A stretch of 64,000 nucleotides of DNA, taken from contig JAUFOQ010000003.1 in NCBI GenBank assembly GCA_040285855.1, positions 930,001 through 994,000 on the forward strand. Reading direction: 5' to 3'. The translations under genes were made by a program, and so were the position numbers. How positions within the stretch are numbered: position 1 is the first letter of the stretch; every line of letters begins with the position of its first letter. Origin of the DNA: Eukaryota sp. GEM-RC1. Lineage: Eukaryota. Under the pieces are notes generated by a model. The model saw only the letters and a list, made by a program, of their open reading frames with translations, was not told where the DNA came from and did not search any database. Below are positions 1-64,000 of this stretch, piece after piece.

Positions 1-1633
1 AGCCAAACAAAAAAAGAAGGGACCAAGAGGATCTCCTTGTTTAACACCAGAAACAGAATTAAGAACAAATGAATTAAAAACTAAGTCAGAAGAGTGACCA
101 TAAAAACAATGAAAAAGGTACCTAATTCTGGAAAACTCTTTTCCAATTCAGAACAAATGGCAGATCGTTTAACAGAATTAAAAGCATTCTTAAAATCCAA
201 ATTGAAAATGCAATTATTTTCAACCGCATTGAAGAAAACATCAGAAGAAAGGGCAGCCACGGAAGCTCCATCAATGGTTTTAATACCATATTGATAAGGT
301 GAAAAGAAATCCTTGGCTTTGTTCGAAATTCTTTCAAAGACAACAGAAGCAAACAAACGGTAAATAGCTTCACCAACAGCAATAGGACGGATTTTCTTGT
401 TAGGCTTAATCAGTGCAACCAAACGAGAAGCAGACAACTCTTTTGGAGGAACAACCTTCGATAACAAAACATTGTTGAAAAAAGACATAAATCTTCAACA
501 ATAAGTGAATTTTGACGTGAAACAGATTTGAGCATATCAAAAGTAATACCTGAAGGTCCAGGAGCTTTTCCTGAAGGGAGTTTTAAAATACAACTCATCA
601 ACTCATCCACTCTAATGGGGTTTTCTTTCCAATACAAAGAAGGCATAGGCTTGACAGGAGAAAATTTTTCCAATGGATGAAGAGCCTGAAGTTGAGAAAC
701 AGTGTCCTCAGAAACAGGAGCAAGATCTGAAGAAAAAATGGCATTCTTAGCTGAACCATACCTACCTCGAAGAAGTTGTTGACGTACAACTTTATCCTTT
801 GGTAATTTCTTTGGAGCAAACACTTTCTTAGGGCGATTACAGGATTGAGATTGTTTCTCAAGAAAAAACTTCCAGATGTGAAGAACATCCCAAGAACCTA
901 GTGAAAGCGCTAGAGTAAAAGACCGAAAAGCAATAGAAAAAGGAATGGAGCCTTTGGGGCTGAGTTGATTTGGAATTTTCACAAAGGGTCGAAGAGTATC
1001 AACAGAGAGACAATCTCCACAAAACAAATAATTGTTTTTAATTAGGCAGGACGCCGAAACAGTTTTGCAAAAATTACATTCATTAAACTGACCAAATTTT
1101 GTAAAGGAATTATCAGAAAGAGGCTGAACGTTGTCTTCTGCCGTAACCTCAGAAGTGACAGCCAGACTGTCAACAACATTTGAGACTTCTGCAATGGCAG
1201 CTGATAGGGAATCAGGAATTTTAGGCAAATCAAAATTTGGACAAACTTTCTGATTTTTTCGGTGACCTAATTGACCACAAGAAGAACAGTTAGGTAGAGC
1301 TCTTTTTCGAATTTGCTGAGAAGCAGGGATCACAACTTCAGGAGAAGATTTGATGGAAGTAGAAGCAGCGTTAGACTCAGAAAAGACCTCAGAAGTAGAA
1401 GAAGTTTTAGAGGGAACAAAAGTGGGATTAGAAGAACAAAGAGGCAAAGAACTTGGCAACTCAACTGGACGTGAAGCTAGAACCTTATTGACAAGAGGGC
1501 TAACAGGAAATACAGACTGTGAAACACGAGACATAGAATCACCAGAAGAAGAAAGATGACTTACGGAAAGAGCAGAAGAGGGAGTCACAGAAGATTTACT
1601 GCTAACCAGAGAAATCCGAGTAAATGGACGCAC
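1..1633 (-). mobile_element. Non-LTR retrotransposon (RLE/CRE-like) ORF: zinc knuckle plus reverse transcriptase, running off the window start
   Basis: ORF 410-1633 has CSSCGQLGHRKNQKVC and KAPGPSGITFDML. After a frameshift near 480, ORF 81-488 has IRPIAVGEAIYRL, YQYGI and LDFKNAFNSV. Bases 1-60 read SGVKQGDPLGPFFF (RT motif B). Confidence 0.88.
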
Positions 1634-2249
1634 AAGTGGAGCTGAAGGACGACTTAGAGCAAAGATGGAGTACCCGCAAGCTTAGCCGCAATGCATGGTG
1701 ACATTCTTGGTGTCCTGTAACTTGGTTTATTAGGAAGACAATATTCCAAAGAATTTGTCACATGTCAGAGATTTTATTTGAAATGATTTGCTCCACCAAG
1801 ATCTCTCTTCTTTATAATCTACAGTACACTATACCCAACAGTGTTATTGATTATAACTCGTGTTCCAAAGAGCTCTATATATCAACGTGTCCTGGAGATC
1901 TTTCCGAAACTGCAACCGATCCATTTCTTCACTGAAATGAAATGATTGTATCAATACTTTCTTTCCAAAGTTGTTGAAGGATCAAATATAATGTAACTTT
2001 TTCAGACCCGGTAATTTGATTCATTCAACATTCAGATGTTGAACATTTGAATATAATGAGAGTCATCATCTCTCATAGTTATGTTTCTGATAGTTATAAC
2101 AACTATCTCTTATTATTATTGTGTAGTCCCATTTACGTGATGTAATAAACGATAGGTTATAGTTCTGTACTGAGAACATGTTAAACAATGACAGATCATA
2201 CAAAGAACTTTAGTAAAGACTTCAACTGATTTATTCATATTTTTCCAAA

Positions 2250-3104
2250 TTACTCATTGTAAAATAGAAACAACAAAACTACGGAAATTGACAGTCCAAT
2301 GTGCCACACTCCATGTGCCTGGAAAAATGAATGAGGCCAACATAAGATGTATTGACGGTCTAACTCCCATAAAACATATGAAAATGCAAGCCATGCCAAA
2401 GTCCAAAAGAAGTTCTTTGAAGGTGTTCTCGCTTTAAGCAAAAGAGTAATTCCTTCAGCTAATACAGTCACAACCAGTTGACCAATGAGAATGTTCCATG
2501 TCAAGCGCCCCCATCGATCAATGAACAAGTTTGCAATGGTGATGATTAATAGAATCCACAGAAACAATGAAAGGAATATTCTTGGAACTAGGGAGATCTT
2601 TTTACGTTTAAAAAGAGTAACATAAGCACGAGCAACAGAATAGCAAGCAATGTAGCCACCAAAGAAATGCATTCCTAACCCGTCAAGTCGTTCAGCTTTG
2701 AGAGTCAATGCGCAATGATACCACTTTGATCCCAGCCCAAGTAACATGAGAATAGTAGCATAAACCATGGAGTTGTACTGTTGAATGACAACATCACGAT
2801 CATAGTTGATCAGCTGCTTGTAATACATCATGATCCAGATGCTGCTCAGGCAAAAACCAATGCTTGTCCAGCCATTCACAGCTTGGCGACAGAAGCCTTG
2901 GGAGACTGACTCATAGTAGCAAGTGGGAAGACATCCAGCTTGATCAAATTGTGTCCAGTCTTGTTGAAGAAACAATTGACCTACTAGGAGGTAAACAGAG
3001 GACGCTACGAAGACGATTATTAGACTGAGTCTCCATAATGAGAACAGCAGTTCCAGAGATTCACTGTGGGAAGTAAGATTTTCGAACGACAAGGATCTGC
3101 GCAT
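2250..3104 (-). CDS. Ceramidase-like multi-pass membrane hydrolase (CREST superfamily)
   Basis: CxxE...RQAVNGWTSIGF, GSKWYH, ERLDGLGM and HGVWHI motifs; about 7-8 hydrophobic segments. Confidence 0.72.
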   Translation of the reverse strand: MRRSLSFENLTSHSESLELLFSLWRLSLIIVFVASSVYLLVGQLFLQQDWTQFDQAGCLPTCYYESVSQGFCRQAVNGWTSIGFCLSSIWIMMYYKQLINYDRDVVIQQYNSMVYATILMLLGLGSKWYHCALTLKAERLDGLGMHFFGGYIACYSVARAYVTLFKRKKISLVPRIFLSLFLWILLIITIANLFIDRWGRLTWNILIGQLVVTVLAEGITLLLKARTPSKNFFWTLAWLAFSYVLWELDRQYILCWPHSFFQAHGVWHIGLSISVVLLFLFYNE

Positions 3105-3869
3105 TGCGTACGCTTTTGAGGATTGCTCGTCTACTAACAGAACTAAAAATGAAGATGCCGGGTGTTTCTGCCGTAAAATTCAAAAAATTTCCTTGACAGT
3201 CCTTGCATCATCGTTTCTTTCTCCAGCCCACACACATCATCTTCGCTCAGCACTCTTAATGCTGAGAGTAAAGTTCCTAAGTCATGGATGGACAAACCGA
3301 AAAAATGAATATGACGTAAACAGAGTACACACTCTTGATATACCCAAAAATAGCTTTCTGTGAAAACAATGTGGATATAGGTGCTGCAAAACAACACATA
3401 CAACAATAAAACAACAGGTAAATAAAGACTTTTACCACAAACTACTAGTATATACCGAACATCAAAAAGTAGTTACCACCTAACAACTTGGCCAAAATGG
3501 AATCTAGGAACTAGTATCTATACATCGTAGTAATGGCACCCATTAAACTGAGGGGAAAAGATGCTCTGGAGGAGAGCACGGTGCTCTATTAGCCAGGATA
3601 TAGTACTATCAGTGCCAGCTAAAAAAAATGGTAGGGCAATTACTAGACACATATTAATTCAATTCACCAATTTTCCGCTTATTGGTCATCATTATCCGTT
3701 TTGGCCCTGTTTGCCAAGAACCTAACACATTAGGCTTGAGCCGGCTTAAAGTATTTTTGTCAGCCCAAAATCAATCACTTTGTGTGCTCAACCAATCCTG
3801 AACTGACTATTGATTTAACCAGAAAATTTAATTATTTGAAAATTAAGTTATTAAGTGATTTTGTAGAGG

Positions 3870-4640
3870 TTAATGACTCGCAATTGCCTTATCACGCTTT
3901 TTCATCGGCAAATTTTGGCAGTGTGGGTTTTTCACCAGCTTCATACTAAAAGTGCGTTAAACGCATAATATTAGCGATTGCGTTTAGGTTTGTTCCCTGC
4001 AGAATTGCCCGACAACTCTGAATGTGTCTGTAGTCGTCGTCGCAATGCAACTTTTAGACTTGTAATTAATTGCCCCAAATTTATTCAATTTCTTTCAGTT
4101 CTTCAAAATGCTGTCTGAGATGTTACATTTGAAATGTTTAAAGCTCATGCATTTCATGCCAAAGTTGAACCGTTATTTAGTAAGTTGGGTCTTGTTTTAA
4201 TTGATAATTCTCGTCGAGTGACTTACATGGTCCTAGACTTATGTTAATGGGCTTAAATTCAAAAGCTTTCAATTACCTAGAAGCAGCTGAAAAACGGAAA
4301 ATTGATTTGTATTCCAAAGATGTTGCTAAACTCAATCAAAAGTTATATTCAAAATTTATATTTGTTCAAATTGCTATTTCTGTTTCTGGTAAATGGCTTC
4401 TAAGTTTTAAACTGATTTTGGATCTATGTGTAAGTCTCAGAATAAGAGATTTAGCTTATCAATTTGGCACAACCGTTTGATTTCTTCTTTGTTCCGTTCG
4501 ATGCCTAAGTTTTTTAAATCAATTTTCACAAAGATGTATAAAAACTGTGATTCTGTTGACTAGGAATTTTCTGTGTCTACTGTTTCATAGCATTTATTAT
4601 GATATGTATTTTTGTACCCTCCATCAATAAACTGTTTTTG
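3870..4640 (+). mobile_element. Degenerate 3' fragment of an RLE-type non-LTR retrotransposon
   Basis: Manual translation gives RLRLGLFP..ECVC..VINC..NAV*DVTFEMFKAHAFHAKVEP then AAEKRKIDLY. Homologous to 7980-8420. Tail 4555-4625 recurs at ~50220-50290. Confidence 0.7.
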
Positions 4641-4948
4641 TCTAAGTAGTGTTCAATGACCAACTTAGTAAATGAGGTTTTAACTCACACTCATGATAAA
4701 TTATTTCTAATCACAATCAGGACAATTGTTACTTATCATAATGGCTGGTGGTATTCTTCAAACTTGGCTCTACTGTTCTAATTATTGTGCATCTTGTTTC
4801 CAAACGGGGAGAGATTTTTAAAAGAGACAGCGATGATCAGACTTTCATAATTCAACATAGTCAAATGAATCATTGATATTAAAATTACGAAAATATCAAA
4901 TCGTATGTTTATCAAATAAATTAACTTACACTCTATACACTGTAAACG

Positions 4949-6024
4949 TCACACCTTCCTAATTTGTGGAGGTATCGGCACCACCCTAATCTTTGCCTTA
5001 TCTCTCAGTTGTTGAGACCGTGCAAGATCCGCATTGACAGCAGCTCCATGCGATACTCGTAATTCCTCAATAGTTCTAAAAGGAAACGAACCTAACTTAT
5101 TAAAAGCATACTTTGACAACAGATCTGGATCATAAACAAACGAAGGAAACGAATTAATAATCGAAGACACCTTTACTATATCATATGCTTCCATAATCTT
5201 ATTCTTAGACAACATTAGTACAGCCAATGCATACCTAAACAACACCTTCACCCCTTCAAAGAAGAAAGCGTCCCAAATTCGATAAACACATTGGGAGGTT
5301 AGAGTTTTAGAGAACAAACACATGAACCAGTCAGTAGTTAAAAGATCTAACGGAGCACCACATTCCTCAAGATGTCCAGTAAACCTGCTACCAATCTTTT
5401 GGGTACACAGAGCGGAGAGAACTCGTTGATCAACCATGACTGCTGCCAGGTTTTTCGAAAAATACTCGCGAGGTAGATATTTATCTAGTATACAAGTCAA
5501 TATCCAGTAGGCTTCCTCCTCCTCTACAATGAGAAGTAACATACCCACAAGATAGTTCAATGACTGGACGTAGCCAATGTCTAAGGAAGTAACGCTGAAA
5601 ACGGTGAGGACACGTCTTAGCTTAGCAATGATGCAGGGAGAGCGGAATTCAGAATTCTCAGGGAAAGTTCGATCAAGGTCTAGTTTAATCTGGTCAACTG
5701 CAGAGGAGGAGTAGATGTCATGTCTGCCACAAGTAGCTTGATAGTAGCTTTGGTTTTTAGATTGACGTTCGAGAGCTCCTGTTAGACGAAGGTAGACAGG
5801 ACGGCGGTACTTACAAGGGATGCCTCGTCTGCAGAGAGATTTGAGTGTTTTGGATTGACTACGGGTTGCACCGTGAAAGGATCTGTGGATGTCGCGTGTT
5901 TACTCAGATATTTATCCCATTTTCTTTCTACAGATGACTGACGATTCATGAAAGAGGTTTCGAATTGTATGCGAGTCTCCATGGAAGAATCGATGGGAAA
6001 CTTATAAAAGTCATAGTGATTCAT
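4949..6024 (-). CDS. TBC-domain Rab GTPase-activating protein (one frameshift near 5850)
   Basis: Joined frames give LCRRGIPCKYR, IKLDLDRTFP, GYVQSLNY, WFMCLF and RIWDAFFFEGVKVLFR. Confidence 0.9.
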
Positions 6025-6140
6025 TCTGTGGAATCTGAATGATAGGAGTGGTAGTTACACAAGCAAAGGTGATGAGGATTGAGATTTTCAGATTTCTAGT
6101 TGAGTTTTTCCCAGTAACCAACACAGTCTACACCACTCTT

Positions 6141-7205
6141 ATGTCTGTCCCTGCTCTTTCTCGCGTTTCTACCAATATCCATGTTGAACTTTATCTGCCT
6201 TATGATGAAGAAGAAGGAATTCCAGAAAAGGTTCTTGACGCCACAGTCAACAATAATGAGTTCCTCATGAAGGAAAACCAACTCTTTGCATCTTTTGTAC
6301 ATCGTCACTCTGCCCAAGTCTCGGCTGCACTAGAAGAGGAAGAAGAATATCTCTCCACTCTAAGAAACAGACAAGAACGTGAATATCAACGATCTAAAAA
6401 CTCTGTCCTCACAATGGAACAGAAACTAGAAGTTGCAAGTAGAGAATTGGAGGACACCAAAGAAGATGTTGAAAGCGTTGAACAACAAGGTGCCATCATC
6501 ATCTCCAAAATCAATGCTCTTCTGTCCGAAGCAGCTCTCTCCGCCTCTGATGAACGTAAGCTTCTCTTCTCGTTCAAGAAGGATGTCCTGCAAACAAAAG
6601 ACGACGATCTCAATCCAAATAGAGTTGAGATTTGTGGTGACAAACTTATTTCTTTTTATCAACAAAAAATTAAGGAACGGAATACAACGGTTGAGAAGCT
6701 TAAGCTTAAGAACACTGGTTTACGGCAGAAGATCAACACTGTTAGGAAGAGACTCCAAACTAAAGAGATTTCAGGGGAAGGTCTTCGTGAGATTGACTTT
6801 GAACAACTTAAAATTGAAAACAGACAGTATATGCATCGGTTGGATGAGTATAACGAGGATTTAATGAATCTCAAAGTAGTTGCTGGTAAAGTTGTTTCGG
6901 ATTATAACGACTTTAAAGATTTACTTAACGATGCTCTTCTGCAGACAACCTTGTTAACTAAAGAGTTGGCTTCTAGGAGAGAGGCTCTTCAGAGGTTGGC
7001 TTCTGAGATTGCTGTCGTGGTTAAAGATAGGGATTCAGTTGATCACACGTCTCAAGTGTTAAAGGTAAGGACTTTTAAGGGATCTGGGCCTTCTACAGCT
7101 GATTATATTGAACAGAAGAGACAGGAGGAAGCATTGGTTAAGGAAGTGAAGAATTGGGAGAGGAAGATTGAGATTGCTAGAATTACTGCTAAAAATAGGA
7201 GTTAA
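6141..7205 (+). CDS. CCDC113/CFAP263-like ciliary coiled-coil protein (DUF4201)
   Basis: Long coiled coil with EGLREIDFEQLKIEN and C-terminal WERKIEIA; likely ATG at 6141. Confidence 0.8.
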   Translation: MSVPALSRVSTNIHVELYLPYDEEEGIPEKVLDATVNNNEFLMKENQLFASFVHRHSAQVSAALEEEEEYLSTLRNRQEREYQRSKNSVLTMEQKLEVASRELEDTKEDVESVEQQGAIIISKINALLSEAALSASDERKLLFSFKKDVLQTKDDDLNPNRVEICGDKLISFYQQKIKERNTTVEKLKLKNTGLRQKINTVRKRLQTKEISGEGLREIDFEQLKIENRQYMHRLDEYNEDLMNLKVVAGKVVSDYNDFKDLLNDALLQTTLLTKELASRREALQRLASEIAVVVKDRDSVDHTSQVLKVRTFKGSGPSTADYIEQKRQEEALVKEVKNWERKIEIARITAKNRS

Positions 7206-7800
7206 GATCGATATCAGGTTCTATTTAATCAGGTTGTATACTTATTGTCATGATTTTTGTGATTTTTATGGGCTTTAATTCCTATGTTTGTTTACTTTTT
7301 TACTGTTCTTATTCTTGTTTGGAGGTATTCTTTCACCGTGTACCATATATACTAAAGGTATCGACTGTTTCAAGATGAGTTTATGTTTTAAATTAAGGGG
7401 CCGTGTAAATCCACCATTTGATGGAAAAGTTCAGAATAAAATGATTGGTCTTCTTCTTTCTTGAAATCATTCCAACTTAGAACGGACCCAAGACCTTCTA
7501 TCTTACCAAAAGAAAATACAATTAATTATAAAATTTAGAAATAACATTAATTGAAATAGATTTAGAAAAGAAAATTAATTGAAATAAATTAATTCTCGAA
7601 TAATAGTTGAGCTTGAAATGGTTTGTCGATGAAAATTAAAAAAAGACGACAAAACGGAGTTTATAAACAATTAGTGAAGTGCAGTGACTATACTTCAATT
7701 GATTATAAACAAGTACTACAGTCCAGGGCCTGGGAATAAATTTTTGTATTTAAATTGTTGATTTAGTTAGTGTACATTGTACGTGGTAAGTGAGAAAAGC

Positions 7801-7910
7801 TTTATTCGGTACCCAATAAGGTAACCTTCCTGCAAAACTATCAAATTGAAAGAACAAACAAATAATACTAAGATTAAATCCAAACGACTTCATCACCACC
7901 CGGTAAATGA
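7801..7910. repeat. Dispersed ~110-bp repeat (second copy at ~11061-11171)
   Basis: TTTATTCGG(T/C)ACCCAATAAGGTAACCTTCCT...CATCACCACCCGGTAAA is near-identical at both loci. Confidence 0.85.
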
Positions 7911-7979
7911 TTACTTTTTTCAACATTAACCTTCACACCAAACTTGTACAGTTTCTCAATTAATCTAGAGAAATAGAAA

Positions 7980-8420
7980 GGCATATTCCGATATATGGAA
8001 AACACTATAAGGTTTTTCATTCAGCCATTATAAACTTACGCTTCTTTTCTTTACACAGTTCTTCGAAATCCTTGAGACATTGATCACCAGCAGGACTAAT
8101 CGATCCAAAAAGAGAAACAGCAAAAGGTTGAAACACAAATTTGGAATATGAGTTTCTATTTAATTCTTCAACTTGAGAGTCATACTTGGAGTGTTTGAGC
8201 TTTTCAGCAGCTGTAAACGGATGAAAACAAGAATCTAATATCCTGCTAACACAAGATCTGTTACAAACATCTACTGTAGTAAAATCCATTAATTATTGAC
8301 TCAAGTTAAGCCACGGAGTATGGAGATCCCCTCTTTTTTGATCAGTATATTCATTTTCTGAAAGGTGATTCAAAACTGGTTCAACTTTAGAGTGAAAACC
8401 ATGTGCCTTAAACATGGAAT
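7980..8420 (-). mobile_element. 3' fragment (restriction-like endonuclease) of a non-LTR retrotransposon
   Basis: MFKAHGFHSKVEP..KRGDL..MDFTTVDVC..KLKHSKY..FQPFAVSLFG, with an internal stop. Confidence 0.78.
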
Positions 8421-9529
8421 AAGTGGTAAGTTGGTGTCTTCAAATAAAATATATTATTTTAAAAAATAAATAATGATACATGTATTTTATTTATTGTTTC
8501 CAGGTTTGATTGGGTTCCTCCTTAATTTTCTTAGTGAAAATAAAAAATAAAAATTATGTTCATATTTTTTACTCTCTCACTGGACAACCTATAACAGGCC
8601 CTCTCATAAGATAATTTAAAATAATTTGAACATCAAACAGTGCCAAAAATAAATGTGAAATAAATATAATTAAAACAAAATAAAACCCAAATTTAAACAA
8701 AATACTTTATCAGTACATTCCTTGAATCTGAGTCACCATCGATGATTACACAATCCATGTGATCATATGTTTCTTGTCAAAAAGATTAGTTGACTTTCTG
8801 CTTCGTATAAGTGCTCTAACTATGTCACCACTACCTGTGGATCTTCAACATTAATTCACTGTGCAGCATCGTGGACCACCATGAGAAGCGTTCACTGATC
8901 ATATGCCCGGATATAGTGGGATTGGCTTAGACCGCAGGTAAAGGCTCGTCTGCGTCGGTTAGGTTCGACATTGAAATGGCAAAGTTTGAGGAAAAATGAC
9001 TTAACTTTGATTCTGGGCTGAGCTTGAGTATTTCGCACATCATGTTTCAAGTCAATCATCAACCTTGCACTAAATTAAACGATGTATTATATAGATCAAT
9101 GAAGTTTACTTCCCGACATTTATTTATATTTATTTTGATTTTGTTTTAGTTTGTGATATTTGGATGATCGTGAAAAAGTGTCACAATACATATAAATAGA
9201 AATAAAGGTAAATAAATAGAAATTATGTATATTTACGAGGAGCCCTGACCTATAAAGGAGAAAACTGCACTGAGTTGCAAATGTAACGGACTGATTATTT
9301 ACTGATGTGTAGTTGAGGATTTTGGTCATAACCATTAAAAATGGATCATTTCAAGTAGGAGTATACTCAGACTAGATACAGAACTCATTACAGCAGAGAT
9401 GCATACACTTTCTAAACTATTTGTGATTCGATTTTAAACTTTCTCTTTAAATTGAGCATGAATTTGAGATGATGTAGTGGTCTTGGTAGCTCCTTTGTAA
9501 ATATTGATGGTAGTTTGTATTTGTAAGCA

Positions 9530-11049
9530 TAGTTCAGATATACACGTGTTTGATTTTTCATATACTGTATATACACAAATATACATATACATTTGTATAT
9601 ACTGTGATATACACTAAGTAACAATTGTGTATACAGTTCATACACACATACATCAACAAATACATGTATATAAAATACTTTATTCAACAACGAGTCTGAT
9701 CATCAGCCACAACACGTTTAACTGTCTTCTTTGTATTATTTTTTCATTTTACACCTACTTCTTTGGATACAGATGCTATGATCACGTCCCCCTCCATTTC
9801 CGAGCAGAAACCAGATGATCCATCATCATCACTTACCGTAATCTCTTCACTTTCGTCTTCAACATTTAATTTTGGCACCTCTTCAAACGCTTCGTTTAAG
9901 TCAAATAAATATTTACAAGAACTGAGGTTAATAAGTGAAATATCATTTGGAAATCGATTAACAAATTGGAAAAATGAAATTTTCCCGCCCCCTAAAAAAG
10001 CAGGTTTACAAAGCATTGGTAAAACCAATACCAATAGCACCAAAATGAGCAGAAGTAAGCAGAAGTAAACAAGTGACTTCTAAGAAACGTTGAATCAACT
10101 TCTAACAATGAAGCAGAATATTTAATCCTCAACTCGTTAAAAGATCTAGAAAAATTCGAAGCGATTGCAGGAGCGTATATCTAAAAAGATGTGTCATTTT
10201 TACGGAGTAGCAAATTTCAAAATACAAAACTTAATGTGTTTGTCAATATCATATGAAGAAATTTTGTTGAATTCTGGCCGAATTTAGCCTAGCCCATTTG
10301 AAATTGGTCATTTCTTATTTGCTTAATGACCTGAATCTTTGTCCTTGACAATGGACTAATACAGTCTGGTCATCCAGTAGACCCTGACAAGTTCATAAAC
10401 CTTTGTATAACATGTAACTGAACTCATATACAAATATACACCGTTAACCAACATCTTGGGGATTTTTATATACGCTGTATATACAGGTTTTCTGTATATA
10501 AACAGTATATACTAGTGTTGCACGAAACGTGTGAAAATTCTTGTGGAAACGCGTTTACGTTTCGGAACCGTGTTTCCGTTTGCGAAACGGCATTTTATGG
10601 TTCTACATCTCAATTTTTGTCCACCAACATTCTCTCTTCGAAAAAATTCCGTTTAACGGGTATAATTGATTTTTATCAGTTCTTTGTTGTACGTGCAGGT
10701 GTTATACATGTTGTTATGGATTGAAATTCTCAATGTTATGAAATTGAGAGAGAAAATTGGATCACAAACTACAGTTATGCCTGTAAGTGTTTTCGTTTTA
10801 GTGGTTTGCTACTGTGCATCCAATTTTATTGGTAACATTCATATAAAGAGTATTAAAGTTCACTTAACGGAACATACTTTTCAACAAATTTATGGGAATC
10901 ATCAAGTTTTGGAATCCTTTATTCACGTTTCGGATGCGTTTCCTGTGAGTCATTAACGTTTCTGAAACGTCTCGGAAACGGAAACGTTGGAAACGCCGAA
11001 ACGTTTCGTGCAACACTAGTATATACAGTGTATATGTAGATCTGAACTA
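9530..11049. mobile_element. Possible older hAT-like non-autonomous element hosting the 10513-11018 MITE
   Basis: Imperfect TIR TAGTTCAGAT(A/C)TACA at 9530 and inverted at 11049; TATAC-rich subtermini; no TSD match. Confidence 0.45.
10513..11018. mobile_element. hAT-family MITE
   Basis: Perfect 17-bp TIR TAGTGTTGCACGAAACG; 8-bp TSD GTATATAC (10505-10512, 11019-11026); subterminal GAAACG repeats. Confidence 0.93.
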
Positions 11050-11980
11050 ACAACGACATGTTTATTCGGCACCCAATAAGGTAACCTTCCTACAAACTAT
11101 GAAATTGTAAAAACAAACAAATAATACTAAGATTAAATCCAAACGACTTCATCACCACCCGGTAAAAGATGACGTTTTTCTGAACTATGTTTGTAAGTGT
11201 AAATACCAGGCGTTTTTCCTTTCGGGACTTGACAAAGTGCATTCCCCATCGAAATAGAGCCAGACCAATCTAATTGAAAAAGTTCTACTCGTAGTAACAC
11301 AAAACCACTATTCCCGTGGTATTGATGGTATTCTTTCAACCGTAAAACTTTCATAGAATGTGAAAATGTGCTTGATGTTGTTCGGTAATTGTTGGAAAAC
11401 ATCGTTTTGGTTTGACCACATTCTCGTTGAATAGAACACTGTGTCTACATTAAAATCATTCCGTCGTAACACTGAAACCTATCTGAGAAGCTATAAGAAC
11501 ACACAAAACTTGGAGAGGTTGTTGTGTTCGTGTTAGATCACGTTTGTGAAGTGTTGTAGCATCACTTTTCCATGGAATAAAGTCTCAATAATTGCAGATA
11601 TTTATTTTCGCCAACCTACAATAACTCATACAAATAAATAATAACGAGGGTGTCATAAGGTGAGCTCCAAAACCATTTGGAGCAAATTTTCGTCAGAGAA
11701 ATCTTAAGGAGAGTATAAGGGCAAAAGCTCACTTGATTTTAATTTTCAATACGAATACAAACCAACTTTTGGTATCGAAACCATATCTTCATACGACCCT
11801 ACATCAGTAACTGAAGTTGAGCTGGTTTTCTAATATAAGGTCCGCACCGGTTTGGTCGATTTAGACCATCAAAAGCAGTTTCAAGGATCTCTACTGATCA
11901 GACACATTATGTTGACTCAAAATTACTTTTTTGGTGAGTAGTAAATGATCTAATAATTAATAAAACACATCGGGCAAGTA

Positions 11981-12969
11981 CAGTCTACCCTCCCAATATG
12001 ACCACCCTCTGAATAAGTCCACCCTCCCATTATGACCAAATTTTCACTGTCCGACTTTTTGTCTTCCCTTATCCGATTTCCTTACTCCAAATAAACCGGT
12101 TTCCTTTTTCGTTTCTTATATGTCAACATTATCGTGATCTCTTTCGATCATGTTTTTGATGGTTTTCATAACAAAACTCACATTTTTGACTTCACATATC
12201 CATATCCTATTGCTACAACATCTTTGATGGCAAAACGTGTTGTTAATTATCACTTGGCTAAGACAATCTCATGTGTTCTGGTCAGATCTTATTCCTCATA
12301 ATCTCCTCCCCCTCGAACCACTTTAGATCATGTCAAACAATGTTTTGGTCTTGTCTGTGGGGGAAAATTGTGTTGAGAGGGAAGCTCTCTCAAAAACAGT
12401 CACTTCCCCTCAGTAACGCCTTTTCAGCATTCCTCCTTCATCACAATCACCAGAAATTCTGTTGTGCACTAGTACGTTCACAGTTCTCTCCTATTTGAAT
12501 GTTGGTGAACATTTTTTCCTCCAAATTACGCTTATCCGCTTGCTGTGAGTCATAGCACTTCATCCTCTCCCTAGATAGGCGCTTTGAAAGTTATTGCCTT
12601 CCTTTTATCGCGATCTGAAATCCTGTACAAGATCATTGCTTTGGTGATCTTAGCCCTTACACTTTCTCTCTATAGTTGTTATCTGTTGATAAAAGCTGAA
12701 AGTAGTGGTCAAACTCTCTGTAGCAGTTCATCTTCATCAAAATTGTCACAATGTCTCCTTGTTTTTCCCCAAACATCTGTTCACCTAACTGGTGATAGAT
12801 CCAGCTCCAATTCTCCCTTCAATAGACGCACGGTTGTCTTAGCTTGTTGTTTTATTTGTTATAAACGATCGACGATCGCTGTTCATTCTATAAAAACCAA
12901 ACCCTCCGAATAAGTCCACCCTCCCAATAAGACTGGTCCGACACCTGGTCATATTGGGAGGGTAGACTG
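11981..12969. mobile_element. Non-autonomous Tc1/mariner-superfamily (pogo/Tigger-like) element
   Basis: Perfect 24-bp TIR CAGTCTACCCTCCCAATATGACCA flanked by TA on both sides; internal ACCCTC subrepeats. Confidence 0.9.
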
Positions 12970-13060
12970 TATAAGTTTTTATGACAAAGATATTGATCTC
13001 GATCAACAAATTTCACTAAGAATAAAACACACTTTCACAACAAATAGATTAAATGTATCA

Positions 13061-16000
13061 TTAACCTTCATAAGACCACGAGTCTGAAGTGCTAGATCTG
13101 GAGTATACCCCAGCACCATGTTGGCCATATACAGAATTAAATCCACCTGGTATAGATGAATCTTCCATTGAGACACCAGCACCAATTTCAACTCGAAGAA
13201 CTGGATTCTCTGCAAAATCATTCATCCCAAGACTTTGCAAGCTATTTGGAAACTTTAGTGACTCAATAGAGTTTTTCATAAATGCACCACCAGTAATTAC
13301 CTCAAGAGACGATCCAAAAGTCACAGTGGTAAGACTGTTCTCATGAAACGCAAGCATTCCAATAGTTATCAAACTGTCTGGGATAACTAACTCCTCAATA
13401 GCATTTTGGTCAAATGCCCAGTGTCCAATGGTTGTCAGTCCGTTTCCAAAAGAAACACTTACCAACTCTTTGTTGCTATCAAATGCATGTTGTCCTATGG
13501 TGAGAACTGTGTCCGGAATGACGACAGAAGATAATCTCCTGTGTTGGAAAGCAAGATCGCCAATTGCTTTAATTTCAACACCATTGATGCTAGATGGGAT
13601 TATTAGGTTTTGCTCGTATTCAGAAATAGTGTTATTGACCATAGTTAAACCATGTTGAATTAATGAAAACGACTCAGTCTTAGAACTGTCTAGTTGTACT
13701 GTAAGAGTTCGATCATAGTAATCAGAATGCATCAAAGTGAGTTCATAATCACCAGGAATCAGATCAGCAAGTAGAACGTAACCTTCCTCATTTCCATCAA
13801 CAATCAAATCTTGATTGAGCTGAACACGGGAATTGGAAATTGGTTCAGAAGTGAAATCGTCATAGATAAAATATTCCAACGAATACAAAGTAAGACTAAG
13901 AGAAACATCAATCGACTCGTCATTGTCAGACACTGTGACATTGACAGACTTTGTATCGTAGCCCGCAAGTTCAAAAGTGAGTTCATAAATCCCATTAACA
14001 AGCGGCTCAAGCTCAAAGTAGCCGTCAGCATTAGAGTAGACGTCATCAAAATCATCACCAGAGACAAGAACGTCAGCAAGTTCATCCGAATCAGTAGTGA
14101 TTGTTCCAGATACAACAAAGGTATTTAATGATAGAGAAACATCAATCGACTCGTCATTGTCAGACACTGTGACATTGACAGACTTTGTATCGTAGCCCGC
14201 AAGTTCAAAAGTGAGTTCATAAATCCCATTAACAAGCGGCTCAAGCTCAAAGTAGCCGTCAGCATTAGAGTAGACGTCATCAAAATCATCACCAGAGACA
14301 AGAACGTCAGCAAGTTCATCCGAATCAGTAGTGATTGTTCCAGATACAACAAAGGTATTTAATGATAGAGAAACATCAATCGACCTGTCACTGTCAGACA
14401 TTGTAACATTGACAAACTTTGTGTAGTAGCCCGCAAGTTCAAAAGTGAGTTCATAAATCCCATTAACAAGCGGCTCAAGCTCAAAGTAGCCGTCGGCATT
14501 AGAGTAGACGTCATCAAAATCATCACCAGAGACAAGAACGTCAGCAAGTTCAACCGAATCACAAGTGACTGTTCCAGATACAACAAAAGTATTTAATGAT
14601 AGAGAAACATCAATCGACTCGTCATTGTCAAACACTGTAACATTGACAGACTTTGTATCGTAGCCCGCAAGTTCAAAAGTGAGTTCATAAATCCCATTAA
14701 CAAGCGGCTCAAGCTCAAAGTAGCCGTCAGCATTAGAGTAGACGTCATCAAAACCATCACCAGAGACAAGAACGTCAGCAAGTTCAACTGAATCAGTAGT
14801 AACTGTTCCAGATACAACAAAGGTATTTAAGGACAAAGAAACATCAATCGACTCGTCATTGTCATACACTGTAACATTGACAGACTTTGTATCATAGCCC
14901 GCAAGTTCGAAAGTGAGTTCATAAATCCCATTAACAAGCGGCTCAAGCTCAAAGTAGCCGTCAGCATTAGAGTAGACGTCATCAAAATCATCACTATAGA
15001 CAAGAACGTCAGCAAGTTCAACCGAATCAGTAGTAACTGTTCCAGATACAACAAAGGTATTTAAGGACAGAGAAACAACAATTGATTCGTCTTTGTCAAA
15101 CACTGTAACATTGACAGACTTTGTATCATAGCCCGCAAGTTCGAAAGTGAGTTCATAAATTGCGTTAACAAGTGGCTCAAGCTCAAAGTATCCTTCAGCA
15201 TTAGAGTAGACGTCATCAAAATCATCACCAGAGACAAGAACGTCAGCAAGTTCAACTGAATCGCTAGTGACTGTTCCAGATACAACAAAGGTATTTAATG
15301 ATAGAGAAACAACAATTGATTCGTCTTTGTCAAACACTGTAACATTGACAGACTTTGTATCATAGCCCGCAAGTTCGAAAGTGAGTTCATAAATTGCGTT
15401 AACAAGTGGCTCAAGCTCAAAGTATCCTTCAGCATTAGAGTAGACGTCATCAAAACCATCACCAGAGACAAGAACGTCAGCAAGTTCAAGTCCAACCGAA
15501 TCACTAGTGACTGTTCCAGAAATAAGGAACGTCTTTGAAGTGGATGAACGTAAGAGTAGGAATAGCAGAGCAGCCAAGATTACAAGAATAAGACAAGTGG
15601 CAGCAGCATCTATAGCGGTATCTAGTTTACCCCTAAACTTCTTCTTCAACTGAGCAAAGGAGAAGAACGATATTCCACCTCAGGCTCTGCTTTAATAAAC
15701 AATACAACATCTTCAATAGATTCAGCCTTTGCATTTAGATCCTTGGTGTTTCTATCTAGTTTCTGACCATCCGAAGTAGTACAATGATTTGATTGAAGGA
15801 AAGTATCATTTTGGTCAAACCCATGTTCACAAGTAACAAAGGCTTTAGTGGAAGGATCAATTGTGATAGCTGGTTGGTGGATATCATTGATGAGAAGACA
15901 TTGAACTTTCAATTGAATGGGGTCAGTTGGAAGCTTTTCAGAGACTTTCTGTACATAGAGTGATAGTTGTTCCCTTGGATCTTGAGGAATGACATGGTTC

Positions 16001-16529
16001 AAGAATTGGAGGAGATTTTGATAGCCATTGATTAACATTTTCAATTTGGTTACGTCCAACTTTTCTGATTCAGCAAGTCCAATTTCTTCAGCAATGTCGG
16101 ACAAGTCCTGAGGAGAAACTCCGAATACTACAGAGGAATAAGTCTCAATGAAGAGACGGTAACATTGGTAGACAAATAGAGGATCAGTAACGAGGGCAAG
16201 ATTCTGAGCAACTTCATCGTTGAAACCAATGTTAAGAACTAGTGTGAGATGAAGATCGAAAAAATGACACACCAATGTGATTACAAGGAGAAGCGGTAGT
16301 ACTCTGATTGACGGCAAGGAATAGAAAGTTTGCAGATGAGTTTAACTGATATCCTGTTGTTGTTTCAAGGTTTTGCAAACGCTTTGACAGTTCATGAGTG
16401 GAATAACATTCATCAACAGTTCGTGGAAGGGGAAAAGAAGAGATCTGGAGTAAACGCGAACGTCATGACATTACATACAGGAAGCTCATAGAAGAATTGT
16501 GGAACCAAAAGGGAAAGTGGCTCATCCAT
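13061..16529 (-). CDS. Type II membrane protein, copy 1: PPDK-derived N-terminal domain, TM, 7+1 carboxypeptidase-regulatory-like beta repeats, BspA-type LRR
   Basis: ATG 16529; introns 16445-16478 and 16239-16272; A3 versus A4 frameshift at ~15657 relative to copy 2. VLNIGFNDEVA..YQCYRLFIETYSSVVFG..IPQDPREQL matches the PPDK N-domain; IPDSLITIGMLAF-type LRR_5 repeats. Confidence 0.8.
13885..15530 (-). repeat. Coding tandem repeat, 7 x 234 bp (78 aa)
   Basis: The unit VVSGTVTxDSVELADVLVSGDDFDDVYSNADGYFELEPLVNGIYELTFELAGYDTKSVNVTV recurs with a 234-bp period. Confidence 0.95.
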
Positions 16530-16898
16530 TGTTGATGAAAGTTGCGGTTGTACATTGCTTTCCATCTACATTGTAGATGTTTGTTTCTACGCTTGACATA
16601 ACACATTATGGGTGGGGTAAGATGTTTACTTACTATGCACAACTATGCAAAACAAACAGTCGTACCAACATTCCTTACTGTGACAATCAATCACAAACAA
16701 CTGGAACATACCACTTCTACGAGAACCTTCTATAAGTACTATAACCTGTTCAAACTTCACTTCAATGTTTTTCTTCTTGGTTTCGTTCGGTTTCAACAGA
16801 TGACGTGATCCTTCTCTATAACCACAAGGCGTATGCACAGGCATCGGAAAAACGGAATTGCCAATTAATTAATTGCAATAAGTACAATGAACTGTAAC

Positions 16899-17510
16899 CA
16901 GGCTTCACTAAAGTAGTAAAGTGATAAAGTGACTTTACTTTACTTTACTTTACTTTACTTTAAAATTTCGGAACGGTAAAGTGACAAACATCAATCTTGT
17001 TTATTTTGCTTTCTGAGCACAGTAAATAACTCTTTGACACCAAAAGTACACTATTATACGTGTTTTATTGTAGAAACTCACCAAAAACTGGAATGTAAAA
17101 ATGGAAAGCGGGCAATGGGTGAGCGCTTAAGAATATATCATTTTCACTATGGATCAACTTGGACCACATCTTCATATGGGTTCACTTCTTCAACTCGGAC
17201 CACATCTTCTTCATTCTCTTCTAGATCTTCATCAGACACTTCTTGGTCATCATCGTCAAATACAAAGACCACTTCCTCTGCTGGTTGCCAGTCGAAGAAC
17301 TGATTTGAAGGAGCTGTTCGGAAGGAAGGAATGTCATGGAAATCTATTTTCAATTTTCAGGAGAGAATGTATGGGAGAGGAATTGAGATTGGATCCAACT
17401 TTAATGTCCTTAAAGTAACTTTATTTATCAAAGTAAAGTAAAGCTTAAAGTAAAGTAAAGTACTTTACTTTACTTTAATTTTGAATTTTGGACTACTTTA
17501 GTGAAGCCTG
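16899..17510. mobile_element. hAT-family MITE
   Basis: 19-bp TIR CAGGCTTCACTAAAGTAGT; 8-bp TSD ACTGTAAC (16891-16898, 17511-17518); TACTT/AAGTA subterminal repeats. Confidence 0.93.
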
Positions 17511-18119
17511 ACTGTAACTGGCCAGAAAAATGGGAGGGGAATTAATTTAGTAATTTATTGCAATTATAACAGATGGGTCAAATTTATGAAATTAATAGAA
17601 GTTACACTGCGTACAAGCAGAAAAACTCCACAAATCACTTCCCTTATCCTTAATCTCTTCTTTGCTTCCTTTACTTACCGACAATCTAGGAACTTCAATT
17701 TCTTTAACAGTTTGAAAATTGAGCAACCGAAAAGATTCATGGATCTATCCGTTTTCAGGCGACTTCTGTTGAAGTGGAATGCCTGTTTAGTCGAGTACAT
17801 TGCGTGATTGGACTGGTATGAATCTATCAATGTCGCTCTTTACTATAATTGGCATTTATTTTATTGGGGTTCTAAGTGTGTGCAAATTCAAGGCAAAAAG
17901 TTGTACATTTACTTATCGAGTCCATTTCTTTGGGGTAGCGAATAGACACTGTCTTTCTTACTGTTAAAAAATGCGAGAGAAATCAGGTACCTAAAGGAAC
18001 GATGACAAAGGTCTTGTATAGAATTTACAAGGACAAGCAACATAAAAAATGAAGATGATTAATGTAAATCAAAATTGGACTGTGACGAAAAGAGATGATT
18101 TGCAATATATCTACTCACC

Positions 18120-20097
18120 TTAACCCTGAAAAGACCATGAACCTGAAGTACCAGTTCTGGAGTATACACCGGCGCCGTACTGGTTATAAACAGTGTTAAA
18201 TCCTCCTGGTATGGATGTTGAGACCATATCAACACCGTTACCGATTTCAACTCGTAGTACAGGATTAAGATGAAAAGCATAGAGTCGAAGTACTTGCAGA
18301 CTGTGTGGGAACACAATTGACTCAATAGAGTTGTGAGCAAATGCATAACCGGAAATGGATTGAATTGAGTTTCCAAAAGTCACAGATACCAGAGCATTGT
18401 ACATGAATGCATACATATCAATCAACACCACATTGTTAGGAAGTACTAATTCGACGATTCCATTTGATGTAAATGCGGACAATCCAATACTTGTAATCCC
18501 ACTTCCAAGAGTAACACTGCGCAAATAATGGTTAGAATTAAAAGCGTTTCGTGCAATAGTATGAACAGTGTCTGGAATAACGACAGCAGTTATTGACTGA
18601 TCTGAAATAGCATATTCACCAATTTCATTTACCTCAGCATCATTAATACTGGCTGGAATTATCAGGTTTACATCATAGGATGAAATTGTGTTTCCAGATA
18701 GAGTAAAAGGGTGTTGTCTTAATGAAAACGACTCAGTCTTAGAACTGTCTAGTTGTACTGTAAGAGTTCGATCATAGTAATCAGAATGCATCAAAGTGAG
18801 TTCATAATCACCAGGAATCAGATCAGCAAGTAGAACGTAACCTTCCTCATTTCCATCAACAATCGAATCTTGATTGAGCTGAACACGGGAATTGGGAACT
18901 GATTGAGATGTGAATTCATCATAGATATAAAGTTCTAATGAAACCAGTGTAAGATCAAGAGAAAGAACCAAAGACTCGTCACTGTCAGACACTGTAACAT
19001 TGAGATACTCTGTATCGTAGCCTGCAAGTTCGAAAGTGAGTTCATATATTCCATTATTAAGTGGCTCAAGTTCAAATAGACCTCCAGCATTGGAATAAAG
19101 ATCATTATCAGTATTAAAAACGTCTGAGCAGACGAGAGCACCCAAGATAACCAGAATAAGACACGTGGCAGCAGCAGCTATACCAGTATCTCGTTTACCC
19201 TTAAACTTCTTCTTCAACTGAGCAAAAGGAGAAGAACGATATTCCACCTCAGGCTCTGCTTTAATAAACAACACAACATCTTCAATAGATTCAGCCTTTG
19301 CATTTAAATCCTTGGTGATTCTATCTAGTTTCTGACCATCCGAAGTAGTACAATGATTTGATTGAAGGAGAGTATCATTTTGGTCAAACCCATGTTCACA
19401 AGTAACAAAGGCTTTAGTGGAAGGATCAATTGTGATAGCTGGTTGGTGGATATCATTGATGAGAAGACATTGAACTTTCAATTGAATGGGGTCAGTTGGA
19501 AGCTTTTCAGAGACTTTCTGTACATAGAGTGATAGTTGTTCCCTTGGATCTTGAGGAATGACATGGTTCAAGAATTGGAGGAGATTTTGATAGCCATTGA
19601 TTAACATTTTCAATTTGGTTACGTCCAACTTTTCTGATCCAGCAAGTCCAATTTCTTCAGCAATGTCGGACAAGTCCTGAGGAGAAACTCCGAATACTAC
19701 AGAGGAATATGTCTCAATGAAGAGACGGTAACATTGGTAGACAAATAGAGGATCGGTAACTTGGGCAAACTTCTGAGCAACTTCATCGTTGAAACCAATG
19801 TTCAATACTAATGTGAGATGAAGATCGAAAAATGACATACCAAGGTGATTACAAGGAGAAGCGTTGGTACTCAGGTTGACGGCAAGGGATAGAAAGTTTG
19901 CAGATAGGCATAACAGCTGTTCTGTTGTTTCTTCAAGGATTTGTACAAACTGGGTCAGTTCATGATTGGGACAACGATCCACCAGAGTACTTGAAAGGGG
20001 AAAAGAAGAGATCTGGAGTAAATGTGAACGTCATGACATCACATACTGGAAGCTCACAGAAGAATTGTGGGATCAAAAGGGAAAGTGGTTCATCCAT
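18120..20097 (-). CDS. PPDK-like/TM/repeat/LRR family, copy 2 (short stalk, TM partly deleted)
   Basis: ATG 20097; introns 20013-20046 and 19808-19840; near-identical to copy 1 over the PPDK-like part; different LRR tail. Confidence 0.8.
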
Positions 20098-20140
20098 TGT
20101 AAGAGACGGTCTTAATTTGTTTCTGTTCCTTTTAACAAAC

Positions 20141-20320
20141 TAGAGTTGGACATTCCTGTCTAGGTTCCATTTCCATTTCCACTTCCACATTTCTTCATTT
20201 CCACTTCCACTTCCATATTATATTTCCATTCCATTTCCATTTCCATATTCTCAAGAAATTCCGTCTATTTCTACTTTCAGATGGAAATGGAAGTGTAAAA
20301 TGTGGAATTTCATTTCACAT
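20141..20320. repeat. TTCCA(T/C) repeat cluster, possibly a solo transposon end
   Basis: Starts TAGAGTTGG, followed by multiple TTCCAT/TTCCAC units and an inverted ATGGAA pair; no partner end found. Confidence 0.45.
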
Positions 20321-20650
20321 TGCCAAGTCTATCATATACGTGACTTACCCTTCTAATAGTTGTACAAGTGAGAAGATCTTTCTGCTTGCAGTCAGTGCAA
20401 TTTGGGAATCGAACAAAAAATTTGCGAAAGCAGGAACAGATCTGAATCACCATAAAAATACATTTGTTCCAAGAATGTATGTCTTTAAAGCATATATACA
20501 ATTTATAGACGATGGTACAATATTGCCAAGTACATTGAACCAAATCTTACATGGTTATATTCTTACTAAAAGAAATGGGTTAGGAGAATCTTAAGATTCT
20601 ATGATAGATTGTAAGAATCCACATCTGTATTTGATTTCAGTGCTTTTCGA

Positions 20651-23600
20651 TTGAAACCGCCAAGTATCTTTCCGATATGTTTGCAACAATTGATTGACTA
20701 TTTTGGGAAACACTGTTGTATATTTTCACCAACCTTACTATTATCTTTACAGTCCCTTCCAAGAGTAAAAGAAGCATTAGATAGGGAAGTCATAAATAGC
20801 AAACACAATTCTTACGTTTGTTCAGTTAAAAGTCATATTTTCAGTGTTTATGTAATTATTGGAAAACAAACCAGTAATATATTTCAACTTCATCTAACTG
20901 CTCCTAGATATGATGTGTTCCCATTGGTACTTTCCCCTTCTGGAAATAATTTGAGAATATTTGGACCGTATTTTGGTCACATGTTTGATTGTTTTGCTAA
21001 TACTACCATTCAAATGTCGGGGTCTGCTGGTTTTGTTCAAGATTCAACTACTAATGACATTTTAATTTCCACTGGAGAATTAGTTGGACTTAAACACTTT
21101 ATTACCTACATTGAATTCACTTCTCAAATTATTCTTTATATCTCAATACCTATTACATCTCTACAAGCTTATAATACTTCTCTTGTTTGTTTTGTTAACC
21201 ATCCTTGTGAGATTGAAGTTTACAGCATCTATAATGAAGTTGCATTAACAGACTTCCAAGTATCTTCCTCTATTCCAAATTCTTTACAAATTTTAAATTT
21301 TGAAACATCTCCCTCCAGTGCTTACATTATGTTCATTTCTACATTGTCTGGAGTTGTTGATGACTTAGAATTATGTACTGAAGCAGGATGTTACCCTATC
21401 TCTAACTTACCTTTTATTGTTTTACCTATTTCAATTTCTCCACAATTTATTCAATGGTTCGGATCTAGTTTTGGTCATGAAATTTCTTTGGAAGCTGAGG
21501 GGATTCATTTCTATCAGCATTCAGCTATTGAAACTAGTATTATGTTTGGTGGATTGGTATCTTAACTATATAGTGTCGATGACAATATTGTTTATTTTAC
21601 CGTTCAAGTGACTTCAAGTGGTATTTTTCTGCTCTGGGACGGTCATATGATTCTACTTTTGATCTCAATTTACCTTTTGAAGTGGATCATTATCTTTTGT
21701 TCCACCTTCAATTCAAGTGAATTCTCGAACGGAAGTTCTTTTACTGAAGGAAATTTCCAACGTCTTTATTTCTCATGGTAGTCAAAAATGTTTTTGAAGA
21801 AGGCATCAAACGTCGTTCGATTATTTGGTTTTGGCCCTGTTATCACGTTACATCAATCATCGCAATCAATTAACATCAGCCTGGTTGCTGATCGGGTTGG
21901 TAGTCAGTTTCCATTTTTCTATGAAGTTGCTGTTCATCATTCTTTTGTGGTAAATTTTAACCACTACAACTACTCTATTAGTGCCGACTGTATTTTTAAA
22001 TTGTGAAATTTTGGATCAAAACTCTTTTCATGGATATCTCAGTTTATCTTATTTCAGTTTAAATCAAGGCGATTCTGTGTTTAAATTTCATGTACAATAT
22101 TTAGAGACTTCCTTTTCATTTGACTTACTTCGTGAAGTTGTTCTTCCACCTATCATTTCAATTGCTTCTTCTCTGTTTGTTTCAACCATTGATGATGTGA
22201 TTGTCCAAATTTCTGGTCTTTCACAAGGCCCCTTACTTTTCGAATTTCATATCAATAATTCAATATTTCATCCCGATCAAATTTTGCCATTGTTCAGTGA
22301 ATTTGCATCTTTTCCCTACTCTTACAATTACACCTTCAACATTTCGACTCTCAATTTTGATCAAGGAGAACGTCAATTACAGTGGACATGGCAAAACACG
22401 GGATTCAACATTCAAATTATGGGCAATACTACTGTATTTAATACAGCTTTTTTTAGCTCAAATCACGTCAGTGTTTATGAACCTCGTGACATCCGTGTTG
22501 AATTCAGTGGACTTCTTCACTCTCAGTTTAAGTGTGTTGTAGGTGGTATTTGATTTACATCAACAAATTCAAATTCTACACTGATTTGTAGAGATTTAAT
22601 TATTTTGACTTTTCAAGATATTATCCCTATACACGTTAACTATGAAGACTGGCTGGTTAATTCATTTTCAGTCCATGGTGAAGCCTTGTTGGAGGAATTA
22701 TGTTTCCTACTCGGTTCGCATCATCCACGAATTAAAAATTCTCATTTTATTTCAAATGTTTCTAGTGGCGTGGTTTTTGATGGATCTCGGTGCTGCAATG
22801 TTCATGTGTCTTTTTGTTCTGAATTTTTCCAATCTGACCAAACTATTTCAGTCAATTTTAATTCATCGTTCGACATTTTCAAAGTCGTAATGACTACAAA
22901 TTCCAGTTGACAGAGTTTTGCGTCCAATTTTCCATTTATGATCTTTGTCAACAATGAAATACTTTTTCCATCTGTCTCATGCAAACAAATTCCTAGCGGC
23001 TTTGCTTTTGCTTTGATGTGTGGAATAGATAACATTATTCCACATGTTAACGAAATTATTTGAATTCCTCTAAATGACATGTTTCTTTTAGAGCTGGAGT
23101 TGTACGGATATCAGTTATATACGTGTCTAACCCCTGTTGATGTCAACAAAGGAATTACATCATTGGAAGAAGAAACAGAAGAAACAACCAATTTAACAAT
23201 GGGAGATGAAATATCTACAAGTATTCAACAATTTCAAAATTACATCGCAACGGCGTCTCATCTCATTTCCGAGTCTCATCTCTCTTATTCTTTGTTCCTA
23301 GTTTCACCTAATTGTTTCCATGCTCAAGCTCCAGTTACTATTACTTTAACTCCTAGTACAGCTGTTGAATTGATTTTTGTTGAAAACTATTTAAAAATTG
23401 ATGCTAATTCATTGAACTTAGTGATCCCAGTACTTTGTATTGATTGTATTGGTTTTAGTGTGGACTCTTTAGGCAATTTGACAGTACACAATTCAACTGT
23501 CATTTGGACGTCCTTCGAACTATTTTCGAATGATTTGATCTTCTTTTCTATTTCCACATTCACATTTGGGCATTATTTCCTTGAACTTGAGTTCTTAGGT

Positions 23601-25177
23601 CAAACAGTTCAAACTAGTATCACAATTGCTCAAAAATTTGCTTATGTTTTAAATATTTCTACTTTTGAAGTTTTTGATTGCTCTAATCAAATGTTGTTTG
23701 ACAAAGCATGTACTTTGATTAAGCCATCCGTTTTCTTAAATATTCATCATGACTTTTTCACTTCTTCACGTCATGTGTCTCTCTCTAATGTAGTGACTAG
23801 CTCAAGCAACGATCAAGCCATCATCGTTGTTGTCGATGATATGCTCGAAGTCATCTCATATCCACTTCAATCAATGACGATAACACTGTCGTATTTCGCT
23901 CAATTTGAAACTGTTAATCTTTTGACAAATGATTGCCGTTTTCCGAAATTAAATTCTCGTGACAGATGTTTATGTTCCAAAGGCATGGAATTTAATTTTC
24001 TTGGTGAATGTGTTGAGTGTTCTTTAAATTATTATTCAAATTTAGAATTTAATTCAGAGTGTAGATCTTGTCCTTTTCCTAGAATCACTCTTCAAAAAGG
24101 TTCCAGTGATCTTGATCATTGTGTTTGTCCTTTAAACACTCTAGATTCGGTAGGTTCTTGTTTGCCTTGTCTTCATTTACCTGAATGTGGATTTGGGAAT
24201 TTAACTGGAATTGAACCTGGTTTCAGATTAAATACTGATACTTGGGAACTAGATGATTGTGTTTTTTGGTTCAATTGTCATGAGAATTCTTGCAGATCAC
24301 GTCATGCTTACGGTGGGTGATTTGTGTCAATATTGTACCAACAATGCTGTTTTTACCAGAATTTACTGTATTGAACCAGAATATTCTTGGTTCAAACTGT
24401 TTTTACTAATAGTGTTTATTTCCATTTTATTTGTTGCTGATAGATTAGCCATCAGTCTTTACCAGGCTGAAACTAGATTACAGCGTTTGAGATTGGCATT
24501 GTCCTCACTTACTTCATCAGAAGAAGATTATTGAAACGATATCCGAATTTCTCTAATATTTTAAATGTAATCTTGTTTATTTTACCCCCTATTTTCTTCC
24601 ACAGAGTGTCGATTTGGGTGATTGCAATTGAACTTATCTCTTCTATGTTCCATTTTGATTCATCATTGATTTTCTTTGTTTTTTTCTAGTATCACTTAGT
24701 GGAGTCTCTAGAGCTGTACGATCACGCATTTTTAGAATTTATAATTTCAATTAAAATCATAGTGTTTTTCTATTTGCAGCGGCACTCTGCTCTATCAACT
24801 TTTGTTTTGGGACATTGCTGGCTCATTTTTCTATTGAAAGACAATCCTTTTGGCAGTTTGTTTTGATGTGCTTTCACGTGTGTCTTTTAACATATGTGTT
24901 TGTTGTACAACTTTCTTCTCCGTATTTTTTGACACTGTTATGTTATTTCGTTGTCATTGTTGCTTTTTTTTGTTGAGTGCTTGTACCATTTCTTAATTCA
25001 AACTCTTATGTTAGTTGTTCTCATGTGTTTTTCCACTACCTCTTTAGAGGTAATTCTTTTGGCAGTTTCTATATTGTTCAGTATGTCGTATACCCTGAGT
25101 TTGTTCAAATTTCCTTGACGTATTTGATTTTTCTTGAAATTCATTATGTGGCATTCCACTCAAAATTGCGGCTTTGA
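20651..25177 (+). pseudogene. Fragmented large surface protein: beta-rich ectodomain, Cys-rich GCC2/GCC3 (ephrin-receptor-like) repeats, multi-TM tail
   Basis: Successive same-strand ORFs; CLCSKG..CVECSLNYYS..CRSCPFPRITLQKGSSDLDHCVC; hydrophobic fragments 24380-25177; several stops and frameshifts. Confidence 0.6.
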
Positions 25178-27932
25178 CTACAGATCTAGTATCTATCAAA
25201 CATGATCTGGATTGAGTTTTCGGTAGTAATTACTAGTACTAGGTTTTTCCTACAACAATGATTGCCATTCAATCACGATCGATCAGTGTTTGAATTTTTA
25301 ACCAACCGTTTTTTGTATTTCTGGCGGATTCAACAAAGGATGAGGATTGAATTCCTTTTAAATTCGAGCAGATTTCAGTATAGATATTATTGTTTTGCAC
25401 AAAAGACTCTTGGTAAAGTCATCAACGTCCAACACCTGTTCATATTCAAAACTTTTCACTTTAGTTCTCTCTCTGCGTAAGGCAATATGTTTTACATGAT
25501 CCAATTGTCCTACGATCAGCTGATTTTTGTTGAATACCAAACTGAGATCTTTAGCATATTTTTTTGAATTGAATCCAAACATCCTCAATGTCAATGTCGT
25601 CTCAAAAGATGCAACTAGCTGTATAAGCTAGAAATTCAAAGGTCGATGGCTCTGTTTCTGTAAACTTTCCTAGAAAAGGCTATTACAAGCAGTGATAACT
25701 ATGGAAACATGTATATCCGTCCATTTTGCATTTCATTAAAGATACGGTTTAACAATAATGGATCACAAAATCTGTATTATAAACCTGACTTAAACTTGTC
25801 GCTAACTCTCTAATTGAACTATGAGGTAATTGAACAACAGTGAAATACTGTTGTAGGTCCCGTCTGTGATGATGAACGGGAAGTGACAGATCCATGAGAT
25901 AGGTAAGTCAGTCATGTTTGTAAGTGAACTATTATTTTGACACAATTAACAAACGTACTAACACGAACAGATGAACTAATGAGAAGATTGGAAACAGCGT
26001 CTGCTGTTTTAAAACGTCAGAGATGGAGTGGCTGCAGAAATACAATTTTTGTAAAAGTGAACAATCAAATAGGCACGAATTGTTTTCTAAAAAATGGAAG
26101 ATGTATTTAGCTCGTGTATAATGAAATGCATTAAAGAAGACCTCAACATTTTAGCTGTCTGAATTTTCACAGTCCCTTTTAACTTAAAGTCATGCAAGTA
26201 TTGCAATACATATTTCTGTTGATCTCTGCTTTAGTAACAGTAATTTTGAACAAATAAATGAGGAAATTTGATCATGGCCATAATTTATGAAATCAGGACA
26301 CGAGGACAATCAATACCTATGTGGACCTGTTTGTGTAATCAATACGATTAGGCTGTGATTTTTTGACACATATTGTTGATTTCTAGTGATGAAATTCAAC
26401 ACACTAGATGACATATCATACTACTCCATATCTTGTGTCACGACAAGCAGTCATTGATTTAAAGAAAATTGCAATTTGTTTGGCTTTTATGAAGAAACTT
26501 TTTCGGCAAGATACTTTGAAAAAGTAGAAAGTGAATGTACTACTACAAGTACTTAGTGTAAACAATGATTCTTTACATTCTATATTTACAGCTAAGTGCT
26601 CTTGACACTGTTTCTATTGTATTTAGAATATTATTATAACCAATTATAAATTATGACATAAAGGCACTGTTAATCTCGGTGAGACCAATATGGGAATGTG
26701 CTTATCTGTATAACCGTACTGGACCTAACAAATTCGTACCGACTTTCCTGCTTTTATTTATCAGTGGAACCTGAAGTCTTGAACAAACACATTCTCTGAT
26801 ATCTTCATCTAGGTGAATTCTGTAAACAGTACCCTAATCAGGAAGATCTTCTTGTTTCTTCAAAAAAAAATGTCTTAGAAAATTTGAGATCAGCAGTGTT
26901 GGTAATTTCTCGCAATCTTTGGCACACTTGTATTCCACCAGATATTTGCGAAATTGAACGATGAAACCTTTTATTAAATTCCTCTTAAAATAATTCAAAA
27001 ACACATTTTCTAATGTCTGGACTTTAAAATTCGATTTGGCCCGCAAAAATCCGGTGTTCGCAAACTTTTTAATCGATTTAAAGCACAGTTCTTTAGTTGT
27101 ACTGATTAATCAAATTCCAGAAGTTTGTGGATTGTTTTTGAATGATTATCAAATGACTGAACATTTGGGTCTCAATGTTTGTTGCGGTCCTAGAACATGC
27201 CTAATGACTGAGTGTAAATGTTAAATGTGGTCATTTAGATACTTTGTCCACCTTTTGAGTGGTAACAGTTCTATTGTATATCGAACTTACATTCATGATG
27301 CTATCAGAGATCAAACTCATGACTTGTGTAAATTCTACAAAATTGAATCTGTTGCTGAGCCTTGATTGAGATCACTTGAGATGAACAATTTAGATAATAG
27401 TCGGTATTGACAGTACTTTTGGTAAGAGAAGAGTATGTTTCCTGCCTTTGTAAAACAGCCTTTGTAACTTTTTTTATGTTGAAAAATGAAATCTTTTACT
27501 GGGTAGGGATGAAGTCGTTTGAAATTTAGTTTTAGCAATATTTGTTTGGTTTTGCAAATTGAAATTTTTGTAGCTTACCTTTTTGGGCACCATATGAAGT
27601 AGCTTTACTTTGCTTTTGTAACTGAAATTATTACAACAGTGAGTGAAGAATCCATTGTACCCTTTTAATTGATTTAGAAAACATGTACGATATACTATAG
27701 AATAGAGGCGCAGTTCAGTTCATTTACAAATAATAATACCAAAAATACTGGAATTAACATACATGTATTTGTTTTCAGTGCTTTTCGATCGAAACAGCAC
27801 TAAGAAATTTGAAGATCCTGATCATCGTTAAACAACAAACTGTATGATGATTAAAATACTGACTGATCCCACAGCAAATAGAGTCCAAAAAACACGGTTT
27901 ATTATTCACAAAAAGTCAAAAAATAGAGCATG

Positions 27933-29066
27933 TTACAATACCATGGACAGTAGAACACTCAAAACTACCAAAGGCGTGAAATTCTCAGCAGTTTTAGGAT
28001 TCATCTTAATTCCAAAGGAAGCAACCAACAGAAGAGCTAACCCTCCTCCTAAATGAATAGGAGAGAAAGTCCCCTGAAGAAATAGATTCACTGCCACTCC
28101 TAAGAAGGGTAGGAATACAGCAACAATAGGAGCAAAGAAGCAAGTTCCAAGGTAGTAGAACACAACAGATCCAGCTCTAGCCACTACAGCAAATACACGG
28201 GTGGTTTCAACATCGCTTGTAATCATCTCATCAGCATCATAAAGTCCTTGTTTCAATATCAATTTCTTCAGTCCCCCCTTGAGATTCACAGGGACTAACT
28301 CATTCTCATTGTTAACAGCACCAATAGCAGAGATCTGGATATCGTCAGGAACAGAACGGAAAATTACCAAGATGTCACCTGAATTACAAACAGGGAATTT
28401 GTCTGAGACAGTGAAGTGAGGGGAATCGATGGATTGAGCCGTTGCTTCGAATTGTGTCAACAAATCATCTTCATAAGGAGCATAGAAGATGTGATCAGTC
28501 AAAGCGTAAAATCCATCATCCAGATATGCGGGAGAGACTTCGTGGTTGTAGAAATCTACTCCGTGAAAGCCATATGAACCCAATTTCTTAACGGTGGTTG
28601 GCTGCAGCTTGATGTTTCCAACTGATGCTGATGGGGTGGTAAGAACAGTGCTTTCGATGATGCTACGGATAGGGTTAAAGTAGAGACCGCTGTAGAAATT
28701 CTCCGATGATATCTGCTGAGGGTGCCATCCAAGAGAATAGGTAATTTCTGTGAGAATTGCTTCTCCATCGTCAGAGTGAGGGATAGTTTCCTTGTACTGA
28801 CAGTAGTGGACTTCACGTTGGTACTTCACGCTTTTTGGAAAGGAAACGCCAAAATAATTATCAGAAAGGTGATAATCGGACTGTACTCTACCAGTGAAGA
28901 AAATTGGGGCAAATGGACGATGATTCGCCATTTTGGGGTTGATTGTTTGAAGGGATGATCGGAGTTGAGCTTGAGCAGAAAGGCTTTTCTGGACATCACT
29001 TTCAGCTCCGAATAGAATACCTGAATAGATCACCGAAAGAATACCAAAAACAAGAAGTCGATTCAT
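27933..29066 (-). CDS. TMEM43/LUMA-like membrane protein
   Basis: N-terminal TM, QREVHYCQYKE..YSLGW..ISSENF..FNP, GDILVIF, three C-terminal TMs. Confidence 0.65.
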   Translation of the reverse strand: MNRLLVFGILSVIYSGILFGAESDVQKSLSAQAQLRSSLQTINPKMANHRPFAPIFFTGRVQSDYHLSDNYFGVSFPKSVKYQREVHYCQYKETIPHSDDGEAILTEITYSLGWHPQQISSENFYSGLYFNPIRSIIESTVLTTPSASVGNIKLQPTTVKKLGSYGFHGVDFYNHEVSPAYLDDGFYALTDHIFYAPYEDDLLTQFEATAQSIDSPHFTVSDKFPVCNSGDILVIFRSVPDDIQISAIGAVNNENELVPVNLKGGLKKLILKQGLYDADEMITSDVETTRVFAVVARAGSVVFYYLGTCFFAPIVAVFLPFLGVAVNLFLQGTFSPIHLGGGLALLLVASFGIKMNPKTAENFTPLVVLSVLLSMVL

Positions 29067-29251
29067 GAGCTTAGAGTCCAGTTATGTGTACAATTGAACC
29101 AGACTTATCTGTAGACAAAAATGACGTCATCAATCATTTTTTGCATATCATCAACATGCTAACGGATCGAACTATATAAATGAACTAACCAGAACAGAGA
29201 AGTCATGCGAGTACTTGCCAGAGCATTTGACTTCAATTACGGAAATAAAAC

Positions 29252-29946
29252 CAGTGTTTCGGAAATACACGTACTTCAACCTAAATACGCCGTATTTGAA
29301 CTTCTAAGTTAAGTACGTACCTCCCGTACTTATCGTACTTCTCTAACCCACCTACATTCTTATGCTTATCATCTCTGTTTCTTCTTGGAATCCTGTTGAG
29401 CAATACGTTTCATCTGTTCTGAGTCGTTCATTCACCTCCATTTACACAAGTTTTCCTAATACTCTTCTTAGTTTGGTACCCAGGCGTTCTTTTCAACCGA
29501 CCTAGCACAATGTTAGTCAAGTGGAGTTTATATCTCACGGTACACACAAAACTTTTGTAAACATCTGCTTTTATAGCACCTCTTATTGAGGGAATTAGCT
29601 AACATTGGCATCAAACCTACTGATGCACCTCCTGACGTCTGAAAGAAGGGGCTTGCTTAACCGTTGAAGAACCCCTTCTTAAGACAAGTACTGTTCCACA
29701 TCTTGATTTCTGCTGAAGACCTTGAACTGATGTGTTTTTTCAAGATGGTGATAAAGATTTTTATGAGTTCAATAAATGTTCATACAATATTGGTGTTGTT
29801 ATGACCCCTTATCTTGAGAACAAAAGGGGTCGATCAATGCAGATTAGACTCCAGAACAGGAAAGTACGTGAAGTACGTACGAGTACGTATTTACAAAGAA
29901 GTACGAACTTAACAAATTTGTACGTACACGAACTCCAAAAACACTG
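29252..29946. mobile_element. hAT-family MITE
   Basis: TIR CAGTGTTT(C/TT)GGA; 8-bp TSD AATAAAAC (29244-29251, 29947-29954); GTACGT subterminal repeats at both ends. Confidence 0.88.
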
Positions 29947-29997
29947 AATAAAACGCCATTAATTTGCCTGCACATTTGTCCATTTTTTCTTCATGAA

Positions 29998-31338
29998 ATG
30001 GCCAAACATGAGTGGCAACACATCTTTGATCAAGACTCCCAGGTAGTTGTACCCGAAAAGGTCTCAACTGCTCATCCTCGCCTTCCCTCTCTCAGTCAGT
30101 CTAGAAAACCACCATCCTTACGTGTAAATCGTATTTCTGCGACGTCCATTACCCGGTCTCTTCAACGTGATGTTGCTCCTACTCTTAATCCTCCAAAACC
30201 TTCTCCTTCTCAAAAGCTCCCATCATCGTCCGTTTCCTCCGAGATCCTACCTTCCCTGCGAAAGCCATCATTAAAGCCACGTATCGGCTTCCAAACCATC
30301 ACTAAACCACGCTTTCAAACCTCTTCAACACAAACACATCTCCTCCACTCCTCTTTCAACTACGTCTGTAAAGAAACAAACAGAGCCCCCTGTCAAATCA
30401 AAAAGATTGAAACCTCTCCTGAAACTGCGGAAACAATCTCCTCTCAATCAAGCAACGTCCCATGTGAATTAATCCAACATCCTAACTTACCTCCACCCCC
30501 TCTGTTTAATCTAACAATCAATCCACCTAAAGCTTCCATAGTTGATCTTCATGACCTGTTGAAAGAAGATGTTGATTATCAGCAGCTGTATAAGGAAGTT
30601 CTTGTTAGTGTAAATGTTTCAACAGATTTCTGGAGCAGTTTACTGTTTGGTATTGTTCCAAAGATATTTGACCGAATTCTTTCTGATTCAGATTGTTTTC
30701 GTGTTGTTGTTTGTTTCTCAGTAAAAGATCCATGTTCTTTGGTTAATTGTTTTAAAACTAACCCACAATTATTTCAAACATCCTTTTTTAAATCTGATCA
30801 GTTGAAGATTGCTTTCGCACAGAATTCTAATTGTTTTGAATTTTTCAAAAATCTAATAGTATTTGGAAAATTTGTCTTTGGTAATTTATTACTCACACTA
30901 AATGACGTTTTTCCAGACAAAAATTCTGAACGAGTTTTCTGTCGTAGATTCTATCAACTCTCCGTCACTCCACACAATTTTCAAATTTCTCAAGAATTAG
31001 AATTTCAATCTCTTGTTCTTTCACTTCTACACTATTTTGTCCGATACTCACCGGAAAACTCTTTATTTGTATGTCTTCATTGCTGTAAGACATTGCTATT
31101 TCATAGCTCATACTGCTATCTATCAAAGCCTCCGTATAATGAGAAGATTTTTCACTGTGGTACAATTTTATTAGAATCTCTTTCGAAGGACTTGCTAACA
31201 AAAGCATTGGAAACATATAGTCTCGATGGAGTTTTGAAATTTTTGGAATTGAATTTTCCACATTTACACAAAAGACTTTTTTCGGCTAGTAAAACAAATT
31301 TAAAAATTGTTCAATCAGTCATATGGTTCTGGCAGTGA
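29998..31338 (+). CDS. Hypothetical protein (S/P-rich N-half, helical C-half)
   Basis: Uninterrupted 446-codon ATG ORF; no family recognised. Confidence 0.65.
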   Translation: MAKHEWQHIFDQDSQVVVPEKVSTAHPRLPSLSQSRKPPSLRVNRISATSITRSLQRDVAPTLNPPKPSPSQKLPSSSVSSEILPSLRKPSLKPRIGFQTITKPRFQTSSTQTHLLHSSFNYVCKETNRAPCQIKKIETSPETAETISSQSSNVPCELIQHPNLPPPPLFNLTINPPKASIVDLHDLLKEDVDYQQLYKEVLVSVNVSTDFWSSLLFGIVPKIFDRILSDSDCFRVVVCFSVKDPCSLVNCFKTNPQLFQTSFFKSDQLKIAFAQNSNCFEFFKNLIVFGKFVFGNLLLTLNDVFPDKNSERVFCRRFYQLSVTPHNFQISQELEFQSLVLSLLHYFVRYSPENSLFVCLHCCKTLLFHSSYCYLSKPPYNEKIFHCGTILLESLSKDLLTKALETYSLDGVLKFLELNFPHLHKRLFSASKTNLKIVQSVIWFWQ

Positions 31339-34300
31339 AATATTAAAATCTGGCGATCCAATGAAATAACAGTCAGCTGAATTTAGAAAACGAATTCTAT
31401 AGAAATCTGGCGAAACAATTGTCGGATCAATTCCTTTCGGATTAATAACATAAGTTCGTTTAAATGCAGATTCCATTTGTTTTTTGGTATTGTACCGTGA
31501 AAAGAAATCAATTAAGCCTATTGTAATTGATTTTGTTGCGTTATTGATAACAACGAACATGGAATAGTCAATAATTGATAATTGTTTAAATAGCAAAGTA
31601 TCTCGAGTAAGAGTTTTTAGAAATTTGTTCTTGTCTTTTACTGAGATTGTCAGTGGGTATGTATGATAGAAATTTAAAAATCTTGGTCCAGTTTCACTGT
31701 AGACTCTGCGGTAGCAGTTCGACGCCATACCGATCCCTTTAAATCAAAAAATTTAAAATAATTGGAATATTCTTCGTAGTTGTGGTGATATCGCAAGTTT
31801 TCCTGTACAATGAAGTATTCAATATTTTCTTCGTCTGGTTTTGATCCTTTTAAAATTTTAGAATGTTTCACATTTTTACAAACTCCAAATATTCCTAAAA
31901 TTGGAACAACAAAAGAGGAATTCAACAACGATAAAGCAAAATGCGTTAAAAATGCAAATGAATTTTCAAAAATGTTTCGGCTTCTCCAGAAGTAATTTGT
32001 TTTAAAATCAAAGTTCCATCAGATGATTTACAAAACTTACTCTTACTTTTTCCTCCTTCATTTTTCATTGAAACAATACTAGAAATTGAATTCATAAAAG
32101 CAGAGTGATAATCTTTACCTAGTTTCAACATTCGAAAAGCTTCGAAATTTCTTCCACAGTAGAAATGCACATCTGCTAACTTTTCTTTTCCAGAAGATAG
32201 GCTCATACAGACGTCAATACATTGGACATCAAGAAATTGTTGGACAGATTCAGATGAATGAGTATTTGAAAAGTAAGCCGTTACGTTGCGACTAACTGTA
32301 TTTTCTTCAAAAATTGGATCTGGTAAATTATTTAAAATTTTCTGATATTCAGGGGACTGTAATGACGTTGCTAAAATCGATAATGAATCACTACAATCGA
32401 CTACATGGTGAGCCCCATCGAAATTCAGAAGCTTTGGGGATTGAAAATTCGATATAACAGCTGGAAAATCATTCAAAACTTCAAAAATTGATGTTCTAGA
32501 TAACGTAAATCCAGAGGGAAAACCACGAAAACTAGCCGTGTCAGTAGGAGAACAACTAATATAACCATCAGTTGATCTACTTTCAAAGACGGACTTCTCA
32601 AGTCCAGGAGATGAAGCTACTGGGATAATAGTAGAAGAGAAATCAAATGAGGTATCACCAGAATGATCGGTGAGTAGAGGATCATCATCAGTTAACAAAT
32701 GGGAATATTGCAGTTTTTTAAGTTTTTCTTTCTTTTCAGTGGTGTAGAATGAAATATTTCCGAAACTGAAGATGTTTTCTTCTTTGCAGTTTTTGGCTTT
32801 AGTATAGTGATTTGATTGAGACTCTCATGTAAAAAACTTTCATCAGTCGATGATGAATGTTTGACCGAACCATTTCCTTATCACCTTGATCTTCTTCTCC
32901 AACTGCATTGTCATCACTTTCAACAGAGAGAGACATTGAAAGAACATCCAGCGTTGAAAAAGAGGATAAATTAAATTTCTAGAGGAATTAAAATTTTCAT
33001 TCCAAGAAAGTGATGATGAAATAATAAGAGAAATGAATGATTGTAGTTGAAGAACTGCTAACGGAGATCGTGAAATCGACTTTAAAAGAGCTTCAAAACG
33101 AGTAGAAATGGTTTTAAAATCAGAGTCAAGGGTTTGAATAAGTGCTGTGGAGGTCGATGAACCAATTAGAAAGTGATTTTCGACAACAAATGACCGCAAT
33201 TTTAGCACAAAATCTCTAACAATATTGAACTTTGATGTCAGAATTGCGTCAACACCCTCAGTTAACTTAATCTTACTAAAATTATTAACTTTTCCTGGTC
33301 CCAATAAAGATTTACGATACAAAATATCTTTCTGTAAATACAACACAATATCAAAATATTTCAATTTGTACCAAGAAACTGTTTGTTCACACTTAGGACA
33401 TTTAAGATGCTGACCGTGAAACAAGAATGCAATCAAATGACAAAAAGAGAAGGAATTACTTAGATCCAACACGTGATGATCTTCATCACATGACGAACAA
33501 GCTCCATACAACTTGAAAGTGGAAGAATCATCGTCACTTTTCGGATGTTTCTCAGCTGAAATAACAAGAATTTGATCACCAAATATCAACACCCCTAAAT
33601 GATCAACTACTGACAAACCATTACACTGACAGCAAGTGCTGAGCTGGCGCCGAGCTCTACTAGCTTCCAAATTGAAAACATCAAATGAATGTGTCGTTGA
33701 TTGATTATAGAAATAAGAAACTTCACACTGTCGAAGATCCTTATGATCTCCATTCATAATACAATCCCGAAACCACTCAAAAACAGAAACATCAAACCGA
33801 GTATAAGGGAATATCATTCGATAATGGAAAGGAACACACAAATTCACTTGCTTATTACCCTCCACAGCAGTGTTAACCACAACTCCCCAGATTACTGGAA
33901 AGGAAACTGAAGAGAAGTAGGAGGGGAGGACTGGTACAAAGGAGGAGACGTCGTAGTGGAGAGGGCGTACTAGGAAGGGGATGTGAGAAGGGGAGAATAG
34001 GAATTTGGGAGGGAGTTCTAGGCCAGGGAGAAAGGGGGAATCATGGAAATCAATCATTTTTGAGTGTTTGATTTGTATTGGAAGGTAATTTAGGCAGGTT
34101 GTCGTGGTTGATTGCTGCGTGTATGAGGAGAATTGAAGGCTCTTTGATTGGCATTGACTCGTGATGAAACGAAACGCGTTGAAGAAGAAGAGATCAAAAT
34201 TGATTGGATACGTTGGGCCCTCAATCAAAAGTGATAAAGAATTGATGGGCAACGATATCAGATTATTTGAAATCTTTGAAAAATACCCCAGTCTAATAAA

Positions 34301-35220
34301 TAAACCATTGAAAACGTGGTGGCTAATGTTGGAGAAGAGAATTGACAAATGTGGTAATGGTGAAATACCATAATAATTTGAAATTCCGGCCAAATGATTA
34401 CAATTTGGTAGTATTTCAAATATATCTTGAAAGACTGATCGAAAAAAGAGATCAATAGTTCCAGAAGCAATGATGATGATTTTGTCAAATTTTAAAAGTG
34501 TTGATTCAAATCTACATTGTAAAATGTTTCTCATTCGATGTCTTAGTTCAGCACAATTATCCTGACAAAAGAAGGAAGATTCAACGAGCAATTCAAAAGA
34601 ATGAATGGAAAAGGACGTGTTCCAACAAAAGAGGAAGAATTACTCAAAAGAAACGTTGATGACGTCAGCAAGACACGTGGACGACGTGATTGGAAGAAAG
34701 AAATTGACGGAAACTTTCCTTTAACGAAATCAGAACTATGTTTCACCAAATGACTAAGTGTAGAACTACATTTAAAGAGTTGACTAACCGCAGTAAGATA
34801 TACAGGAAAACTTTGTCTACAAACAGAAAGAACAGAGTCTACAGCAAGTTCAGGATTGATAATAGAGCTAGGAACAAGCGATGTGTTCACAATGTCATGG
34901 AGAAACACTGACAAATCAGTAATTAAGTGAGCTGGACTTGTGGTGGAATGGGCATCGAAATCAGAGAAGTTGTGAAAGAAGGTAGAGAAGGGTAAGGAAG
35001 TACAGAAAACACAGGCATGTTGATCATTACACTTGCTACACACTATTGCAGTACACAGAAAGCATTGATGTTTACGTTTGAAAGAGTAAAGAGAGGTGTT
35101 GCAAACTCCGCAACTACTGGGTTTGAAATCAAGAGATGAATCACTGGAGATATGTGACCAGTTATCACTGAGAACTGATACTGACAGTTCTGAATTGAAG
35201 ATTTGGGAGATGGTGGGCAT
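31315..35220 (-). CDS. FAB1: FAB1/PIKfyve-like PtdIns3P 5-kinase (split by several frameshifts)
   Basis: FYVE-like CGVC..FKRKHQCFLC..CSKC; kinase motifs GGKSKSKFCKSSDG, LKQI, DLKGS, IIDYSM, GLIDF and PTIVSPDFYRIRF across five ORFs. Confidence 0.85.
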
Positions 35221-35280
35221 CAAAGTGTGACATATCTGAAATCGTCCAGGTTGAATTTGTCCACCTAACAATCCATCCCT

Positions 35281-36256
35281 ATGAATCCATCTAAGCCCAA
35301 ACCCCCAAGGCTACCATCTTTATCCATCAAAAGGATCCCAATACCACACTTGGTGGAGCTACTAAAAAACTTTTGTTCCTTGTGCACCTCCTAGACCTCG
35401 ACCTCCAGAGCAAAAAACTGTGTCTGCTGCTCTTCCTGGACTTCTTAAGTCTATTGAACGTAAAATACAACCAAGAAAGCCCCAATCCCAAAAACGTCCT
35501 CTAAAGCCTAAGAAAATGATTGAAATGGGCGAAACCTTCTTCTCTGCTTCAAAATCATCAGATTCTGTTCCGATATCATTTGCTCCTATAGATGAACTTA
35601 AACCTGAATTTTTATTTGAAAACGCTAAACCAAGACAATTAGTTTTTGAGGAACGTTACCAACCTGCTGAACTTCCTTTTGTTCCAACAGCAGACCCTCT
35701 CCCTCAAGATCCTCAAGATAAGCCTGTATATCATAAGACTCCTGAAGCAGGGGTGACTTTCTCCAGAGCTGCATCAGAGTTTCTAGAAAATGGTAAAGTT
35801 CCTAATGATTTGTTTCTTCTACAACTTCCTGTTTCATTACCGTGTGAATCATCGAGATCAATTCCAGTCAGGAAAGCTCCACCCACAACTCCAATCCAAG
35901 CTAAAAGGAAACAGCAAGCTTCAGAGAAGGAAGTAAATGAAGCGAGAAAGAATGGTGCTAAGAAAATACCGAAACAGTTCGAACCTTTCCCAACAAACCA
36001 TGGTGATTCATATCCTTCTCATTTATCTTCAGCACCTTCAGGAAGACTTGGTAAGCTTGTTATACATAGGAGTGGGAAAATGAGATTAGTGTTTGAAGGG
36101 GGAATTAGCTTTAATCTTTCACAAGGGATACCAGTATCTTTTGATGAGAGAGTTGTGTCTATTTCAGCCAAACAACGGGAAGACGTCCTTGAAAGTTCGA
36201 CCATGGTTGAGTTGGGCAAAGTAGGATGTAGAATGGTTGGTGTTATTGATGTTTAA
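35281..36256 (+). CDS. POLR3D: RNA polymerase III subunit RPC4/C53
   Basis: C-terminal LFLLQLP..GRLGKLVIHRSGKMRL; frameshifted N-terminus RLPSL..TLGGATKKTFVP from ATG 35281. Confidence 0.85.
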
Positions 36257-36441
36257 GGTCTTGTTAATAGTCCGATTGGATTTCTGGTGTAGAGTCTACA
36301 CTGTAGACTGATTTGTAGTATTTTTTAATATTTATTGACATTGTCTATTGATTACTCAAAGGAATGTTGTTGCACATGGAGCGTACTATCACAGCAACTA
36401 AGTATGAGATTAAAAAAGTGGTTATAAATAGACTATAATGC

Positions 36442-36759
36442 TTAGCATTCCATTGGTGTAGATTCTAGTGCTTGAGAAAAGCGGTCCAGTACAACTGTCG
36501 TCATGTCTTTCAAAGTGGAAAGACCTCCTTGCATAACTTCTAGCGGAGGAACATTGTTTCGAGTTTGAATACGGAAGTTTAAGACAGGTTCAATAGGATG
36601 TGGTATACTGTAAGCGCAAAAGTCAACATCAGGACGCCGTGAGACGACATTTCGAAGAGCGTTTCCTATTGTGTGACTTTCGTCAGTGATTTTGAATGTA
36701 GCACATGAATGGTCTTCAGCATCATAAACAACACGGATTTTATCTAATGGAGACTCCAT
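36442..36759 (-). CDS. POLR1D: RNA polymerase I/III subunit RPAC2/AC19
   Basis: ATFKITDESHTIGNALR..VDFCAYSIPHP..NFRIQT. Confidence 0.9.
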   Translation of the reverse strand: MESPLDKIRVVYDAEDHSCATFKITDESHTIGNALRNVVSRRPDVDFCAYSIPHPIEPVLNFRIQTRNNVPPLEVMQGGLSTLKDMTTVVLDRFSQALESTPMEC

Positions 36760-36813
36760 TTTAGTGATAGTAAGGGAAAAGAAAACAGTTTCAATTTCTG
36801 TCTTAATCCCAAG

Positions 36814-37665
36814 TAGGATTGTAATTTTGAGTCAAGCTGACTCACTGAGCTTTGAGTCAGTCAGCTCGAGGCAGGCTCATTTGACTCATGAGTCGAGTCA
36901 AGCCTGTATCTTTGTCCGTGAGTCAGCTCGAGTCAGGCTCATTTGACTCATGAGTCGAGTCAAGCCTATATCTTTGTCCGTGAGTCAGCTCGAATCAGGC
37001 TCATTTGACTCATGAGTCGAGTCAAGCCTATGTTTCTGTCTGTGAGTCAGCTCTACTCAAGTTTACTCTAATGAATGTAATTTAGTACAATTTAAACGTA
37101 TTCTAGTACAATCACCTGTACATGGAATTAGTAGCAGTTCTCTGTATAAATTCATTGCATGTTGATGTGTGGGATGAGCTGACAGCTTACTTATCAACAG
37201 GCATAGTCGATGCTGCGGTGGATCCACTAGATTGGTGGAAACGCTACCAATCAGATTATACTAGCTCAGCTTGCTCAGCTCGCGACTACTTAAGCATTCG
37301 GCCAAGTTCAGCAGCAATTGAACGTTTGTTCTCTGCTGCAAACCAAATTGTAACAAAGGAAAGGGCTAGACTATCTGCAATACTGCAAGGTGTTTATTGT
37401 GTTTACACTCGTGGTACGGAATAGGTGTATTAAATTCAGATCAGTAGAAAACAGTAGAGATTTGTGTTATGTTATAAAGTACAATAGAAAAGAGCATTCA
37501 AAATGAGTCAGCTCGAGTCAAGCTCGGTTGACTCATGAGTCAAAGTCAAGTCAAAGGTAATCAAAATGAGTCAGCTCGAGTCAAGCTCGGTTGACTCATG
37601 AGTCAAAGTCAAGCTTCAAATTGTAGGCTTGACTCGACTTGACTCGGCTCATTTTAACAACCCTA
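36814..37665 (+). mobile_element. Internally deleted hAT element
   Basis: TIR TAGG(A/G)TTGT; 8-bp TSD ATCCCAAG (36806-36813, 37666-37673); ~62-bp subterminal repeats rich in GAGTC/GACTC; hAT dimerisation remnant DPLDWWK..ARDYLSIRPSSAAIERLFS (37122-37424). Confidence 0.95.
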
Positions 37666-37673
37666 ATCCCAAG

Positions 37674-37800
37674 ACCACCGGATCTTCAACCTGTGAATTT
37701 CTCTTAAGATGAATTCCCCATAACGAATTATGGACATTCATCTACACTCACAGTGCACATGGGCTGTGGCGGTTCTATCCCTTGCGGGTCCGCCACTGTT
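37674..37800 (-). ncRNA. Candidate Fanzor omegaRNA scaffold overlapping the ORF 3' end
   Basis: Minus strand: GUGGCGG-A-CCC-GCAA-GGG-AUAGAA-CCGCCAC, then nested stems CUGUGAGU/AUUCACAG, AGAUGAAU/AUUCAUCU and CCAUAA-UUCG-UUAUGG. Position matches known TnpB/Fanzor omegaRNAs. Confidence 0.7.
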
Positions 37801-40153
37801 TCTGTTATTGAATCTTCATTGTTGTTTGTACTCTTTGCTGCTCTCTTCCGTCTTTCTTCAGCTAACTTGTCAGAGAAACACATTGGTCGATCCTCACCAG
37901 CGAGAGTACACTCAACAATCTTTAGAATATTCAAACAGCTATTGAAGTCTCGATTCCAGAGTTTATGACATTTTTTACAACGCACTAAACCCCAACACTT
38001 GAGTTCATCGGGCTCTTCCTGCCACAACAGCTTATCATCTTCGTCCTTCCAACTAGACCAATTCCTCAGCGCTGATAGACGATTTGCCTTCTTGTCAACT
38101 CTTCGCTTCTTCTTCCGGAAGTTTGGATCCTTGACTTTAAGGAAGGTTTCCGTTTCCCCTTCGTCATCGTTGTTCTCAGAACATTCATGGCACTGAAGAG
38201 ATGTCCTGAATTCGTTAACCAGAAGAACCTGATAGCCAGCTTTTTTGAACAACTTTCTCGATCCTTTCCCCATGGATGGAGGCTTGTATTTCCTATGCCT
38301 TGACTGACTCCAATCACCTATGGCCAACCACGTGTTGGTTGGATCTCCGTAAACTTGACGGAATCGATGGAGCATTTTACGTTCACTTTTTTCCTTGTAT
38401 ACTGATTTCCAATAGCTCCATTTGCGCCATTTAGATTGATGGTACAGAGACTCCATTCTATTTGCATACTTGTAGAATTGTTGGACGTACGCTTTGAATT
38501 TTGAAAAATTTGTTGTTTTGGAAGTAAATTCTGAAAATTCTGTCTGAATCTGTTCAGCTGTCAGTTGTCTTCCCGAAATTTCGTTAAAAGAATAGTTTTT
38601 GAAGGCTTGGTTCTGAAATACATTGTATTTTTTTTGTTTTCCTTCGTGCCTTCGAGTTCCTTGAGTATATCTCATTTTTTGAATTGATTTTTCTTTTGAA
38701 ATGGTCTCTTTTTACTTGATTTTTTGACCTCATTATTCTCTTTTTGGAACTGGGCTTTATGCCTTTTAATTTCTTTCAATCTCTTCTTTTCATATGTTTT
38801 TGAGATTTTTGGGTCAAGTGGGGAGCACAATGCCCAGGATTATCAATTTCTTCCTGGGTTTTTCTTCCAACCAAGTACAGAATATCCCATTGGTTAGGGT
38901 CCCCCACCACGACTTTTTTTATTTTTTAAATCCTCTAATTTTTCAGGATGTAAATCTTCCACATACTCCTCTTTTTCCTCCGGAGACTTGGCAGAGTATG
39001 GTTTGAACAGTAGATCATTTCTGGTCATCATGAGACTGATGGATTCACCATTGGTGGTTATCTGGTGACCAAATGAATACATCTTTTGAAGGTGTTCAAG
39101 TATTTGTGATCAAGATTCAAATACTGGCTCCAAATTTGATTTTTAAATAAATTAATGTTTTCGCTCAGATGTGTTAGATTATAACCTTGAACTTGAGGTT
39201 TAAATAATTTAATCATAGCCATCGTATCCAATCGAAGGTGATCAGGGATTAGGCTGGTGGATTGTGGAAACATACGGTACATCTTTGGTGGAATCTCATT
39301 ACAGGAAGGGTTATTCTCAATCAATTTGTTGAGAACGAAGGCCTCTGGTAAGAGCTCCAAAGGCTTTACCTTTAATTGGTATTTGAGTCCTTTAGAGTCT
39401 GGCTTAAAGCTTTTGACAAATGTAATGAAATTTTGATGTTCATCTGATGGATTTGCCAGATCTCGGTAAAATCAATATTGGATCCTCTGCCTTCTAAAAT
39501 TTCTTTAAGGATATTATTGTACAACTTTTGCAACTGGTCTTTTTCGACTTTTTTAAGTGCATTGTTTTTAATAATTTTTAGTTGTCCATTTAAATTAAAG
39601 AAGAGTTCCCATGTTTTTCCAAATATTCAATAAAATGGGATGAAATATTATTTTGATACATTGTAACAATCTCAGTAGCTGTGTAACTTAATGTACGAGA
39701 CATATCAGAGTACATGACATTGGGAATTTCCATATTCATGGGGAGAAGATGTTGGATATAGAAGCATCCCAATTGAATTTTCAAAGCATTGTGCTTTTTG
39801 CCTGGAGTACTTTGAACAATCTCAGTTACCCATTTAAGTATTTCACTTCCATCAATATTTTCCTCATTTTTAAATCTTTGATGAGCTAATGGAGACAAGT
39901 ATCCAATAGTCCAGAGCAATTGGTGGACACTTTCTTTGGTCCATTCTACCGGATTCAATTCCTGGTTATCAAAAGAGTTCATGCAAAAGCCTTGAAGTAG
40001 CAGCAATGCACGTTGTTTAATTCGGTGATGATTTATAGAAATTTCATTAACCAATAAGTTATTATCACTCCAAACAGATTTTAGGGTTACTTTAACCGTT
40101 TTTTCACCCGGGCATTTCAGCAATTCTTGTGTTTCGACTTGAAGGAAATACAC
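37728..40153 (-). CDS. Fanzor1 (TnpB-family RNA-guided endonuclease), frameshift-split
   Basis: KTVKVTLKSV; IVTMYQNNISSHF; YQLKVKPLELLP; FPQSTSLIPDHLRLDT; YSFGHQITTNGESISL; RuvC-I VVVGDPN (D at 38899-38901); IGDWS..MGKGSRKLFKKAGY; RuvC-II VNEFRTS; zinc finger CHEC..CKKC; RuvC-III WNRDFNSCLNI. Confidence 0.93.
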
Positions 40154-41648
40154 AAAAGGCTTTGTAATTCAACAATATCGTTAAAATGTTCACGTAAACA
40201 TTTCAAGTTTTGTTCAGATGTGAAATCTGTAGAAACTGGTGTGGGAACTGAATAACTTTCATTTTTTAAAATGTTCTTTACAACAGTAACCCAATTCAAA
40301 GATTTTCCAGTTCTAGGTCTGTAATAATTTCTAATAACACGACCCAAATCTATTAGCTGAATTTTTGAGTTTTTGAATTGTTTTAAAAAATATTTGTAAA
40401 AGAGAGGACACTGAATATTTGAACAATTCTCTGATTTTAAATTAAATTCATCCAACGTAGAACTTGCATCATAACCAATTATCAGACCACAGTCAGTTAA
40501 ATCTAAATAATCATTAAACGCACTAATCATAGATTCCTCTTGATTAAACGCTTGAACATTCACTCTAGCATGCTCAGAATTAGGTGACAGAACTGAATCG
40601 CAACTTTGTTGTGTAGTGAATATAATTGATTCTACAATTGAAATTACTTGGTCCTGTACCTGAACTGTTTGAGTGATAATTGATGTGATTATTTTTTTCT
40701 CTTTTTCCTTTTCAGTTTCTTTAGTAGCTGCTGAAGCTTCAATCATTTTTACAAAAATGCACTTAATCGAGTGTTTGTGATCTAACATTAAGGTTACGTT
40801 TTCGAAAGGATCTTTTCTTTTTTTAGACTTAACTGGTGATTCTTTTTCGTTTGTTTTTTCATTTGTTTTTACTGCCAATGGGCATTTTCTTATATCATGA
40901 CCAGTGTTTCTACACTTTGAACATTTACGCCCAATTTGTTTTTTCACCAGTTGGGGTTCGTTTTCATTATTATTGTTTGATCGTTTTTGTTTTCTTGGAG
41001 GCATATTGCTGACAGTGGCAAGCCTTTTTCCTGGATTAACGTGGCTGTCCAGTTTTAAGTTCAATCTGATACGAAATTGAGAGGGATCAAATTGATGATG
41101 CATAATTTCATTTTGAAAATCTGTCATCATTATACAGTGATCAATGTGACCAATTGTTTCAACGTTAAATGTCTTGAATAAAACTTCAATAAAATACAGA
41201 ACAAATATGCCACAATCATAACCATTGTCCTGTTTCACAGAATTAATGTGACAATGGTAAAAGTTGTTTGGGCAAAACGATTGTATAAAATCAATTTTTG
41301 AGGACAACAAATTACTATTAGAGATAGAATCCATGAAGTATAACGTTTCAGTCATGAAATCCATAACACATAGTCCCCAGTGAGTTCCAGCAAATCCGTC
41401 AATAATACCATTGTTCATGAGAATAAGAACAAGCCGACAATCTGCATTTTTTTCTCTTATATCATGATAAATAACGTCTTTCTCTAACGTTAGAAAGTTA
41501 AATAAATGATAAAATCCAATAGCTTGATTGGCGAGTGGGTAATCCAAACTGATATTATTTATGGAAAAAGAAGATGGAATAGCTCTAACCATTCACATTC
41601 AGACAACAATGTTATGTCTTCAAATTCATGTGAGTTAAATGATACCGG
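40117..41648 (-). CDS. Ulp1/SENP-family (C48) cysteine protease domain, CCHC zinc knuckle and linker; probably N-terminal part of the Fanzor polyprotein
   Basis: DITLL..EWL, GTHWGLCVMD, YFMDS, KQDNGYDCGIFVL (H-D-Q-C residues); CSKCRNTGHDIRKC at 40882-40923. Confidence 0.85.
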
Positions 41649-41710
41649 TCCGGGATTCGACTCGATATCACCATCTTTGGTTAAATCTTTAACAAACAAA
41701 TCAATCAAAC
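41646..41710 (-). other. 2A-like ribosomal skipping (StopGo) sequence
   Basis: LIDLFVKDLTKDGDIESNPGP is an exact match to D(V/I)ExNPG|P; core at 41646-41669. Confidence 0.85.
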
Positions 41711-41894
41711 AAAGTTTGAAATTGTGTTTATTCTCCAAATCAAAAGTGAATTGCTTTTGTCGAGTTTTACAACAAGACACGGACCACTGCGGTATTAACT
41801 CATCAGGAGTTGCAGATATCAAGCTATAAGCCTCTTCTCTGCAACTGCCCTGAGTTGTTAATCCTGGGTTAGGGCCGTAGTCCCCACCCAAATT

Positions 41895-42082
41895 CATAAC
41901 TGAAAAGACGGAACTTTCAGTCTCAACTGGATACAAAACATCCAGCCGAGGAGGATTGGAACCTCTTATTGTGTGAGGAGGGTCGGAACCTCCTGAACAC
42001 ATAACTGAAAGGACGGAACTTTCAGTCTCAACTGGATACAAAACATCCAGCCGAGGAGAATTGGAACCTCTTATTGTGTGAG
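41895..42082 (-). repeat. Two 83-bp direct repeats (105-bp period) built of hairpins
   Basis: 41895-41977 and 42000-42082 differ at two positions; stems CUCGGCUGGAUG/UAUCCAGUUGAG, CUGAAAG/YUUUCAG and GAGG/YCUC. Confidence 0.9.
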
Positions 42083-42231
42083 ACATCAACAAACCTGATG
42101 GAGTCATGAGACGGAAATAAGTCACTGTCGACATTGTTATTGATTGTTCATCACTTTCCTCTCAGCAGGATTCCGTTCATAAGGGATTTTGATTTTGCCA
42201 ACAGTTTTCTTTTCACTTTTTTCTGCTACTG

Positions 42232-42660
42232 ATGCAGCTTTCTCAGGTATCAGCGTCTTGCTAGTCCTAACACGCTTTGATTGACTTACTTTCTTTCTTG
42301 AAGGTGTTCGCTATATCTGCACTGACTGGTGCTACAAGTCTTATTGCTGTCTTCTATGCTGCTGTTAGATTTAAGGAATACGAGCTTCTTCTCATTCTGG
42401 CTTTTGGAATTCTTTCCCCATTTGCTGAACTTGTCTGCAAGGACGACAATAGCTTCGACTCTTCTTCAGGTCTAGAAATCATGGGTAAGTTCCTTACTGC
42501 TGCGTTGTGTAGAAGTGGTTTATGTCTTCCTATAATGCTATTCCACAGTGACATAATAGCCACCATCCCTTTAACTATTGCTTTAAGCGGCGCTATGCTT
42601 TTCTACTCCTCGGTATTCATTTTTGTTGAGAAAGTTGCTCCTGACAACGACTCCTTTTAG
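42232..42660 (+). CDS. Vps55/LEPROT-family small membrane protein
   Basis: ATG 42232; intron 42247-42303 (GTATCA..CTAAC..AAG); four TMs; GKFLTAALCRSGLCLPIMLFHSDII. Confidence 0.78.
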
Positions 42661-43137
42661 TTCCTGTTTTGTTCATTGTAGATAAACTCAATCAAACAGT
42701 ATCCCTTTTATCTTCATATCCGTCTCTTCCTTATAGTGTCTCTGTAATAGTGTGATTCCTTTGAGTGTGGGTATACACTTTTGACATGATCAATGCTAAA
42801 TATCACATGTCAGTCTTGTTACTTGTACTTGTTCTCTTCTTAAATCAAGATGCTCTTTCATACCCTAGATAAACAAAATGATAGCTATGGATTGTACAGA
42901 GTTTATTGATTCTATACATCTAGATAATGCACACAAAACTTAAACGCTAACATGGAAGGATAATGGCCTGTATAAAAGGACACAACAGACCAAAAAAAGA
43001 CGATATGGGGGGAATTGTTGGGGAGATGAGACTGCTGAGTGGATGGAAGGGGAATTAAATTCAAACAACTAGAAGATAAACCTCACAGACGGATCTGATC
43101 TTACCAAACTACTTAACATCTCTCTCTATATCCTCTT

Positions 43138-44524
43138 ATGCTACACCATTACGAAGTTCTTGGTGTAATCGGTGAAGGTACGCTTACGTTTCCTTTTGAT
43201 CAGTCCTTTTCACTGGTCCTCTTTTTCTCGAACATAGACTCATTGCAGGGGCCTATGGTGTTGTTCTCAGATGTAGAAACAAAGAAACAAATCAGACTGT
43301 AGCCATTAAGAAATTCAAAAACACTGATGACGATGAAGCTACCAGAAAGACAACTATTCGTGAAATACGAATGCTCCGTCTTCTTAAACACCACAACATT
43401 GTCACTCTTATTGAAGCCTTCCGCCGCAAAGGTCGTCTTTATCTTGTTTTCAACTACGCTGAACGTAATATGCTCGAAGTTCTCGAAGCCCAGAAAGGTG
43501 GTCTCCCACTCAATAGAGTTCGATGGTTCATCTTCCAACTTCTCCAGGCTCTTTCATTTACACATCACCACGGAATTCTTCACCGTGATATCAAACTTGA
43601 GGTAATGCCCATATTATTTAGTTTCTAATAGTAGAATCTTTTAGTTACCAATGACGACACATTAATGCTCTGTGATTTTGGCTTTGCCAGAACTTACAAC
43701 CATAGAGATAGTCAGCTTACAGAATACGTGGCTACCCGATGGTATCGTTCACCATCACTTCTTTTGGGGTTACCGTATACTTCATCTGTTGATATTTGGG
43801 CTACTGGTTGTGTTTTGAGTGAATTGGCAACTGGTGAGCCCTTATTCGCAGGTGATTGTGATGTAGATCAATTAAATTTGATTCTATCATCAGTTGGACC
43901 TCTTCCTGCTTACCTCAGGGATTCATATGTACGCCAGCCTAGATTTCGTCGACAAGAGGACAACAGGAGGCGGAGACATGCATCGAAGAACGACTTTTTC
44001 AAGAGGCTGATTCCATATCTCTCTCCTGCTGGGGTAGATCTACTACAACGAATGATTGAGCTTGATGAGAGAAAGACAATTACAGCTGAAGAAGCGCTGA
44101 AGCATCCTTTTTTGATGGTCTTCATGAACAGTTTAATAAAATAGTAGCAACAAGTAGGGGAGAAGAGTCATTGACGAGTAGAGAATGTCACTCGCGACGG
44201 AAAACCAATGATTTGCGATTAAAGACACCGTTTAATGGTCTTGAAATGACTGAAAGCTCGCCCAATGTACTCAATGGATTAGGTCAGCGATCAATGTCTG
44301 GTCCAAAGCTCACATTGCCGGCAGTTGGTCACGATCTCTCACTTAATAGTACACAGGGTAAGCGTTTTCAGTCACAGTTCAAGCCTGCTTCAAAGAATCC
44401 ACTACCACAACCGAACTTTAACATGGATCTTCCGCTGAGCAACTTGTTTGGTCGAACAACACCGATACCTCAGATTAGTCAACACTCGAATATTTCAAGG
44501 CCTTTGCACATGACTTATTTATAG
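43138..44524 (+). CDS. CDKL-family (CDKL5-like) Ser/Thr kinase
   Basis: Splicing introns 43178-43248 and 43602-43634 restores GEGAYG, VAIKKFK, EAFRRKGRLYLVF, HRDIKLENLL, DFG and TEYVATRWYR; probable frameshift in the T run at ~44110. Confidence 0.9.
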
Positions 44525-45307
44525 AATCTTTCTTTCTTGCATATGCACTTTATGCTTTTCATTTTGTATATTGTATCTTAGAACTCGGATTGCCGCTTTT
44601 TGGCATGTATGTCCGGGTTCAAATTTAGAACGAAGTTTTCTGTGGGGTTTTGACTCTTTTGAATAGAAAACACATCTCGTATTATCTAGATGCTTCATTT
44701 GAAGTTTGATTTTATTGTTCGTTTGTTCTCCATAATTGCTTTATTGTTTCTTAAATCAATTTTTCTATCAGTATTTGTATTTCTTACAATCAGACTGCCT
44801 ACAATGTACAATCTGATTTTGACACGTTATTCAAAAAAGAAGTCAGAAATGTCAGATGGGTCAACTCAAAATGACGTGCAAGCAAACTTGACTTGAAGAC
44901 ATCGTGATTACTCAAATTTGCATTTAAGCAAACAGAAATAAATACGGTAAGGAGACACAACGGAATCAGAATAATGCACTAAATGCACAATGAAAGAATT
45001 CTTTTAAAGAGCACAATGAATCTCTTCAAAAATGATGGTCGTTGTGATAAGTTGAGTTACTCAGAGGATAACCGTCATTGCCTGAAGGCTTCATTGTGGA
45101 TCTGTGGAACACTATTCTAATAATCAAAGACTAGTGGTGAATTACTTGATAAATCCAATGTCTGTTCCCGAATTGGAATGGTGAGAAAGATTGGTGATCA
45201 GCAACCGCCAGTGTTTATCATTCACGAATTGAAACGGTCTGTAAAGAGAAGGTAAAGCCGGCTGATCGATCAAAAACATCTGACCTCAACATTTTCCTAC
45301 CATCTAG

Positions 45308-47795
45308 ATGGACCAATCAAGTATTGCTCACTTCCTCTATGAGCTGCGAGTTTGTAACATCATGACGCTCTCTCTTACTTCAGAATCCTCCAGTCCCTCT
45401 TTCTCAAACCCCAGACCAGCGTAAGCCCAGTGACGATCTGAACAAACTGGTTCAAATCCTTGAAACAACAACAGGACAACAGTTAGGCCCATCGGAGAAC
45501 TTTCTATTCCTTACCGTCAACCAGAGTACTATCACTTCTACATGTAATCACATTGGTATGTCATTTTTCGATCTTCATCTCACACTAGTACTGAACATTG
45601 GTTTCAACGATGAAGTTGCCCAAAAGCTGGCCCTCGTTACTGATCCTCTATATGTCTACCAATGTTACTGTCTCTTCATTGAGACTTATTCCTTCGTAGT
45701 ATTCGGAGTTTCTCCTCAGGACTTGTCCGATGTTGCTGAAGAAATTGGACTTGCTGGATCAGAAAAGTTGGACGTAACAAAATTGAAAATGTTAATCAAT
45801 GGCTATCAAAACCTCCTCCAATTCTTGAACCATGTCATTCCTCAAGATCCTAGAGAACAACTATCACTCTATGTACAGAAAGTCTCTGAAAAGCTTCCAA
45901 CTGACCCCATTCAATTGAAAGTTCAATGTCTTCTCATCAATGATATCCACCAACGAGCTCTCACGATTGAGCCTTCCACTAAATCCTTTGTTACTTGTGA
46001 ACATGGGTTTGACCAAAATGATGCTCTCGTTCAATCAATTCATGGTACTACTTCTGATGGTCAGAAACTAGATAGAATCACCAAAGATTTAAATGCAAAG
46101 GCTGAATCTAGTGAAGATGTTGTATTGTTTCTTAATGCTGATGCAATAGAATATCGTTCTTCGCCTTTTGCTCAGTTCAAGAAGACGTTTAAGGGTAAAC
46201 GAGATACTGGTATAGCTGCTGCTGCCACGTGCCTTATTCTGGTTATCTTGGGTGTACTGCTATTCCTACTCTTACGTTCATCCACTTCAAAGACTTTCCT
46301 TGTGTTTGGAACAGTCACTGGTGATTCAGTTGCTCTTCCAGGTGTTCTTGTCTCTGGTGATGGTTTAGATGACGTATACACTACTGAGGATGGCTTTTTT
46401 AGACTTCAGCCACTTGCCAATGGTGACTACGAATTATCCTTCGAACTCGTAGGTTATGTTCTTAAGTCAGTCAGTGTTACAGTGTCTGACAATGATAAGA
46501 CTGTTGATGTTTCTCTTTCCTTACATACCTTTGTTGTATCTGGAACAATCACTAGTGATTCCGTTGAACTTGCTGACGTTCTTGTCTCTGGTGATGGTTT
46601 TGATGACGTCTACTCTAATGCTGAAGGCTACTTTGAGCTTGAGCCACTTATTAATGGAATTTATGAACTCACTTTCGAACTTGCGGGCTACGACTCAAAG
46701 TCTGTCAATGTTACAGTGTCTGGCAGTGACGAGTCGATTGATGTTTCTCTTGATCTGCCTTCACTTCAACTTTATATATACGACGATCTCACTTCTGAAC
46801 CAATTCCCAATCCTAGTGTTAAGCTCAATCAAGATTTGATTGTTGATGGAGATGAGGACGGTTACGTCATCATTGCTGATTTAATTCCTGGTGATTATGA
46901 GCTCATTTTGATGCATTCTGATTATTATAATCGAACTCTTCATGTAGAAGTACAATTTTCCAAGATTCAATCTTTGTCATTGACTCGTCATGGATTTACT
47001 ATTGTTGGTGCCACTATTACCGCTTATGATGCTTCTGTAGGTATATCAGTATCTATTCCGGCATATGTCAATGGAGTTGAGATTACTGGAATTGGACCTT
47101 ATGCTTTCGCTTTTAAGAACTTAATTGCTGTTTCTTTTGCAGACAATATTTATTCTATCGGAATGTTTGCTTTTGCAGGCAACAACATTGACAGTCTTCA
47201 TTTTGGAAATGGATTAACAATCATTGGTCAAGATGCTTTCTCTACTAACTATGAACTAACAACAGTGGTTTTTGGTAATTCTCTCACTACTATTGGTTCT
47301 AATGCATTTACTTACACTTCTATCTCATCCATTGTCATACCAGACAGTGTCACGACCATCCATTTTACTGCTTTTTATTACAGTAACCTATCTTCTGTGA
47401 TTCTATCTGAGTCTCTTACTGAAATTAGTAAGGGGGTGTTTATAGGTAACGAATTAACAAGTATCACCATACCATCTTCAGTTACCAAAATAGGTGATTC
47501 AGCATTTCAAAATAATAAGTTGTCGTCAGTTGAATTTGGAAATTCTGTACAATTGATTGATGTTCAAGCTTTTTATCACAACTTGTTAGAGTCGCTGAAG
47601 TTTCCGGACAGCTTGGAACGAATTAATTCGGAGGCTTTTGCAAATAATCCACTGTTATCTGTTGAGATTGGTGATGACGTGACATCACTGGATGATTCAG
47701 CTATACCAGGAAATTTTAAATCTGAATATATTCAGACAGGGGCTGGCGTTTACTCTAGATCAAGTACCTCAGACGACTTTGCTTTTGAGGATTGA
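45308..47795 (+). CDS. PPDK-like/TM/repeat/LRR family, copy 3 (2+1 repeats, longer LRR)
   Basis: ATG 45308; introns 45350-45383 and 45556-45588; same domain order as copies 1 and 2. Confidence 0.82.
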
Positions 47796-47884
47796 TGTTT
47801 CTTTTCCCGTTCAGTATACATAATTCTTGTTTTCTTACTGAAGATTCAACCCTTTCCTCACTGGTTATTAGAATTTACATTCTA

Positions 47885-48360
47885 TTTCATCCGTTGTCAT
47901 TCCAAATGATGTGACCTCTATTGGTTCAAGAGCTTTCAGAAACAATGGATTGACATCAGTCATTCTGTCTGAATCTCTTGTTGACATTGAGAATTACCTG
48001 TTTCATGGGAATTTGTTGACTAGCATTGTCATTCCATCATCTGTTACTATGATAGGAGAAGATGCGTTTCGGTGGAGTTATTTGACTTCTATTGAATTTG
48101 GTAATTCTGTGCAATCCATACACACACGTGCATTTTATCAGAATGTCAATTTAGAATCGGTCAAGTTTACAGACAGCCTACAACACCTCTTTGATGAAGT
48201 CTTCACCTTGTGTCCCCTGTTAACAGTTGAGATTTCTGATGATGTTACAGTTGAACCAACTTCCATTGCAGGTCTATTCAAGCATGTATATGATGCAAAC
48301 CAAGGTGGGATTTACACTAGAGCAAGTACTTCTAACAACTTTGTGATTCAACAGGACTAG
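47885..48360 (+). pseudogene. Orphan BspA-type LRR C-terminal cassette
   Basis: Paralogous to the last ~155 aa of copy 3 (SVILSESL..IPSSVTMIGEDAF..GGIYTRASTS); no ATG, TM or stalk. Confidence 0.7.
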
Positions 48361-49085
48361 TTTTTTTTATTTACCACAAACCAGATGATCCTCTACCAAC
48401 TCAGATTCGGTAGACTTGAGGACTTTAGATTATTTGGGAACAACACTAAATTATTACTGTTACAGTTCAACCAGAACACAAAGAATTCACATAGAAACGC
48501 CTTTTATTTTCAACTACAAATTAAGAATATCATCAACATTAACCTAGACAAAGGAGATACTAATACCTTTACATCATCTCACATGCATGTCTCAATCCAA
48601 AGAGACGCTTATCAAAATACCTAAAAAATGATTTAGGGAGGGAAAATGACACCCTTCCTCCAAACTTTTTATTTTTCCGACTGTTCGCCATCCATAAAAT
48701 CTCGTTCATTTTGCAAGAATCCAAGTTAGGGGTTGGTATTAAGAATTTGGAGAACAATATACTAGATTAGATTTAAACATCAATTAACGGTGCTTTTCCA
48801 GACTTGATGAATGTAGTGTCGTGCAAAGGCTTTCAACAACTTTCCAAAAGAAGTTAAAGACCTTGTGATGCCGGCACAATTTTTTCCTATAGCGATATTG
48901 TAAAACGGTTACATAAATGACATTAATTATGAATCGAAACGAACTCAATATTCAACATATGGTTACTAATTAGATAACGTCTGTAGTTCACTTGAAAAAC
49001 CAACATAAACATAACTTACGGAATGAGAAAGACAGACAAAAACAAATGGATTGACATTAATTTTCAACCTACTATTGGACTCTTG

Positions 49086-49733
49086 ATGGACCAAGTTATT
49101 CTCAGAGTAAGACGAAAACGCACTTCACCTGCTCTCTCAGCCATTGTAGCTGAACCTCCCATAAAGAGGTCTCACAACTCTGATGAACCTCCTTTTACAA
49201 AATCTGTCTTCCACAGAGTCTACTCTGGTCCTGTTACTGAGAACTATAGAAAACTCACAGAAGTTGCCAAGAAGAGAGATGAACCTATGCCATGCTCTTC
49301 AACCAACACTTCTCTTACCCCAGCTCCATCTTCGTCTACTCGACTGAAACAGACGTCTTCTTCATCTTCCCCTTTGTTCATTCCTGGTGCTGGGTTCATT
49401 GTTGACGCCGAATTCCACTGCTCTGAAGATGACATAACATTTGACTACGAATACGATTATTACCTCGCCAACCCAAACCTCCCTCTTAATTCTGCTTCTG
49501 TCGGTTATGTCCAGATTGAACCTTTTTCATTTGGTGACGCTGAGTACTCTGACCATGACTCAGAAGATTCTAATGCCGAAGACTACTTTGGGAATGATTA
49601 TCCTGACGAAGATGTTGGGTTTGGAATGCCGGATTATAATGATCGTTTGGGTTTTGATGATGGTGATAGTTCAAGCGTTTCTACTGTAGTAAGCAGTGAT
49701 GAGATCGACTTCGACAAGGATTGGTTTGATTGA
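49086..49733 (+). CDS. IWR1/SLC7A6OS-like RNA polymerase II import factor
   Basis: N-terminal ILRVRRKR, YDYY and the signature DSEDSNAEDYFGNDYPDED. Confidence 0.8.
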   Translation: MDQVILRVRRKRTSPALSAIVAEPPIKRSHNSDEPPFTKSVFHRVYSGPVTENYRKLTEVAKKRDEPMPCSSTNTSLTPAPSSSTRLKQTSSSSSPLFIPGAGFIVDAEFHCSEDDITFDYEYDYYLANPNLPLNSASVGYVQIEPFSFGDAEYSDHDSEDSNAEDYFGNDYPDEDVGFGMPDYNDRLGFDDGDSSSVSTVVSSDEIDFDKDWFD

Positions 49734-50399
49734 GGATTGATTAGCCAGAATTTAAAAGTTTAGTTTTGGATTGGGACATTGTTGGTTTTTTGTTTGGGTT
49801 TGTTACGAAGGAAATTTGTTTGAATTTATTAGAAATTGTAGTTTTGTTGTTGTACCGTTGTGCTTGTTTGAATTTGTTGTTTACAGTGTATGGTTTTGTT
49901 TAATACTTGTCAATTTTTAAACACCTATTGATTATTAAAATATTCAAATACATTATTAAATTTACTAACAGATGTCATCATAATTTATCACATGATTCTA
50001 AATCTCTACTCTTTAACCACGGTACAACTTGTTCAACAACCATGATTCAATTATCTACAATCATCTATAAAGGAGGTGAAACAACTATCACTATCTTTAC
50101 AATGTATATAATCGATACAAGATCTTCAGAAATCGTCTATAACACTTTGATTTACTACTGTTAGAACAATTAAGTATTTATGACAAAAATTTCAAAATGG
50201 ACAATGTTTTTGCGGTACAGTTGACCAGGAATTTTCTGTGTCTAGTGTCTCAAAGCATATATTATGATATGTATTTTTGTGTCCTTCATCGTTTTACAAT
50301 TCAGTGTTCTTTTTCTTCATATATCGATATATATTGTATATAAATATAATAGACTAAACAACTAAAACTTTCAATCAGTAAAACAACACCCGTCACTAT

Positions 50400-50960
50400 A
50401 AAATCTTACAACAGCTTTCTCCTCATAAGGAACTCACTGCTAATTAAGCTTTGGAGATGATGAGGGGAATTGTTTTAAAAACCGACTACACAATAGCATT
50501 CAACCATAACATATGATCAAAACGCTTGTCCATCTTATGTTTTACGAATCTGCCGAAATCGCTTGAAAAACTCAATGAAAAACTTTTTCCTAAGCGGTCA
50601 TAGATTAAAACATAAAAACGGCATAATTCGTATTCAACATGTTTTACATGTTTTAAAGACATCAATGGTTTTTTGTACTTATCCTGATTGGCTTGTTCAG
50701 AAATGTCTAAAGGGGAAGTTTCAGAGTAAGCATTCTTTAAAGATGTTTTTTTACAAACATCCACTGACACTACATCGACAACAAACAATTTGTCTGAAGA
50801 AGAAGGGACAATAACATCTGCTCTACGTTTACCCAAAAATTGTTTCTGTCTTTCTTCATAAGAATTAATTGGTTTTAAAGATCTTAGAAGTGGTTCAACA
50901 AATGATTCAAATTTATATGACTTACACATAGTATGGATTTGGTCTCTTAAAGTGTTTTGA
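50400..50960 (-). mobile_element. 3' fragment of an RLE-type non-LTR retrotransposon
   Basis: MCKSYKFESFVEP..RRADVIVP..VVDVVSVDVC..DKY; same architecture as the 8 kb fragment. Confidence 0.75.
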
Positions 50961-51360
50961 ACAAAATATATTAGTTTATTTGCAATATTATATTATTACA
51001 TACTGTTCTAATTCAAAAATGAAGTAAGTTAAATTCTCCATATCCACATGAGAATTTTCCCTATACATGTATGTTAGTACTTAATTGATAAAAAATGCTC
51101 TACATCTACTCTTGAACAACGATACAATTTGTCCAGTATACGATTCAAATACTGTCGATAACTTCTATTTAACGAAACTACAAATAGAGAATACATTAAA
51201 TAAGTTGTTGTCATATACAACAAAGATATCATACTTTTTAAAACAGTAAATTACACTCTGTTTACTTGTTAGTAACATTATGATCATTGTGATTACACCT
51301 ATACAGACACATCAAACAAAAACCTTCCCTTTATAGACAATATACATCTAAACTCTTTCA

Positions 51361-53208
51361 TCAATCTGTCATAATCCCACCTCCAAAAGGATACTCACCA
51401 TACTCAGGCCCCCATCTAAAGTCCTTCTTAGGATCAGTACCTTCAACAATCAACAAAGAATGCTCCAACACCTCCATTGCCTTGTTATTCATAAAGGGAG
51501 GTCTGGGAGCAAGTACTAGGTTTGATACCCCCGCACTGACCATTGCAAGTACTGCTGATAGGCATTGCTCTGAATGGTATAGACATAATGTCTTAATGAT
51601 AGAACTGTCGCTTATATCAGTTCCAAGAGACTTCGCAATTGAGGCAAGCGCACGAATACTAGAATCAATCGAGCTGTAATCACCACCATCAATGATCTTT
51701 GGCAACTTTCCTATAAAACGATCTCTAAACATCGTCAACAATGGCAATCTAACCGGGCCTAATGCTAATACGTACCAAGAAGACGGCAACGAGTCTATTA
51801 ACAAAGACAGATACTCACTTTCAGGTCCTGAAGAAGCAGCTTCACCAAAAACAAACAGAATATGAGAATCTGTATTAACAATGGTATTGATGAGTTCTGG
51901 TAGAATTCCACTTATAGAGATAACAGAAACCAATGACGAAACACGAGGCTTCAACAAGTTAGTTTCAGTCCTCACGGTAGGGGATGGGCTCATATGAGGG
52001 GTATAGTGTTTAGCAGCAAGCACCATTGGTTCCAGATCGATGAACCCTGTTGACGTCAGCAGGGGTCGATTAGCTCCTGGACAACTCGTCTCGTTGACAC
52101 AGTAGAGTGGAGGGTGTTCAATGAGAGGAAGGTTAGGTGGGGTGGGAGAAGAGGTGGTGACGACGACTCCACATACTGTAGTTAAGAGAGGAAGTACACG
52201 TGAATCACCCAGGTTAGCAAGTAAATGGCCCTTGAGAGCAGCGTATTGTCTAAAGTAACGATGACGATGTACTGACAGCAACTCCCCTGCAGTCACAACA
52301 TCAAGGTCGTTCTGATCAGCAAGTTTTAACACAGTATGAAGATCAGAGAAGTCATTCCCTCCAACCACAATAGTGTTTCTCCTGAGTACTACAGTTGGAT
52401 CAATCAGGGGAACGTGGAAAACTACCTGGTCTTTGTGGGTAACTGCATCAATAGCTGTGGAACCAAACCGACGATCAATTGTTTCTTCAAGACTAGCAAA
52501 TGCTCTTCGAAGTGCAGCACTTGTTTGATGTAACAAACGGATCATGTGAGATTCCTTCTCAGTAGCTAAGGCTTGAGGTAAGTCACTGAGGACACGTAGG
52601 TTAGCGTGGATGCTGTGAGTGGCGGCTGAAGAGTTACCAAGACGCATTAATCTTAGGGCTGTTGAAGCAAGGTAACGGTTAGAGAACAAGAGAAGATCGT
52701 AGAGAGGACCAATGGCTCCTTTGTTCATCACGTAGGTTGCTGGTTTAACAGATTTTCCAGTAGCCACAGCAGTTGTCATTGAGGAGACGTCTGGATCCCA
52801 ATTCATGTTAATGTATTGAGTGTTGGCGGAGAAAGGAATTCCTCTGGTATAGTGAGCATTTTTAACAGAATCGAACACGGTTTTGAGAGCAGCAAGATGA
52901 TCGAAGGCAAAGGAAGGATCAAAGGAGGCATCGGTGAGTTGAATGGCTTGACAGTTGAGAAAGGGTATGGCAAAACTATCAGAGATGAATGAATCTTCCC
53001 TTAAGAATTGGATGAGAAGAACAGATGTTGAAAGAATACCAACTTCTAGTGAATCAAAGAGTGCTTGTAGGTTGGAATCTTTACCACAAGTGCCAATGGA
53101 ATCGCAGCAAGCTCTACCAACCTGTAGTTGACGGGCGCGACTACATTGATGGCAGAACATTTGAAGATTAGGATTCTCACGATATAACACTTCAATATCG
53201 GTGCTCAT
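51361..53208 (-). CDS. Divergent hybrid cluster protein (HCP/prismane) homologue
   Basis: MFCHQC..CCDSIGTCGK N-terminal Fe-S motif; colinear degenerate motifs IVVGGND, VVTAGELL, LPKIIDGG and HSEQ..AVLAMVSAGVSNLVLAP. Confidence 0.8.
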   Translation of the reverse strand: MSTDIEVLYRENPNLQMFCHQCSRARQLQVGRACCDSIGTCGKDSNLQALFDSLEVGILSTSVLLIQFLREDSFISDSFAIPFLNCQAIQLTDASFDPSFAFDHLAALKTVFDSVKNAHYTRGIPFSANTQYINMNWDPDVSSMTTAVATGKSVKPATYVMNKGAIGPLYDLLLFSNRYLASTALRLMRLGNSSAATHSIHANLRVLSDLPQALATEKESHMIRLLHQTSAALRRAFASLEETIDRRFGSTAIDAVTHKDQVVFHVPLIDPTVVLRRNTIVVGGNDFSDLHTVLKLADQNDLDVVTAGELLSVHRHRYFRQYAALKGHLLANLGDSRVLPLLTTVCGVVVTTSSPTPPNLPLIEHPPLYCVNETSCPGANRPLLTSTGFIDLEPMVLAAKHYTPHMSPSPTVRTETNLLKPRVSSLVSVISISGILPELINTIVNTDSHILFVFGEAASSGPESEYLSLLIDSLPSSWYVLALGPVRLPLLTMFRDRFIGKLPKIIDGGDYSSIDSSIRALASIAKSLGTDISDSSIIKTLCLYHSEQCLSAVLAMVSAGVSNLVLAPRPPFMNNKAMEVLEHSLLIVEGTDPKKDFRWGPEYGEYPFGGGIMTD

Positions 53209-55029
53209 TGGTAGTGATGATGCGAATGAGAGAGATGTCTGTTAATGAACTCGAATCTCAAGCAGATATCTTCTAAAAATGTCGGAACAACATGATTGAT
53301 GTGTCAAAAGTATAGTATAGAGTGGTATTTGTTTAGTGTTAGGACAAAACGATCTACTGCTAGAGATAGAAGTGTTTCCAAATTCGATGTTCTTATCAAA
53401 ATTTGCAAATCATGAGTTAAAATACAGAACCGTGAAGACTACAACTCTCCACATGATTCTGAAAACATTCCTGTAATTTGGGGATTAGGTTATACAACGG
53501 GAGAATATTAAATTACTGGTGCCACCTGTTCCGATATGTTCAATTAAAGTGCACCACAGTCTAACAGTTGTACCGGTACTACATGTAGTAATACTATCAC
53601 TGAAGGAGTGTTCACAGTGAATATCAATTGTTGAAATAATTTCAGTGATTGAACTTATCAGTCCTTCCGGGAGGTTGTTGAGAAATATATTTTTATGCTG
53701 ATAAGAAAGTAGCAACATTATTGACGGCTCTTAAACAGGTGAAACCACGCAGTGATGTTCTCTTCATTTTTGTGGCTACTAAATGGAGGTTGGACTAACT
53801 GTGAACTTAATATCAGATGTCTCTCGTCGATCGAAGCCGATATAGCAACTACTTTGTGTAGTGCTGTTATAGAAAAGCTTTTCTATAATTCTAATTTTCA
53901 GATGAAACCTATGAGAATCAAAAAATTAAACAAGAATTTATGCATATTTGATGAACTACTGAGATACACTACTAAATAATGTGATAACGATGGTTTTTCT
54001 GTAATAGAGAGTTCTGATTAGCTAAACGGAATTTCTGCCTTTTTGTTTTGGTTTTGGCACTGAAAATCATAATTAAAGCGCATTATCCGAGATTGTCAGT
54101 GTGTCGTCGGAGGTGGCTGTATTTATCGTTGAGATACCTTTTGTCTGTCTTGATATTCCAGCAAGAATCGGAAATTGATGTATGAAAAAAGTCGAATCTG
54201 TTAAAATTGTCGACTTGAAAACCTATTTGAACTCTCAATCTACTGTACTTACGCCCAAAAAGTCCATCTTCAAGAACTCTTTTGCCACATCTGCTTCATC
54301 TCTTTGAAACTTTCTACAGTAGTTTCCCTTTTGTTGGTATTCCCTTGTCTTCAAATGCATTCTGTTCTAATATACACCCCAGTCGATCAATCACAATTGG
54401 TGCTTACTTGGATCTTTGACTGGACTACAATCCAATCAAACTGGATTTGGAAGCTTACTTATATGTGTTACAGTGTTAAGACTTATGTAAATTATACTTA
54501 GTCCTACTTTTTCACATTATTTATCTTCTGTTTCATAAACTAGAGTACCATCTCTAATTGGAACAAAAGGCATCATATGTGAAAGATAGATTTGAATTTC
54601 ATTTGGGACAAAATCACATATTCCTGAGCAGAGGTCTTATACTTACAGTGCATCAAGCTAATTGCTGTAGCACTGTTAAAAATCCCTGAAGGTTCTCACA
54701 CAGATAATAGTAAACAAGAATATCAACTTCGAACAGTGTATTATGCGCTCAGAGTGGAACGCTAAGTGACTGCTAAAATTGAAGTGGAACCACTTAGACT
54801 GGATGGATCGCAATCCCAAGATAGTGACAATACTCAACAAGGACTGATTTGTTTAACATATCCGCTCATTAGCAACTGTCATGCAACACTTTCTACATAT
54901 GAATCTTTAATTGCTACTTTGATTTCCAGTACTGAATGTAGACATAGATGAGGGTCAATCAAAGAACGATTTGCAGGAATTAGAACATAAAATTCTACAT
55001 GTTTTGTGTAGTAAACAAATCATTATTGA

Positions 55030-57902
55030 AAGGGGTGTACAAAAGCTCCACTCAAGTTTAGACTCGTGCTAAATCTAGACTCAGACTCAGGCTCAGACTC
55101 ACAATCCTTAAGTCCGACTCAGACTCAGAATCACAACCCCCAATTAATGCCATCTTCAAGTCCTCAGAAGTCCAAACACTTTAGAGATGATCATTTTACT
55201 GTAATGGTATTCGATAACACCGACCAAAGATTTTGTAATCACTATCAAAGCAGCTTCTCTTTATCAACTAGTTCTTCGATTCCATCCAAACATCTTGCAT
55301 ACCTCCACAACATCTATGTGGGTGATCGTATTCCTCCTTCTCTTGAAACTCAGTCGATCTTGCCATTTGCGTCCCATCATTCACCTATTCAGCAAAAACT
55401 AACTAAAGCCCTACAGTCCTTCTTCGTGTACTTATTAATGAATACATCATGAATACAGGTTGTACATCATTGATGGATGTCATCCGTTTTCAGAAGTGGA
55501 ACGTCCTTCGTTCAGAAACATAACATAATTAATTGGTTGTGTTTCCACTATGAAGAAATTGGCCGAAACACTGTTCAACGAGATATAGTTTTGCTATATA
55601 AGGAAAAACAACAAAGTATTGGAAATGAACTAGAACTTATGACTGAAAACTCTTTAGTAAGCCTGCATTGATAGAATTCTTGCGATTTTTCGACCAATTA
55701 ATGAGTTGAGTGTTGAAGCCTCTGGAATTAAAGCTAGCTTGTCGGAATGTATGTTCTTATACATCGGTTTAGGAAGGGAACTAAATGAAGCCCGGTCCAC
55801 TGAGATCCAGCCAATTATTGTAAGTGCAATAGACATGATGATAGCAAAACACGACAAATATTTTCCAATTTAGATTGACTCTAAGTCATTTGTCGCACTA
55901 ACTCTAGATCCAAGATTAAAGCAAACGCCTGGTATGATTCATGAACCCCTTTTCACTCAACCAAATCAAGCGTACCTACAGGCAATGTTTGATACTTATA
56001 CAAGCAAAGAGAAAAGCACACCCAAGACTGTTTCAAAGCCAGAGGTCTACCGTTACGTCCGTAGGTTTAACTTTGTTCAATTGATTATTGGAAAAGCTTA
56101 AAGTAATTTGCGATCCTGTAGAAGGACGTGAATCTGGATTTATTTCTGACATAGCATCAAAAGTGTTGGATAAGTTTACGGATTATATCAGTGGACGTCG
56201 ATGTGACAGAAGTGTGTTCGATTTTGCAGAATGTGTCGGTCTTGTGTTAGATCCTAGATTCAAAAACAATCAAAACTTCCTACCAGGTTGTTACATTGAA
56301 AATGAACAGATACTGAAGAATTCAATGAGGGAGCTTATTGAGTCCAAAGTCGGAAGTCTTGCAGTAAGTACAGAAGAATCGCAGAACAACCCTCAAGGAA
56401 AATCACTAATGAAAGAGCTTACAAGAAAAAATGTATGTGTTCGTAACGAAGAACAATCAACTGAGTTAGATGAACTTGATATCTATCTCAGTGATGGACT
56501 TACTGAAATGAACCAAGATCCTTTGATGTGGTGGAAACTTAATGAATCAAAGTTCCCTACTGTTAGGTCAATAATGACGTGTAATTATGACCTATGCCTT
56601 TTTATAGAATTGTACTTTAATAAACCTATCTTCACCATCGTTTTACGCGTAGAAGCGACAGTGATCACTGACGCTATTAGTCACTGAACCATGGACCGCC
56701 CTAGAACCACCCCCATCCTCAAAGGACTTACCTCAGACCAAGTACAACAATATCTTGATGACTTCAAGATCGCCCAGAAGAACGATGACTCTCTCTCCCT
56801 GAGAGATGGAATCCCAGACACCATCTTGGAAGGCATTTACCTTCTAAAGCCTCTGGCCGACCCTGACTCTGAAGAAGACCCACACGAGGGATTTGTCTCT
56901 GCCGAAGAAGAGCTGAAGGGTTTCTTCGAGAGCCGTCAAGCGATACCCAGTTTCCGTTCCCTTGTCTCATCTCTAGCAAACTTAAGACCTGATTTCAAAG
57001 AAAGAGATACGGAGGCAAGATACCTCGCGTTCGCCGCAAAGTTTCAGAGATTGAGGAAGAGAGCCAGTCACCTCAACCTTGACCTCCCATGGTGGATGAA
57101 TCAATTTGCCGAGAAGGTTCGTCCCACCAGGATTGCCGAAGACTTCGTAGAACGCATTAAAGCCGGTTCCATCCCCTCGATGACTATTCTGCTACAAGAA
57201 GTCATTGATGAATGCAGCGCTTTTGAACGACTTGATGGGTACCGCACGCCCAACAAACCTTCGTCCCGCAACCACCATAGCACCCAGTCCCTCACGACCA
57301 GTGGAACTCCCAAAGCCCTCACCAAACTCACGGATAAAGAAAGAACCGAGCTCTCTCGATCTGGTTCCTGCTTTAGATGTAGACAGAAGGGTCACGTGGC
57401 TGCGATGTGCCCTCTCGCTGTGAAAAAAAGAAATAAACGCTATTAACTATGAAAGCCCCCAATCCCTCCTATCCTAATCCCTGTACTCATAAAGGAAGAA
57501 GAAATTCAAGCCTTTGTGGACCCCGGATCAGACTGCAGCCTCATCCACTCAGACTTAGTGAAGAGACTACAACTCCCCCTTTTTTCCACCAAAGTACAAC
57601 TACTTTTGCAAGAACATCTCGAATTGCACTATCAGTTCAAGCCTCTAATGTAGCTTCTGAGTCTCTTTTTTCACAAGCTGGAAGAGTTGTGACTCCTGAC
57701 AGATCACGTCTAACAGATTTAAATGTTGAAGCATGCGTCTGTCTTAAACGCTGGACAGTGGAATAATAATGGTTGATAATGTACTTAATAAAGATTGTTT
57801 ATGATGTGAAACTCAAGCTCAGACTCAGACTCAGATATTATGAGTGGGACTCAGACTCAGACTTATAATAGCTGGGTACGACTCGAGTCTTGTACACCCC
57901 TA
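55030..57902 (+). mobile_element. Defective hAT transposon with a nested retroelement fragment
   Basis: TIR (A/T)AGGGGTGTACAA; 8-bp TSD ATTATTGA (55022-55029, 57903-57910); GACTCA subterminal repeats; transposase pieces VLDPRFK, DPLMWWK and SVQASNVASESLFSQAG. Confidence 0.92.
56561..57598 (+). mobile_element. Truncated LTR retrotransposon (gypsy-like) 5' part: putative short LTR, gag, start of protease
   Basis: Begins TG; gag ORF 56691-57446 with LTKLTDKERTELSRSGSCFRCRQKGHVAAMC; downstream IQAFVDPGSDCSLI aspartic-protease-like motif. Confidence 0.8.
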
Positions 57903-58382
57903 ATTATTGATGGTGGTTGTGGAGCAACATTTATAGAATTGTTTCCTATTTGTTTAAATTGTTTAACTCTACCATTAATGAGATGTATGATTAATGGAAC
58001 AATGATGAAACTTACTTTCACCATTTGAAGAATTAACAAAATATTAAACACAAAAAACATCTTAACAAGAACTCCAGAGTAGAAGAACAAATTTGAAAAG
58101 AAACGGTGACTTTCAAAATATTTCGAGATCCTTCTGAGATACTCTTGGTCGATCAGTAAATGCAAAAGGGTTCGATGTCATGAGTGAGTGTCGCAAACAG
58201 AGTACCTGGAAGAAATCTCGTGTTTTAAGTACAAGACCTTACAGAAAAGTATAATAAGGCAACGGTTCTGAGACTGGATGTCTTTAGAATCGTAACGTTG
58301 ATAATGTGCGCAACCGGTGAAGAAGTTCTTAGTTGACCGAACAATGAACATAATTTTCAAACCAAATCCCCAGCCTCAGCAG

Positions 58383-59764
58383 ATGTCTGACAACATTACG
58401 CATCTGTATCCTAATAAAAAACTGGCAATCTGCCGTACTTGTTTAAAGTCTGGCGGTTGGAACACAACTGGATTCACTCTCTCTGGCCAAATCCTTCTTT
58501 CCTTCAACCCACAAGGAGTAGGTTCTGTCAATGATCCATCAACAGGATCTCCTCTCCTCACCGTTTCCAAAAAGGTGTTCTCATATCACGTCCCTCGTCG
58601 TCCTCTTCTCAAAAACCCACAGACTCTTCTTCTTCTACCCTTAAAGAACAAATATCCTCTTGTTTCTCGTCAAATTCCTCCTCAAGTACTGTTCTCCATG
58701 AGTGGTCCTGGTTCTCTGAATCTAATCGCCTTCTACTCACGATTTCTGACCATTTCTCGATAGAAATCACTAGTGAATTCTCCATTGTATTAACTTTCTC
58801 ATCTGATTCTTCCATATCATATAACCTTGCTCGAGTTGATACTCTTAGTGGAGGAACTTATCTGAAGAAAGTTGTTGGAAGAGATTTGTGTACGGGTAGG
58901 TTGTTGTTTGAAAAGGGAAAATTAAATTCTCCTGATTTAATTCCAAATATTGTACCTTCAAAAAGTAGACCTGTTTCCAATTCAGATTTTAAGGCTGTAG
59001 TCGATGATTGTGATTCATTTATGCAAAATTTAAATAATCCCAACAAAACTACTCCTAAATCTGACCATCGACAAAAACTCAAAGATAAAATAAGTGAGAA
59101 TATATCAAATCTAGAGAAATCACTGGATCTTGATACTTTCTCATTATACCAATCACGTAAAGAGCTCAGAAAGCAATCAAAACTCTTAAAGCAACCTCCA
59201 ACTTCTACCAATATTTCCAATCCACTGCTTGTTCCCTTTGTCCCTGTTAAACCTGGTCGATCTAAGGTTGACTCTCTTCATTGGAATAAGTTTGAGGAAT
59301 TGGTTAGGACTACTGGTATGCTGTTCATCACAGTATTGATTGATAGTGTGGATGAAAAGGAATCGCGGAAGGCGAAGGTAGTTATGGAGCAAACACGTTT
59401 TGAATTGGAAAATTTTGAAAAATCCCGAAATCGTGATCGGCTGGAAAGTTTGAAAGAGTTTGAAATATATAACTTTGTCTTGCAAAATGACAATTATTAC
59501 TCTATAATTGAAAAGTTTGGAATTATTGATTTTCCTGCATATCTATGTTTTCACTCTGGTAACCTTGTTTACGGTCAATATTCTTTGATTGGAAACGTGA
59601 ATCACGTATCCGCCTTGCTGGCAACTTTAAGTGAGTGCAAGAGTTTGATTGATCAGGGAGTCTATTTAGACAGTAATTACAAGTTTCCTCCAAGTATTGA
59701 GAAACTGACACGTGTCAAGGATGAGTTATCAAATTTATCAAAGAGTTTTGCACAAAAATTGTAA
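58383..59764 (+). CDS. Hypothetical protein, FAM194-like N-terminus and thioredoxin-like C-terminus (frameshifted)
   Basis: LYPNKKLAIC..ILLSFNPQGVGSV resembles FAM194; IIEKFGIIDFPAYLCFHSGNLVY resembles a Trx fold. Joining of the two ORFs is inferred. Confidence 0.45.
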
Positions 59765-60022
59765 ATTTTTATTTGAAGGCATCTGTACTATAGTTAATTT
59801 CGGATATTTCAATATTTGGAAATATTTGATGCGTTCCTTCCTTGAGACGTGAAAAAACAATCAAAAGAATCTTTTGGAACGATTTCAAATTAGTTATTTA
59901 ATTTTTTGAAAATTAATTATTCTTTCCAAACATAAATCAAATATCTACACAATTCAAATTAACTCGTCTTTTAAATTAGAAAAGCAGTAAAACGATTGCT
60001 TGGAAACAATTACCAAAATGAA

Positions 60023-61498
60023 TCAAACTTTGAAATGTTTCGGCAGTAATTCAGCTAAGTCATCACGAGTTCTACTGCCATTTTCTAACTGCAATCCAAT
60101 ACAAACCTCAACAGCTTCTCCAATCAAAGGGCCAAATTGAATATTTAAAATATCCTTGATTTCAATCCCAGTTAATTTGCATTTCTCCAACCAAACACCA
60201 TCCAAATTATACTTGTCTACAAGTTGAGCAAACCCTTCAAAAACAAGCACATTTTCCAGTACTCTACTACTTAGTTCCTCTCCTATAACTACCTCCATCC
60301 CACACACACTATGAGCTGCAGCTAGAGCAAGTGACAGCCTCCAAGTCTCCCCCTGCTCGCCTAAGAATCATTCCAAGGTCTTTTCGAGAGGGAAGTGAAG
60401 TGCTATTGGAGAGGGAAATGAAATCGTTACAAGCTGAACAAATTCGAAAAACAGTTTCGGATACACTTTTGCCCATTTTAAAGCTTCTAGACACAGATAT
60501 ACCGTTAGAGGAATTTGCTTTTTCTTGATGAACGCAACTTCGTCAGTTATGTTTAATAAAAGTCCTGCAGTAAATATATACTTTCGATTGAGCTTTGTCA
60601 TAGGAATTTGAAATTTTGTCATAAATTGTGTCAAGAGCCAACAACGCTTCAAAACCAGACCTTGTTGATTATCCTCAAAATGTTTCCGATAAATATGTTT
60701 AAACTCTTTGGTAAAGAATACAACACCAAGTAAATTAAGTTCAAAAAACAAGTTAATTGCAGTAAAGACCTGATCACTTTCAAACATCTCCAATGTTTCC
60801 GTACCAATTCTTTCCCTAGAAACCACATCAGAAAGAGACAAATGCACTTGCTCATTCCTACACCCTTCCCTTAAGGAATCATCCAACTTAAACCTTAAAC
60901 GAGCAGCAAATCTAATGGCACGCAGAATACGGAGAGGATCGTCTGTTAGAGTAGTATAGACATCAAGGGGTGTGGAAACTATCCCACGAGATATATCTGT
61001 GAATGATCTACCAGTAAAGTCCTCAACATGGTCAGTATGGATGTTGTAGAATAGACAATTGATGGTGAAATCTCTTCTGAGAGCATCATCTTCTGGAGTC
61101 CCCATTACAATTTGAGGGATTCTGCTCCCAGCAGTGTAAGTCTCCGATCTAAGGTTGCAGAGATCTATCCAACAGTCATTGATTCTGATACGAGCTGTTT
61201 CAAGATGTTTGGATTTTTCAGGGTTTTGTTCAATGACAGCGATTCTGCAGCCTTCTTTACCTTGAAGAGCAAGGAAATCGTTGATTTTGTGAGCGAATTC
61301 AACTCCTTTCATATCTGACAAAGTGAGATCGATGTCAAACTTAGTAGGGCGGTTCAACACCTTGTCACGAACCCAACCTCCTGCAACACGAACAACAGTA
61401 TGAAGGCGGAAGTGACGTACGACGTCTGAGAAAAGAGAGAAAAGAGTAGACTCTAGATCGTTTAAGGGAAACTGGCGAGGAATAGTCAATAGCACCAT
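60023..61498 (-). CDS. CCA1: Class II CCA tRNA nucleotidyltransferase (frameshifts near 60480 and 60310)
   Basis: RVAGGWVRD, DIDL, KSKHLETA, DLCNLRSETY, DALRRDFTIN and DDPLRILRAIRFAAR. Confidence 0.93.
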
Positions 61499-61576
61499 GA
61501 GCTGAGATTAAGAATGTGGAATTTTGATTTCGATTCTTTTGTTGTTTTGTGCTGTCCAAGCTAAAATGACATTTAG

Positions 61577-62666
61577 GATATCTGCTTGAGATCGTAGTTC
61601 AAAAACAGACATCTCTCCCATTCGCATAATCACTACCAATGACCACCACCCATGACGTTATACCGTGTGAATCCCAATCTTCAAATGTTCTGCCATCAAT
61701 GTAGTCGCGCCCGTCAACTACAGGTTGGTAGAGCTTGTTGCGATTCCATTGGCACTTGTGGTAAAGATTCCAACCTACAAGCACTCTTTGATTCACTAGA
61801 AGTTGGTATTCTTTCAACATCTGTTCTTCTCATCCAATTCTTAAGGGAAGATTCATTCATCTCTGATAGTTTTGCCATACCCTTTCTCAACTGTCAAGCC
61901 ATTCAACTCACCGATGCCTCCTTTGATCCTTCCTTTGCCTTCGATCATCTTGCTGCTCTCAAAACCGTGTTCGATTCTGTTAAAAATGCTCACTATACCA
62001 GAGGAATTCCTTTCTCCGCCAACACTCAATACATTAACATGAATTGGGATCCAGACGTCTCCTCAATGACAACTGCTGTGGCTACTGGAAAATCTGTTAA
62101 ACCAGCAACCTACGTGATGAACAAAGGAGCCATTGGTCCTCTCTACGATCTTCTCTTGTTCTCTAACCGTTACCTTGCTTCAACAGCCCTAAGATTAATG
62201 CGTCTTGGTAACTCTTCAGCCGCCACTCACAGCATCCACGCTAACCTACGTGTCCTCAGTGACTTACCTCAAGCCTTAGCTACTGAGAAGGAATCTCACT
62301 TGATCCGTTTGTTACATCAAACAAGTGCTGCACTTCGAAGAGCTTTTGCTAGTCTTGAAGAAACAATTGATCGTAGATTTGGCTCCACAGCTATTGATGC
62401 AGTTACCCACAAAGACCAGGTAGTTTTCCACGTTCCCCTGATTGATCCAACTGTAGTACTCAGGAGAAACACTATTGTGGTTGGAGGAAATGACTTCTCT
62501 GATCTTCATACTGTGTTAAAACTTGCTGATCAGAACGACCTTGATGTTGTGACTGCAGGGGGAGTTGCTGTCAGTACATCGTCATCGTTACTTTAGACAA
62601 TACGCTGCTCTCAAGGGTCATTTACTTGCTAACCTGGGTGATTCCCGTGTACTTCCACTCTTAACT
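61577..62666 (+). pseudogene. Inverted partial duplicate of the HCP-like gene (upstream region plus first ~340 codons)
   Basis: Near-identical to the reverse complement of ~52180-53270; homology stops abruptly at ~62666. Confidence 0.9.
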
Positions 62667-64000
62667 TCGTAAGTGTTCTTTTTTTGTTCTTTTTCACTAT
62701 GATGAAAGTAAATTTCACTATATCATTTTTTTGAAAAAAATTTGAGTTAGTATTTATGTTTTATCGAAATGACAATCATGTGGTGGTACCCATGATGACG
62801 TGTACCCTGTTGGTCTTTGGTTGACAGTATATGATCTTGTTTAAACCATGTCTTAAGTTAAATAACAATCTCCTAGCGTGCTTCCGATAAACAAATGTTT
62901 TTTATACGGGTTTGAAGATTTAACAATATCTTGATAACCTCATTGAACTTGTTCTCATCAGTACAATTCAATGTAGTAACTACACCTGTTTCTCTACTTG
63001 ACCTGTCGTCTATTGCAACATAGAGACTATTCCAGTTTCAAAAAGCCATGGTATTGGCTCATCTCCAAAACGAATGGCTTTAATAGTAATATATTTCTGT
63101 TGAAACGATATTCCATGTTCTAAAGTATGGCGATCGACAAGCGCTGGTACTATTTTAACTTGAAGTCGTGGATATGCCAAAACACGGAAAGGAAGTCCCA
63201 AAGGATTCCAAAGATAAGCCATTTCACAGCCAGAGGGTGCATCTCTAAAAATTGTACTTGAATCAAATAGAAGAAAGAGATTTTTGAACAATGTTGACCT
63301 ATCGAGATGAAATCTATTAGAATAGTGTCGATGATGCAACGATGCAGGGGGTATTGTACAAAGTTTACAGACAGTTGGACCACTCCGAAGCCAAGTGATT
63401 CTAAAGCATCCTCGACTTCTAATTTTAGTTACTGTAGACAAAGGGGATGAAGTAGTATGAATCTCAAGAAGAGCTGAGTTTTGGGGTCATTAATTGTATG
63501 TCAGTGGTTCTGAAAAAAGATATAAAATGAATACGTATAAATGTAAATAAAAATAAACAGAAATAATATAATCAATTTTGAAAAATCCTATAAATATCTT
63601 ACTCCGAGGCGATCTCTGGTAAAATTTGTCCCAGTTCATCGTCTTTTTCCAGTTTCAATGAGTTATCTGACTTGATGCTTCTAATGATTGCTCAAAGGGT
63701 GTTGTCATTTTATAATCCCAATAATACTTCAGTATTAAATCACTACTGGTAGTTTTAGATAACAATTAGAAGTTCTAATTGTTGATAACAACCAACTACC
63801 ATTTGTGATCACACGTTTTCACATAATCACAATAACAAAATGTGATAACATACTATCACGTGTTATAACAAAGGGCATTCGTTATAACCGTTAATGAAAT
63901 ACCAACACTGCTATTAAGCACTTTTTTCTAGAAATTCACAAAAACTACACACAAAAACAAAACTACCTTTAGCAATTCATCAGTGGGTGAGCACTGAAGC

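Follow-up and report, generated by a model that had tools for sequence, protein, structure and literature searches.

Three paralogous genes of the metamonad Eukaryota sp. GEM-RC1, a free-living anaerobic flagellate, are best explained as encoding type II leucine-rich repeat (LRR) surface adhesins or receptors with a dead fragment of pyruvate phosphate dikinase (PPDK) in the cytosol, a reading to which we assign a probability of about 0.6. They belong to a family of predicted single-pass membrane proteins, in which the N-terminal ~280 residues contain a catalytically stripped piece of the PPDK nucleotide-binding domain and the C-terminal part carries CarboxypepD_reg-type beta-sandwich repeats and BspA-type LRRs. 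The predicted orientation is N-in/C-out, which would place the PPDK-like piece in the cytoplasm.

Exon models for the three genes (g1, g2 and g3), built from the window, that is, the whole 64,000-nucleotide stretch of DNA analysed, reproduce the deposited proteins P0004, P0002 and P0001 letter for letter (Table 1). The three paralogues and the exon structure proposed in the earlier note are confirmed, and the translations contain the spliced strings that it had listed (LETTTGxQL, NFLFLxVN, NHIVLNIGFNDEVA and IPQDPREQL). Two short introns, one of 34 nt and one of 33/34 nt, interrupt each gene; their ends have the form GT(A/G/T)TGT...YAG, their positions are conserved, and splicing restores both the frame and a PPDK-like spacing. 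A single exon of g2 and g3 holds the PPDK-like part downstream of intron 2 together with the transmembrane (TM) segment, the repeats and the LRRs, and the fusion is therefore independent of splicing.

Table 1. Features of the three genes and of an adjacent gene fragment, with positions in the window
Feature	Position	Strand	Details
g1	13061..16529	-	GEMRC1_007490 = P0004, 1123 aa; ATG at 16529; stop codon 13061-13063
g1 exons and introns		-	exon 1 16479-16529; intron 16445-16478; exon 2 16273-16444; intron 16239-16272; last exon to 13061
g1 PPDK-like core	15931..16396	-	residues 34-177; split by 34-nt intron 16239-16272; span from hhalign
g1 frameshift region	15650..15678	-	29 nt taken out as intron in deposited model
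g1 TM segment (AAATCLILVILAALLFLLL)	15551..15607	-	preceded by LKKKFRGK
g1 tandem array	13899..15520	-	234 nt x 6.9 copies, 95 % matches
g1 LRR_5 (BspA-type)	13205..13567	-	best Pfam stretch, E 1.7e-25, score 89.8, cut-off 27.7 bits
g2	18120..20097	-	GEMRC1_007271 = P0002, 636 aa; ATG at 20097; stop codon 18120-18122
g2 exons and introns		-	exon 1 20047-20097; intron 20013-20046; exon 2 19841-20012; intron 19808-19840 (33 nt, in frame); last exon 18120-19807
g2 PPDK-like core	19500..19964	-	residues 34-177; span from hhalign
g2 TM segment (GIAAAATCLILVILGALVC)	19128..19184	-	preceded by KKKFKGKRDT; partial beta-sandwich repeat joined directly
g2 LRR_5	18270..18626	-	best Pfam stretch, E 1.8e-24
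g3	45308..47795	+	GEMRC1_007946 = P0001, 806 aa; ATG at 45308; stop codon 47793-47795
g3 exons and introns		+	exon 1 45308-45349; intron 45350-45383 (donor GTTTGT); exon 2 45384-45555; intron 45556-45588 (33 nt); last exon 45589-47795
g3 PPDK-like core	45432..45896	+	residues 31-174; phmmer, hhalign
g3 TM segment (AAATCLILVILGVLLFLLL)	46218..46274	+	preceded by KKTFKGKRDT
g3 CarboxypepD_reg-like repeats, two	46305..46757	+	Pfam
g3 LRR_5	47352..47702	+	best of two Pfam stretches, E 3.1e-46
Orphan LRR_5 cassette	47872..48360	+	162-codon open frame, starts 77 nt after g3 stop

Homology of the N-terminal core to PPDK

With the unspliced N terminus of g3 as the query, phmmer returned 13 matches among PDB sequences at E<=10, of which 11 were PPDK (E 1.3e-6 to 0.03) and two were S100 proteins (E 0.6-0.8), while all 11 PDB matches of a family profile (hmmsearch) were PPDK, with a best E of 6.1e-10. 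Comparison of the family with PPDK by hhalign gave 98.9 % (E 1.6e-17) for four members, 99.5-99.6 % for six, and 99.8 % (E 6.4e-28) when eight were compared with 76 bacterial PPDK N-domains; the aligned span was constant, pairing family residues ~32-176 with PPDK 62-214. At the level of sequence these comparisons establish homology between the N-terminal ~145 residues and PPDK 62-214, a resemblance that, judged by such alignments, is far above chance expectation. The likeness to the PPDK nucleotide-binding domain claimed previously thus stands in a narrower form: family profiles match PPDK only, but the Pfam PPDK_N HMM misses the family members even at E<=1, and support from sequence does not extend to a larger part of the domain. 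Within the N-terminal ATP-grasp domain of PPDK, the shared residues correspond to the end of the first sub-domain and the helical sub-domain, and they keep the signatures VLNxGxNDE, YRxFI and PQDPxEQL. The tail of ~100 residues past residue ~176 was aligned in none of the hhalign comparisons with PPDK, and its pairwise score of 25 compares with a shuffle mean of 26.8 (1270/2000 shuffles scored as high).

Structure prediction recovers the expected match to PPDK_N, as two members, P0002 and P0014, have single-sequence ESM Atlas models that match PPDK_N clusters at TM 0.56-0.60 (residues 14-233 and 3-248). AF2 with a PPDK-containing alignment gave pLDDT 74-97 at residues ~33-180 and below 50 at residues 190-282, and PPDKs took Foldseek ranks 1-15 for that model (E 5e-10 to 2e-8; next match E 0.25), a fold test that is circular because PPDKs were included in the alignment. 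From family sequences alone, AF2 reached pLDDT 35. The predicted family models superpose on PPDK only.

The nucleotide-site motifs of the enzyme are gone: 6/6 members examined have lost or replaced every such motif whose positions are each conserved to at least 97 % among 76 bacterial PPDKs. Measured against these PPDKs, in which each position of the following motifs is 89-100 % conserved, GGKGANL (GGKG, K22), QDMEF and LQTR are absent from 6/6 family members examined, and SMPGMMDT and VRSG are replaced in all six, the latter by VNQS, VNLS or VQKE. Compared with PPDK, the family is without the first ~30-60 residues that include the Lys-22 loop, the phospho-His domain and the PEP/pyruvate barrel, and a Pfam scan of the family found no PEP-utilizers domains, in agreement with the losses that the earlier note had described. 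The importance of K22 and R337 of PPDK is suggested by the titles of PDB entries 1jde and 2dik and by mutagenesis work. These motif losses support the description of the fragment as catalytically dead.

It seems unlikely that the module instead retains binding of a nucleotide, of PPi or of phosphate, or serves as a docking site for the genuine PPDK of the cell, which would make the proteins metabolic sensors or membrane anchors for PPi-dependent glycolysis. The helical sub-domain signature (VLNIGxNDE, YRLFIE, IPQDPxEQL) is strongly conserved in 8/8 members, residues 177-224 are conserved as highly as the core, and P0142 retains the R of VRSG and a YRRF motif, all of which would suit a working module; but all six members examined have lost the Lys loop and the Gly-rich loop SMPGMMDT as well as QDMEF and LQTR, the motifs for metal and phosphate, and the adenine-holding part of the ATP-grasp fold is not recognisable by sequence.

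Family distribution, divergence and damaged copies

The family is larger than the three copies first noticed, with at least nine annotated paralogues, all in GEM-RC1. When 1.84 billion representatives were searched exhaustively, six matches reached E<=1e-30 and one lay at 5e-29, all GEM-RC1 proteins (P0140-P0142 and four other family proteins); ordinary PPDK-like sequences followed at 1.7e-18, and no intermediates between the two were found. In the libraries searched, the family is restricted to GEM-RC1. In a quick tree its members group together (SH-aLRT 100), separated from the PPDKs by a very long branch, which points to a single origin.

Nucleotide identity among copies peaks inside the module (98-100 %). 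The cytosolic module has a dS of 0.04-0.19, compared with 0.65-1.03 for the C-terminal ectodomain. When g3 is set against g1 and g2, the core has a dN/dS of 0.14-0.18, on small counts (sd 9-11.5, nd 6-6.5), and the low module dS could come from gene conversion instead of selection. Such substitution patterns show the predicted cytosolic module to be under purifying selection and homogenised among copies, and the putative ectodomain to diverge fast and change in repeat number. The architecture is maintained in subfamilies that are just 42-44 % and 29 % identical in the module; between subfamilies, identity is 49 % in the core and 53 % at residues 177-224, versus 26-27 % at both ends.

Several copies are damaged or incomplete. 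A T-run of g1 (15656-15658), which the earlier note did not report, is one T shorter than in g2 and g3 and shifts the frame. The 30 nt homologous to the excised region are coding in g2 and g3 (VEYRSSPFAQ), and a 29-nt intron bridging the frameshift, as in the deposited model, is implausible; g1 may be a pseudogene or the source of a truncated soluble product. Deposited models P0003, P0015, P0140 and P0142 stop without the usual C terminus, and P0141 is a fragment of 133 aa.

Downstream of g3 lies a gene fragment that was also absent from the earlier note. It is an LRR_5 cassette from the C-terminal part of a family member, shares 54 % identity with the final 158 aa of g3, and has neither a start codon nor family sequence upstream.

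These lesions raise the prospect of decaying chimeras, in which a PPDK pseudogene fragment landed upstream of BspA-like genes by chance and was copied along, the frames being young and unselected and the models a product of gene prediction. The g1 frameshift, the P0141 fragment, the orphan cassette and the truncated-looking models would fit, and recent copying could explain the high nucleotide identity of the module. We nevertheless consider this account improbable: keeping the architecture at 29-44 % module identity needs long survival of open frames, the core dN/dS and frames that run unbroken for 636 and 809 codons speak against decay, the introns are conserved in position and yield frame and PPDK-like spacing on splicing, and the best-conserved block between subfamilies sits within the module.

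Membrane segment, ectodomain and orientation

The basic patch and single TM segment described earlier are both present in g1-g3: each protein has one hydrophobic segment (Kyte-Doolittle 2.6-3.1 over 19 residues), preceded by KKKFRGK (g1), KKKFKGK (g2) or KKTFKGK (g3). Pfam finds CarboxypepD_reg / CarbopepD_reg_2 (E 7e-68 in g1, 7 stretches) and the BspA-type repeat LRR_5 (E 2e-24 to 3e-46 in g1-g3), all exceeding the curated cut-offs, and the unit of the g1 array is one CarboxypepD_reg-like beta-sandwich repeat carrying an NVT sequon. The P0004 ectodomain is acidic (D+E 151 vs K+R 23), with 8 NxS/T sequons after the TM segment. Acidic beta repeats with sequons and BspA LRRs had likewise been anticipated.

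The flank N-terminal to the TM segment has a net charge of +2 to +5; it carries +4 or +5 against +2 or -3 opposite in three of four close members, and +2/+2 in P0004. NxS/T sequons lie mostly after the TM segment, with 1-3 per protein before it, and the ectodomain has 0-1 Cys versus 4-8 in the N-terminal part. Hydropathy revealed no N-terminal hydrophobic signal in the members examined. Exposed surface proteins of bacteria and trichomonads typically carry LRR_5 and CarboxypepD_reg domains (PMC2843621). The charges beside the TM segment, the sequons, the placement of Cys and the kinds of domain present lead us to infer a type II (N-in/C-out) orientation; a surface location and an adhesin or receptor role appear likely. 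The orientation is less secure in the divergent P0014, P0015 and P0140, because their basic juxtamembrane patch is weak or absent.

Least probable among the alternatives is a reversed topology, with the PPDK-like part lumenal or extracellular, or an internal location in endomembranes such as phagosome or ER, which would suit the missing basic flank of the divergent members and the sequons before the TM segment but is opposed by the charge difference in three of four close members, the absent N-terminal signal and a C-terminal part that is acidic, has 0-1 Cys and consists of LRR_5 and CarboxypepD_reg domains.

Related designs and possible function

Among the closest known systems is the metamonad family TvBspA of Trichomonas vaginalis, which shares BspA-type (TpLRR / LRR_5) repeats predicted outside, one TM segment, subfamilies with a common conserved cytoplasmic part, and an ectodomain whose nearest relatives are bacterial (PMC2843621). 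The 193 TvBspA proteins with a TM segment have N-terminal LRRs, and their cytoplasmic tail, which bears endocytosis motifs, is short and C-terminal (type I/III) (PMC2843621). The GEM-RC1 order is reversed, with ~280 N-terminal residues predicted to be cytosolic and the LRRs C-terminal; a folded enzyme remnant would take the place of the short tail, and CarboxypepD_reg repeats intervene between TM segment and LRRs.

Bacterial LRR_5/BspA-type surface proteins with CarboxypepD_reg have the same Pfam modules as the GEM-RC1 ectodomain, and such LRR_5/BspA-type proteins are its best matches after the family itself (28-46 % identity, 28-70 % of the query, E down to 1e-105). According to their Pfam lists they use other anchors (secretion signals, S-layer modules, T9SS-type sorting domains), and a PPDK-like part occurs in 0/120 among the matches listed.

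LRR receptor pseudokinases combine an LRR ectodomain, one TM segment and an intracellular enzyme-derived domain that lacks catalytic residues and has a presumed scaffolding role. Receptors with such a pseudo-enzyme domain share their design logic with the GEM-RC1 family, but they have a protein kinase fold instead of an ATP-grasp fragment and are type I instead of type II. To our knowledge the two are evolutionarily unrelated.

If the GEM-RC1 proteins are indeed type II adhesins or receptors, the dead fragment would likely be a conserved adaptor or scaffold in the cytosol, with a role in protein-protein docking, in sorting or in signalling. Ligands may be bound by the LRR and beta-sandwich parts; in an organism described as bacterivorous, these ligands could, for instance, be prey bacteria or particles. 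To found the family, a 5' fragment of a PPDK gene may have fused to a BspA-like gene that was then duplicated. Lineage-specific co-option of a glycolytic-enzyme domain into a membrane protein family is real.

Gene structures and homology of the N-terminal module

The paralogous genes g1, g2 and g3 belong to a real multi-copy gene family in which a dead fragment of pyruvate phosphate dikinase (PPDK), a transmembrane segment and a BspA-like ectodomain are fused. Exon models built from the window coordinates (see the table of features) translate exactly to the deposited proteins P0004, P0002 and P0001, which are filed under 'Eukaryota sp. GEM-RC1' as 'hypothetical proteins'. All three genes share one exon order, namely a 14–17-codon exon, a 34-nt intron, a 172-nt exon, a second intron of 33 nt (in g1, 34 nt) and one long exon. 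The frame depends on removal of intron 1 in each gene. Intron 2 would keep the frame in g2 and g3 and break it in g1, and its removal produces the spacing found in PPDK. Because most of the PPDK-like part, the transmembrane segment, the repeats and the LRR of g2 and g3 all lie within the last exon, the fusion is not a splicing artefact. Short introns of the form GT[AG]TGT...YAG number 36 candidates in the window, the family's own making up five of the seven at 33–35 nt, which is too few for a statement on the genome's introns.

Features of the window discussed in the text
Feature	Position	Strand	Product or content	Remark
g1	13061-16529	-	P0004, 1123 aa
T-run in g1	15656-15658	-		one base shorter than in g2/g3
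'Intron' of deposited g1 model	15650-15678	-	29 nt	homologous stretch coding in g2/g3
g2	18120-20097	-	P0002, 636 aa
Simple repeat	~20160-20290		GGAAAT/GGAAGT type	directly upstream of g2 start
Open frame	23064-24320	+	418 aa; ephrin-receptor-like Cys-rich repeat, PF07699, E 2e-7	adjoins g1/g2 pair; may be another surface protein gene
Open frame	37728-38711	-	327 aa; PF07282 (Cas12f1-like TNB / OrfB zinc ribbon), E 1.2e-7	possible TnpB/Fanzor-like gene; contig is eukaryotic
Transposon-type frame	40117-41592	-
g3	45308-47795	+	P0001, 806 aa
Orphan LRR_5 cassette	47872-48360	+	162 codons, intact	begins 77 nt past g3 stop
Open frame	51361-53241	-	626 aa; weak Prismane / hybrid-cluster protein match, E 4.6e-15	fits anaerobic lifestyle
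Transposon-type frame	56085-56687	+
Transposon-type frame	56688-57446	+

The shortened T-run shifts the frame of g1, and the deposited model cuts the surrounding stretch as an intron. This frameshift may come from misassembly of a homopolymer (a Nanopore error) in multi-copy sequence, or the lesion may be genuine; according to the genome paper (PMC11316075), the assembly is based on Nanopore R9.4 reads with Illumina polishing and gene prediction was guided by RNA-seq. Downstream of g3, the orphan cassette corresponds to the C-terminal LRR_5 cassette and matches the g3 C-terminus at 54 % identity. We looked for a start codon and for upstream family sequence and found neither, and a role as an alternative 3' exon of g3 was ruled out, as g3 has no GT donor at the corresponding place. 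One would not expect a dead remnant to keep so long a frame open at such divergence.

The earlier note had read the N-terminus as part of the PPDK nucleotide-binding domain, and profile comparisons bear this out. A phmmer search of PDB sequences with the unspliced g3 N-terminus returned 11 PPDKs (E 1.3e-6 to 0.03) and otherwise two S100 chains (E>0.6), and hmmsearch of the PDB with a four-member profile gave PPDK in 11 of 11 matches (best E 6.1e-10). Scores in hhalign climbed as more divergent family members were included, from 98.9 % (E 1.6e-17) for four members against nine PPDKs, through 99.5 % (E 2.9e-22) for six against 11 PPDKs and fragments and 99.6 % (E 6.7e-24) for six against 76 bacterial PPDK N-domains, to 99.8 % (E 6.4e-28, 145 columns) for eight against the same 76. 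In all four runs the span was constant, with family residues ~32–176 aligned to PPDK 62–214. Run over 10 translations or proteins of the family with an E-value limit of 0.1, 1 or 0.01, the Pfam model PPDK_N (PF01326) matched none, and the deposited proteins therefore stand without annotation.

Beyond residue ~176, where all four hhalign runs stop, the tail (residues ~177–282) carries no sequence signal to PPDK, with pairwise local alignment at shuffle level. MAFFT does align LNAK..EDVV of the tail with NAQGEDVV and KGKRD with NGKRT, an unproven correspondence. In addition, ESM Atlas single-sequence models of P0002 (residues 14–233) and of the divergent member P0014 (residues 3–248) align to PPDK_N clusters with TM-scores of 0.56–0.60, and the N-terminus of the divergent members, LPGFxYE/TTE, resembles PPGFTVTTE of PPDK. 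These models and this resemblance suggest, without settling the matter, that the PPDK-like fold may extend past residue ~176. AF2 prediction from the four close paralogues alone was unusable (pLDDT 35); with the 76 PPDKs in the alignment, pLDDT was 74–97 at residues ~33–180 and <50 after 190. Foldseek ranked PPDKs at positions 1–15 for the latter model (E 5e-10 to 2e-8, next E 0.25), a circular result given the PPDKs in the input alignment. A quick tree of the core (~145 PPDK-like residues) with the 76 bacterial PPDKs placed all family members together with SH-aLRT 100, and the branch leading to them is very long; since only bacterial PPDKs were included, no donor can be named.

Catalytic features, predicted membrane topology and ectodomain

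To compare motifs, six family members were aligned with the 76 bacterial PPDKs, in which GGKGANL, SVRSGA, SMPGMMDT, MQDMEFT and LQTRNGKRT are 89–100 % conserved per position. All six aligned members lack GGKGANL (the Lys loop), replace VRSG by VNQS, VNLS or VQKE, and replace SMPGMMDT by SPCNHI or TISNAI; QDMEF and LQTR were found in none of the six. The claim that the VRSG arginine is missing holds for these members and fails for P0142, the most divergent, which is the sole one with the VR of VRSG and YRRF. As had also been proposed, the phospho-histidine domain (PF00391) and the PEP/pyruvate domain (PF02896) are missing: neither has a Pfam match in the family, and the transmembrane segment and ectodomain stand in their place. 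A candidate Cys-x-His metal site (CNH, CEH) was rejected, both Cys being substituted in the divergent members P0014 and P0015.

Each protein has one hydrophobic segment, whose N-terminal flank carries a charge between +2 and +5 in the four close members; in divergent members the basic flank is weak. The part C-terminal to it contains 0–1 Cys, a large acidic excess and most of the NxS/T sequons. The predicted orientation is N-in/C-out (type II), which would expose the ectodomain at the cell surface. After the membrane segment come CarboxypepD_reg-like repeats (PF13620 and PF13715, cut-offs ~32 bits), scoring 225 and 199 bits in g1 (7–8 stretches), 77 and 73 in g3, and 36 and 33 in g2. Copy number varies widely among the paralogues, and in g1 the coding sequence of the repeats is a tandem array with a 234-nt unit, present in 6.9 copies that are 95 % identical. 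A further beta-rich stretch follows and then LRR_5, which scores 86.5 bits in g2, 89.8 in g1 and 156.8 in g3, above the gathering score (27.7 bits) in all three, in agreement with the earlier reading of BspA LRRs after the membrane segment. The family proteins P0140 and P0003 match LRR_5 too; P0014, P0015 and P0142, whose models are short, have no LRR_5 Pfam match.

Beyond the family, the closest relatives of the ectodomain are bacterial LRR_5 proteins; among the best 120 ectodomain matches, most of which carry no source name, no further protein is named as GEM-RC1. Residues 3–8 of g1 and g2, EPLSLL, fit the acidic dileucine consensus discussed for the cytoplasmic tails of Trichomonas vaginalis BspA-like proteins (TvBspA) in PMC2843621; we give the motif little weight because it is missing from g3 and the other members.

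Family range and evolutionary behaviour

Word-based searches recovered the four close members and two more at 42–43 % identity. When 1.84 billion representatives were searched exhaustively by HMMER, a six-member profile matched 1989 of them at E<=0.001. Six of these matches have E<=1e-30 and a seventh has 5.2e-29; the next stands at 1.7e-18, from which point the matches are ordinary PPDK-like sequences. Three strong matches were new, the GEM-RC1 proteins GEMRC1_001369, 002866 and 008257, bringing the annotated members to nine, on six contigs as told apart by their lengths. Among the ordinary PPDK matches, P0144 (a Logan record of 738 aa) has degenerate GEKGAAL and VRCGC..SMSMRMEA motifs and apparently no central domain; PPDK may have decayed elsewhere too, independently of the family.

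Substitution rates were estimated by the Nei-Gojobori method. The core of g3 against g1 and g2 has dS 0.14–0.19 and dN/dS 0.14–0.18, the tail dS 0.04–0.15 and dN/dS 0.3–0.6, exon 2 dS 0.2–0.63, and the C-terminal ectodomain dS 0.65–1.03 and dN/dS ~0.4. Nucleotide identity between paralogues peaks at 98–100 % within the module (the whole N-terminal, predicted cytosolic part) and drops on either side. Between subfamilies, the best-kept parts are the core (49 %) and residues 177–224 (53 %). The low dN/dS of the core, its conservation and the identity peak thus indicate that constraint and homogenisation act on the module together, while the outer part diverges and its repeat number shifts. Such a pattern is typical of variable surface protein families.

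Setting and interpretation

The gene content of the window is eukaryotic, with RabGAP-TBC, RNA polymerase III Rpc4, the flagellar coiled-coil protein CCDC113/96 and TMEM43 recovered by Pfam search of its frames, and its G+C is 33–43 %. The three transposon-type frames listed in the table carry Ulp1 peptidase C48, hAT dimerisation and zf-CCHC domains. The source organism, equated by name with Skoliomonas sp. GEM-RC, is described in PMC11316075 as an anaerobic, free-living, bacterivorous flagellate from alkaline hypersaline lake sediment.

BspA-like surface proteins and the co-option of pseudo-enzymes are both known in kind, and the GEM-RC1 combination would appear to be a variant of them. In the TMD-CCT type of TvBspA, as given in PMC2843621, the LRR is N-terminal and outside, with the membrane segment near the C-terminus and a short C-terminal cytoplasmic tail. 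In GEM-RC1 this order is reversed, running from cytosolic domain through membrane segment and repeats to LRR (orientation predicted), and a folded domain stands on the cytosolic side in place of the short tail of TvBspA. Literature searches found no description of a PPDK-fragment/transmembrane/LRR architecture; the main text and three of the six supplementary files of PMC11316075 contain none of the terms dikinase, PPDK, BspA or leucine-rich, and the one paper matched for PPDK as a pseudoenzyme appears to concern phosphoglycerate kinase instead.

The ectodomain probably serves adhesion or recognition, plausibly of prey bacteria, and the pseudo-enzyme module may act in scaffolding, sorting or signalling. 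A more specific proposal, to which we give very little credence, is that the stripped module works as a dock or sensor that links a surface receptor to PPi-dependent glycolysis. The module would then retain the face of the nucleotide-binding domain for the swivelling phospho-histidine domain, or a phosphate/PPi site, and at the prey-bound membrane the surface proteins would either bring in the PPi-dependent glycolysis of the cell or sense its state. If true, this would be a direct physical link between receptor and glycolytic enzyme, made from the enzyme's own domain interface, cut out and fused to a receptor.

In the libraries searched the case is confined to one lineage, and it has no bearing on any long-standing open question. 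Standard domain annotation overlooks the PPDK part, leaving the deposited proteins 'hypothetical' with only the ectodomain detected by Pfam. For BspA-like surface proteins, the family adds a new architecture, with reversed orientation (predicted) and a folded pseudo-enzyme inside, in a free-living bacterivore; such families have so far been discussed mostly for mucosal parasites. Nature here provides a clean case in which part of a core metabolic enzyme was taken up as the intracellular domain of a membrane protein family and has stayed under selection even as the outer part diversifies. Should the module have a partner, this would offer a clue to how surface recognition is coupled with the cell interior in these little-studied metamonads.

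Follow-up and report, generated by a model that had tools for sequence, protein, structure and literature searches.

A repeated Fanzor1 element likely encoding a 2A-led protease, zinc knuckle, exonuclease-like domain and Fanzor in one protein

Work on Fanzors has treated them as compact stand-alone editors, and the reason for their retention by eukaryotic mobile elements is still argued. Some elements, such as Spu-1 (PMC10432273) and SfAV (PMC10711439), carry a Fanzor and no transposase, and a Helitron2 carrying a Fanzor has terminal hairpins and short asymmetric terminal inverted repeats (PMC3627910). Ulp1 and OTU domains have been found fused to the enzymes of mobile elements (PMC2836005, PMC4640811). 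For the Ulp1/OTU domains of Ginger1 and Mutator transposases and the OTU proteins of Helitrons, a role in steering repair has been proposed (PMC2836005). NeSL and Utopia non-LTR retrotransposons have an N-terminal Ulp1 domain (PMC4640811), and there are non-LTR ORFs with a 2A, some of them with Josephin or OTU domains (10.64898/2026.06.17.732966).

Here we describe an element (37728-42134) on the minus strand of a 64-kb stretch of DNA from the single-celled Eukaryota sp. GEM-RC1, the whole of which we refer to as the window. The element consists of nine same-strand frame pieces separated by eight breaks, rather than the seven pieces of a preliminary description, and its parts follow the order leader with 2A, C48 protease, CCHC knuckle, PolB-exonuclease-like domain and complete Fanzor1. 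All parts named previously (2A, Ulp1 with H-D-Q-C, CCHC, and full Fanzor1 with RuvC D/E/D) were located colinearly on this strand, although the exonuclease-like domain had been overlooked. With the breaks joined, the stretch after the 2A spans ~1306 codons, in agreement with the ~1300-aa product proposed at that time. The element likely makes one ~1300-residue protein in which a Fanzor is preceded by a predicted NEDD8/SUMO-type protease, a knuckle and an exonuclease-fold domain that is probably inactive; we hold this polyprotein architecture to be highly probable. No Fanzor fusion of this kind was found in the literature on Fanzor fusions, proteases, exonucleases, polyproteins and domain architecture; papers pairing Fanzor with Ulp1, as judged by their titles, concern tool or tag uses only, and we found no literature on Fanzor in metamonads.

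The Fanzor part shares with Fanzor1 proteins (SpuFz1, PpFz1, GtFz1 and those of giant viruses and metagenomes) homology over its full length and a RuvC D-E-D in which the E lies ahead of the C4 finger. Like Spu-1 and SfAV, it has no recognisable transposase. In contrast to the stand-alone Fanzor1s that we found, ~515 additional N-terminal residues with protease, knuckle and exonuclease-like domain precede the Fanzor, behind a 2A; no TIRs were found. The element resembles Ginger1, Mutator and Helitrons in that a mobile element's DNA-cutting enzyme is fused to a protease for ubiquitin-like proteins. However, those elements use a DDE transposase or RepHel as the partner, with the protease at the C-terminus in Ginger1. 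In the present element the protease is N-terminal and is joined to an RNA-guided nuclease, and no DDE transposase was detected in the eight pieces scanned. With NeSL/Utopia and the 2A-bearing non-LTR ORFs it shares a long ORF with a 2A close to its beginning, a zinc finger and an N-terminal Ulp1 or deubiquitinase domain, but a Fanzor takes the place of RT, APE or RLE, and a poly(A) tail is also absent. Compared with Helitron2, hairpins are predicted near both ends, the ends are undefined and no asymmetric terminal inverted repeat was found.

Domains of the element

The features of the region, in window coordinates, are as follows.

41562..42134, minus strand: leader ORF (ATG at 42134 or 42107), closing with the 2A motif followed by the first ~27 protease residues
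41865..42096, minus strand: hairpin-rich 105-nt tandem repeat within the leader, 1-3 units per copy with the frame kept
41646..41669, minus strand: 2A/StopGo core D-I-E-S-N-P-G-P, a motif match in open frame
41150..41648, minus strand: SENP8/NEDP1-like Ulp1 (C48) protease, interrupted at break 1, with W 41591, H 41382, D 41331, Q 41232 and C 41214
41565..41569, minus strand: break 1 (T5 run), where one more base would put leader and protease in the same frame; in 6/6 copies
40882..40923, minus strand: CCHC zinc knuckle motif, with basic stretches on both sides that resemble, and may be, NLSs
40160..40770, minus strand: degenerate PolB-type (DnaQ-like) 3′-5′ exonuclease-like domain (Pfam, ESM Atlas, own profile)
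40154..40157, minus strand: break 2 (T4 run), at the protease-ORF/Fanzor junction, read through in copies P0079 and P0081
37728..40102, minus strand: complete Fanzor1, spread over seven frame pieces (RuvC D 38901, E 38213, D 37949; C4 finger 38192 and 37979)
38675..39618, minus strand: breaks 3-8, inside the Fanzor at A runs (39614-18, 39452-54, 39084-87, 38914-20, ~38800, 38675-80)
37666..37760, minus strand: candidate omega-RNA scaffold region, a predicted long stem-loop overlapping the stop codon
36814..37665, no strand: separate 852-bp hAT MITE; its TIRs are imperfect and its target duplication is 8 bp long (36806-36813 / 37666-37673)

The leader ORF forms a cluster of six copies of 162-226 aa, in all of which the repeat unit counts were compared and the 2A core is kept. 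The predicted fold of the leader repeat has a z of -4.0, with none of 100 shuffles equally good; it had no Rfam match at the gathering score, and Rfam over 36500-42500 gave five matches, none of which reached that score. A DIESNPGP-type 2A motif occurs once in the window and in none of 100 shuffles. The core, in open frame, fits the consensus D(V/I)ExNPGP (10.64898/2026.09.24.754024), and 14/17 class A peptides were active in one study (PMC12338488). Judged from the motif, ribosome skipping at this site is likely; the 2A would separate the protease, with a constant N-terminus, from a leader that changes in length with the repeat count.

The protease matches Pfam Peptidase_C48 well above the cut-off (E=2.7e-8, 34.3 bits vs 20.7), in support of the original Ulp1 assignment. 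Across 27 sequences, catalytic residues H71, D88 and Q121 are invariant and C127 nearly so. Sequence matches in the PDB were to Ulp1 and SENP8, and the top Foldseek match was the NEDD8 protease NEDP1 (E=3.7e-6), with Ulp1, NopD and XopD scoring about level with it. The likeness to SENP8/NEDP1 (DEN1) extends to G-T-H-W and Q-x-N-x-x-D-C-G motifs and to an N-terminal motif directly after the 2A; W-L-E-L, however, replaces W-L-N-D. The N-terminal motif, which lies five residues past the 2A, ranked first among 53,873 16-mers. Its Trp sits in the upstream frame, across break 1 from the His, and the W-to-H spacing is 70 with one base added, compared to 61-80 in 35/45 homologues. A local profile of 35 SENP8-like proteins gave 85.5 bits with or without the upstream piece, i.e. 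no gain. Searching representative sequences with the protease ORF gave 47 matches, none close (27-43% identity). None of the 17 examined in Pfam had a Fanzor domain, and no longer relative (861-2455 aa) was found among 6573 candidates.

In this copy, a single open frame runs from the protease through the knuckle to the exonuclease-like domain. The CCHC motif reported earlier is present, but its Pfam match is weak and below the cut-off (E=0.012). The exonuclease-like part matches Pfam DNA_pol_B_exo1 with E=8e-4 (19.3 bits, below the cut-off of 23), and ESM Atlas gave a feature score of 0.86 and a TM of 0.66-0.69 over ~125 aa; for the whole of P0079 the best score was 0.82, a lead only. Our own exonuclease profile ranked this ORF first of 240, the controls being weak (8.8 vs 9.6 bits in the shuffle, 1.9% in hhalign). 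When aligned to 10 PolB domains, ExoI, ExoII and ExoIII agree in order and spacing with family B polymerase DEDDy exonucleases. However, they read M-I-E, G-Y-D without an aligned Asp, and E-x3-D, rather than the intact D-x-E, N-x3-(F/Y)-D and Y-x3-D, such that the ExoI Asp, ExoII Asn/Asp and ExoIII Tyr are all replaced; the polymerase domain is absent. The assignment to a degenerate PolB exonuclease lies below all curated cut-offs, and the motifs suggest that the domain is probably inactive. AF2 models had pLDDT <50 over most of this part, and fold searches without a match there carry no weight either way; PHROGs, PDB sequences and phage tblastn gave nothing useful. The knuckle and the probably inactive exonuclease would bind nucleic acid.

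When the Fanzor pieces were joined with X at each break, they scored 327.6 + 53.0 bits against a profile of 12 stand-alone Fanzor1s, over profile positions 13-640. The homology is therefore full-length, N-terminal half included, and the RuvC codons (D 38901-38899, E 38213-38211, D 37949-37947) are those identified previously. The Fanzor1 motif D-X(125,275)-[TS]-[TS]-X-X-[C4 finger]-X(5,50)-RD (PMC3627910) is represented by D 38901, TS 38204 (~232 codons on, across two breaks), CHEC 38192, CKKC 37979, five residues, and RD 37949. The best PDB sequence matches were SpuFz1 and PpFz1, and the best fold match in Foldseek was SpuFz1 (E=6.9e-4). The RuvC-I context is atypical, V-G-D-P-N rather than the A/G-I-D-P of homologues. 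The 12 long homologues found, of 631-710 aa and 31-37% identity, are all stand-alone.

Frame breaks and other genomic copies

All eight breaks sit at homopolymers. Seven fit one missing base, and that near 38914-38920 fits best one extra base. A PIP5K/Fab1-like host gene is split at an A4 run (31963-31966), and the neighbouring retrotransposon shows the same kind of break; the claim that housekeeping genes here suffer the same error type holds for this one Pfam-tied case. Given that all eight breaks are at homopolymers, like the PIP5K break, most are probably sequencing errors. However, the protease ORF has many unbroken A6-A7 runs, which counters a simple error model.

Protein records place pieces of the family at ~12 loci on 5 contigs, with copies differing at 2-7% of residues; searches that detect close relatives only gave no related loci in viral or metagenome contigs. 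Two copies other than that of the window, GEMRC1_004436 and GEMRC1_011651, are unbroken across the 40155 junction and two later breaks, every residue agreeing with the prediction; the ELQSLFVYFLQ expected from repair of an A4 near 40155 is thus read directly. Aligned to the X-joined window translation across breaks 2-4, P0079 matched over 491/491 residues (468 identical) and P0081, which begins at protease-ORF residue 283, over 509/509 (486 identical), both without gaps. These two copies have a continuous frame that runs from the exonuclease-like domain to the end of the Fanzor's N-terminal half. Breaks 3 and 4 are read through in two copies, no read-through was seen at breaks 5-8, and break 5 is common to the window copy and P0079. 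Among protein records of other copies, none so far covers protease through RuvC in one piece. Other copies therefore bear out a single ORF at the 40155 junction, open in two of them, but not at the 2A-protease join, which 0/6 read through; the A5 run described at that join is real, although it lies one base away (41565-41569, not 41564-41568).

Frame-restoring GT/GC-AG pairs number 9 at break 1 and 14 at break 2. An intron at break 2 was rejected because P0079 and P0081 retain every residue. At break 1 an intron is disfavoured, since seven of the nine pairs delete the Trp motif, two depend on a GC donor, and no pair has at its end a branch-point-like sequence similar to that of the one host intron seen. 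A start codon for the Fanzor itself at 40115 was also rejected; P0079 and P0081 read the fused frame through this region.

The alternative that survives best, though an unlikely one, keeps the same polyprotein and takes break 1 as real, a programmed -1 frameshift with the 2A keeping nuclease output low. All six copies stop at the same place in break 1, whereas 2/5 read through breaks 2-3, and 2A-like peptides of retrotransposons often reduce protein output (10.64898/2026.06.17.732966). However, similarity clustering may conceal longer read-through copies, and shared errors at a single homopolymer also occur at breaks 3 and 5. Canonical slippery heptamers have the consensus X-XXY-YYZ, which the break-1 site does not match.

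Slightly less probable still is an ancestral architecture with genuine mutations as the breaks and with this copy, perhaps every copy, dead. Eight breaks in 4.4 kb, compared to intact host ORFs of 598-872 codons, would fit such decay, as would the hAT insertion at the 3′ end, the odd RuvC-I context and the degenerate exonuclease motifs. Yet none of the nine pieces has an in-frame stop by substitution, every break is at a homopolymer, residue differences are small, and the breaks do not track descent among five copies: the window copy differs from read-through copy P0081 at 4/123 residues and from two broken copies at 6 and 8, and none of three informative sites unites the broken copies.

Origin and proposed behaviour

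The best explanation overall, to which we assign a probability of roughly 0.6, is a young, repeated Fanzor1 element encoding a 2A-led protease-knuckle-exonuclease-Fanzor protein; the element is likely mobile. A competing origin, about as doubtful as the dead copy, derives the front half from a non-LTR retrotransposon ORF and makes the element an RNA passenger of a host LINE reverse transcriptase rather than a DNA transposon. Several protease relatives appear to be LINE ORF1 proteins, with Ulp1 and SGNH domains, and positions 1-1681 of the window hold a non-LTR element whose knuckle is similar. Tandem repeats at the 5′ end are a feature of non-LTR elements, a habit that the leader matches. N-terminal 2A, N-terminal Ulp1 and zinc knuckle are all non-LTR features (PMC4640811, 10.64898/2026.06.17.732966), and Fanzor1c associates with LINEs (PMC10530073). 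However, the element has no RT/endonuclease, no poly(A) tail and no DNA similarity to the neighbouring retroelement.

For the young Fanzor1 element that we favour, we propose that the Fanzor would cut the empty site together with an omega RNA derived from the right end of the element, whereupon the element would be restored or spread by gene conversion; a transposase acting in trans would move it. The protease would stay attached to the Fanzor because no Gly-Gly site follows it, and, so tethered, would strip cullin ligases, or host proteins at the cut, of NEDD8 or SUMO. This would favour repair by copying or shield the protein from degradation. Taken jointly, we consider the proposals on cutting and spread and on the action of the tethered protease evenly balanced between right and wrong. 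Self-processing, in which the protease would cleave the polyprotein and free the Fanzor as viral clan CE proteases do, was raised in the preliminary description and now seems improbable; the fold is that of clan CE, which includes adenain, I7L and pS273R, but the lack of a Gly-Gly between protease and Fanzor weakens this idea, and the closest matches are NEDP1/SENP8, Ulp1, NopD and XopD, not viral maturation proteases. Chance adjacency of an unrelated protease ORF and a separate Fanzor gene just past its stop is the least credible reading of all, even though ATG 40115 is a plausible stand-alone start if one base is extra and all 12 long homologues stand alone, because two copies read the fused frame without a gap and the gene order recurs at a second locus, where a 2A ORF (GEMRC1_012052) and a Fanzor fragment (GEMRC1_012050) are two tags apart on one contig. 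Against the fusion, only 1/5 other 2A-ORF copies could be tied to a Fanzor neighbour.

More tentatively, and with the balance somewhat against it, the sequence may describe an active, recently spreading RNA-guided nuclease that natively carries a deNEDDylase/deSUMOylase and a dead proofreading exonuclease. This would amount to programmable protease delivery altering host ubiquitin-like signalling at the cut, with output set by 2A skipping and perhaps frameshifting. If so, this would be the first Fanzor to combine several enzymes naturally, and it could spread with no transposase of its own. The natural N-terminal fusion would suggest a route by which eukaryotic elements may fit an OMEGA nuclease to chromatin and to the host's repair, and would give editor design a fusion point already tested by evolution. 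It would also make testable an old question, the recurrence of Ulp1/OTU proteases in Ginger, Mutator, Helitron and NeSL elements: the cut being programmable, the effect of the protease on repair outcome would be measurable.

The ends of the element

No transposase family, RT or endonuclease was recognised in the eight pieces scanned, and the ORF is already taken up by its other parts; the preliminary description had likewise recognised no transposase or RT. In the one copy searched, the Fanzor element showed neither TIR nor target duplication nor poly(A) tail, and the TIR/target-duplication search yielded only a motif common to two flanking host promoters. With the hAT removed in silico, the fold of a 101-nt stretch of the omega-RNA candidate has z = -3.0 against a rough shuffle control; z is -0.9 for the part past the stop alone and -2.2 over 37660-37900.

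Three features are additional to the preliminary description: the exonuclease-like domain (~40770-40160), the leader tandem repeat, and the hAT MITE (Dimer_Tnp_hAT, E=1.7e-12), which lies within the likely omega-RNA region, its insertion point 55 nt past the stop codon of the Fanzor.

Domain order and reading frame of the Fanzor element

The element extends on the minus strand from an ATG at 42134 to a stop codon at 37728, in nine frame pieces separated by eight breaks; the preliminary description had counted seven pieces, and its domain order (2A, Ulp1 protease, CCHC knuckle, Fanzor) stands. The 2A core (41669-41646) occurs once in the window and in none of 100 shuffles. A second, degenerate 2A-like motif, D-Y-G-P-N-P-G-L, lies in the leader (41862-41885, minus strand), 72 codons upstream of the canonical one. 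The proposed Ulp1/SENP domain was recovered as Pfam C48 (E=2.7e-8), with all four residues of its H-D-Q-C set located (H 41382, D 41331, Q 41232, C 41214); its best structure match was the NEDD8 protease NEDP1, with Ulp1, NopD and XopD about equal. SENP8-like protease domains are also found with SGNH/GDSL, FLYWCH or MBD domains in proteins P0027, P0036, P0041, P0042, P0058 and P0066 (507-825 aa), which look like LINE ORF1 proteins. The knuckle motif is present at 40923-40882, with a weak profile match in Pfam, and is followed by ~200 residues before the start of Fanzor.

Fanzor homology begins at 40102, corresponding to residue 8-17 in 4 of 12 stand-alone Fanzor1 proteins. When the Fanzor pieces were translated with an X at each break, the joined sequence scored 327.6 + 53.0 bits across positions 13-640 of a profile of these 12 proteins. 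With RuvC residues D, E and D at 38901, 38213 and 37949, this agrees with the earlier view that the Fanzor1 is full, and the best PDB matches were SpuFz1 and PpFz1. Downstream of the 2A we counted about 1306 codons, close to the ~1300-aa product that had been predicted.

Other copies of the element are known from protein records alone, whose source name is Eukaryota sp. GEM-RC1. Two of these, P0079 (GEMRC1_004436; 491 aa) and P0081 (GEMRC1_011651; 509 aa), start within the latter half of the protease ORF and continue unbroken across the junction near 40155 and the next two breaks. Both aligned without gaps to the X-joined translation of the window, over 491 of 491 residues (468 identical) and 509 of 509 residues (486 identical), respectively, indicating that the second to fourth breaks each lack exactly one base and that there is no intron there. 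In the window, the protease, the knuckle and the following domain occupy a single open frame of 491 codons, and because this frame shares ~200 residues with P0079 and P0081, the protease is linked to Fanzor. The repair by one base that had been suggested near 40155 is thus matched by an open frame in both records, and at the level of protein records we consider this key junction settled.

At a second locus, a 2A ORF (GEMRC1_012052) and a Fanzor fragment (GEMRC1_012050) lie two tags apart on one contig. Counted by locus tags, pieces of the family occupy about 12 loci on 5 contigs, and copies differ at 1-7 of 111, 4-9 of 123 and 4-8 of 214 residues; no whole element was found among the family's protein records, all from a single source organism. 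Judged from these sequences, we conclude that this is a real, repeated element in which Fanzor1 is fused behind a C48 protease.

Origin of the frame breaks

All eight breaks (41565-41569, 40154-40157, 39614-39618, 39452-39454, 39084-39087, 38914-38920, ~38800 and 38675-38680) fall at homopolymers; seven correspond to one missing base, and that at 38914-38920 is best explained by one extra base. None of the nine frame pieces contains an in-frame stop. As had been claimed for housekeeping genes in this region, a host gene is split by the same kind of break, and the retrotransposon at the left edge is broken in like manner:

31315-35310, minus strand: PIP5K/Fab1-like gene in several frame pieces, with a break at an A4 run (31963-31966) dividing the kinase domain
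1-1681, minus strand: 5' portion of a non-LTR retrotransposon (RVT_1 E=2.2e-8) that encodes a CCHC-like knuckle at the N-terminus and has breaks at two T runs

For the named copies only, the relevant assembly is probably that of Skoliomonas sp. GEMRC, described in PMC11316075 as R9.4 nanopore sequence with Albacore calls, Illumina-corrected and 48% repetitive. Among five copies of one Fanzor fragment, the window differs at 4 of 123 residues from a read-through copy, versus 6 and 8 from two broken copies, and none of the 3 informative sites groups the broken copies. However, several observations run counter to sequencing error: the protease ORF has longer A runs that are left unbroken, the fifth break (39084-39087) is common to the window and P0079, the sixth to eighth breaks are read through in no record of other copies, and the first break recurs in all six copies (see below).

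The first break, in the T5 run between the 2A leader and the protease, is found in 6 of 6 copies. The N-terminal motif of the protease, which ranks first of the 53,873 16-mers of the window, lies directly after the 2A in the upstream frame, and a whole protease therefore requires that this break be crossed. The W-to-H spacing is then 70, compared with 61-80 in 35 of 45 homologues; with a local HMM, no protease match crossing the break was obtained. The simplest reading is a calling error common to the copies. Alternatively, though less probably, the break may be a programmed frameshift, as favoured by its presence in all six copies.

An exonuclease-like domain and comparison with known systems

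The stretch between the knuckle and Fanzor, which does not figure in the preliminary description, resembles a PolB-type 3'-5' exonuclease. Pfam DNA_pol_B_exo1 matched it below the cut-off (E=8e-4), and ESM Atlas gave 0.86 for features and a TM of 0.66-0.69 over about 125 residues of a low-confidence model. With a profile of 11 PolB domains, the protease ORF ranked first of 240 (E=6.5e-4), with weak controls: one of 300 shuffles reached 8.8 bits versus 9.6, and hhalign gave 1.9%. A global alignment brings all three Exo regions into register, with substitutions at the Asp of ExoI, the Asn and Asp of ExoII and the Tyr of ExoIII. The stretch probably has the PolB exonuclease fold, and the domain is expected to be inactive.

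Many DNA transposons have taken up Fanzor1, which is described as a single protein whose N-terminal half varies; a word search of the main texts of the papers describing this found no mention of a protease or exonuclease fusion (PMC3627910, PMC10530073, PMC10711439, PMC10432273, PMC10691335). Ulp1 and OTU domains are fused to transposases or RTs (PMC2836005, PMC4640811), and 2A motifs accompany DUB domains in non-LTR ORFs (10.64898/2026.06.17.732966). The consulted portions of PMC6338049, PMC12846837, PMC12338488 and 10.64898/2026.06.03.729735 contain nothing on a Fanzor-protease fusion. Searches of the Fanzor literature listed no paper on such a fusion; one might still be present in the supplementary sequence tables of the Fanzor surveys and the 2A preprint, in Repbase or in subscription journals. 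The individual parts, and the habit of fusing proteases to mobile-element enzymes, are known, but the element described here instead pairs the protease with an RNA-guided nuclease, a combination that appears not to have been known previously and comes from a single source organism.

The most likely outcome of translating the leader, with ribosome skipping at the 2A, would be a single protein of ~1300 residues, comprising protease, knuckle, dead exonuclease and Fanzor. The sequence has no Gly-Gly between protease and Fanzor, so the protease would be expected to remain attached, and could have NEDD8- or SUMO-conjugated host proteins as its substrates. We infer, further, that cleavage of the empty site by Fanzor would favour restoration of the element through gene conversion, a role reviewed for OMEGA nucleases (PMC13565253), and that mobility would depend on a partner acting in trans, as has been suggested for Spu-1 (PMC10432273).

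Element ends and surrounding features

The leader contains a 105-nt tandem repeat predicted to form a hairpin array (z = -4.0). Its units vary from 1 to 3 among copies with the frame always kept, which suggests a use for the 2A: to provide a constant protease N-terminus behind a leader of variable length. A long stem-loop that includes the stop codon is predicted for the 3' end (z = -3.0; 101 nt, rough shuffle); the post-stop portion by itself gave z = -0.9. Fanzor omega RNAs are located in the corresponding 3' region (PMC10432273). In the window copy, we found neither TIRs nor a target duplication or poly(A) tail belonging to the element itself. The element lies between two divergent host genes, with a separate hAT MITE insertion 55 nt past the Fanzor stop:

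42232 (ATG), plus strand: Vps55 host gene
36759 (ATG), minus strand: Rpb11/AC19-like host gene
36814-37665: hAT MITE of 852 bp, with imperfect TIRs, 62-63-nt internal subterminal repeats, a remnant of a dimerisation domain and an 8-bp target duplication

The MITE may interrupt a candidate omega-RNA scaffold or provide the guide of the window copy; if the scaffold ends just before the MITE, the guide would, speculatively, be hAT end sequence. Both host genes have a 19-nt upstream motif in common, in inverted orientation (36772-36790 and 42200-42218), which is probably a promoter element, with the Fanzor element in between.

Further features of the window are as follows:

13061-16341 and 18120-20030, minus strand, and 45366-48360, plus strand: predicted surface-protein family with carboxypeptidase-regulatory-like and BspA leucine-rich repeats (one member scanned)
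51361-53241, minus strand, and 61572-62675: two copies, 97% alike, of a gene for a Prismane/hybrid-cluster-protein-like product (first copy, E=4.6e-15)
56085-57446, plus strand: hAT transposase fragment followed directly by an ORF with a CCHC knuckle
50486-50992, minus strand: 168-codon ORF
43602-43634, plus strand: candidate GT-AG intron of 33 nt within a CDKL-like kinase gene; a CTAAT branch-like motif lies near the intron's 3' end

The 168-codon ORF had no match in Pfam; it may represent the restriction-like endonuclease terminus of a non-LTR element. The knuckle ORF behind the hAT fragment would be Gag-like. The N-terminal part of the surface-protein family may show similarity to a segment of pyruvate phosphate dikinase, and one member of this family is broken by one base relative to its paralogues.

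Follow-up and report, generated by a model that had tools for sequence, protein, structure and literature searches.

In the window, a 64,000-nucleotide stretch of a Eukaryota sp. GEM-RC1 contig whose own numbering is used throughout, we identified two hairpins at 37796-37691 of the minus strand that overlap the end of a Fanzor1 gene and probably represent SL1 and SL2 of a Fanzor1 omegaRNA scaffold (probability roughly 0.6). This reading draws on position, fold stability and analogy, and the hairpins are likely an already known kind of element, a Fanzor guide-RNA scaffold. The first-pass annotation had arrived at a scaffold as well; place, strand and layout do fit an omegaRNA, but the hairpins go unscored by three covariance models and an HMM derived from distant relatives, and for this reason we regard the omegaRNA reading as plausible but unproven.

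On sequence grounds, the ORF beside the hairpins is a true Fanzor1 homologue. The gene spans 40530-37731 of the minus strand, with full-length coverage spread over at least four different frames, and its C-terminal RuvC/TNB ORF (38711-37731, minus strand) occupies a single frame that closes with TAA at 37730-37728. A Pfam search with this ORF returned PF07282 (Cas12f1-like TNB domain, 1.2e-07), and the convincing matches among solved structures were Fanzor1 proteins only, SpuFz1 (8gkh, E 1.3e-11) and PpFz1 (9cf0, E 5.5e-11). When aligned with eight relatives, the RuvC residues E167 and D255 and the zinc-finger residues C174, C177, C245 and C248 proved invariant, and the first RuvC (RuvC-I) Asp, identified by eye, probably lies in the upstream frame beside 'GDPN'. 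Collectively, the domain match, the invariant residues and the Fanzor1 structures, with the RuvC-I Asp assigned by eye, point to a TnpB-like RuvC D/E/D set and zinc-finger TNB. Twelve full-length relatives (609-700 aa) align over 40123-37782 in the successive frames -3, -1, -3 and -2, indicating a gene covered over its full length but interrupted in frame; the window copy has at least four frame breaks and no intact full-length reading frame. The window protein also continues for 45 residues past the RuvC end, a tail absent from the eight aligned relatives, and between its zinc-finger Cys pairs it carries an insertion of ~40 residues (37980-38190, minus strand) with a basic run, RKKKRR, resembling a nuclear localisation signal.

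The shared strain tag leads us to take Eukaryota sp. GEM-RC1 for Skoliomonas sp. GEMRC, a free-living soda-lake metamonad. Among 497 candidates, a protein search yielded 10 matches, the best of them 96% identical ('hypothetical protein GEMRC1_003904 [Eukaryota sp. GEM-RC1]') and the other nine at most 36% identical. The 90% cluster of GEMRC1_003904 has four members on four contigs, one identical to the window ORF; the proteins of the paralogous loci in the public Skoliomonas sp. GEMRC assembly are KAL0248670.1, KAL0232936.1 and KAL0241194.1. Judging by these proteins, the Fanzor gene family is young, with at least four near-identical copies in Skoliomonas sp. GEMRC. The last 27 residues are identical in the four copies at the protein level (estimated ~0.1, not significant). 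A further paralogue cluster, P0027 (491 aa, three members), covers the N-terminal half of the Fanzor and begins at 40530; it runs continuously through the window breaks near 40154, 39615 and 39455 and ends with the window frame at 39061. Three breaks are therefore specific to the window copy and one, at a short A-run (39061-39109, minus strand), is common to both. A close protein of at least 574 aa was not found, the 12 matches all being 31-37% identical. The frame breaks may reflect decay or homopolymer assembly error, the latter being possible since the Skoliomonas sp. GEMRC genome is described as an Illumina-corrected Nanopore R9.4 assembly (PMC11316075).

Inspection of the minus strand, which is the sense strand of the gene, revealed an SL1 candidate (37796-37766) lying wholly within the coding tail. 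Here 37796-37790 pairs with 37772-37766 over 7 bp, and the interior holds a 3-bp inner stem of CCC (37788-37786) and GGG (37781-37779) capped by a GCAA loop (37785-37782). An earlier description of a 7-bp GC stem around CCC-GCAA-GGG is accurate for the stem and its contents but not for its composition, since one of the seven pairs is U-A and the other six are G-C. A predicted single-stranded linker of 12 nt (37765-37754) leads to the SL2 candidate (37753-37691), a 63-nt hairpin of three tiers in which 37753-37746 pairs with 37698-37691 (basal, 8 bp, wobble G37747-U37697 included), 37743-37736 with 37714-37707 (middle, 8 bp) and 37734-37728 with 37723-37717 (apical, 7 bp, wobble U37734-G37717 included), under a UUCG loop (37727-37724). 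The Fanzor stop codon, UAA in the RNA (37730-37728), falls within the apical stem. The minus-strand sequence and RNAfold confirm the three-tier hairpin at 37691-37753, its UUCG cap and the stop codon in its stem as first annotated, and the sense-only G-U pair noted with it is one of two such wobbles; both, like the GCAA (GNRA) and UUCG loops, exist on the sense strand only. The hairpins share 23 codons, stop included, with the end of the Fanzor ORF, and 69 nt of the ~106-nt candidate scaffold lie inside it.

RNAfold recovers every described helix, with pair probabilities mostly of 0.93-0.99 and of 0.98-0.99 across the SL1 candidate, which also appears in the minimum-free-energy fold. The 127-nt interval containing the hairpins folds at -42.5 kcal/mol in the sense direction (z -3.12, 3 of 200 shuffles as good) and at -35.1 kcal/mol in antisense (z -2.22, 4 of 200 shuffles as good). 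Relative to a GC-adjusted mean, 37691-37800 of the minus strand scored -3.19 sd, a value undercut by 63 of 12,778 segments of 110 nt taken from both strands (top 0.5%), most of which overlap hAT repeats or three other loci; the hairpins are the most stable sense-strand fold adjoining the Fanzor stop codon. The GC-richness previously ascribed to the region is mild, at 0.49 over 37700-37849 compared with 0.37-0.48 in the flanks and 0.371 in the whole window. We found no inverted copy of the hairpin region upstream of the gene beyond matches of 7-9 nt, no second copy within the 64-kb window, and nothing from Rfam over 36500-41000 besides one 21-bit chance match. With GC adjusted for, the strongest fold anywhere in the window (-5.2 sd) is a different one, at 12861-13020 of the minus strand.

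These features recall the characterised Fanzor1 RNAs. The three solved Fz1 omegaRNAs, as described in PMC11423790, all have a 7-bp SL1 bound by RuvC/TNB, a variable middle and the guide last, and measure 75-150 nt with scaffold and guide together. Fz1 omegaRNAs are reported to overlap the coding 3' end (PMC10432273); in the same account SpuFz1 has a 75-nt scaffold that spans the right inverted repeat, followed by a 14-15-nt guide that extends past the conserved end. Fanzor RNAs are further described as abutting the right end of the element and as possibly processed from mRNA (PMC10530073). The window hairpins likewise lie on the sense strand at the 3' end of a Fanzor1 gene and overlap its stop codon, and the predicted stem supplies a 7-bp SL1 with a modelled probability of 0.99.

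SpuFz1 (Spizellomyces punctatus, 8GKH) and PpFz1 (Parasitella parasitica, 9CF0), whose proteins are the window's best solved relatives, also carry a sense-strand omegaRNA at the gene 3' end, composed of a 7-bp SL1, one further stem-loop and then the guide (PMC11423790); the likeness of the candidate window RNA is one of position and predicted fold. Their scaffolds differ in lying mostly or wholly past the stop codon and in measuring 75-90 nt with the guide, as opposed to ~106 nt for the candidate scaffold, and SpuFz1 differs additionally in that its scaffold spans a 30-nt terminal inverted repeat, whereas none was found for the window hairpin region. The omegaRNA of GtFz1 (Guillardia theta) resembles the candidate in overlapping the coding 3' end, over 17 codons (PMC10432273), and, at ~150 nt, in its 7-bp SL1 (PMC11423790); however, it has four stem-loops rather than two, and the overlap in the window is the longer one.

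We then compared the hairpins with the 3' ends of the closest Fanzor1 genes, which belong to giant viruses and metagenomes. Of 318 relatives confirmed in a metagenome scan, 80 loci (29-40% protein identity) were retained, and a viral-contig scan contributed 24 more, many named as giant-virus bins; 27 of these 104 loci (L001-L104) were set aside because they were duplicates or truncated by a contig end, and 77 were tested. Most relatives carry a conserved nucleotide element around the stop codon, and a pattern search found its terminal motif in 47 of the 76 loci having a stop codon, corresponding to 37 distinct sequences. Single-sequence folds of 30 relatives gave one architecture, an SL1 of 8 bp (closing U-G counted), a linker of ~10 nt and a 7-bp closing helix that encloses one to three hairpins; conservation stops with the 3' strand of this helix, which forms the right end of the element. 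Directly past this helix, near-identical copies diverge (L016, L018, L023, L024 and L039; L077, L079 and L080). Examples of these RNA loci are L017:3545-3658 and L077:4031-4129.

Covariation supported this architecture. Across 15 sequences, chosen for alignment without large insertions, 91.7% of cells were paired and 15 pairs changed on both sides, where shuffles gave 9.1 +/- 1.5 such pairs and slid controls 2-7. R1, the covariance model built from them, detected the RNA in 53 of the 77 loci, every time in sense orientation and where the protein match has its 3' end, and gave one extra weak match elsewhere; its 48 model-fitted matches, an alignment that leans towards the model, contain compensatory changes in 25 of 28 pairs. 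Measured from the RNA start, the relatives' stop codon lies anywhere between -5 and +88 nt and so moves over ~90 nt of the RNA, and because it slides in this way the conserved entity must be RNA or DNA rather than protein. No Rfam family matched at three of the relatives' loci. Collectively, the 3' RNA of these relatives behaves as expected of an omegaRNA.

The candidate in the window agrees with this RNA in position, strand and the order of its parts, SL1, linker and closing helix. Its 7-bp SL1, 12-nt linker and 63-nt hairpin compare with an 8-bp SL1, a linker of ~11 nt and a single multi-tier hairpin of 59-68 nt in the nearest clade, where the multi-tier hairpin stops at the right end of the element; its stop codon, at an offset of ~+70, falls within the relatives' range; and an enlarged SL1 loop occurs both in the window and in L048-type relatives. 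In a tree of 58 sequences the window Fanzor is sister to the single-hairpin clade with a support of only 0.53, and the wider clade of 23 sequences around it, which includes members with the R1-type RNA, has a support of 0.98. The relatives' RNA differs from the candidate, however, in being AU-rich and in its conserved linker and terminal motifs, which are absent from the window.

None of the four models supported homology between the window hairpins and the relatives' RNA. With default filters R1 gave no match at the hairpins in a search of the whole window, and with filters off it scored 1.8 bits (E 5.3 in 1 kb) at 37692-37801 of the minus strand, the fifth of six matches. R2 (SL1 and linker, 33 sequences) gave 14 matches at E <= 10 and R3 (nearest clade, 13 sequences) 20 matches in 30000-45000, none at the hairpins, and nhmmer with the relatives' RNA gave 19 matches at E <= 100, none in 37600-37900. 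The models also miss L048, L059, L069 and L071, of which L048, L069 and L071 have the relatives' linker and end motif by eye; their sensitivity is therefore limited, and the result on the window is a weak negative, yet still a negative. Layout alone is likewise weak evidence, because a loose descriptor (7-bp hairpin, 8-15-nt linker, 7-bp closing helix) matched 105 loci on both strands of the window.

The failure of R1, R2, R3 and nhmmer to detect homology and the frequency of the layout by chance are what would be expected if the hairpins were no guide scaffold. They would then be a structure of the coding tail and 3' UTR, due to chance or acting at the mRNA level, or a transposon-end structure at the DNA level, with the true omegaRNA elsewhere or lost. 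That the antisense strand also folds fairly well (z -2.2) and that this copy of the gene is broken point in the same direction. We nevertheless judge this explanation quite improbable, given that only the 63 segments noted above outscore this fold beside the stop codon, that both wobbles and both special tetraloops belong to the sense strand only, and that the element is without a transposase that uses end hairpins. Moreover, every characterised Fanzor1 has its omegaRNA at the gene 3' end in the accounts of PMC10432273 and PMC10530073.

Reading the hairpins as the scaffold, we examined where it would end. In the relatives the element ends with the 3' strand of the closing helix, and by analogy the 3' strand of the SL2 candidate most likely completes the scaffold, at 37691. 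The interval first annotated as scaffold, 37674-37800, thus holds hairpins that fit (37796-37691) but probably extends too far, and with an end at 37691 the remaining 37690-37674 would be guide or flank. We place the predicted guide at 37690-37671 of the minus strand, ~15-20 nt past the last helix, inferring this from the divergence of the relatives' flanks and from the 14-15-nt guide reported for SpuFz1 (PMC10432273).

The DNA further downstream has been altered by a non-autonomous hAT insertion of 852 bp (36814-37665, plus strand), which is separate from the Fanzor element. A perfect 8-bp target-site duplication, ATCCCAAG, flanks it at 36806-36813 and 37666-37673, its ends form imperfect terminal inverted repeats with 62-bp subterminal repeats inside, and 37107-37424 still holds part of a hAT dimerisation domain (PF05699, 1.6e-12), the combination characteristic of hAT elements. 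The Fanzor hairpins end 25 nt before the insertion, and an Rpb11-like start codon follows it after another 54 nt; the hairpins and the next 25 nt are unaffected, and the duplication copy at 37666-37673 is native DNA. Judged from the duplication, the Fanzor 3' flank before insertion continued into 36813-36760, up to the start codon (36759) of the RNA-polymerase Rpb11-like gene. The first-pass annotation cites the rule that such RNAs take their guide from DNA past the element end; the predicted guide at 37690-37671 is native, but beyond 37666 the sequence is the later hAT insertion and not the original flank. We also considered the sequence ending at 37665 (minus strand, starting TAGGGTTG) as the Fanzor right end and rejected it; it resembles the relatives' terminal motif but is the hAT inverted end with its perfect duplication.

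Rejoining the flank in silico by removal of the hAT raises the question of whether the two hairpins make up no more than the beginning of a longer scaffold, continuing through 37690-37674 into 36813-36766 and split by the hAT, which would have disabled the guide RNA of this copy. The downstream 60 nt then fold into a branched hairpin (37679-37674 with 36771-36766, 36810-36807 with 36777-36774 and 36804-36798 with 36788-36782; probabilities 0.57-0.99), and both the four stem-loops of GtFz1 (PMC11423790) and the passage of the SpuFz1 scaffold across its right inverted repeat (PMC10432273) offer precedents. A 19-nt inverted repeat (17/19) between 36772-36790 and 42200-42218, upstream of the gene block, would fit such an extension, but it is A-rich and one of 71 such pairs in 15 kb. 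Since P0027 begins at 40530, and a search of GEM-RC1 proteins of 270-860 aa gave no close one for the part upstream, a left end at 42218 is doubtful. The relatives' element, moreover, stops at the helix that closes the compound hairpin, and the extension would stop 7 nt short of the Rpb11-like host gene start codon at 36759. We therefore consider a longer, split scaffold unlikely and retain the two-hairpin scaffold ending at 37691 as the preferred reading.

Several further features occupy the neighbourhood upstream of the gene. At 40120-41592 of the minus strand, one open frame encodes an Ulp1/C48 protease domain (residues 48-146) together with a CCHC zinc knuckle, and its residue 355 is where the Fanzor N-terminus begins as delimited by P0027; the frame may be a protease-Fanzor fusion, or its upstream part may be unrelated. 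Among GEM-RC1 proteins of 270-860 aa we found no close one covering residues 1-354, and Atlas gave Ulp1-family leads only for the Ulp1 part (scores 0.78-0.83). Just upstream of this frame, a 200-aa ORF contains a 2A-like peptide motif, DGDIESNPGP, near its end (41646-41675, minus strand) and a 105-bp tandem repeat of 1.9 copies (41781-42096) that is among the window's most stable predicted folds. Neither of two upstream ORFs was found by exact look-up in the protein collection, and no tRNA genes were found in 36000-43500. The whole gene block is flanked by the A-rich 19-nt inverted repeat described above, which is a possible terminal repeat or chance.

In the mechanism that we propose, the 3' end of the Fanzor transcript would give rise to the RNA, which the nuclease would hold through the 7-bp SL1, on its RuvC/TNB face. 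With the scaffold ending at 37691, the next 15-20 nt, from 37690 downward, would serve as guide and direct cutting of element-free sites. A bolder version of this reading, which we offer only tentatively and consider unlikely as a whole, is that of a live Fanzor1-omegaRNA system from a lineage not sampled before and related to giant-virus Fanzors, in which the scaffold has diverged beyond the reach of the relatives' models and lies two thirds within the coding tail, its 69 nt serving both the protein and the guide-RNA handle.

The hairpins leave ideas on how Fanzors work unchanged, and they define 106 nt to co-express with a repaired protein in a cleavage assay. If confirmed, they would add a Fanzor1 guide RNA from Metamonada and provide a natural case of a scaffold situated mostly within a coding tail. 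Confirmation would also link this protist element to giant-virus Fanzor1 lineages, whose common RNA architecture has the support of covariation.

Follow-up and report, generated by a model that had tools for sequence, protein, structure and literature searches.

A viral-type StopGo/2A sequence, predicted to release a leader peptide, in the 5' reading frame of a multicopy element with Ulp1, CCHC and Fanzor1 domains

The minus strand of the window (the whole stretch of 64 kb that was analysed) encodes, at positions 41696-41646, the 17-residue StopGo/2A signal FVKDLTKDGDIESNPGP (FVKDLTKDG-DIESNPGP). The sequence genuinely belongs to the 2A class, and its context is new: it lies in the 5' open frame of an Ulp1-CCHC-Fanzor1 element present in several copies. 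The reading favoured here, at slightly better than an even chance, is that the signal would release a leader peptide at the Gly|Pro junction; both what it does and how it is coupled to the nuclease are predictions from sequence. The host, Eukaryota sp. GEM-RC1, is presumably Skoliomonas sp. GEMRC, a metamonad and free-living anaerobic protist. Its assembly is based on Nanopore R9.4 reads polished with Illumina data (PMC11316075). The features of the element are collected in Table 1.

Table 1. Features of the element, in coordinates of the window
Feature	Position	Strand	Basis or remark
Leader-2A open frame, first in-frame ATG (42134; second ATG 42107) to last sense codon	41562..42134	-	ORF also in six other copies
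Two tandem 105-nt (35-codon) units in the leader, three hairpins each	41865..42074	-	repeat family D3, 85% identity
Conserved leader core LGGDYGPNPGL...TRQKQ, long hairpin	41751..41891	-	common to Fanzor-type and polymerase-B-type proteins
StopGo/2A signal, predicted	41646..41696	-	octapeptide pattern; class from the accessible part of PMC12846837
28-codon tail after the 2A proline (VSFNS...HLLFP) and TAA stop (41561-41559)	41559..41645	-	same end in 6/7 copies
T5 run (coding strand) in the 34-nt overlap of both frames	41565..41569	-	inferred site
Candidate 41-nt GT..AG intron, weak donor GTTAGA, would join the frames (...SECEC-LDYP...)	41549..41589	-	inferred site
ORF with ATG 41592: Ulp1/C48 protease (about 41568-41100), linker, N-terminal Fanzor part	40117..41592	-	PF02902, E 2.7e-8
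CCHC zinc knuckle CSKCRNTGHDIRKC, between protease and Fanzor part	40882..40923	-	pattern C..C....H....C
Fanzor middle part in three frames; one-base shortfalls near 40155, 39615 and 39460	39061..40168	-	two other copies
Fanzor1 C-terminal RuvC and zinc-ribbon (TNB)	37731..38711	-	PF07282 (Cas12f1-like_TNB), E 1.2e-7

The 2A signal and its viral class

The classical core octapeptide D(V/I)ExNPG|P is present as DIESNPGP at 41669-41646, and the predicted skip site falls between 41649 and 41648, with the glycine encoded at 41651-41649 and the proline at 41648-41646. The accessible part of PMC12846837 defines a viral upstream class, motif 4, as WV(R/K)DLTx[acidic]G, in which p11 is G, p12 is D and p15 is S. 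The residues F-V-K-D-L-T-K-D-G followed by D-I-E-S belong to this class, the replacement of W by F being the sole mismatch at a named position. One motif 4 example was almost 100% active in reticulocyte lysate, and the viral dataset of the same study contains the hexapeptide DLTKDG 60 times (PMC12846837, accessible part). Class B peptides need the residue at the W position, where phenylalanine can keep activity, according to the accessible part of PMC12338488.

Identity to viral peptides extends beyond the class definition. The 14-mer DLTKDGDIESNPGP in NCBI record KU529284 is identical to the peptide of the element at 14/14 residues, and four iflavirus-like loci (L001 and L007-L009) match it at 13/14. 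All nine loci found in a pattern scan for the same 14-mer class lie inside long polyprotein ORFs; Pfam applied to five of these returned a picornavirus capsid and an RNA helicase for two, a dsRNA-binding motif for one and nothing for two. The peptide is thus a viral-type (DLTxDG-class) StopGo/2A sequence for which skipping is predicted. The first-pass annotation had proposed a viral-type 2A at this place, and the nine upstream residues, which fit a published viral class active in vitro, bear it out.

The leader

Upstream of the 2A, the frame is open over 155 codons from the first ATG, which has A at -3. Other copies carry two or three of the tandem repeat units, and the frame is always preserved since 105 nt is a multiple of three. 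The leader RNA has a folding energy of -142.1 versus -105.4 +/- 4.8 kcal/mol (z -7.59), and the predicted structure of the leader protein is poor (pLDDT 0.35). The leader core also heads a gene whose proteins carry a DNA-polymerase-B exonuclease domain without a 2A. In the element the 2A lies about 20 residues past the end of this shared core, and its position between a structured leader and the protein domains is as first annotated.

The ESM Atlas yielded no usable relatives for a leader protein, and a PDB search with the polymerase-type protein P0004 had no match. It had been suspected that the leader holds a tRNA-like T-arm, and a ribozyme of hammerhead or HDV-like type. Neither was supported: a tRNA scan of 36000-43500 gave no tRNA, and Rfam at E<=1 over the same interval gave no ribozyme, with merely three sub-threshold matches, none of them relevant, also with regard to the guide (omega) RNA that Fanzor1/TnpB-like elements encode at their 3' end.

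Protein domains of the element

The Ulp1/C48 protease downstream of the 2A is intact-looking. Its His-Asp-Cys triad (His71 at 41382-41380, Asp88 at 41331-41329 and Cys127 at 41214-41212) and oxyanion Gln stand in the order of the family, and in an alignment with 30 small C48 proteases H71, W72, D88, S89 and Q121 are invariant and C127 nearly so. The domain is also matched by the PDB sequences 1euv and SENP8, and its first conserved strand, FSINNISL, begins at 41568. In the same alignment, MVRAIPSS-FSINNISL at the N-terminus lines up with the residues at which the 30 stand-alone small C48 proteases naturally begin. The first-pass annotation had started the domain at VSFNSHEFEDITLL; Pfam, the PDB matches and the 30-protease alignment place C48 elsewhere and leave that stretch as linker or tail.

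The C-terminal part is a Fanzor1/TnpB-like RuvC nuclease with zinc-ribbon (TNB), similar to the solved Fanzor1 structures of SpuFz1 (8gkh, E 1.3e-11) and PpFz1 (9cf0, E 5.5e-11). It has the motifs NEFRTS (38216-38199) and NRDFNS (37955-37938) and two CxxC pairs.

Pfam run on eight ORF pieces of the element placed only Peptidase_C48 and Cas12f1-like_TNB above the cut-off, and no reverse transcriptase, endonuclease or RNA-virus family was found among these pieces. A recruitment of the 5' half from a retroelement or RNA virus, as first suggested, is therefore not supported: the leader core is common to polymerase-B-type proteins lacking a 2A, and solely the 17-residue signal is virus-like.

Frame relation and proposed mechanism

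Under the favoured reading, translation would begin in the leader because the leader sequence is presumably fixed by a role at the level of nucleic acid (hairpins, a shared module), and the 2A would let the element discard the peptide thus forced upon it. The ribosome would release the leader-encoded peptide at Gly|Pro and continue from the proline, the downstream product presumably being the Ulp1-Fanzor protein. The one-base frame break 29 codons past the 2A would be a shortfall in the T run, or else a 41-nt intron or a -1 slip would carry expression across it.

The 2A was first annotated as lying in frame immediately before the Ulp1 domain; as assembled, it is followed by 28 codons and the TAA, and the protease ORF is in the -1 frame, with its ATG (41592-41590) directly after a stop and 34 nt before the TAA. 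The 2A frame stops 29-30 codons past the skip site in all seven annotated copies, as LLFP* in six and LLFHK* in one. One added T or a -1 slip at 41565-41569 would fuse the frames as ...HLLF-SINNISL.... A continuous ORF with a one-base shortfall in the T run, whether by assembly error or inherited mutation, comes close to an even chance as the connection between the frames, and separate ORFs are a rather doubtful one. The 41-nt intron and a frameshift are each quite improbable; the host has an intron of 33 nt, shown at 43602-43634. Two other splice candidates with donor GTGAAT, judged by eye in the region 41600-41520, were rejected: with the same acceptor the 2A frame is kept and runs into a stop, and with a later acceptor the conserved LANQ motif is removed.

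The evidence on the break is divided between an assembly shortfall and a layout in which leader and 2A form a separate upstream ORF overlapping the next by 34 nt. In that layout the nuclease protein would start at ATG 41592, the N-terminus of the protease would not be set by the 2A, and the 2A would act within the upstream ORF, for example as a translational brake or attenuator, or by letting a ribosome that terminates at 41559 restart at the ATG close by. Along the element, the first five changes of frame have one direction in common, and three of them, in the Fanzor middle part, are one-base shortfalls in A/T runs relative to copies P0001 and P0013. The break after the 2A shares both the direction and the homopolymer setting of these proven shortfalls in the same copy, which speaks against the two-ORF layout. 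Random assembly errors would spare some copies, and at the three other break sites only 1/3, 2/4 and 1/3 of the copies are wrong; a stop in 7/7 copies thus counts against assembly error and for separate ORFs. The 17 A/T runs of six or more remaining in the element indicate that long runs have not undergone wholesale compression, a census that does not discriminate between T5 and T6. Separate ORFs are consistent with the protease ATG, which is the first codon after a stop in its frame and stands where small C48 proteases naturally begin, and with a word search with the leader ORF, in which none of the annotated proteins of 351-2000 aa joined leader and protease. Many eukaryotic 2A-like peptides lower protein abundance without separating products, according to the accessible part of PMC13405545. 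However, few scanning ribosomes would get past an upstream ORF of 180 codons, with its several AUGs, to reach ATG 41592, it would be unusual for translation to restart 31 nt before the stop after so long an ORF, and the natural 2As documented in the accessible parts of PMC3708506 and PMC12338488 all lie within a continuous ORF with a functional protein downstream. On balance the two-ORF layout is considered unlikely.

Copies, relatives and the question of a relic

Seven genomic copies are spread over five contigs, and none besides the one described was found within the window. All seven annotated copies reaching the site keep DGDIESNPGP, so the conservation check proposed in the first-pass annotation came out in favour of the motif. 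The copies are 88-95% identical to the ORF of the window, and at this level motif conservation says little on selection. Substitutions fall at the free x position (K/N) and, in copy P0010, at the R/K position (K to V).

Relatives outside the GEM-RC1 genome were not found by word search, tblastn or HMMER. The only match in a protein word search with the protease ORF was another copy, P0001. Against 1.84 billion representatives, HMMER with the same ORF gave 47 weak matches, of which the best (E 1.1e-15, in 12 stretches) is probably due to low complexity and the other 46 are at E 1.1e-7 or worse; NPGP occurs in none of the 47. Metagenome and viral contigs searched by tblastn contained no related loci, and phage records had no match to the element.

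The 2A stretch could also be an inactive relic, captured once from an RNA virus or other element, persisting because the copies are young, and either untranslated or non-skipping. The high identity of the copies provides no test of selection against this reading, every annotated copy is broken into short gene models, and the change of W to F affects a position that class B peptides need, with the latitude for phenylalanine given above. However, all eight core positions and eight of the nine named upstream positions are intact in 6/7 copies (P0010 being the exception), with changes mainly at the free x, and the frame stays open from its ATG despite changes in the number of 35-codon repeats. The motif also stands precisely where the shared leader gives way to the element-specific domains, a placement with a parallel in L1Tc and other retrotransposons (PMC3708506, accessible part). 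A relic is judged distinctly improbable.

Chance was assessed from the six-frame residue frequencies of the window, with the genome size taken as 33.5 Mb. The window contains a single match to the back-translated octapeptide pattern, and none of 100 dinucleotide shuffles has one; D[VI]ExNPGP is expected 3.4e-5 times per window and 0.018 times per genome, and the 14-residue form DLTx[DE]GD[VI]ExNPGP 7.7e-9 times per genome. Only the brevity of the classical octapeptide speaks for a chance motif or laboratory-vector contamination, and with these figures, seven copies on five contigs and a peptide that is presumably not among the four laboratory 2A peptides, the probability of either is negligible.

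Comparison with known systems

Compared with the picorna-like viral DLTxDG class (motif 4 of PMC12846837, near class B of PMC12338488, as far as their accessible parts describe it), the element has the same core DIESNPGP and likewise the V-(R/K)-D-L-T-x-D-G ahead of it, sharing the G, D and S of positions p11, p12 and p15, but has F where the viruses conserve W. It differs also in its setting, which is a DNA mobile element in a protist's nuclear DNA and not the polyprotein of an RNA virus, and in having, as assembled, just 28 further in-frame codons after the 2A. If it is active, RNA viruses and cellular DNA elements would have exchanged a short peptide signal, or such a signal would have arisen twice.

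The C-terminal RuvC and zinc-ribbon resemble those of Fanzor1 (SpuFz1 and PpFz1), but the element adds a C48 protease, a CCHC knuckle and a 2A-bearing leader ahead of them in the same reading direction; none of these three was found ahead of Fanzor in the accessible portions of the Fanzor literature. Plant MULE and CACTA DNA transposons carry Ulp1/C48 protease domains. As in these transposons, the C48 protease is joined to a mobile-element protein, but here that protein is a Fanzor nuclease instead of a transposase, and there is a 2A upstream. No description of a 2A shedding a leader peptide in DNA transposons was found in the literature, nor any report of StopGo on metamonad ribosomes; a literature search on 2A peptides in Giardia gave no paper whose title or abstract mentions either term. 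This 2A at the head of a Fanzor gene, in a DNA element whose host is a deep-branching protist, offers a test of StopGo on metamonad ribosomes and, if active, would make available a naturally evolved module for expressing a eukaryotic RNA-guided nuclease.

Natural 2As outside RNA viruses are reported, in the accessible literature, mainly from non-LTR retrotransposons and a few cellular gene families. An N-terminal 2A in L1Tc was reportedly described by Heras in 2006. The upstream motif class of the L1Tc/ingi 2A differs from that of the element. In L1Tc/ingi, CR1 and Rex1 a reverse transcriptase and an APE endonuclease lie downstream of the 2A, whereas the downstream domains here are a C48 protease and a Fanzor1 nuclease. 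It is tentatively proposed that a DNA element reached the L1Tc strategy independently: a portable, highly folded leader, acting at the level of nucleic acid yet unavoidably translated, would have been swapped between unrelated mobile genes of Skoliomonas, the Fanzor and polymerase-B families, and the Fanzor family would have acquired a picorna-like motif-4 StopGo that sheds the peptide encoded by the leader and frees an Ulp1-Fanzor protein. If so, no natural 2A would have been known before from a DNA transposon, from the gene of an RNA-guided nuclease or from Metamonada, and ribosome skipping, if active here, would be a general tool by which mobile elements uncouple a forced leader from an enzyme. 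In the element as in L1Tc/ingi and other APE-type non-LTR retrotransposons (Odon 2013, PMC3708506, accessible part), the 2A lies near the N-terminus, between the leader and the enzymatic domains, and the shared idea is that of a 2A freeing the enzyme from a leader-encoded peptide.

The 2A signal and its class

The 2A-type peptide named in the first-pass annotation is present on the minus strand at 41696-41646, reading 5' to 3' F-V-K-D-L-T-K-D-G-D-I-E-S-N-P-G-P; the Gly and Pro that close it occupy 41651-41649 and 41648-41646. The back-translated pattern D(V/I)ExNPGP has this single match in the 64-kb window and none in 100 dinucleotide shuffles. The bare NPGP pattern also matches once in the window and by itself has little meaning, because 20 of 100 shuffles contain at least one match. 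The window's six-frame residue frequencies predict 3.4e-5 occurrences of the octapeptide per window and 0.018 per 33.5-Mb genome; for DLTx[DE]GD[VI]ExNPGP the prediction is 7.7e-9 per genome. A chance origin of the motif is excluded.

PMC12846837 (PNAS 2026) takes about 1,900 representative StopGo sequences from viruses, classifies them by the hexapeptide ahead of the octapeptide, and gives WV(R/K)DLTx[acidic]G as common to its motifs 1 and 4. Motif 4 ("DLTxDG") has G at p11, associated with D at p12 and S at p15, and one example is described there as having almost 100% activity in reticulocyte lysate. Motif 4 agrees with the peptide of the window (V, K, D, L, T, K, D, G, followed by D-I-E-S-N-P-G-P) at all named positions but one, where F replaces W. 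According to a figure legend in PMC12338488, either W or F at the first position of class B peptides can give activity; the authors of PMC12846837 liken this class to motifs 1 and 4. In the viral dataset of PMC12846837, the hexapeptide DLTKDG occurs 60 times, and DLTKDGDIESNPGP is found in NCBI record KU529284. A pattern scan for DLTxDGDIE[S/T]NPGP identified three metagenome and six IMG/VR loci on contigs of 1.3-9.5 kb; all nine have the motif inside an ORF open for 113-2547 residues, with R or K directly before DLT. Five of the nine were tested against Pfam: two have picornavirus capsid and RNA helicase families, one has a dsRNA-binding motif, and two have no family. Peptides of the DLTxDG form are also given in the older 2A literature for two insect iflaviruses. 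The peptide may have been acquired from a picorna-like virus or may reflect convergent evolution under exit-tunnel constraints.

Element structure and neighboring features

Coordinates of the element bearing the 2A signal and of the host genes flanking it
Feature	Position	Strand	Details
Vps55 host gene	42271-42660	plus	flanks element
Element	about 42.2 to 37.7 kb	minus	
Leader ATGs	42134 and 42107	minus	
Two 105-nt tandem units	41865-42074	minus	three hairpins per unit
Conserved leader core LGGDYGPNPGL...TRQKQ	41891-41751	minus	long hairpin
2A	41696-41646	minus	~20 residues past end of shared leader core
Post-2A tail	TAA 41561-41559	minus	28 codons, then TAA
Protease ORF	ATG 41592 to 40117	minus	-1 frame relative to 2A
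C48 protease	in 41592-40117 ORF	minus	PF02902, E 2.7e-8; matches yeast Ulp1 1euv and SENP8
CCHC zinc knuckle CSKCRNTGHDIRKC	40923-40882	minus	retroviral-type; pattern match
Fanzor body, RuvC and zinc-ribbon end	38711-37731	minus	body in further frames; PF07282, E 1.2e-7
Rpb11-type host gene	36442-36831	minus	flanks element

Across the alignment of the C48 protease with 30 relatives, there is no variation at H71, D88, or Q121 and almost none at C127. The C-terminal part of Fanzor matches SpuFz1 8gkh (E 1.3e-11) and PpFz1 9cf0 (E 5.5e-11), and a basic stretch and the CCHC knuckle separate the protease from the Fanzor part. The protease ATG sits within a tandem TGAATG-TGAATG, and the interval from the 2A Pro to this ATG (41590-41632, minus) contains two very short ORFs, MNLKT* and M*, in other frames. 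Directly 3' of the Fanzor ORF, before the Rpb11-type gene, is a hAT transposon remnant (36821-37645) with a dimerization domain on the plus strand (37107-37424; PF05699, E 1.6e-12), flanked by inverted sets of GAGTCA-rich 62-nt tandem repeats; the remnant may belong to the Fanzor element or be an independent insertion. Elsewhere in the window, an open frame of 809 residues at 45366-47795 (plus) encodes two carboxypeptidase-regulatory-like domains together with leucine-rich repeats of BspA type (PF13306, E 1.3e-45), and a second BspA-like ORF is found at 47872-48360.

Conservation among copies

NCBI assigns near-identical proteins to "Eukaryota sp. GEM-RC1" (taxid 3038955), a eukaryote without further classification. 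The organism is taken as Skoliomonas sp. GEMRC, whose 33.5-Mb genome (21 contigs, 36.9% GC, 48% repeats) was assembled from Nanopore R9.4 reads with Illumina correction (PMC11316075). Other copies were compared as annotated proteins, with gene models from the repeat-masked Nanopore assembly. The leader is common to ten annotated proteins. Seven of them, on five contigs, extend to the 2A: P0011 (that of the window), P0002, P0003, P0007, P0008, P0009, and P0010. Conservation of the motif, a check proposed for the first-pass claim, holds in that DGDIESNPGP is kept in all seven; nearby variation affects the free x position (K or N) and, in P0010, the R/K position, where V replaces K. Because these copies are 88-95% identical to the window ORF, the agreement is a family feature and not proof of selection. 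P0005 has a frame change about 20 codons ahead of the site. P0004 and P0006 have an identical leader core followed by a different protein, both without 2A; in P0004 this protein includes an exonuclease domain of the DNA-polymerase-B type (PF03104, E 1.5e-5).

Reading frame of the 2A signal and the protease

The first-pass annotation had put the signal directly ahead of, and in frame with, the start of the Ulp1 domain. The assembled sequence differs: the protease is in the -1 frame and the 2A frame stops at the TAA. Six of the seven copies end LLFP* at this TAA and one ends LLFHK*. The two frames overlap by 34 nt (41592-41559), and when 30 small C48 proteases of the stand-alone kind are aligned with the ORF, the first conserved strand, FSINNISL, runs from 41568 onward.

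The leading explanation, held tentatively and at a little under an even chance, is one continuous ORF that is one base short in a T5 run. This run (41569-41565) is the sole homopolymer in the overlap, and an extra T would give ...ELFHLLF-SINNISLDYP.... The first five frame changes of the window copy are all in the same direction, and three are single-base shortfalls in T/A runs near 40155, 39615, and 39460, as judged against P0001 and P0013, proteins of two other copies. Homopolymer runs are typically under-called in Nanopore assemblies of repeats, which is consistent with such shortfalls. However, the copies wrong at these three sites number 1 of 3, 2 of 4, and 1 of 3, compared with 7 of 7 at the 2A-protease junction, and the element retains 17 A/T runs of at least six. 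A shortfall inherited from a founder would account for all seven copies. Pfam matched none of the element ORFs to a family of reverse transcriptases, endonucleases, or transposases; since no transposase family was found, spread of the element may not need an intact ORF. Further apparent single-base T/A-run shortfalls are seen in the window copy, several between 39100 and 38600, and frame breaks are concentrated at 38590-38980, a lysine-rich stretch with many A runs. The frame breaks of this copy resemble homopolymer errors left unpolished in the Nanopore assembly of repeats, or else decay.

That the leader-2A and the protease are two real ORFs is unlikely, if still a serious candidate. The natural N-termini of the 30 aligned C48 proteases lie a few residues ahead of FSINNISL, which is the position of ATG 41592, and no annotated protein of 351-2000 aa fuses leader and protease. 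It is improbable that a candidate 41-nt GT..AG intron (41589-41549) joins the frames as ...SECEC-LDYP...; a short host intron of 33 nt does exist, but the +3 base of the candidate donor GTTAGA is T, which neither of the observed host donors (GTAATG and GTACGC) has there. The host intron (43602-43634, GTAATG...TAATAGTAG) interrupts a CDK-like kinase gene and is proven by an exact Pkinase profile join at 127/128; another intron, about 70 nt long, is located near 43180-43250. A -1 slip of Phe-tRNA on U-UUU has little probability; the canonical heptamer is absent.

Leader, origin, and comparison with known systems

The 401-nt leader (41740-42140) folds at -142.1 kcal/mol compared with -105.4 +/- 4.8 for shuffles (z -7.59), and has no Rfam family, ribozyme, or tRNA match. 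The frame ahead of the 2A is open for 155 codons from the first ATG. The leader protein has no Pfam family, and the confidence of its predicted structure is low (pLDDT 0.35). Other copies have two or three leader units with the frame preserved. The leader hairpins are invariant across both gene families, while the protein flanks there fall to 50-64% identity. The core is likewise invariant between the Fanzor-type proteins and the polymerase-B-type P0004 and P0006; judged from sequence, it resembles a portable 5' module of two different mobile gene families. Derivation of the 5' half from a retroelement or RNA virus, as proposed in the first-pass annotation, is not borne out: its support is the 17 residues only, and the leader core is common to the DNA-polymerase-type gene. 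No relatives of the 25 and 28 residues flanking the 2A were found outside this genome.

Under the proposed mechanism, the leader sequence would be held fixed by a role at the nucleic-acid level, in keeping with its invariant hairpins, and translation would begin at an AUG inside it. The leader peptide would be let go at Gly|Pro, the ribosome proceeding from Pro into the tail; past the frame join, the downstream product would be the Ulp1-CCHC-Fanzor protein. The 2A may instead act as a brake; PMC13405545 reports that many eukaryotic 2A-like peptides reduce protein abundance.

Among the matches listed for 2A-like skipping or NPGP, no natural 2A in a DNA transposon was found, and the natural elements treated in them are retrotransposons. 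Titles and abstract openings of the Fanzor matches listed include no natural 2A, and those searched for a Fanzor-Ulp1 pairing include no paper on Fanzor biology. Neither Giardia nor 2A peptide appears in titles or abstracts of the matches listed for that pair, and the Skoliomonas transposon search returned nothing beyond the genome paper. PMC12338488 reports predicted 2A peptides in eukaryotic supergroups, with Excavata cases nearly all from Trypanosoma and Perkinsela; its available text gives no DNA-transposon context, and its supplementary tables might include this protein. In L1Tc/ingi and other non-LTR elements, the 2A is in the N-terminal region, ahead of the enzymatic domains (PMC3708506), and the mechanism proposed here would parallel theirs.

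Follow-up and report, generated by a model that had tools for sequence, protein, structure and literature searches.

A tandem hairpin array in the protein-coding 5' leader of a Fanzor mobile-element gene from Eukaryota sp. GEM-RC1

An array of hairpins that had been predicted on the minus strand of the window, the 64,000-nucleotide stretch analyzed here of DNA from the unclassified protist Eukaryota sp. GEM-RC1, lies in the protein-coding 5' leader of a mobile-element gene that encodes a Fanzor (TnpB-like) nuclease. Sequence evidence suggests that the leader peptide is separated at a 2A (StopGo) site, and selection on the sense-strand RNA has probably preserved a few of the stems. The reading that we tentatively adopt, and to which we would give somewhat less than an even chance, is that the leader is translated and disposable and carries a putative sense-strand RNA module.

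The leader open reading frame

The array is not an untranslated leader: it lies inside an ORF, in frame with a 2A motif. What had been said of the frame itself was correct: the 105-nt period keeps it open from the ATG at 42134 to the 2A core. The leader region contains:

41559..42134, minus strand: leader ORF, with ATG at 42134-42132, 35-residue tandem repeats, a conserved core, the 2A motif and a stop at 41561-41559
41646..41669, minus strand: 2A (StopGo) core DIESNPGP, with LFVKDLTKDG just before it
41549..41589, minus strand: putative 41-nt GT..AG intron, which would connect the leader frame with the Ulp1 frame downstream

The 2A assignment is based on the C-terminal D(V/I)ExNPGP sequence in frame with an upstream ORF, and the residues DIESNPGP are also present in all six other 2A-type paralogous proteins. 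Leader and 2A together form a predicted protein at seven loci, including this one. We searched for longer proteins bearing the leader and found none; the six 2A-type paralog models end at the putative intron site instead of continuing. Outside the organism, matches to the leader are confined to the 2A region and come from proteins with several DLTxDGDVExNPGP sites. Because a 2A motif requires an ORF ahead of it in the same frame, and because the length differences among copies (105, 27 and 9 nt) are all multiples of three, we infer that the leader is translated.

A role as protein is then conceivable for the 35-residue repeats and the core, for example as a disordered interaction or targeting domain, with the RNA structure incidental. 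The frame that stays open across all three length differences would fit such a role, as would the invariance of the core residues. However, AlphaFold2 returned no predicted fold for the leader (mean pLDDT 35 from a shallow alignment, with helices at residues 137-153 and 179-189 only), no Pfam family was found for the leader peptide, and it has no relatives beyond the organism except at the 2A region. The same DNA is moreover conserved in copies that read it differently, since the proteins P0009 and P0004 are exact translations of the same leader DNA in the two other frames. We consider a protein function quite improbable. Provided that the leader peptide does not fold by itself, the nucleic acid would be the constrained part.

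The downstream gene and the element

Behind the leader ORF, in one reading direction, follow an Ulp1 protease, a CCHC knuckle and a Fanzor nuclease:

41155..41451, minus strand: Ulp1-type cysteine protease (Peptidase_C48; Pfam E 2.7e-08, 34.3 bits against a cut-off of 20.7)
40882..40923, minus strand: CCHC zinc knuckle CSKCRNTGHDIRKC, read in translation and without a reported Pfam match
39061..40530, minus strand: middle part of the gene, a continuous 491-residue protein in copy P0011
37728..38711, minus strand: Fanzor/TnpB C-terminal part, with RuvC motifs and a zinc-ribbon TNB domain

The protease carries the His and Cys motifs of Peptidase_C48 (HWGL at ORF residue 71 and DCGI at residue 126). 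The nuclease was assigned to the Fanzor class on its match to Pfam Cas12f1-like_TNB (1.2e-07, 32.2 bits against a cut-off of 26.3), and a phmmer search of PDB sequences retrieved the Fanzor structures SpuFz1 (8gkh, 1.3e-11) and PpFz1 (9cf0, 5.5e-11). Copy P0011, the sole match in a protein search with ORF2, joins the Ulp1/CCHC ORF to the N-terminal part of Fanzor. Relative to P0011, the middle part has lost one nucleotide from a homopolymer at each of three places in the window (near 40155, 39616 and 39460), which breaks its frame, and given these three frameshifts the window's own copy looks dead.

The element measures about 4.5 kb and is flanked by host genes on both sides. Its 5' end is bounded by the ATG at 42134 and the candidate start of Vps55 at 42232, so that the array begins approximately 50-150 bp inside it. 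We also considered a larger element with a polymerase, of which the leader would be the terminal inverted repeat, and rejected this, as there is no inverted copy in the 64 kb and the host genes flank a 4.5-kb element. Exact-pattern scans with the H2-H3 stretch found no locus in either metagenome_contigs or viral_contigs, a blastn search against a phage collection gave no match, and a full-text literature search returned no paper naming 'Eukaryota sp. GEM-RC1'.

Hairpins of the array

The inventory of hairpins in the original prediction, with their positions, was borne out: every item described is present on the minus strand, between 42082 and 41791.

41895..42082, minus strand: tandem array, two 83-nt copies (42082-42000 and 41977-41895) at a period of 105, with the H4 spacer between them
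42056..42070, minus strand: H1a, 4-bp stem GAGG/UUCCAAU/UCUC, closing pair G.U
42027..42055, minus strand: H2a, 12-bp stem with three G.U pairs and loop UUUUG
42004..42026, minus strand: H3a, 8-bp stem, loop UUCCGUC
41976..41994, minus strand: H4, 6-bp stem, loop UUCCGAC, with an outer 5-bp UGUGU/ACACA helix that extends it to 42001-41970
41951..41965, minus strand: H1b, 4-bp stem, loop UUCCAAU, closing pair G-C
41922..41950, minus strand: H2b, 12-bp stem, second copy
41899..41921, minus strand: H3b, 8-bp stem, loop UUCCGUC, closing pair G.U
41865..41890, minus strand: H5, G+C-rich hairpin, whose residues LGGDYGPNPG are the same in nine of nine paralogs
41791..41864, minus strand: H6, 74 nt in four helices (-30.1 kcal/mol), containing AGUUGCAGA/UCUGCAACU

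Five 7-nt UUCC loops, each closed by G, and two 12-bp stems are all present within the stretch of the two 83-nt copies. These copies differ at exactly two positions, T42059/C41954 and C42011/T41906. Both are 3' members of loop-closing pairs, where they turn G-C into G.U. The further stems that had been said to follow the array were found as H5 and H6. Tandem Repeats Finder (TRF) reports 41895-42096 with a period of 105, 1.9 copies and 89% matches, and a repeat search pairs 41865-41969 with 41970-42074. The H2a stem folds at -15.3 kcal/mol on the minus strand versus -8.3 on the plus strand. The sequence GTTCCR occurs five times in 41909-42062, always on the minus strand, against a background of 0.32 per 350 bp.

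Strength of folding and the case for a possible DNA element

On the minus strand the 371-nt stretch folds at -137.2 kcal/mol; its z is -7.39, and none of 100 shuffled sequences folded as well. On the plus strand it reaches -119.0 kcal/mol (z -4.38). A single repeat unit gives z -4.65 on the minus strand versus -2.86 on the plus strand, and because one unit alone reaches this value, the structure is not a product of the duplication. The 149 nt upstream of the array (42231-42083) have a z of -0.31. In a composition-corrected scan of both strands, 41801-41950 on the minus strand took rank 3 among 2,556 windows of 150 nt; only a hAT-like repeat block at 37501-37650 ranked above it, with both of its strands.

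It counts against a sense-strand RNA that H5-H6 fold equally well on both strands (z -5.31 minus versus -5.21 plus). The gap between the strands of the whole stretch, plain with RNA parameters, nearly disappears with DNA parameters (-62.1 versus -59.8). The gap under RNA parameters speaks for a sense-strand RNA, and the like folding of the two strands as DNA is compatible with a DNA-level cis element. With such an element, the array would consist of subterminal repeats or of an internal promoter ('monomers'), with the GTTCCR palindromes as putative protein-binding sites, and would have the potential to form hairpins because its binding sites are palindromic. Its place close to the 5' end of the element is compatible with this, as are a copy number that varies in the manner of 5' monomer arrays (see below), the fact that comparable structure in the window is found solely at the hAT-like subterminal repeats, and the precedent of Pr77, which works both as RNA and as promoter. 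On the other hand, GTTCCR is missing from the other end of the element (one match at 38745 and none in 37640-38000), all five copies have the same orientation, and no terminal inverted repeat joins the two ends, the one 19-nt match of 89% lying outside the likely limits of the element. The three G.U pairs of H2, and a change from G-C to U.G in one paralog, would furthermore be asymmetric in duplex DNA. Because such pairs work only in the sense strand, we place the constraint there, and we regard the DNA element as an unlikely reading.

Variation among paralogs

Our comparison set consisted of nine paralogous proteins from "Eukaryota sp. GEM-RC1", so that nucleotide changes were inferred from amino acids and synonymous ones are invisible. 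The comparison of repeat number that had been suggested with the original prediction, run on these proteins, showed that the number of units varies: there are 2 in the window copy, P0002 and P0006; 3 in P0001 and P0008; and 3 minus 27 nt (2.7) in P0007.

The original prediction had also argued for selected RNA structure from the two G-C to G.U differences between the 83-nt copies. This argument carries no statistical weight. The near-identical copies have nine variable sites, of which three keep a pair, one breaks a pair and five are unpaired, and the probability of at most one break is 0.03-0.17, so that variation within the family cannot be distinguished from random decay. What does speak for selected structure is found in two diverged lineages, each with a paired double change. 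In P0003, the H3b pair 41915/41905, A-U in the window, has become G-C, a change forced by Gly (GGN) and Pro (CCN). In P0005, the H6 pair 41842/41812, G-C in the window, is read by parsimony as U.G; the same protein has seven residue changes in H5-H6 with zero net broken pairs (simulated P 0.003-0.013). The claim thus stands in part, with the diverged lineages for it and the within-family variation against it. Against covariation it also counts that about 5% of simulations produce a compensated double change by chance, and against selected stems that P0004 breaks three inner pairs (41863/41792, 41849/41807 and 41915/41905). The outer pair 41921/41899 is missing in both P0004 and P0003, and in the second unit of P0003 the 12-bp H2 stem is entirely absent.

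P0003 is informative in other respects. Its core, DLGGDYGPNPGLTTQGSCREEAYSLISATPDELIPQWSVSC, is 100% identical despite diverged flanks, and after the core it has a DEDD/PolB-type exonuclease domain in place of 2A-Ulp1. In an ESM Atlas look-up with its C-terminal part, the leads to an exonuclease were all below threshold, with scores of at most 0.87. We considered that P0005, in which MSTV stands right before DLGG, is a copy without an array, and dropped this reading, since in the tblastn placement MSTV may instead align with the SEV/SVM of a diverged H3 arm.

These data bear most directly on the possibility that the array has no function, and is a young in-frame minisatellite in the ORF of a decaying mobile element, palindrome-rich by descent, whose pair-keeping changes are chance C-to-T transitions. 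Copies that differ at just two sites in 83 nt, within-family variation no different from random, the broken stems of P0004, the loss of H2 from the second unit of P0003 and the frameshifts of the window copy all agree with it. It does not account well for the folding of a single unit, for two independent paired double changes in two diverged lineages, for the unbroken pairing of P0005 (P about 0.01) or for a core that is fully conserved in P0003 between diverged flanks. We think it unlikely, and perhaps a shade more so than the DNA element.

Searches for tRNA-like, Pol III and ribozyme elements

The loops had suggested mimicry of a tRNA T-arm, or an array of degenerate Pol III B boxes. Its role would be to bring in TFIIIC or factors that bind or modify tRNA. 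There are points of likeness: the 7-nt loops are closed by G and open with UUC, H4 and its outer helix together look like an acceptor/T-arm minihelix, and GUUCNANNC, which we take to be a pseudouridine-synthase motif, is matched by H1 and by the Asn variants of H4. The T-loop consensus is U-U-C-purine-A. Yet in the loops of the array (UUCCAAU twice, UUCCGUC twice and UUCCGAC once) position 4 is C in five of five, and position 5 is A in two and G in three; among the paralogs, position 5 is polymorphic for A and G (N/D and V/I). In P0003 the H3 loop must read N-UUY-AUH, by which the UUCC motif is lost with the stem retained. There is no cloverleaf: ARAGORN called 0 tRNA genes in the whole window, and Rfam returned no tRNA or tRNA-like family at E values up to 10 on either 2 kb or 481 nt. 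The T-loop mimic therefore fails on the tRNA searches, on loop positions 4-5 and on the loss of UUCC.

A type-2 Pol III promoter has a B box, GGTTCGANNCC, with an A box 30-60 bp upstream. Relative to this B-box consensus, GGTTCCAATCC matches at 10 of 11 positions and GGTTCCGACCC at 9 of 11, and GGTTCCNNNCC occurs three times in the window, two of them in the array, versus 0.63 expected. By eye we found no convincing A box, and the likeness to a B box amounts to the one 10/11 match. We judge the T-arm and B-box reading as a whole to be very improbable, marginally more so than a function of the leader as protein.

The Rfam search that had been proposed as a check, run on 481 nt, 2 kb and 6 kb, gave no family at its gathering score. 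We consider the best matches to be chance: an archaeal C/D snoRNA on the plus strand (22.6 bits versus 45) and a nematode H/ACA family (21.3 versus 35). No ribozyme family was among the Rfam matches at E values up to 10; HDV-like and other self-cleaving ribozymes are hard to detect by sequence, and the leader may contain one in spite of this result.

A proposed role for the leader

In the reading that we tentatively prefer, with a translated, disposable leader and a sense-strand RNA module, the stems would form a portable 5' module for expression, and the leader peptide, presumably without a fold of its own, would be removed at the 2A. The proposed transcript would have no more than about 97 bp of element sequence ahead of its ATG. 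The module would putatively control the start of translation or the stability or processing of the transcript, and this is the weakest step of the proposal. The array itself may be dispensable, given its recent origin (only two differences between the 83-nt copies) and its variable copy number.

A broader proposal, which we put forward as a possibility with a rather low chance of being correct in full, is that the 2A makes the leader disposable and that the opening ~480 nt of the ORF can in consequence evolve freely into a nucleic-acid device. There would then be a portable structured 5' hallmark, similar to Pr77, common to a Fanzor polyprotein gene (leader-2A-Ulp1 protease-CCHC-Fanzor) and to an unrelated exonuclease-bearing element in a deep-branching protist, and it would give expression that is independent of the insertion site. 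The gene would also be the first StopGo-polyprotein Fanzor.

Fanzor nucleases are eukaryotic RNA-guided enzymes, and to our knowledge little is known of their expression in native hosts. At this locus, a Fanzor ORF lies behind a 2A motif, an Ulp1 protease and a zinc knuckle and is fronted by an unusually structured leader that is common to a second element family. Should the leader prove to be a functional module, as RNA or as DNA, it would show how a mobile element that brings next to no upstream sequence secures its own expression, and it would be a second, independent case of the "shared 5' hallmark plus 2A" design of trypanosome retrotransposons. If it is merely a young palindromic minisatellite, the finding is an ordinary one.

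Comparison with known systems

The 5' monomers of mouse L1 are tandem, untranslated units of about 200 bp. The array resembles them in having tandem units at the 5' end of an element, in numbers that vary (2, 2.7 and 3 here). Unlike them, its units are 105 nt long and strongly self-complementary, and they lie inside an ORF, where they would be translated in frame.

The 2A shares with other cellular and viral 2A/StopGo peptides the DxExNPGP sequence and an upstream helix, and its DLTxDGD(V/I)ExNPGP context is common to multi-2A proteins. It differs in that it precedes an Ulp1-CCHC-Fanzor protein; in the matching excerpts of a full-text literature search no paper linked Fanzor to a natural 2A or to an Ulp1 of its own gene, and the matching papers concern tools and methods.

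In the relevant excerpts of PMC10432273 and PMC10530073, the known omega RNAs of Fanzor and TnpB come from the 3' end, at or beyond the end of the ORF and by the right end of the element, with the guide taken from the flank. The array could be thought to be such a guide-RNA scaffold, because it is a stable multi-hairpin RNA beside a Fanzor gene and comes from the same element as the nuclease. However, it lies at the 5' end, within the ORF, and is followed by coding sequence and not by flanking target DNA, and the element has at its 3' end a separate structured stretch across the stop codon (z -2.71). We consider this the least probable of the readings, and extremely unlikely.

The nearest analogy is to the L1Tc/ingi non-LTR retrotransposons of trypanosomes. 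In L1Tc the 2A lies near the N-terminus. That L1Tc has a 2A is indicated by the term '2A self-cleaving' in the excerpt of PMC5814959 that we cite, and excerpts of PMC3383444, PMC1874656 and PMC4035085 describe Pr77, 77 nt at the 5' end of L1Tc that are common to several element families and serve as an internal promoter and as an HDV-like ribozyme. The leader described here may be analogous to the combination of Pr77 and 2A, as a conserved 5'-terminal module at the start of the element that occurs in multiple element families. It differs from L1Tc in that the element encodes a Fanzor nuclease and not a reverse transcriptase, and from Pr77 in that the module is ~300 nt of simple hairpins without a ribozyme family match (E up to 10), lies inside an ORF and is partly a tandem repeat.

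A hairpin array inside the leader reading frame

The array contains a tandem repeat with a period of 105 nt and 1.9 copies at 41895-42096 (Tandem Repeats Finder), and a repeat search of the window paired 41865-41969 with 41970-42074. The two copies of its 83-nt near-identical core (42082-42000 versus 41977-41895) differ at exactly two sites, T42059/C41954 and C42011/T41906, each being the 3' partner of a loop-closing pair and changing that pair from G-C to G.U. Folding of the minus strand gave a chain of local hairpins in the order H1-H2-H3-H4-H1-H2-H3-H5-H6.

Hairpins found by minus-strand folding (array and following core, 42082-41791, minus)
H1: 4 bp, loop UUCCAAU; twice in the array
H2: 12 bp with three G.U pairs; twice in the array
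H3: 8 bp, loop UUCCGUC; twice in the array
H4: 6 bp, loop UUCCGAC, enclosed by a 5-bp outer helix
H5: G+C-rich hairpin
H6: 74-nt four-helix hairpin, including AGUUGCAGA/UCUGCAACU

The original prediction had described these hairpins, the repeat and the two copy differences correctly in every item. It had also called the region a 5' leader, which holds in that the array lies at the start of the gene; it is not an untranslated region, since the array sits inside an ORF (ATG 42134, stop 41559, minus). As predicted, the frame stays open through the 35-residue units and H5/H6 into LFVKDLTKDGDIESNPGP, a 2A/StopGo motif with its core at 41669-41646 (minus). Two short upstream ORFs of 9 and 4 codons lie immediately 5' of the leader ATG (42181-42137, minus), and the start codon is flanked by a 10-bp inverted repeat, AUGAACGGAA / UUCCGU(C)UCAU.

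No fold was predicted for the leader protein (AlphaFold2, 11-row alignment, mean pLDDT 35); helices were confined to residues 137-153, directly before the 2A motif, and 179-189. The window is eukaryotic: outside the 2A motif, the leader translation matched only proteins of Eukaryota sp. GEM-RC1, an unclassified eukaryote. A search of 1.84 billion representatives gave relatives beyond this organism at the 2A motif only; they are long proteins, each matched over two to four separate stretches, and two of them (P0013 and P0019) carry several DLTxDGDVExNPGP-type sites each.

Strength of the predicted fold

The minus strand of the 371-nt stretch folded with a z of -7.39, with none of 100 shuffles as good, compared with -4.38 for the plus strand. 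Because a single unit already reached -4.65 (plus, -2.86), the signal is not due to double counting of the duplicate. H5-H6 scored -5.31 on the minus and -5.21 on the plus strand, and the 149 nt upstream of the array -0.31. When 2,556 150-nt windows from the two strands of the 64 kb were scored with a correction for composition, 41801-41950 (minus) came third, below only the two strands of 37501-37650, a repeat block of the adjoining hAT-like element. Minus- and plus-strand energies were -137.2 and -119.0 with RNA parameters; with DNA parameters (-62.1 and -59.8) the gap was nearly gone.

The surrounding element

In one apparent reading direction, 42134-37728 (minus) encodes the leader, the 2A motif, an Ulp1 protease, a CCHC knuckle and Fanzor, possibly as one polyprotein.

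Features of the element and its borders
41589-41549, minus: putative 41-nt GT..AG intron, which would join the leader frame with the next ORF
38711-37728, minus: Fanzor/TnpB RuvC-TNB module, last ORF (Pfam 1.2e-07)
36445-36831, minus: Rpb11-like host gene
From 42271 (candidate first exon from 42232), plus: Vps55-like host gene

The annotated paralogs end at the putative intron site. The ORF that follows carries the Ulp1 domain (Pfam 2.7e-08) and the CCHC knuckle, and in another genomic copy, P0011, its C-terminal third is continuous with the counterpart of the window's ORFs at 40168-39061. Set against P0011, the copy in the window lacks one nucleotide in each of three T or A homopolymer runs (about 40155, 39616 and 39460, minus), and the N-terminal part of Fanzor is thereby broken up into different frames; this copy is either decayed or carrying homopolymer assembly errors. 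By sequence, the Fanzor ORF matched SpuFz1 (8gkh, 1.3e-11) and PpFz1 (9cf0, 5.5e-11). Host genes on both sides limit the element to about 4.5 kb, of which no more than about 97 bp precede the leader ATG. Full-text literature searches for Fanzor with 2A peptide and with Ulp1 retrieved papers that, by their titles and abstract openings, concern tools and methods; within these searches, no Fanzor gene with 2A and Ulp1 in front of it was described.

The hAT-like non-autonomous element (36821-37660) adjoins the Fanzor 3' end and is the most structured DNA of the window. It has 62-bp subterminal tandem repeats at both ends, rich in GAGTCA palindromes, and a remnant hAT dimerisation domain (37107-37424, plus, Pfam 1.6e-12). 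Elsewhere lie three paralogous surface-protein-like genes with BspA-type leucine-rich repeats and CarboxypepD_reg domains (13064-15679, minus, with seven 234-bp tandem repeats; 18123-20030, minus; 45366-47792, plus), a 905-nt inverted duplication, 99% complementary, overlapping Prismane (hybrid-cluster protein) ORFs (52284-53188 / 61657-62561), and, at the window edge, a reverse-transcriptase fragment (84-494, minus, RVT_1, 2.2e-08).

Paralogs and conservation of the stems

We compared nine paralogous proteins (P0001-P0009) with the product of the window itself (P0010), mapping residue differences back onto nucleotides, so that all nucleotide changes are inferred from residues. Six of them (P0001, P0002, P0006, P0007, P0008 and P0009) share the leader-2A layout, and the leader-2A part occurs at at least seven loci. 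P0003 and P0005 have the same leader core followed by a different protein, which in P0003 contains a DEDD/PolB-type exonuclease domain (Pfam DNA_pol_B_exo1, 1.5e-05); as the junction is the same in these two diverged copies, an isolated error of gene prediction does not explain it. P0004 is truncated and frame-shifted. The paralogs hold 2, 2.7 or 3 units and differ in length by 105, 27 and 9 nt, each of which is divisible by three; the H1-H4 array has expanded recently and varies in number. The window's H2/H3 DNA is translated exactly, in the two other reading frames, in P0009 and P0004; the nucleotides persist in copies whose leader frame is broken.

Among the near-identical 2A-type copies, the unit has nine variable sites: three keep a pair (C to U opposite G), one disrupts H2 at its terminal pair, and five fall within loops or linkers. 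Compared with the full set of possible non-synonymous changes, no more than one break had a probability of 0.03-0.17, the value varying with the assumed transition bias. This is not significant, and the same pattern is expected from neutral decay after insertion. Taken alone, the two G-C to G.U copy differences therefore do not carry the argument for selected stems.

More can be learned from the diverged lineages. In P0003, 7 of 11 residues of the H3 segment are changed and the stem is still present: its outermost pair is lost, and pair 41915/41905 went from A-U to G-C, forced by Ser to Gly (GGN) and Leu/Phe to Pro (CCN). The loop there must read N-UUY-AUH, so UUCC is absent. P0005 has seven residue changes over the 37 codons of H5-H6. 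Two, Cys to Phe and Ala to Gly, alter both partners of pair 41842/41812 (G-C to U.G, by parsimony); of the others one keeps its pair and four are unpaired, leaving zero pairs broken. When non-synonymous changes were simulated at random, 0.3-1.3% of runs did as well, and about 5% contained a compensated double change by chance. Against selection on the stems, P0004 breaks three inner pairs and the second unit of P0003 has no H2. The proposal of a selected RNA structure is partly supported, by the paired double changes in P0003 H3 and P0005 H6, and not by the near-identical copies or P0004; on these residue comparisons, H3 and H5-H6 show signs of selection.

Alternative readings of the array

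A tRNA mimic had been suggested. ARAGORN found no tRNA, no Rfam family reached gathering score in 36400-42400, and no tRNA or ribozyme family matched the array region even at E up to 10, where the only matches were chance-level ones to snoRNAs, miRNAs and CRISPR repeats; a tRNA mimic is unlikely. The UUCC loops also differ at positions 4 and 5 from the T-loop consensus, and position 5 is A/G polymorphic between paralogs.

A reading of the array as transposase-binding DNA is weakened because GTTCCR is clustered at the 5' end only, in a single orientation, and we found no terminal inverted repeat for the element.

Known Fanzor guide RNAs lie at the 3' end (PMC10432273, PMC10530073), and the 5' array was rejected as one by its position. 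A moderately structured stretch with two hairpins (z -2.71) spans the Fanzor stop codon at 37830-37640 (minus); placed where known Fanzor guide-RNA scaffolds lie, it is a candidate omega RNA.

A possible role for the leader

Our best reading, tentative and at somewhat less than even chance, is that the leader is translated, functionally disposable and carries a nucleic-acid module, most likely sense-strand RNA. Separation of the nuclease polyprotein from the leader is predicted at the 2A motif, and this would leave the leader free to carry such a module. The module might influence how translation starts, affect stability or processing, or, as DNA, serve as an internal promoter. Its closest analogue is the Pr77 hallmark plus 2A of the trypanosome element L1Tc.
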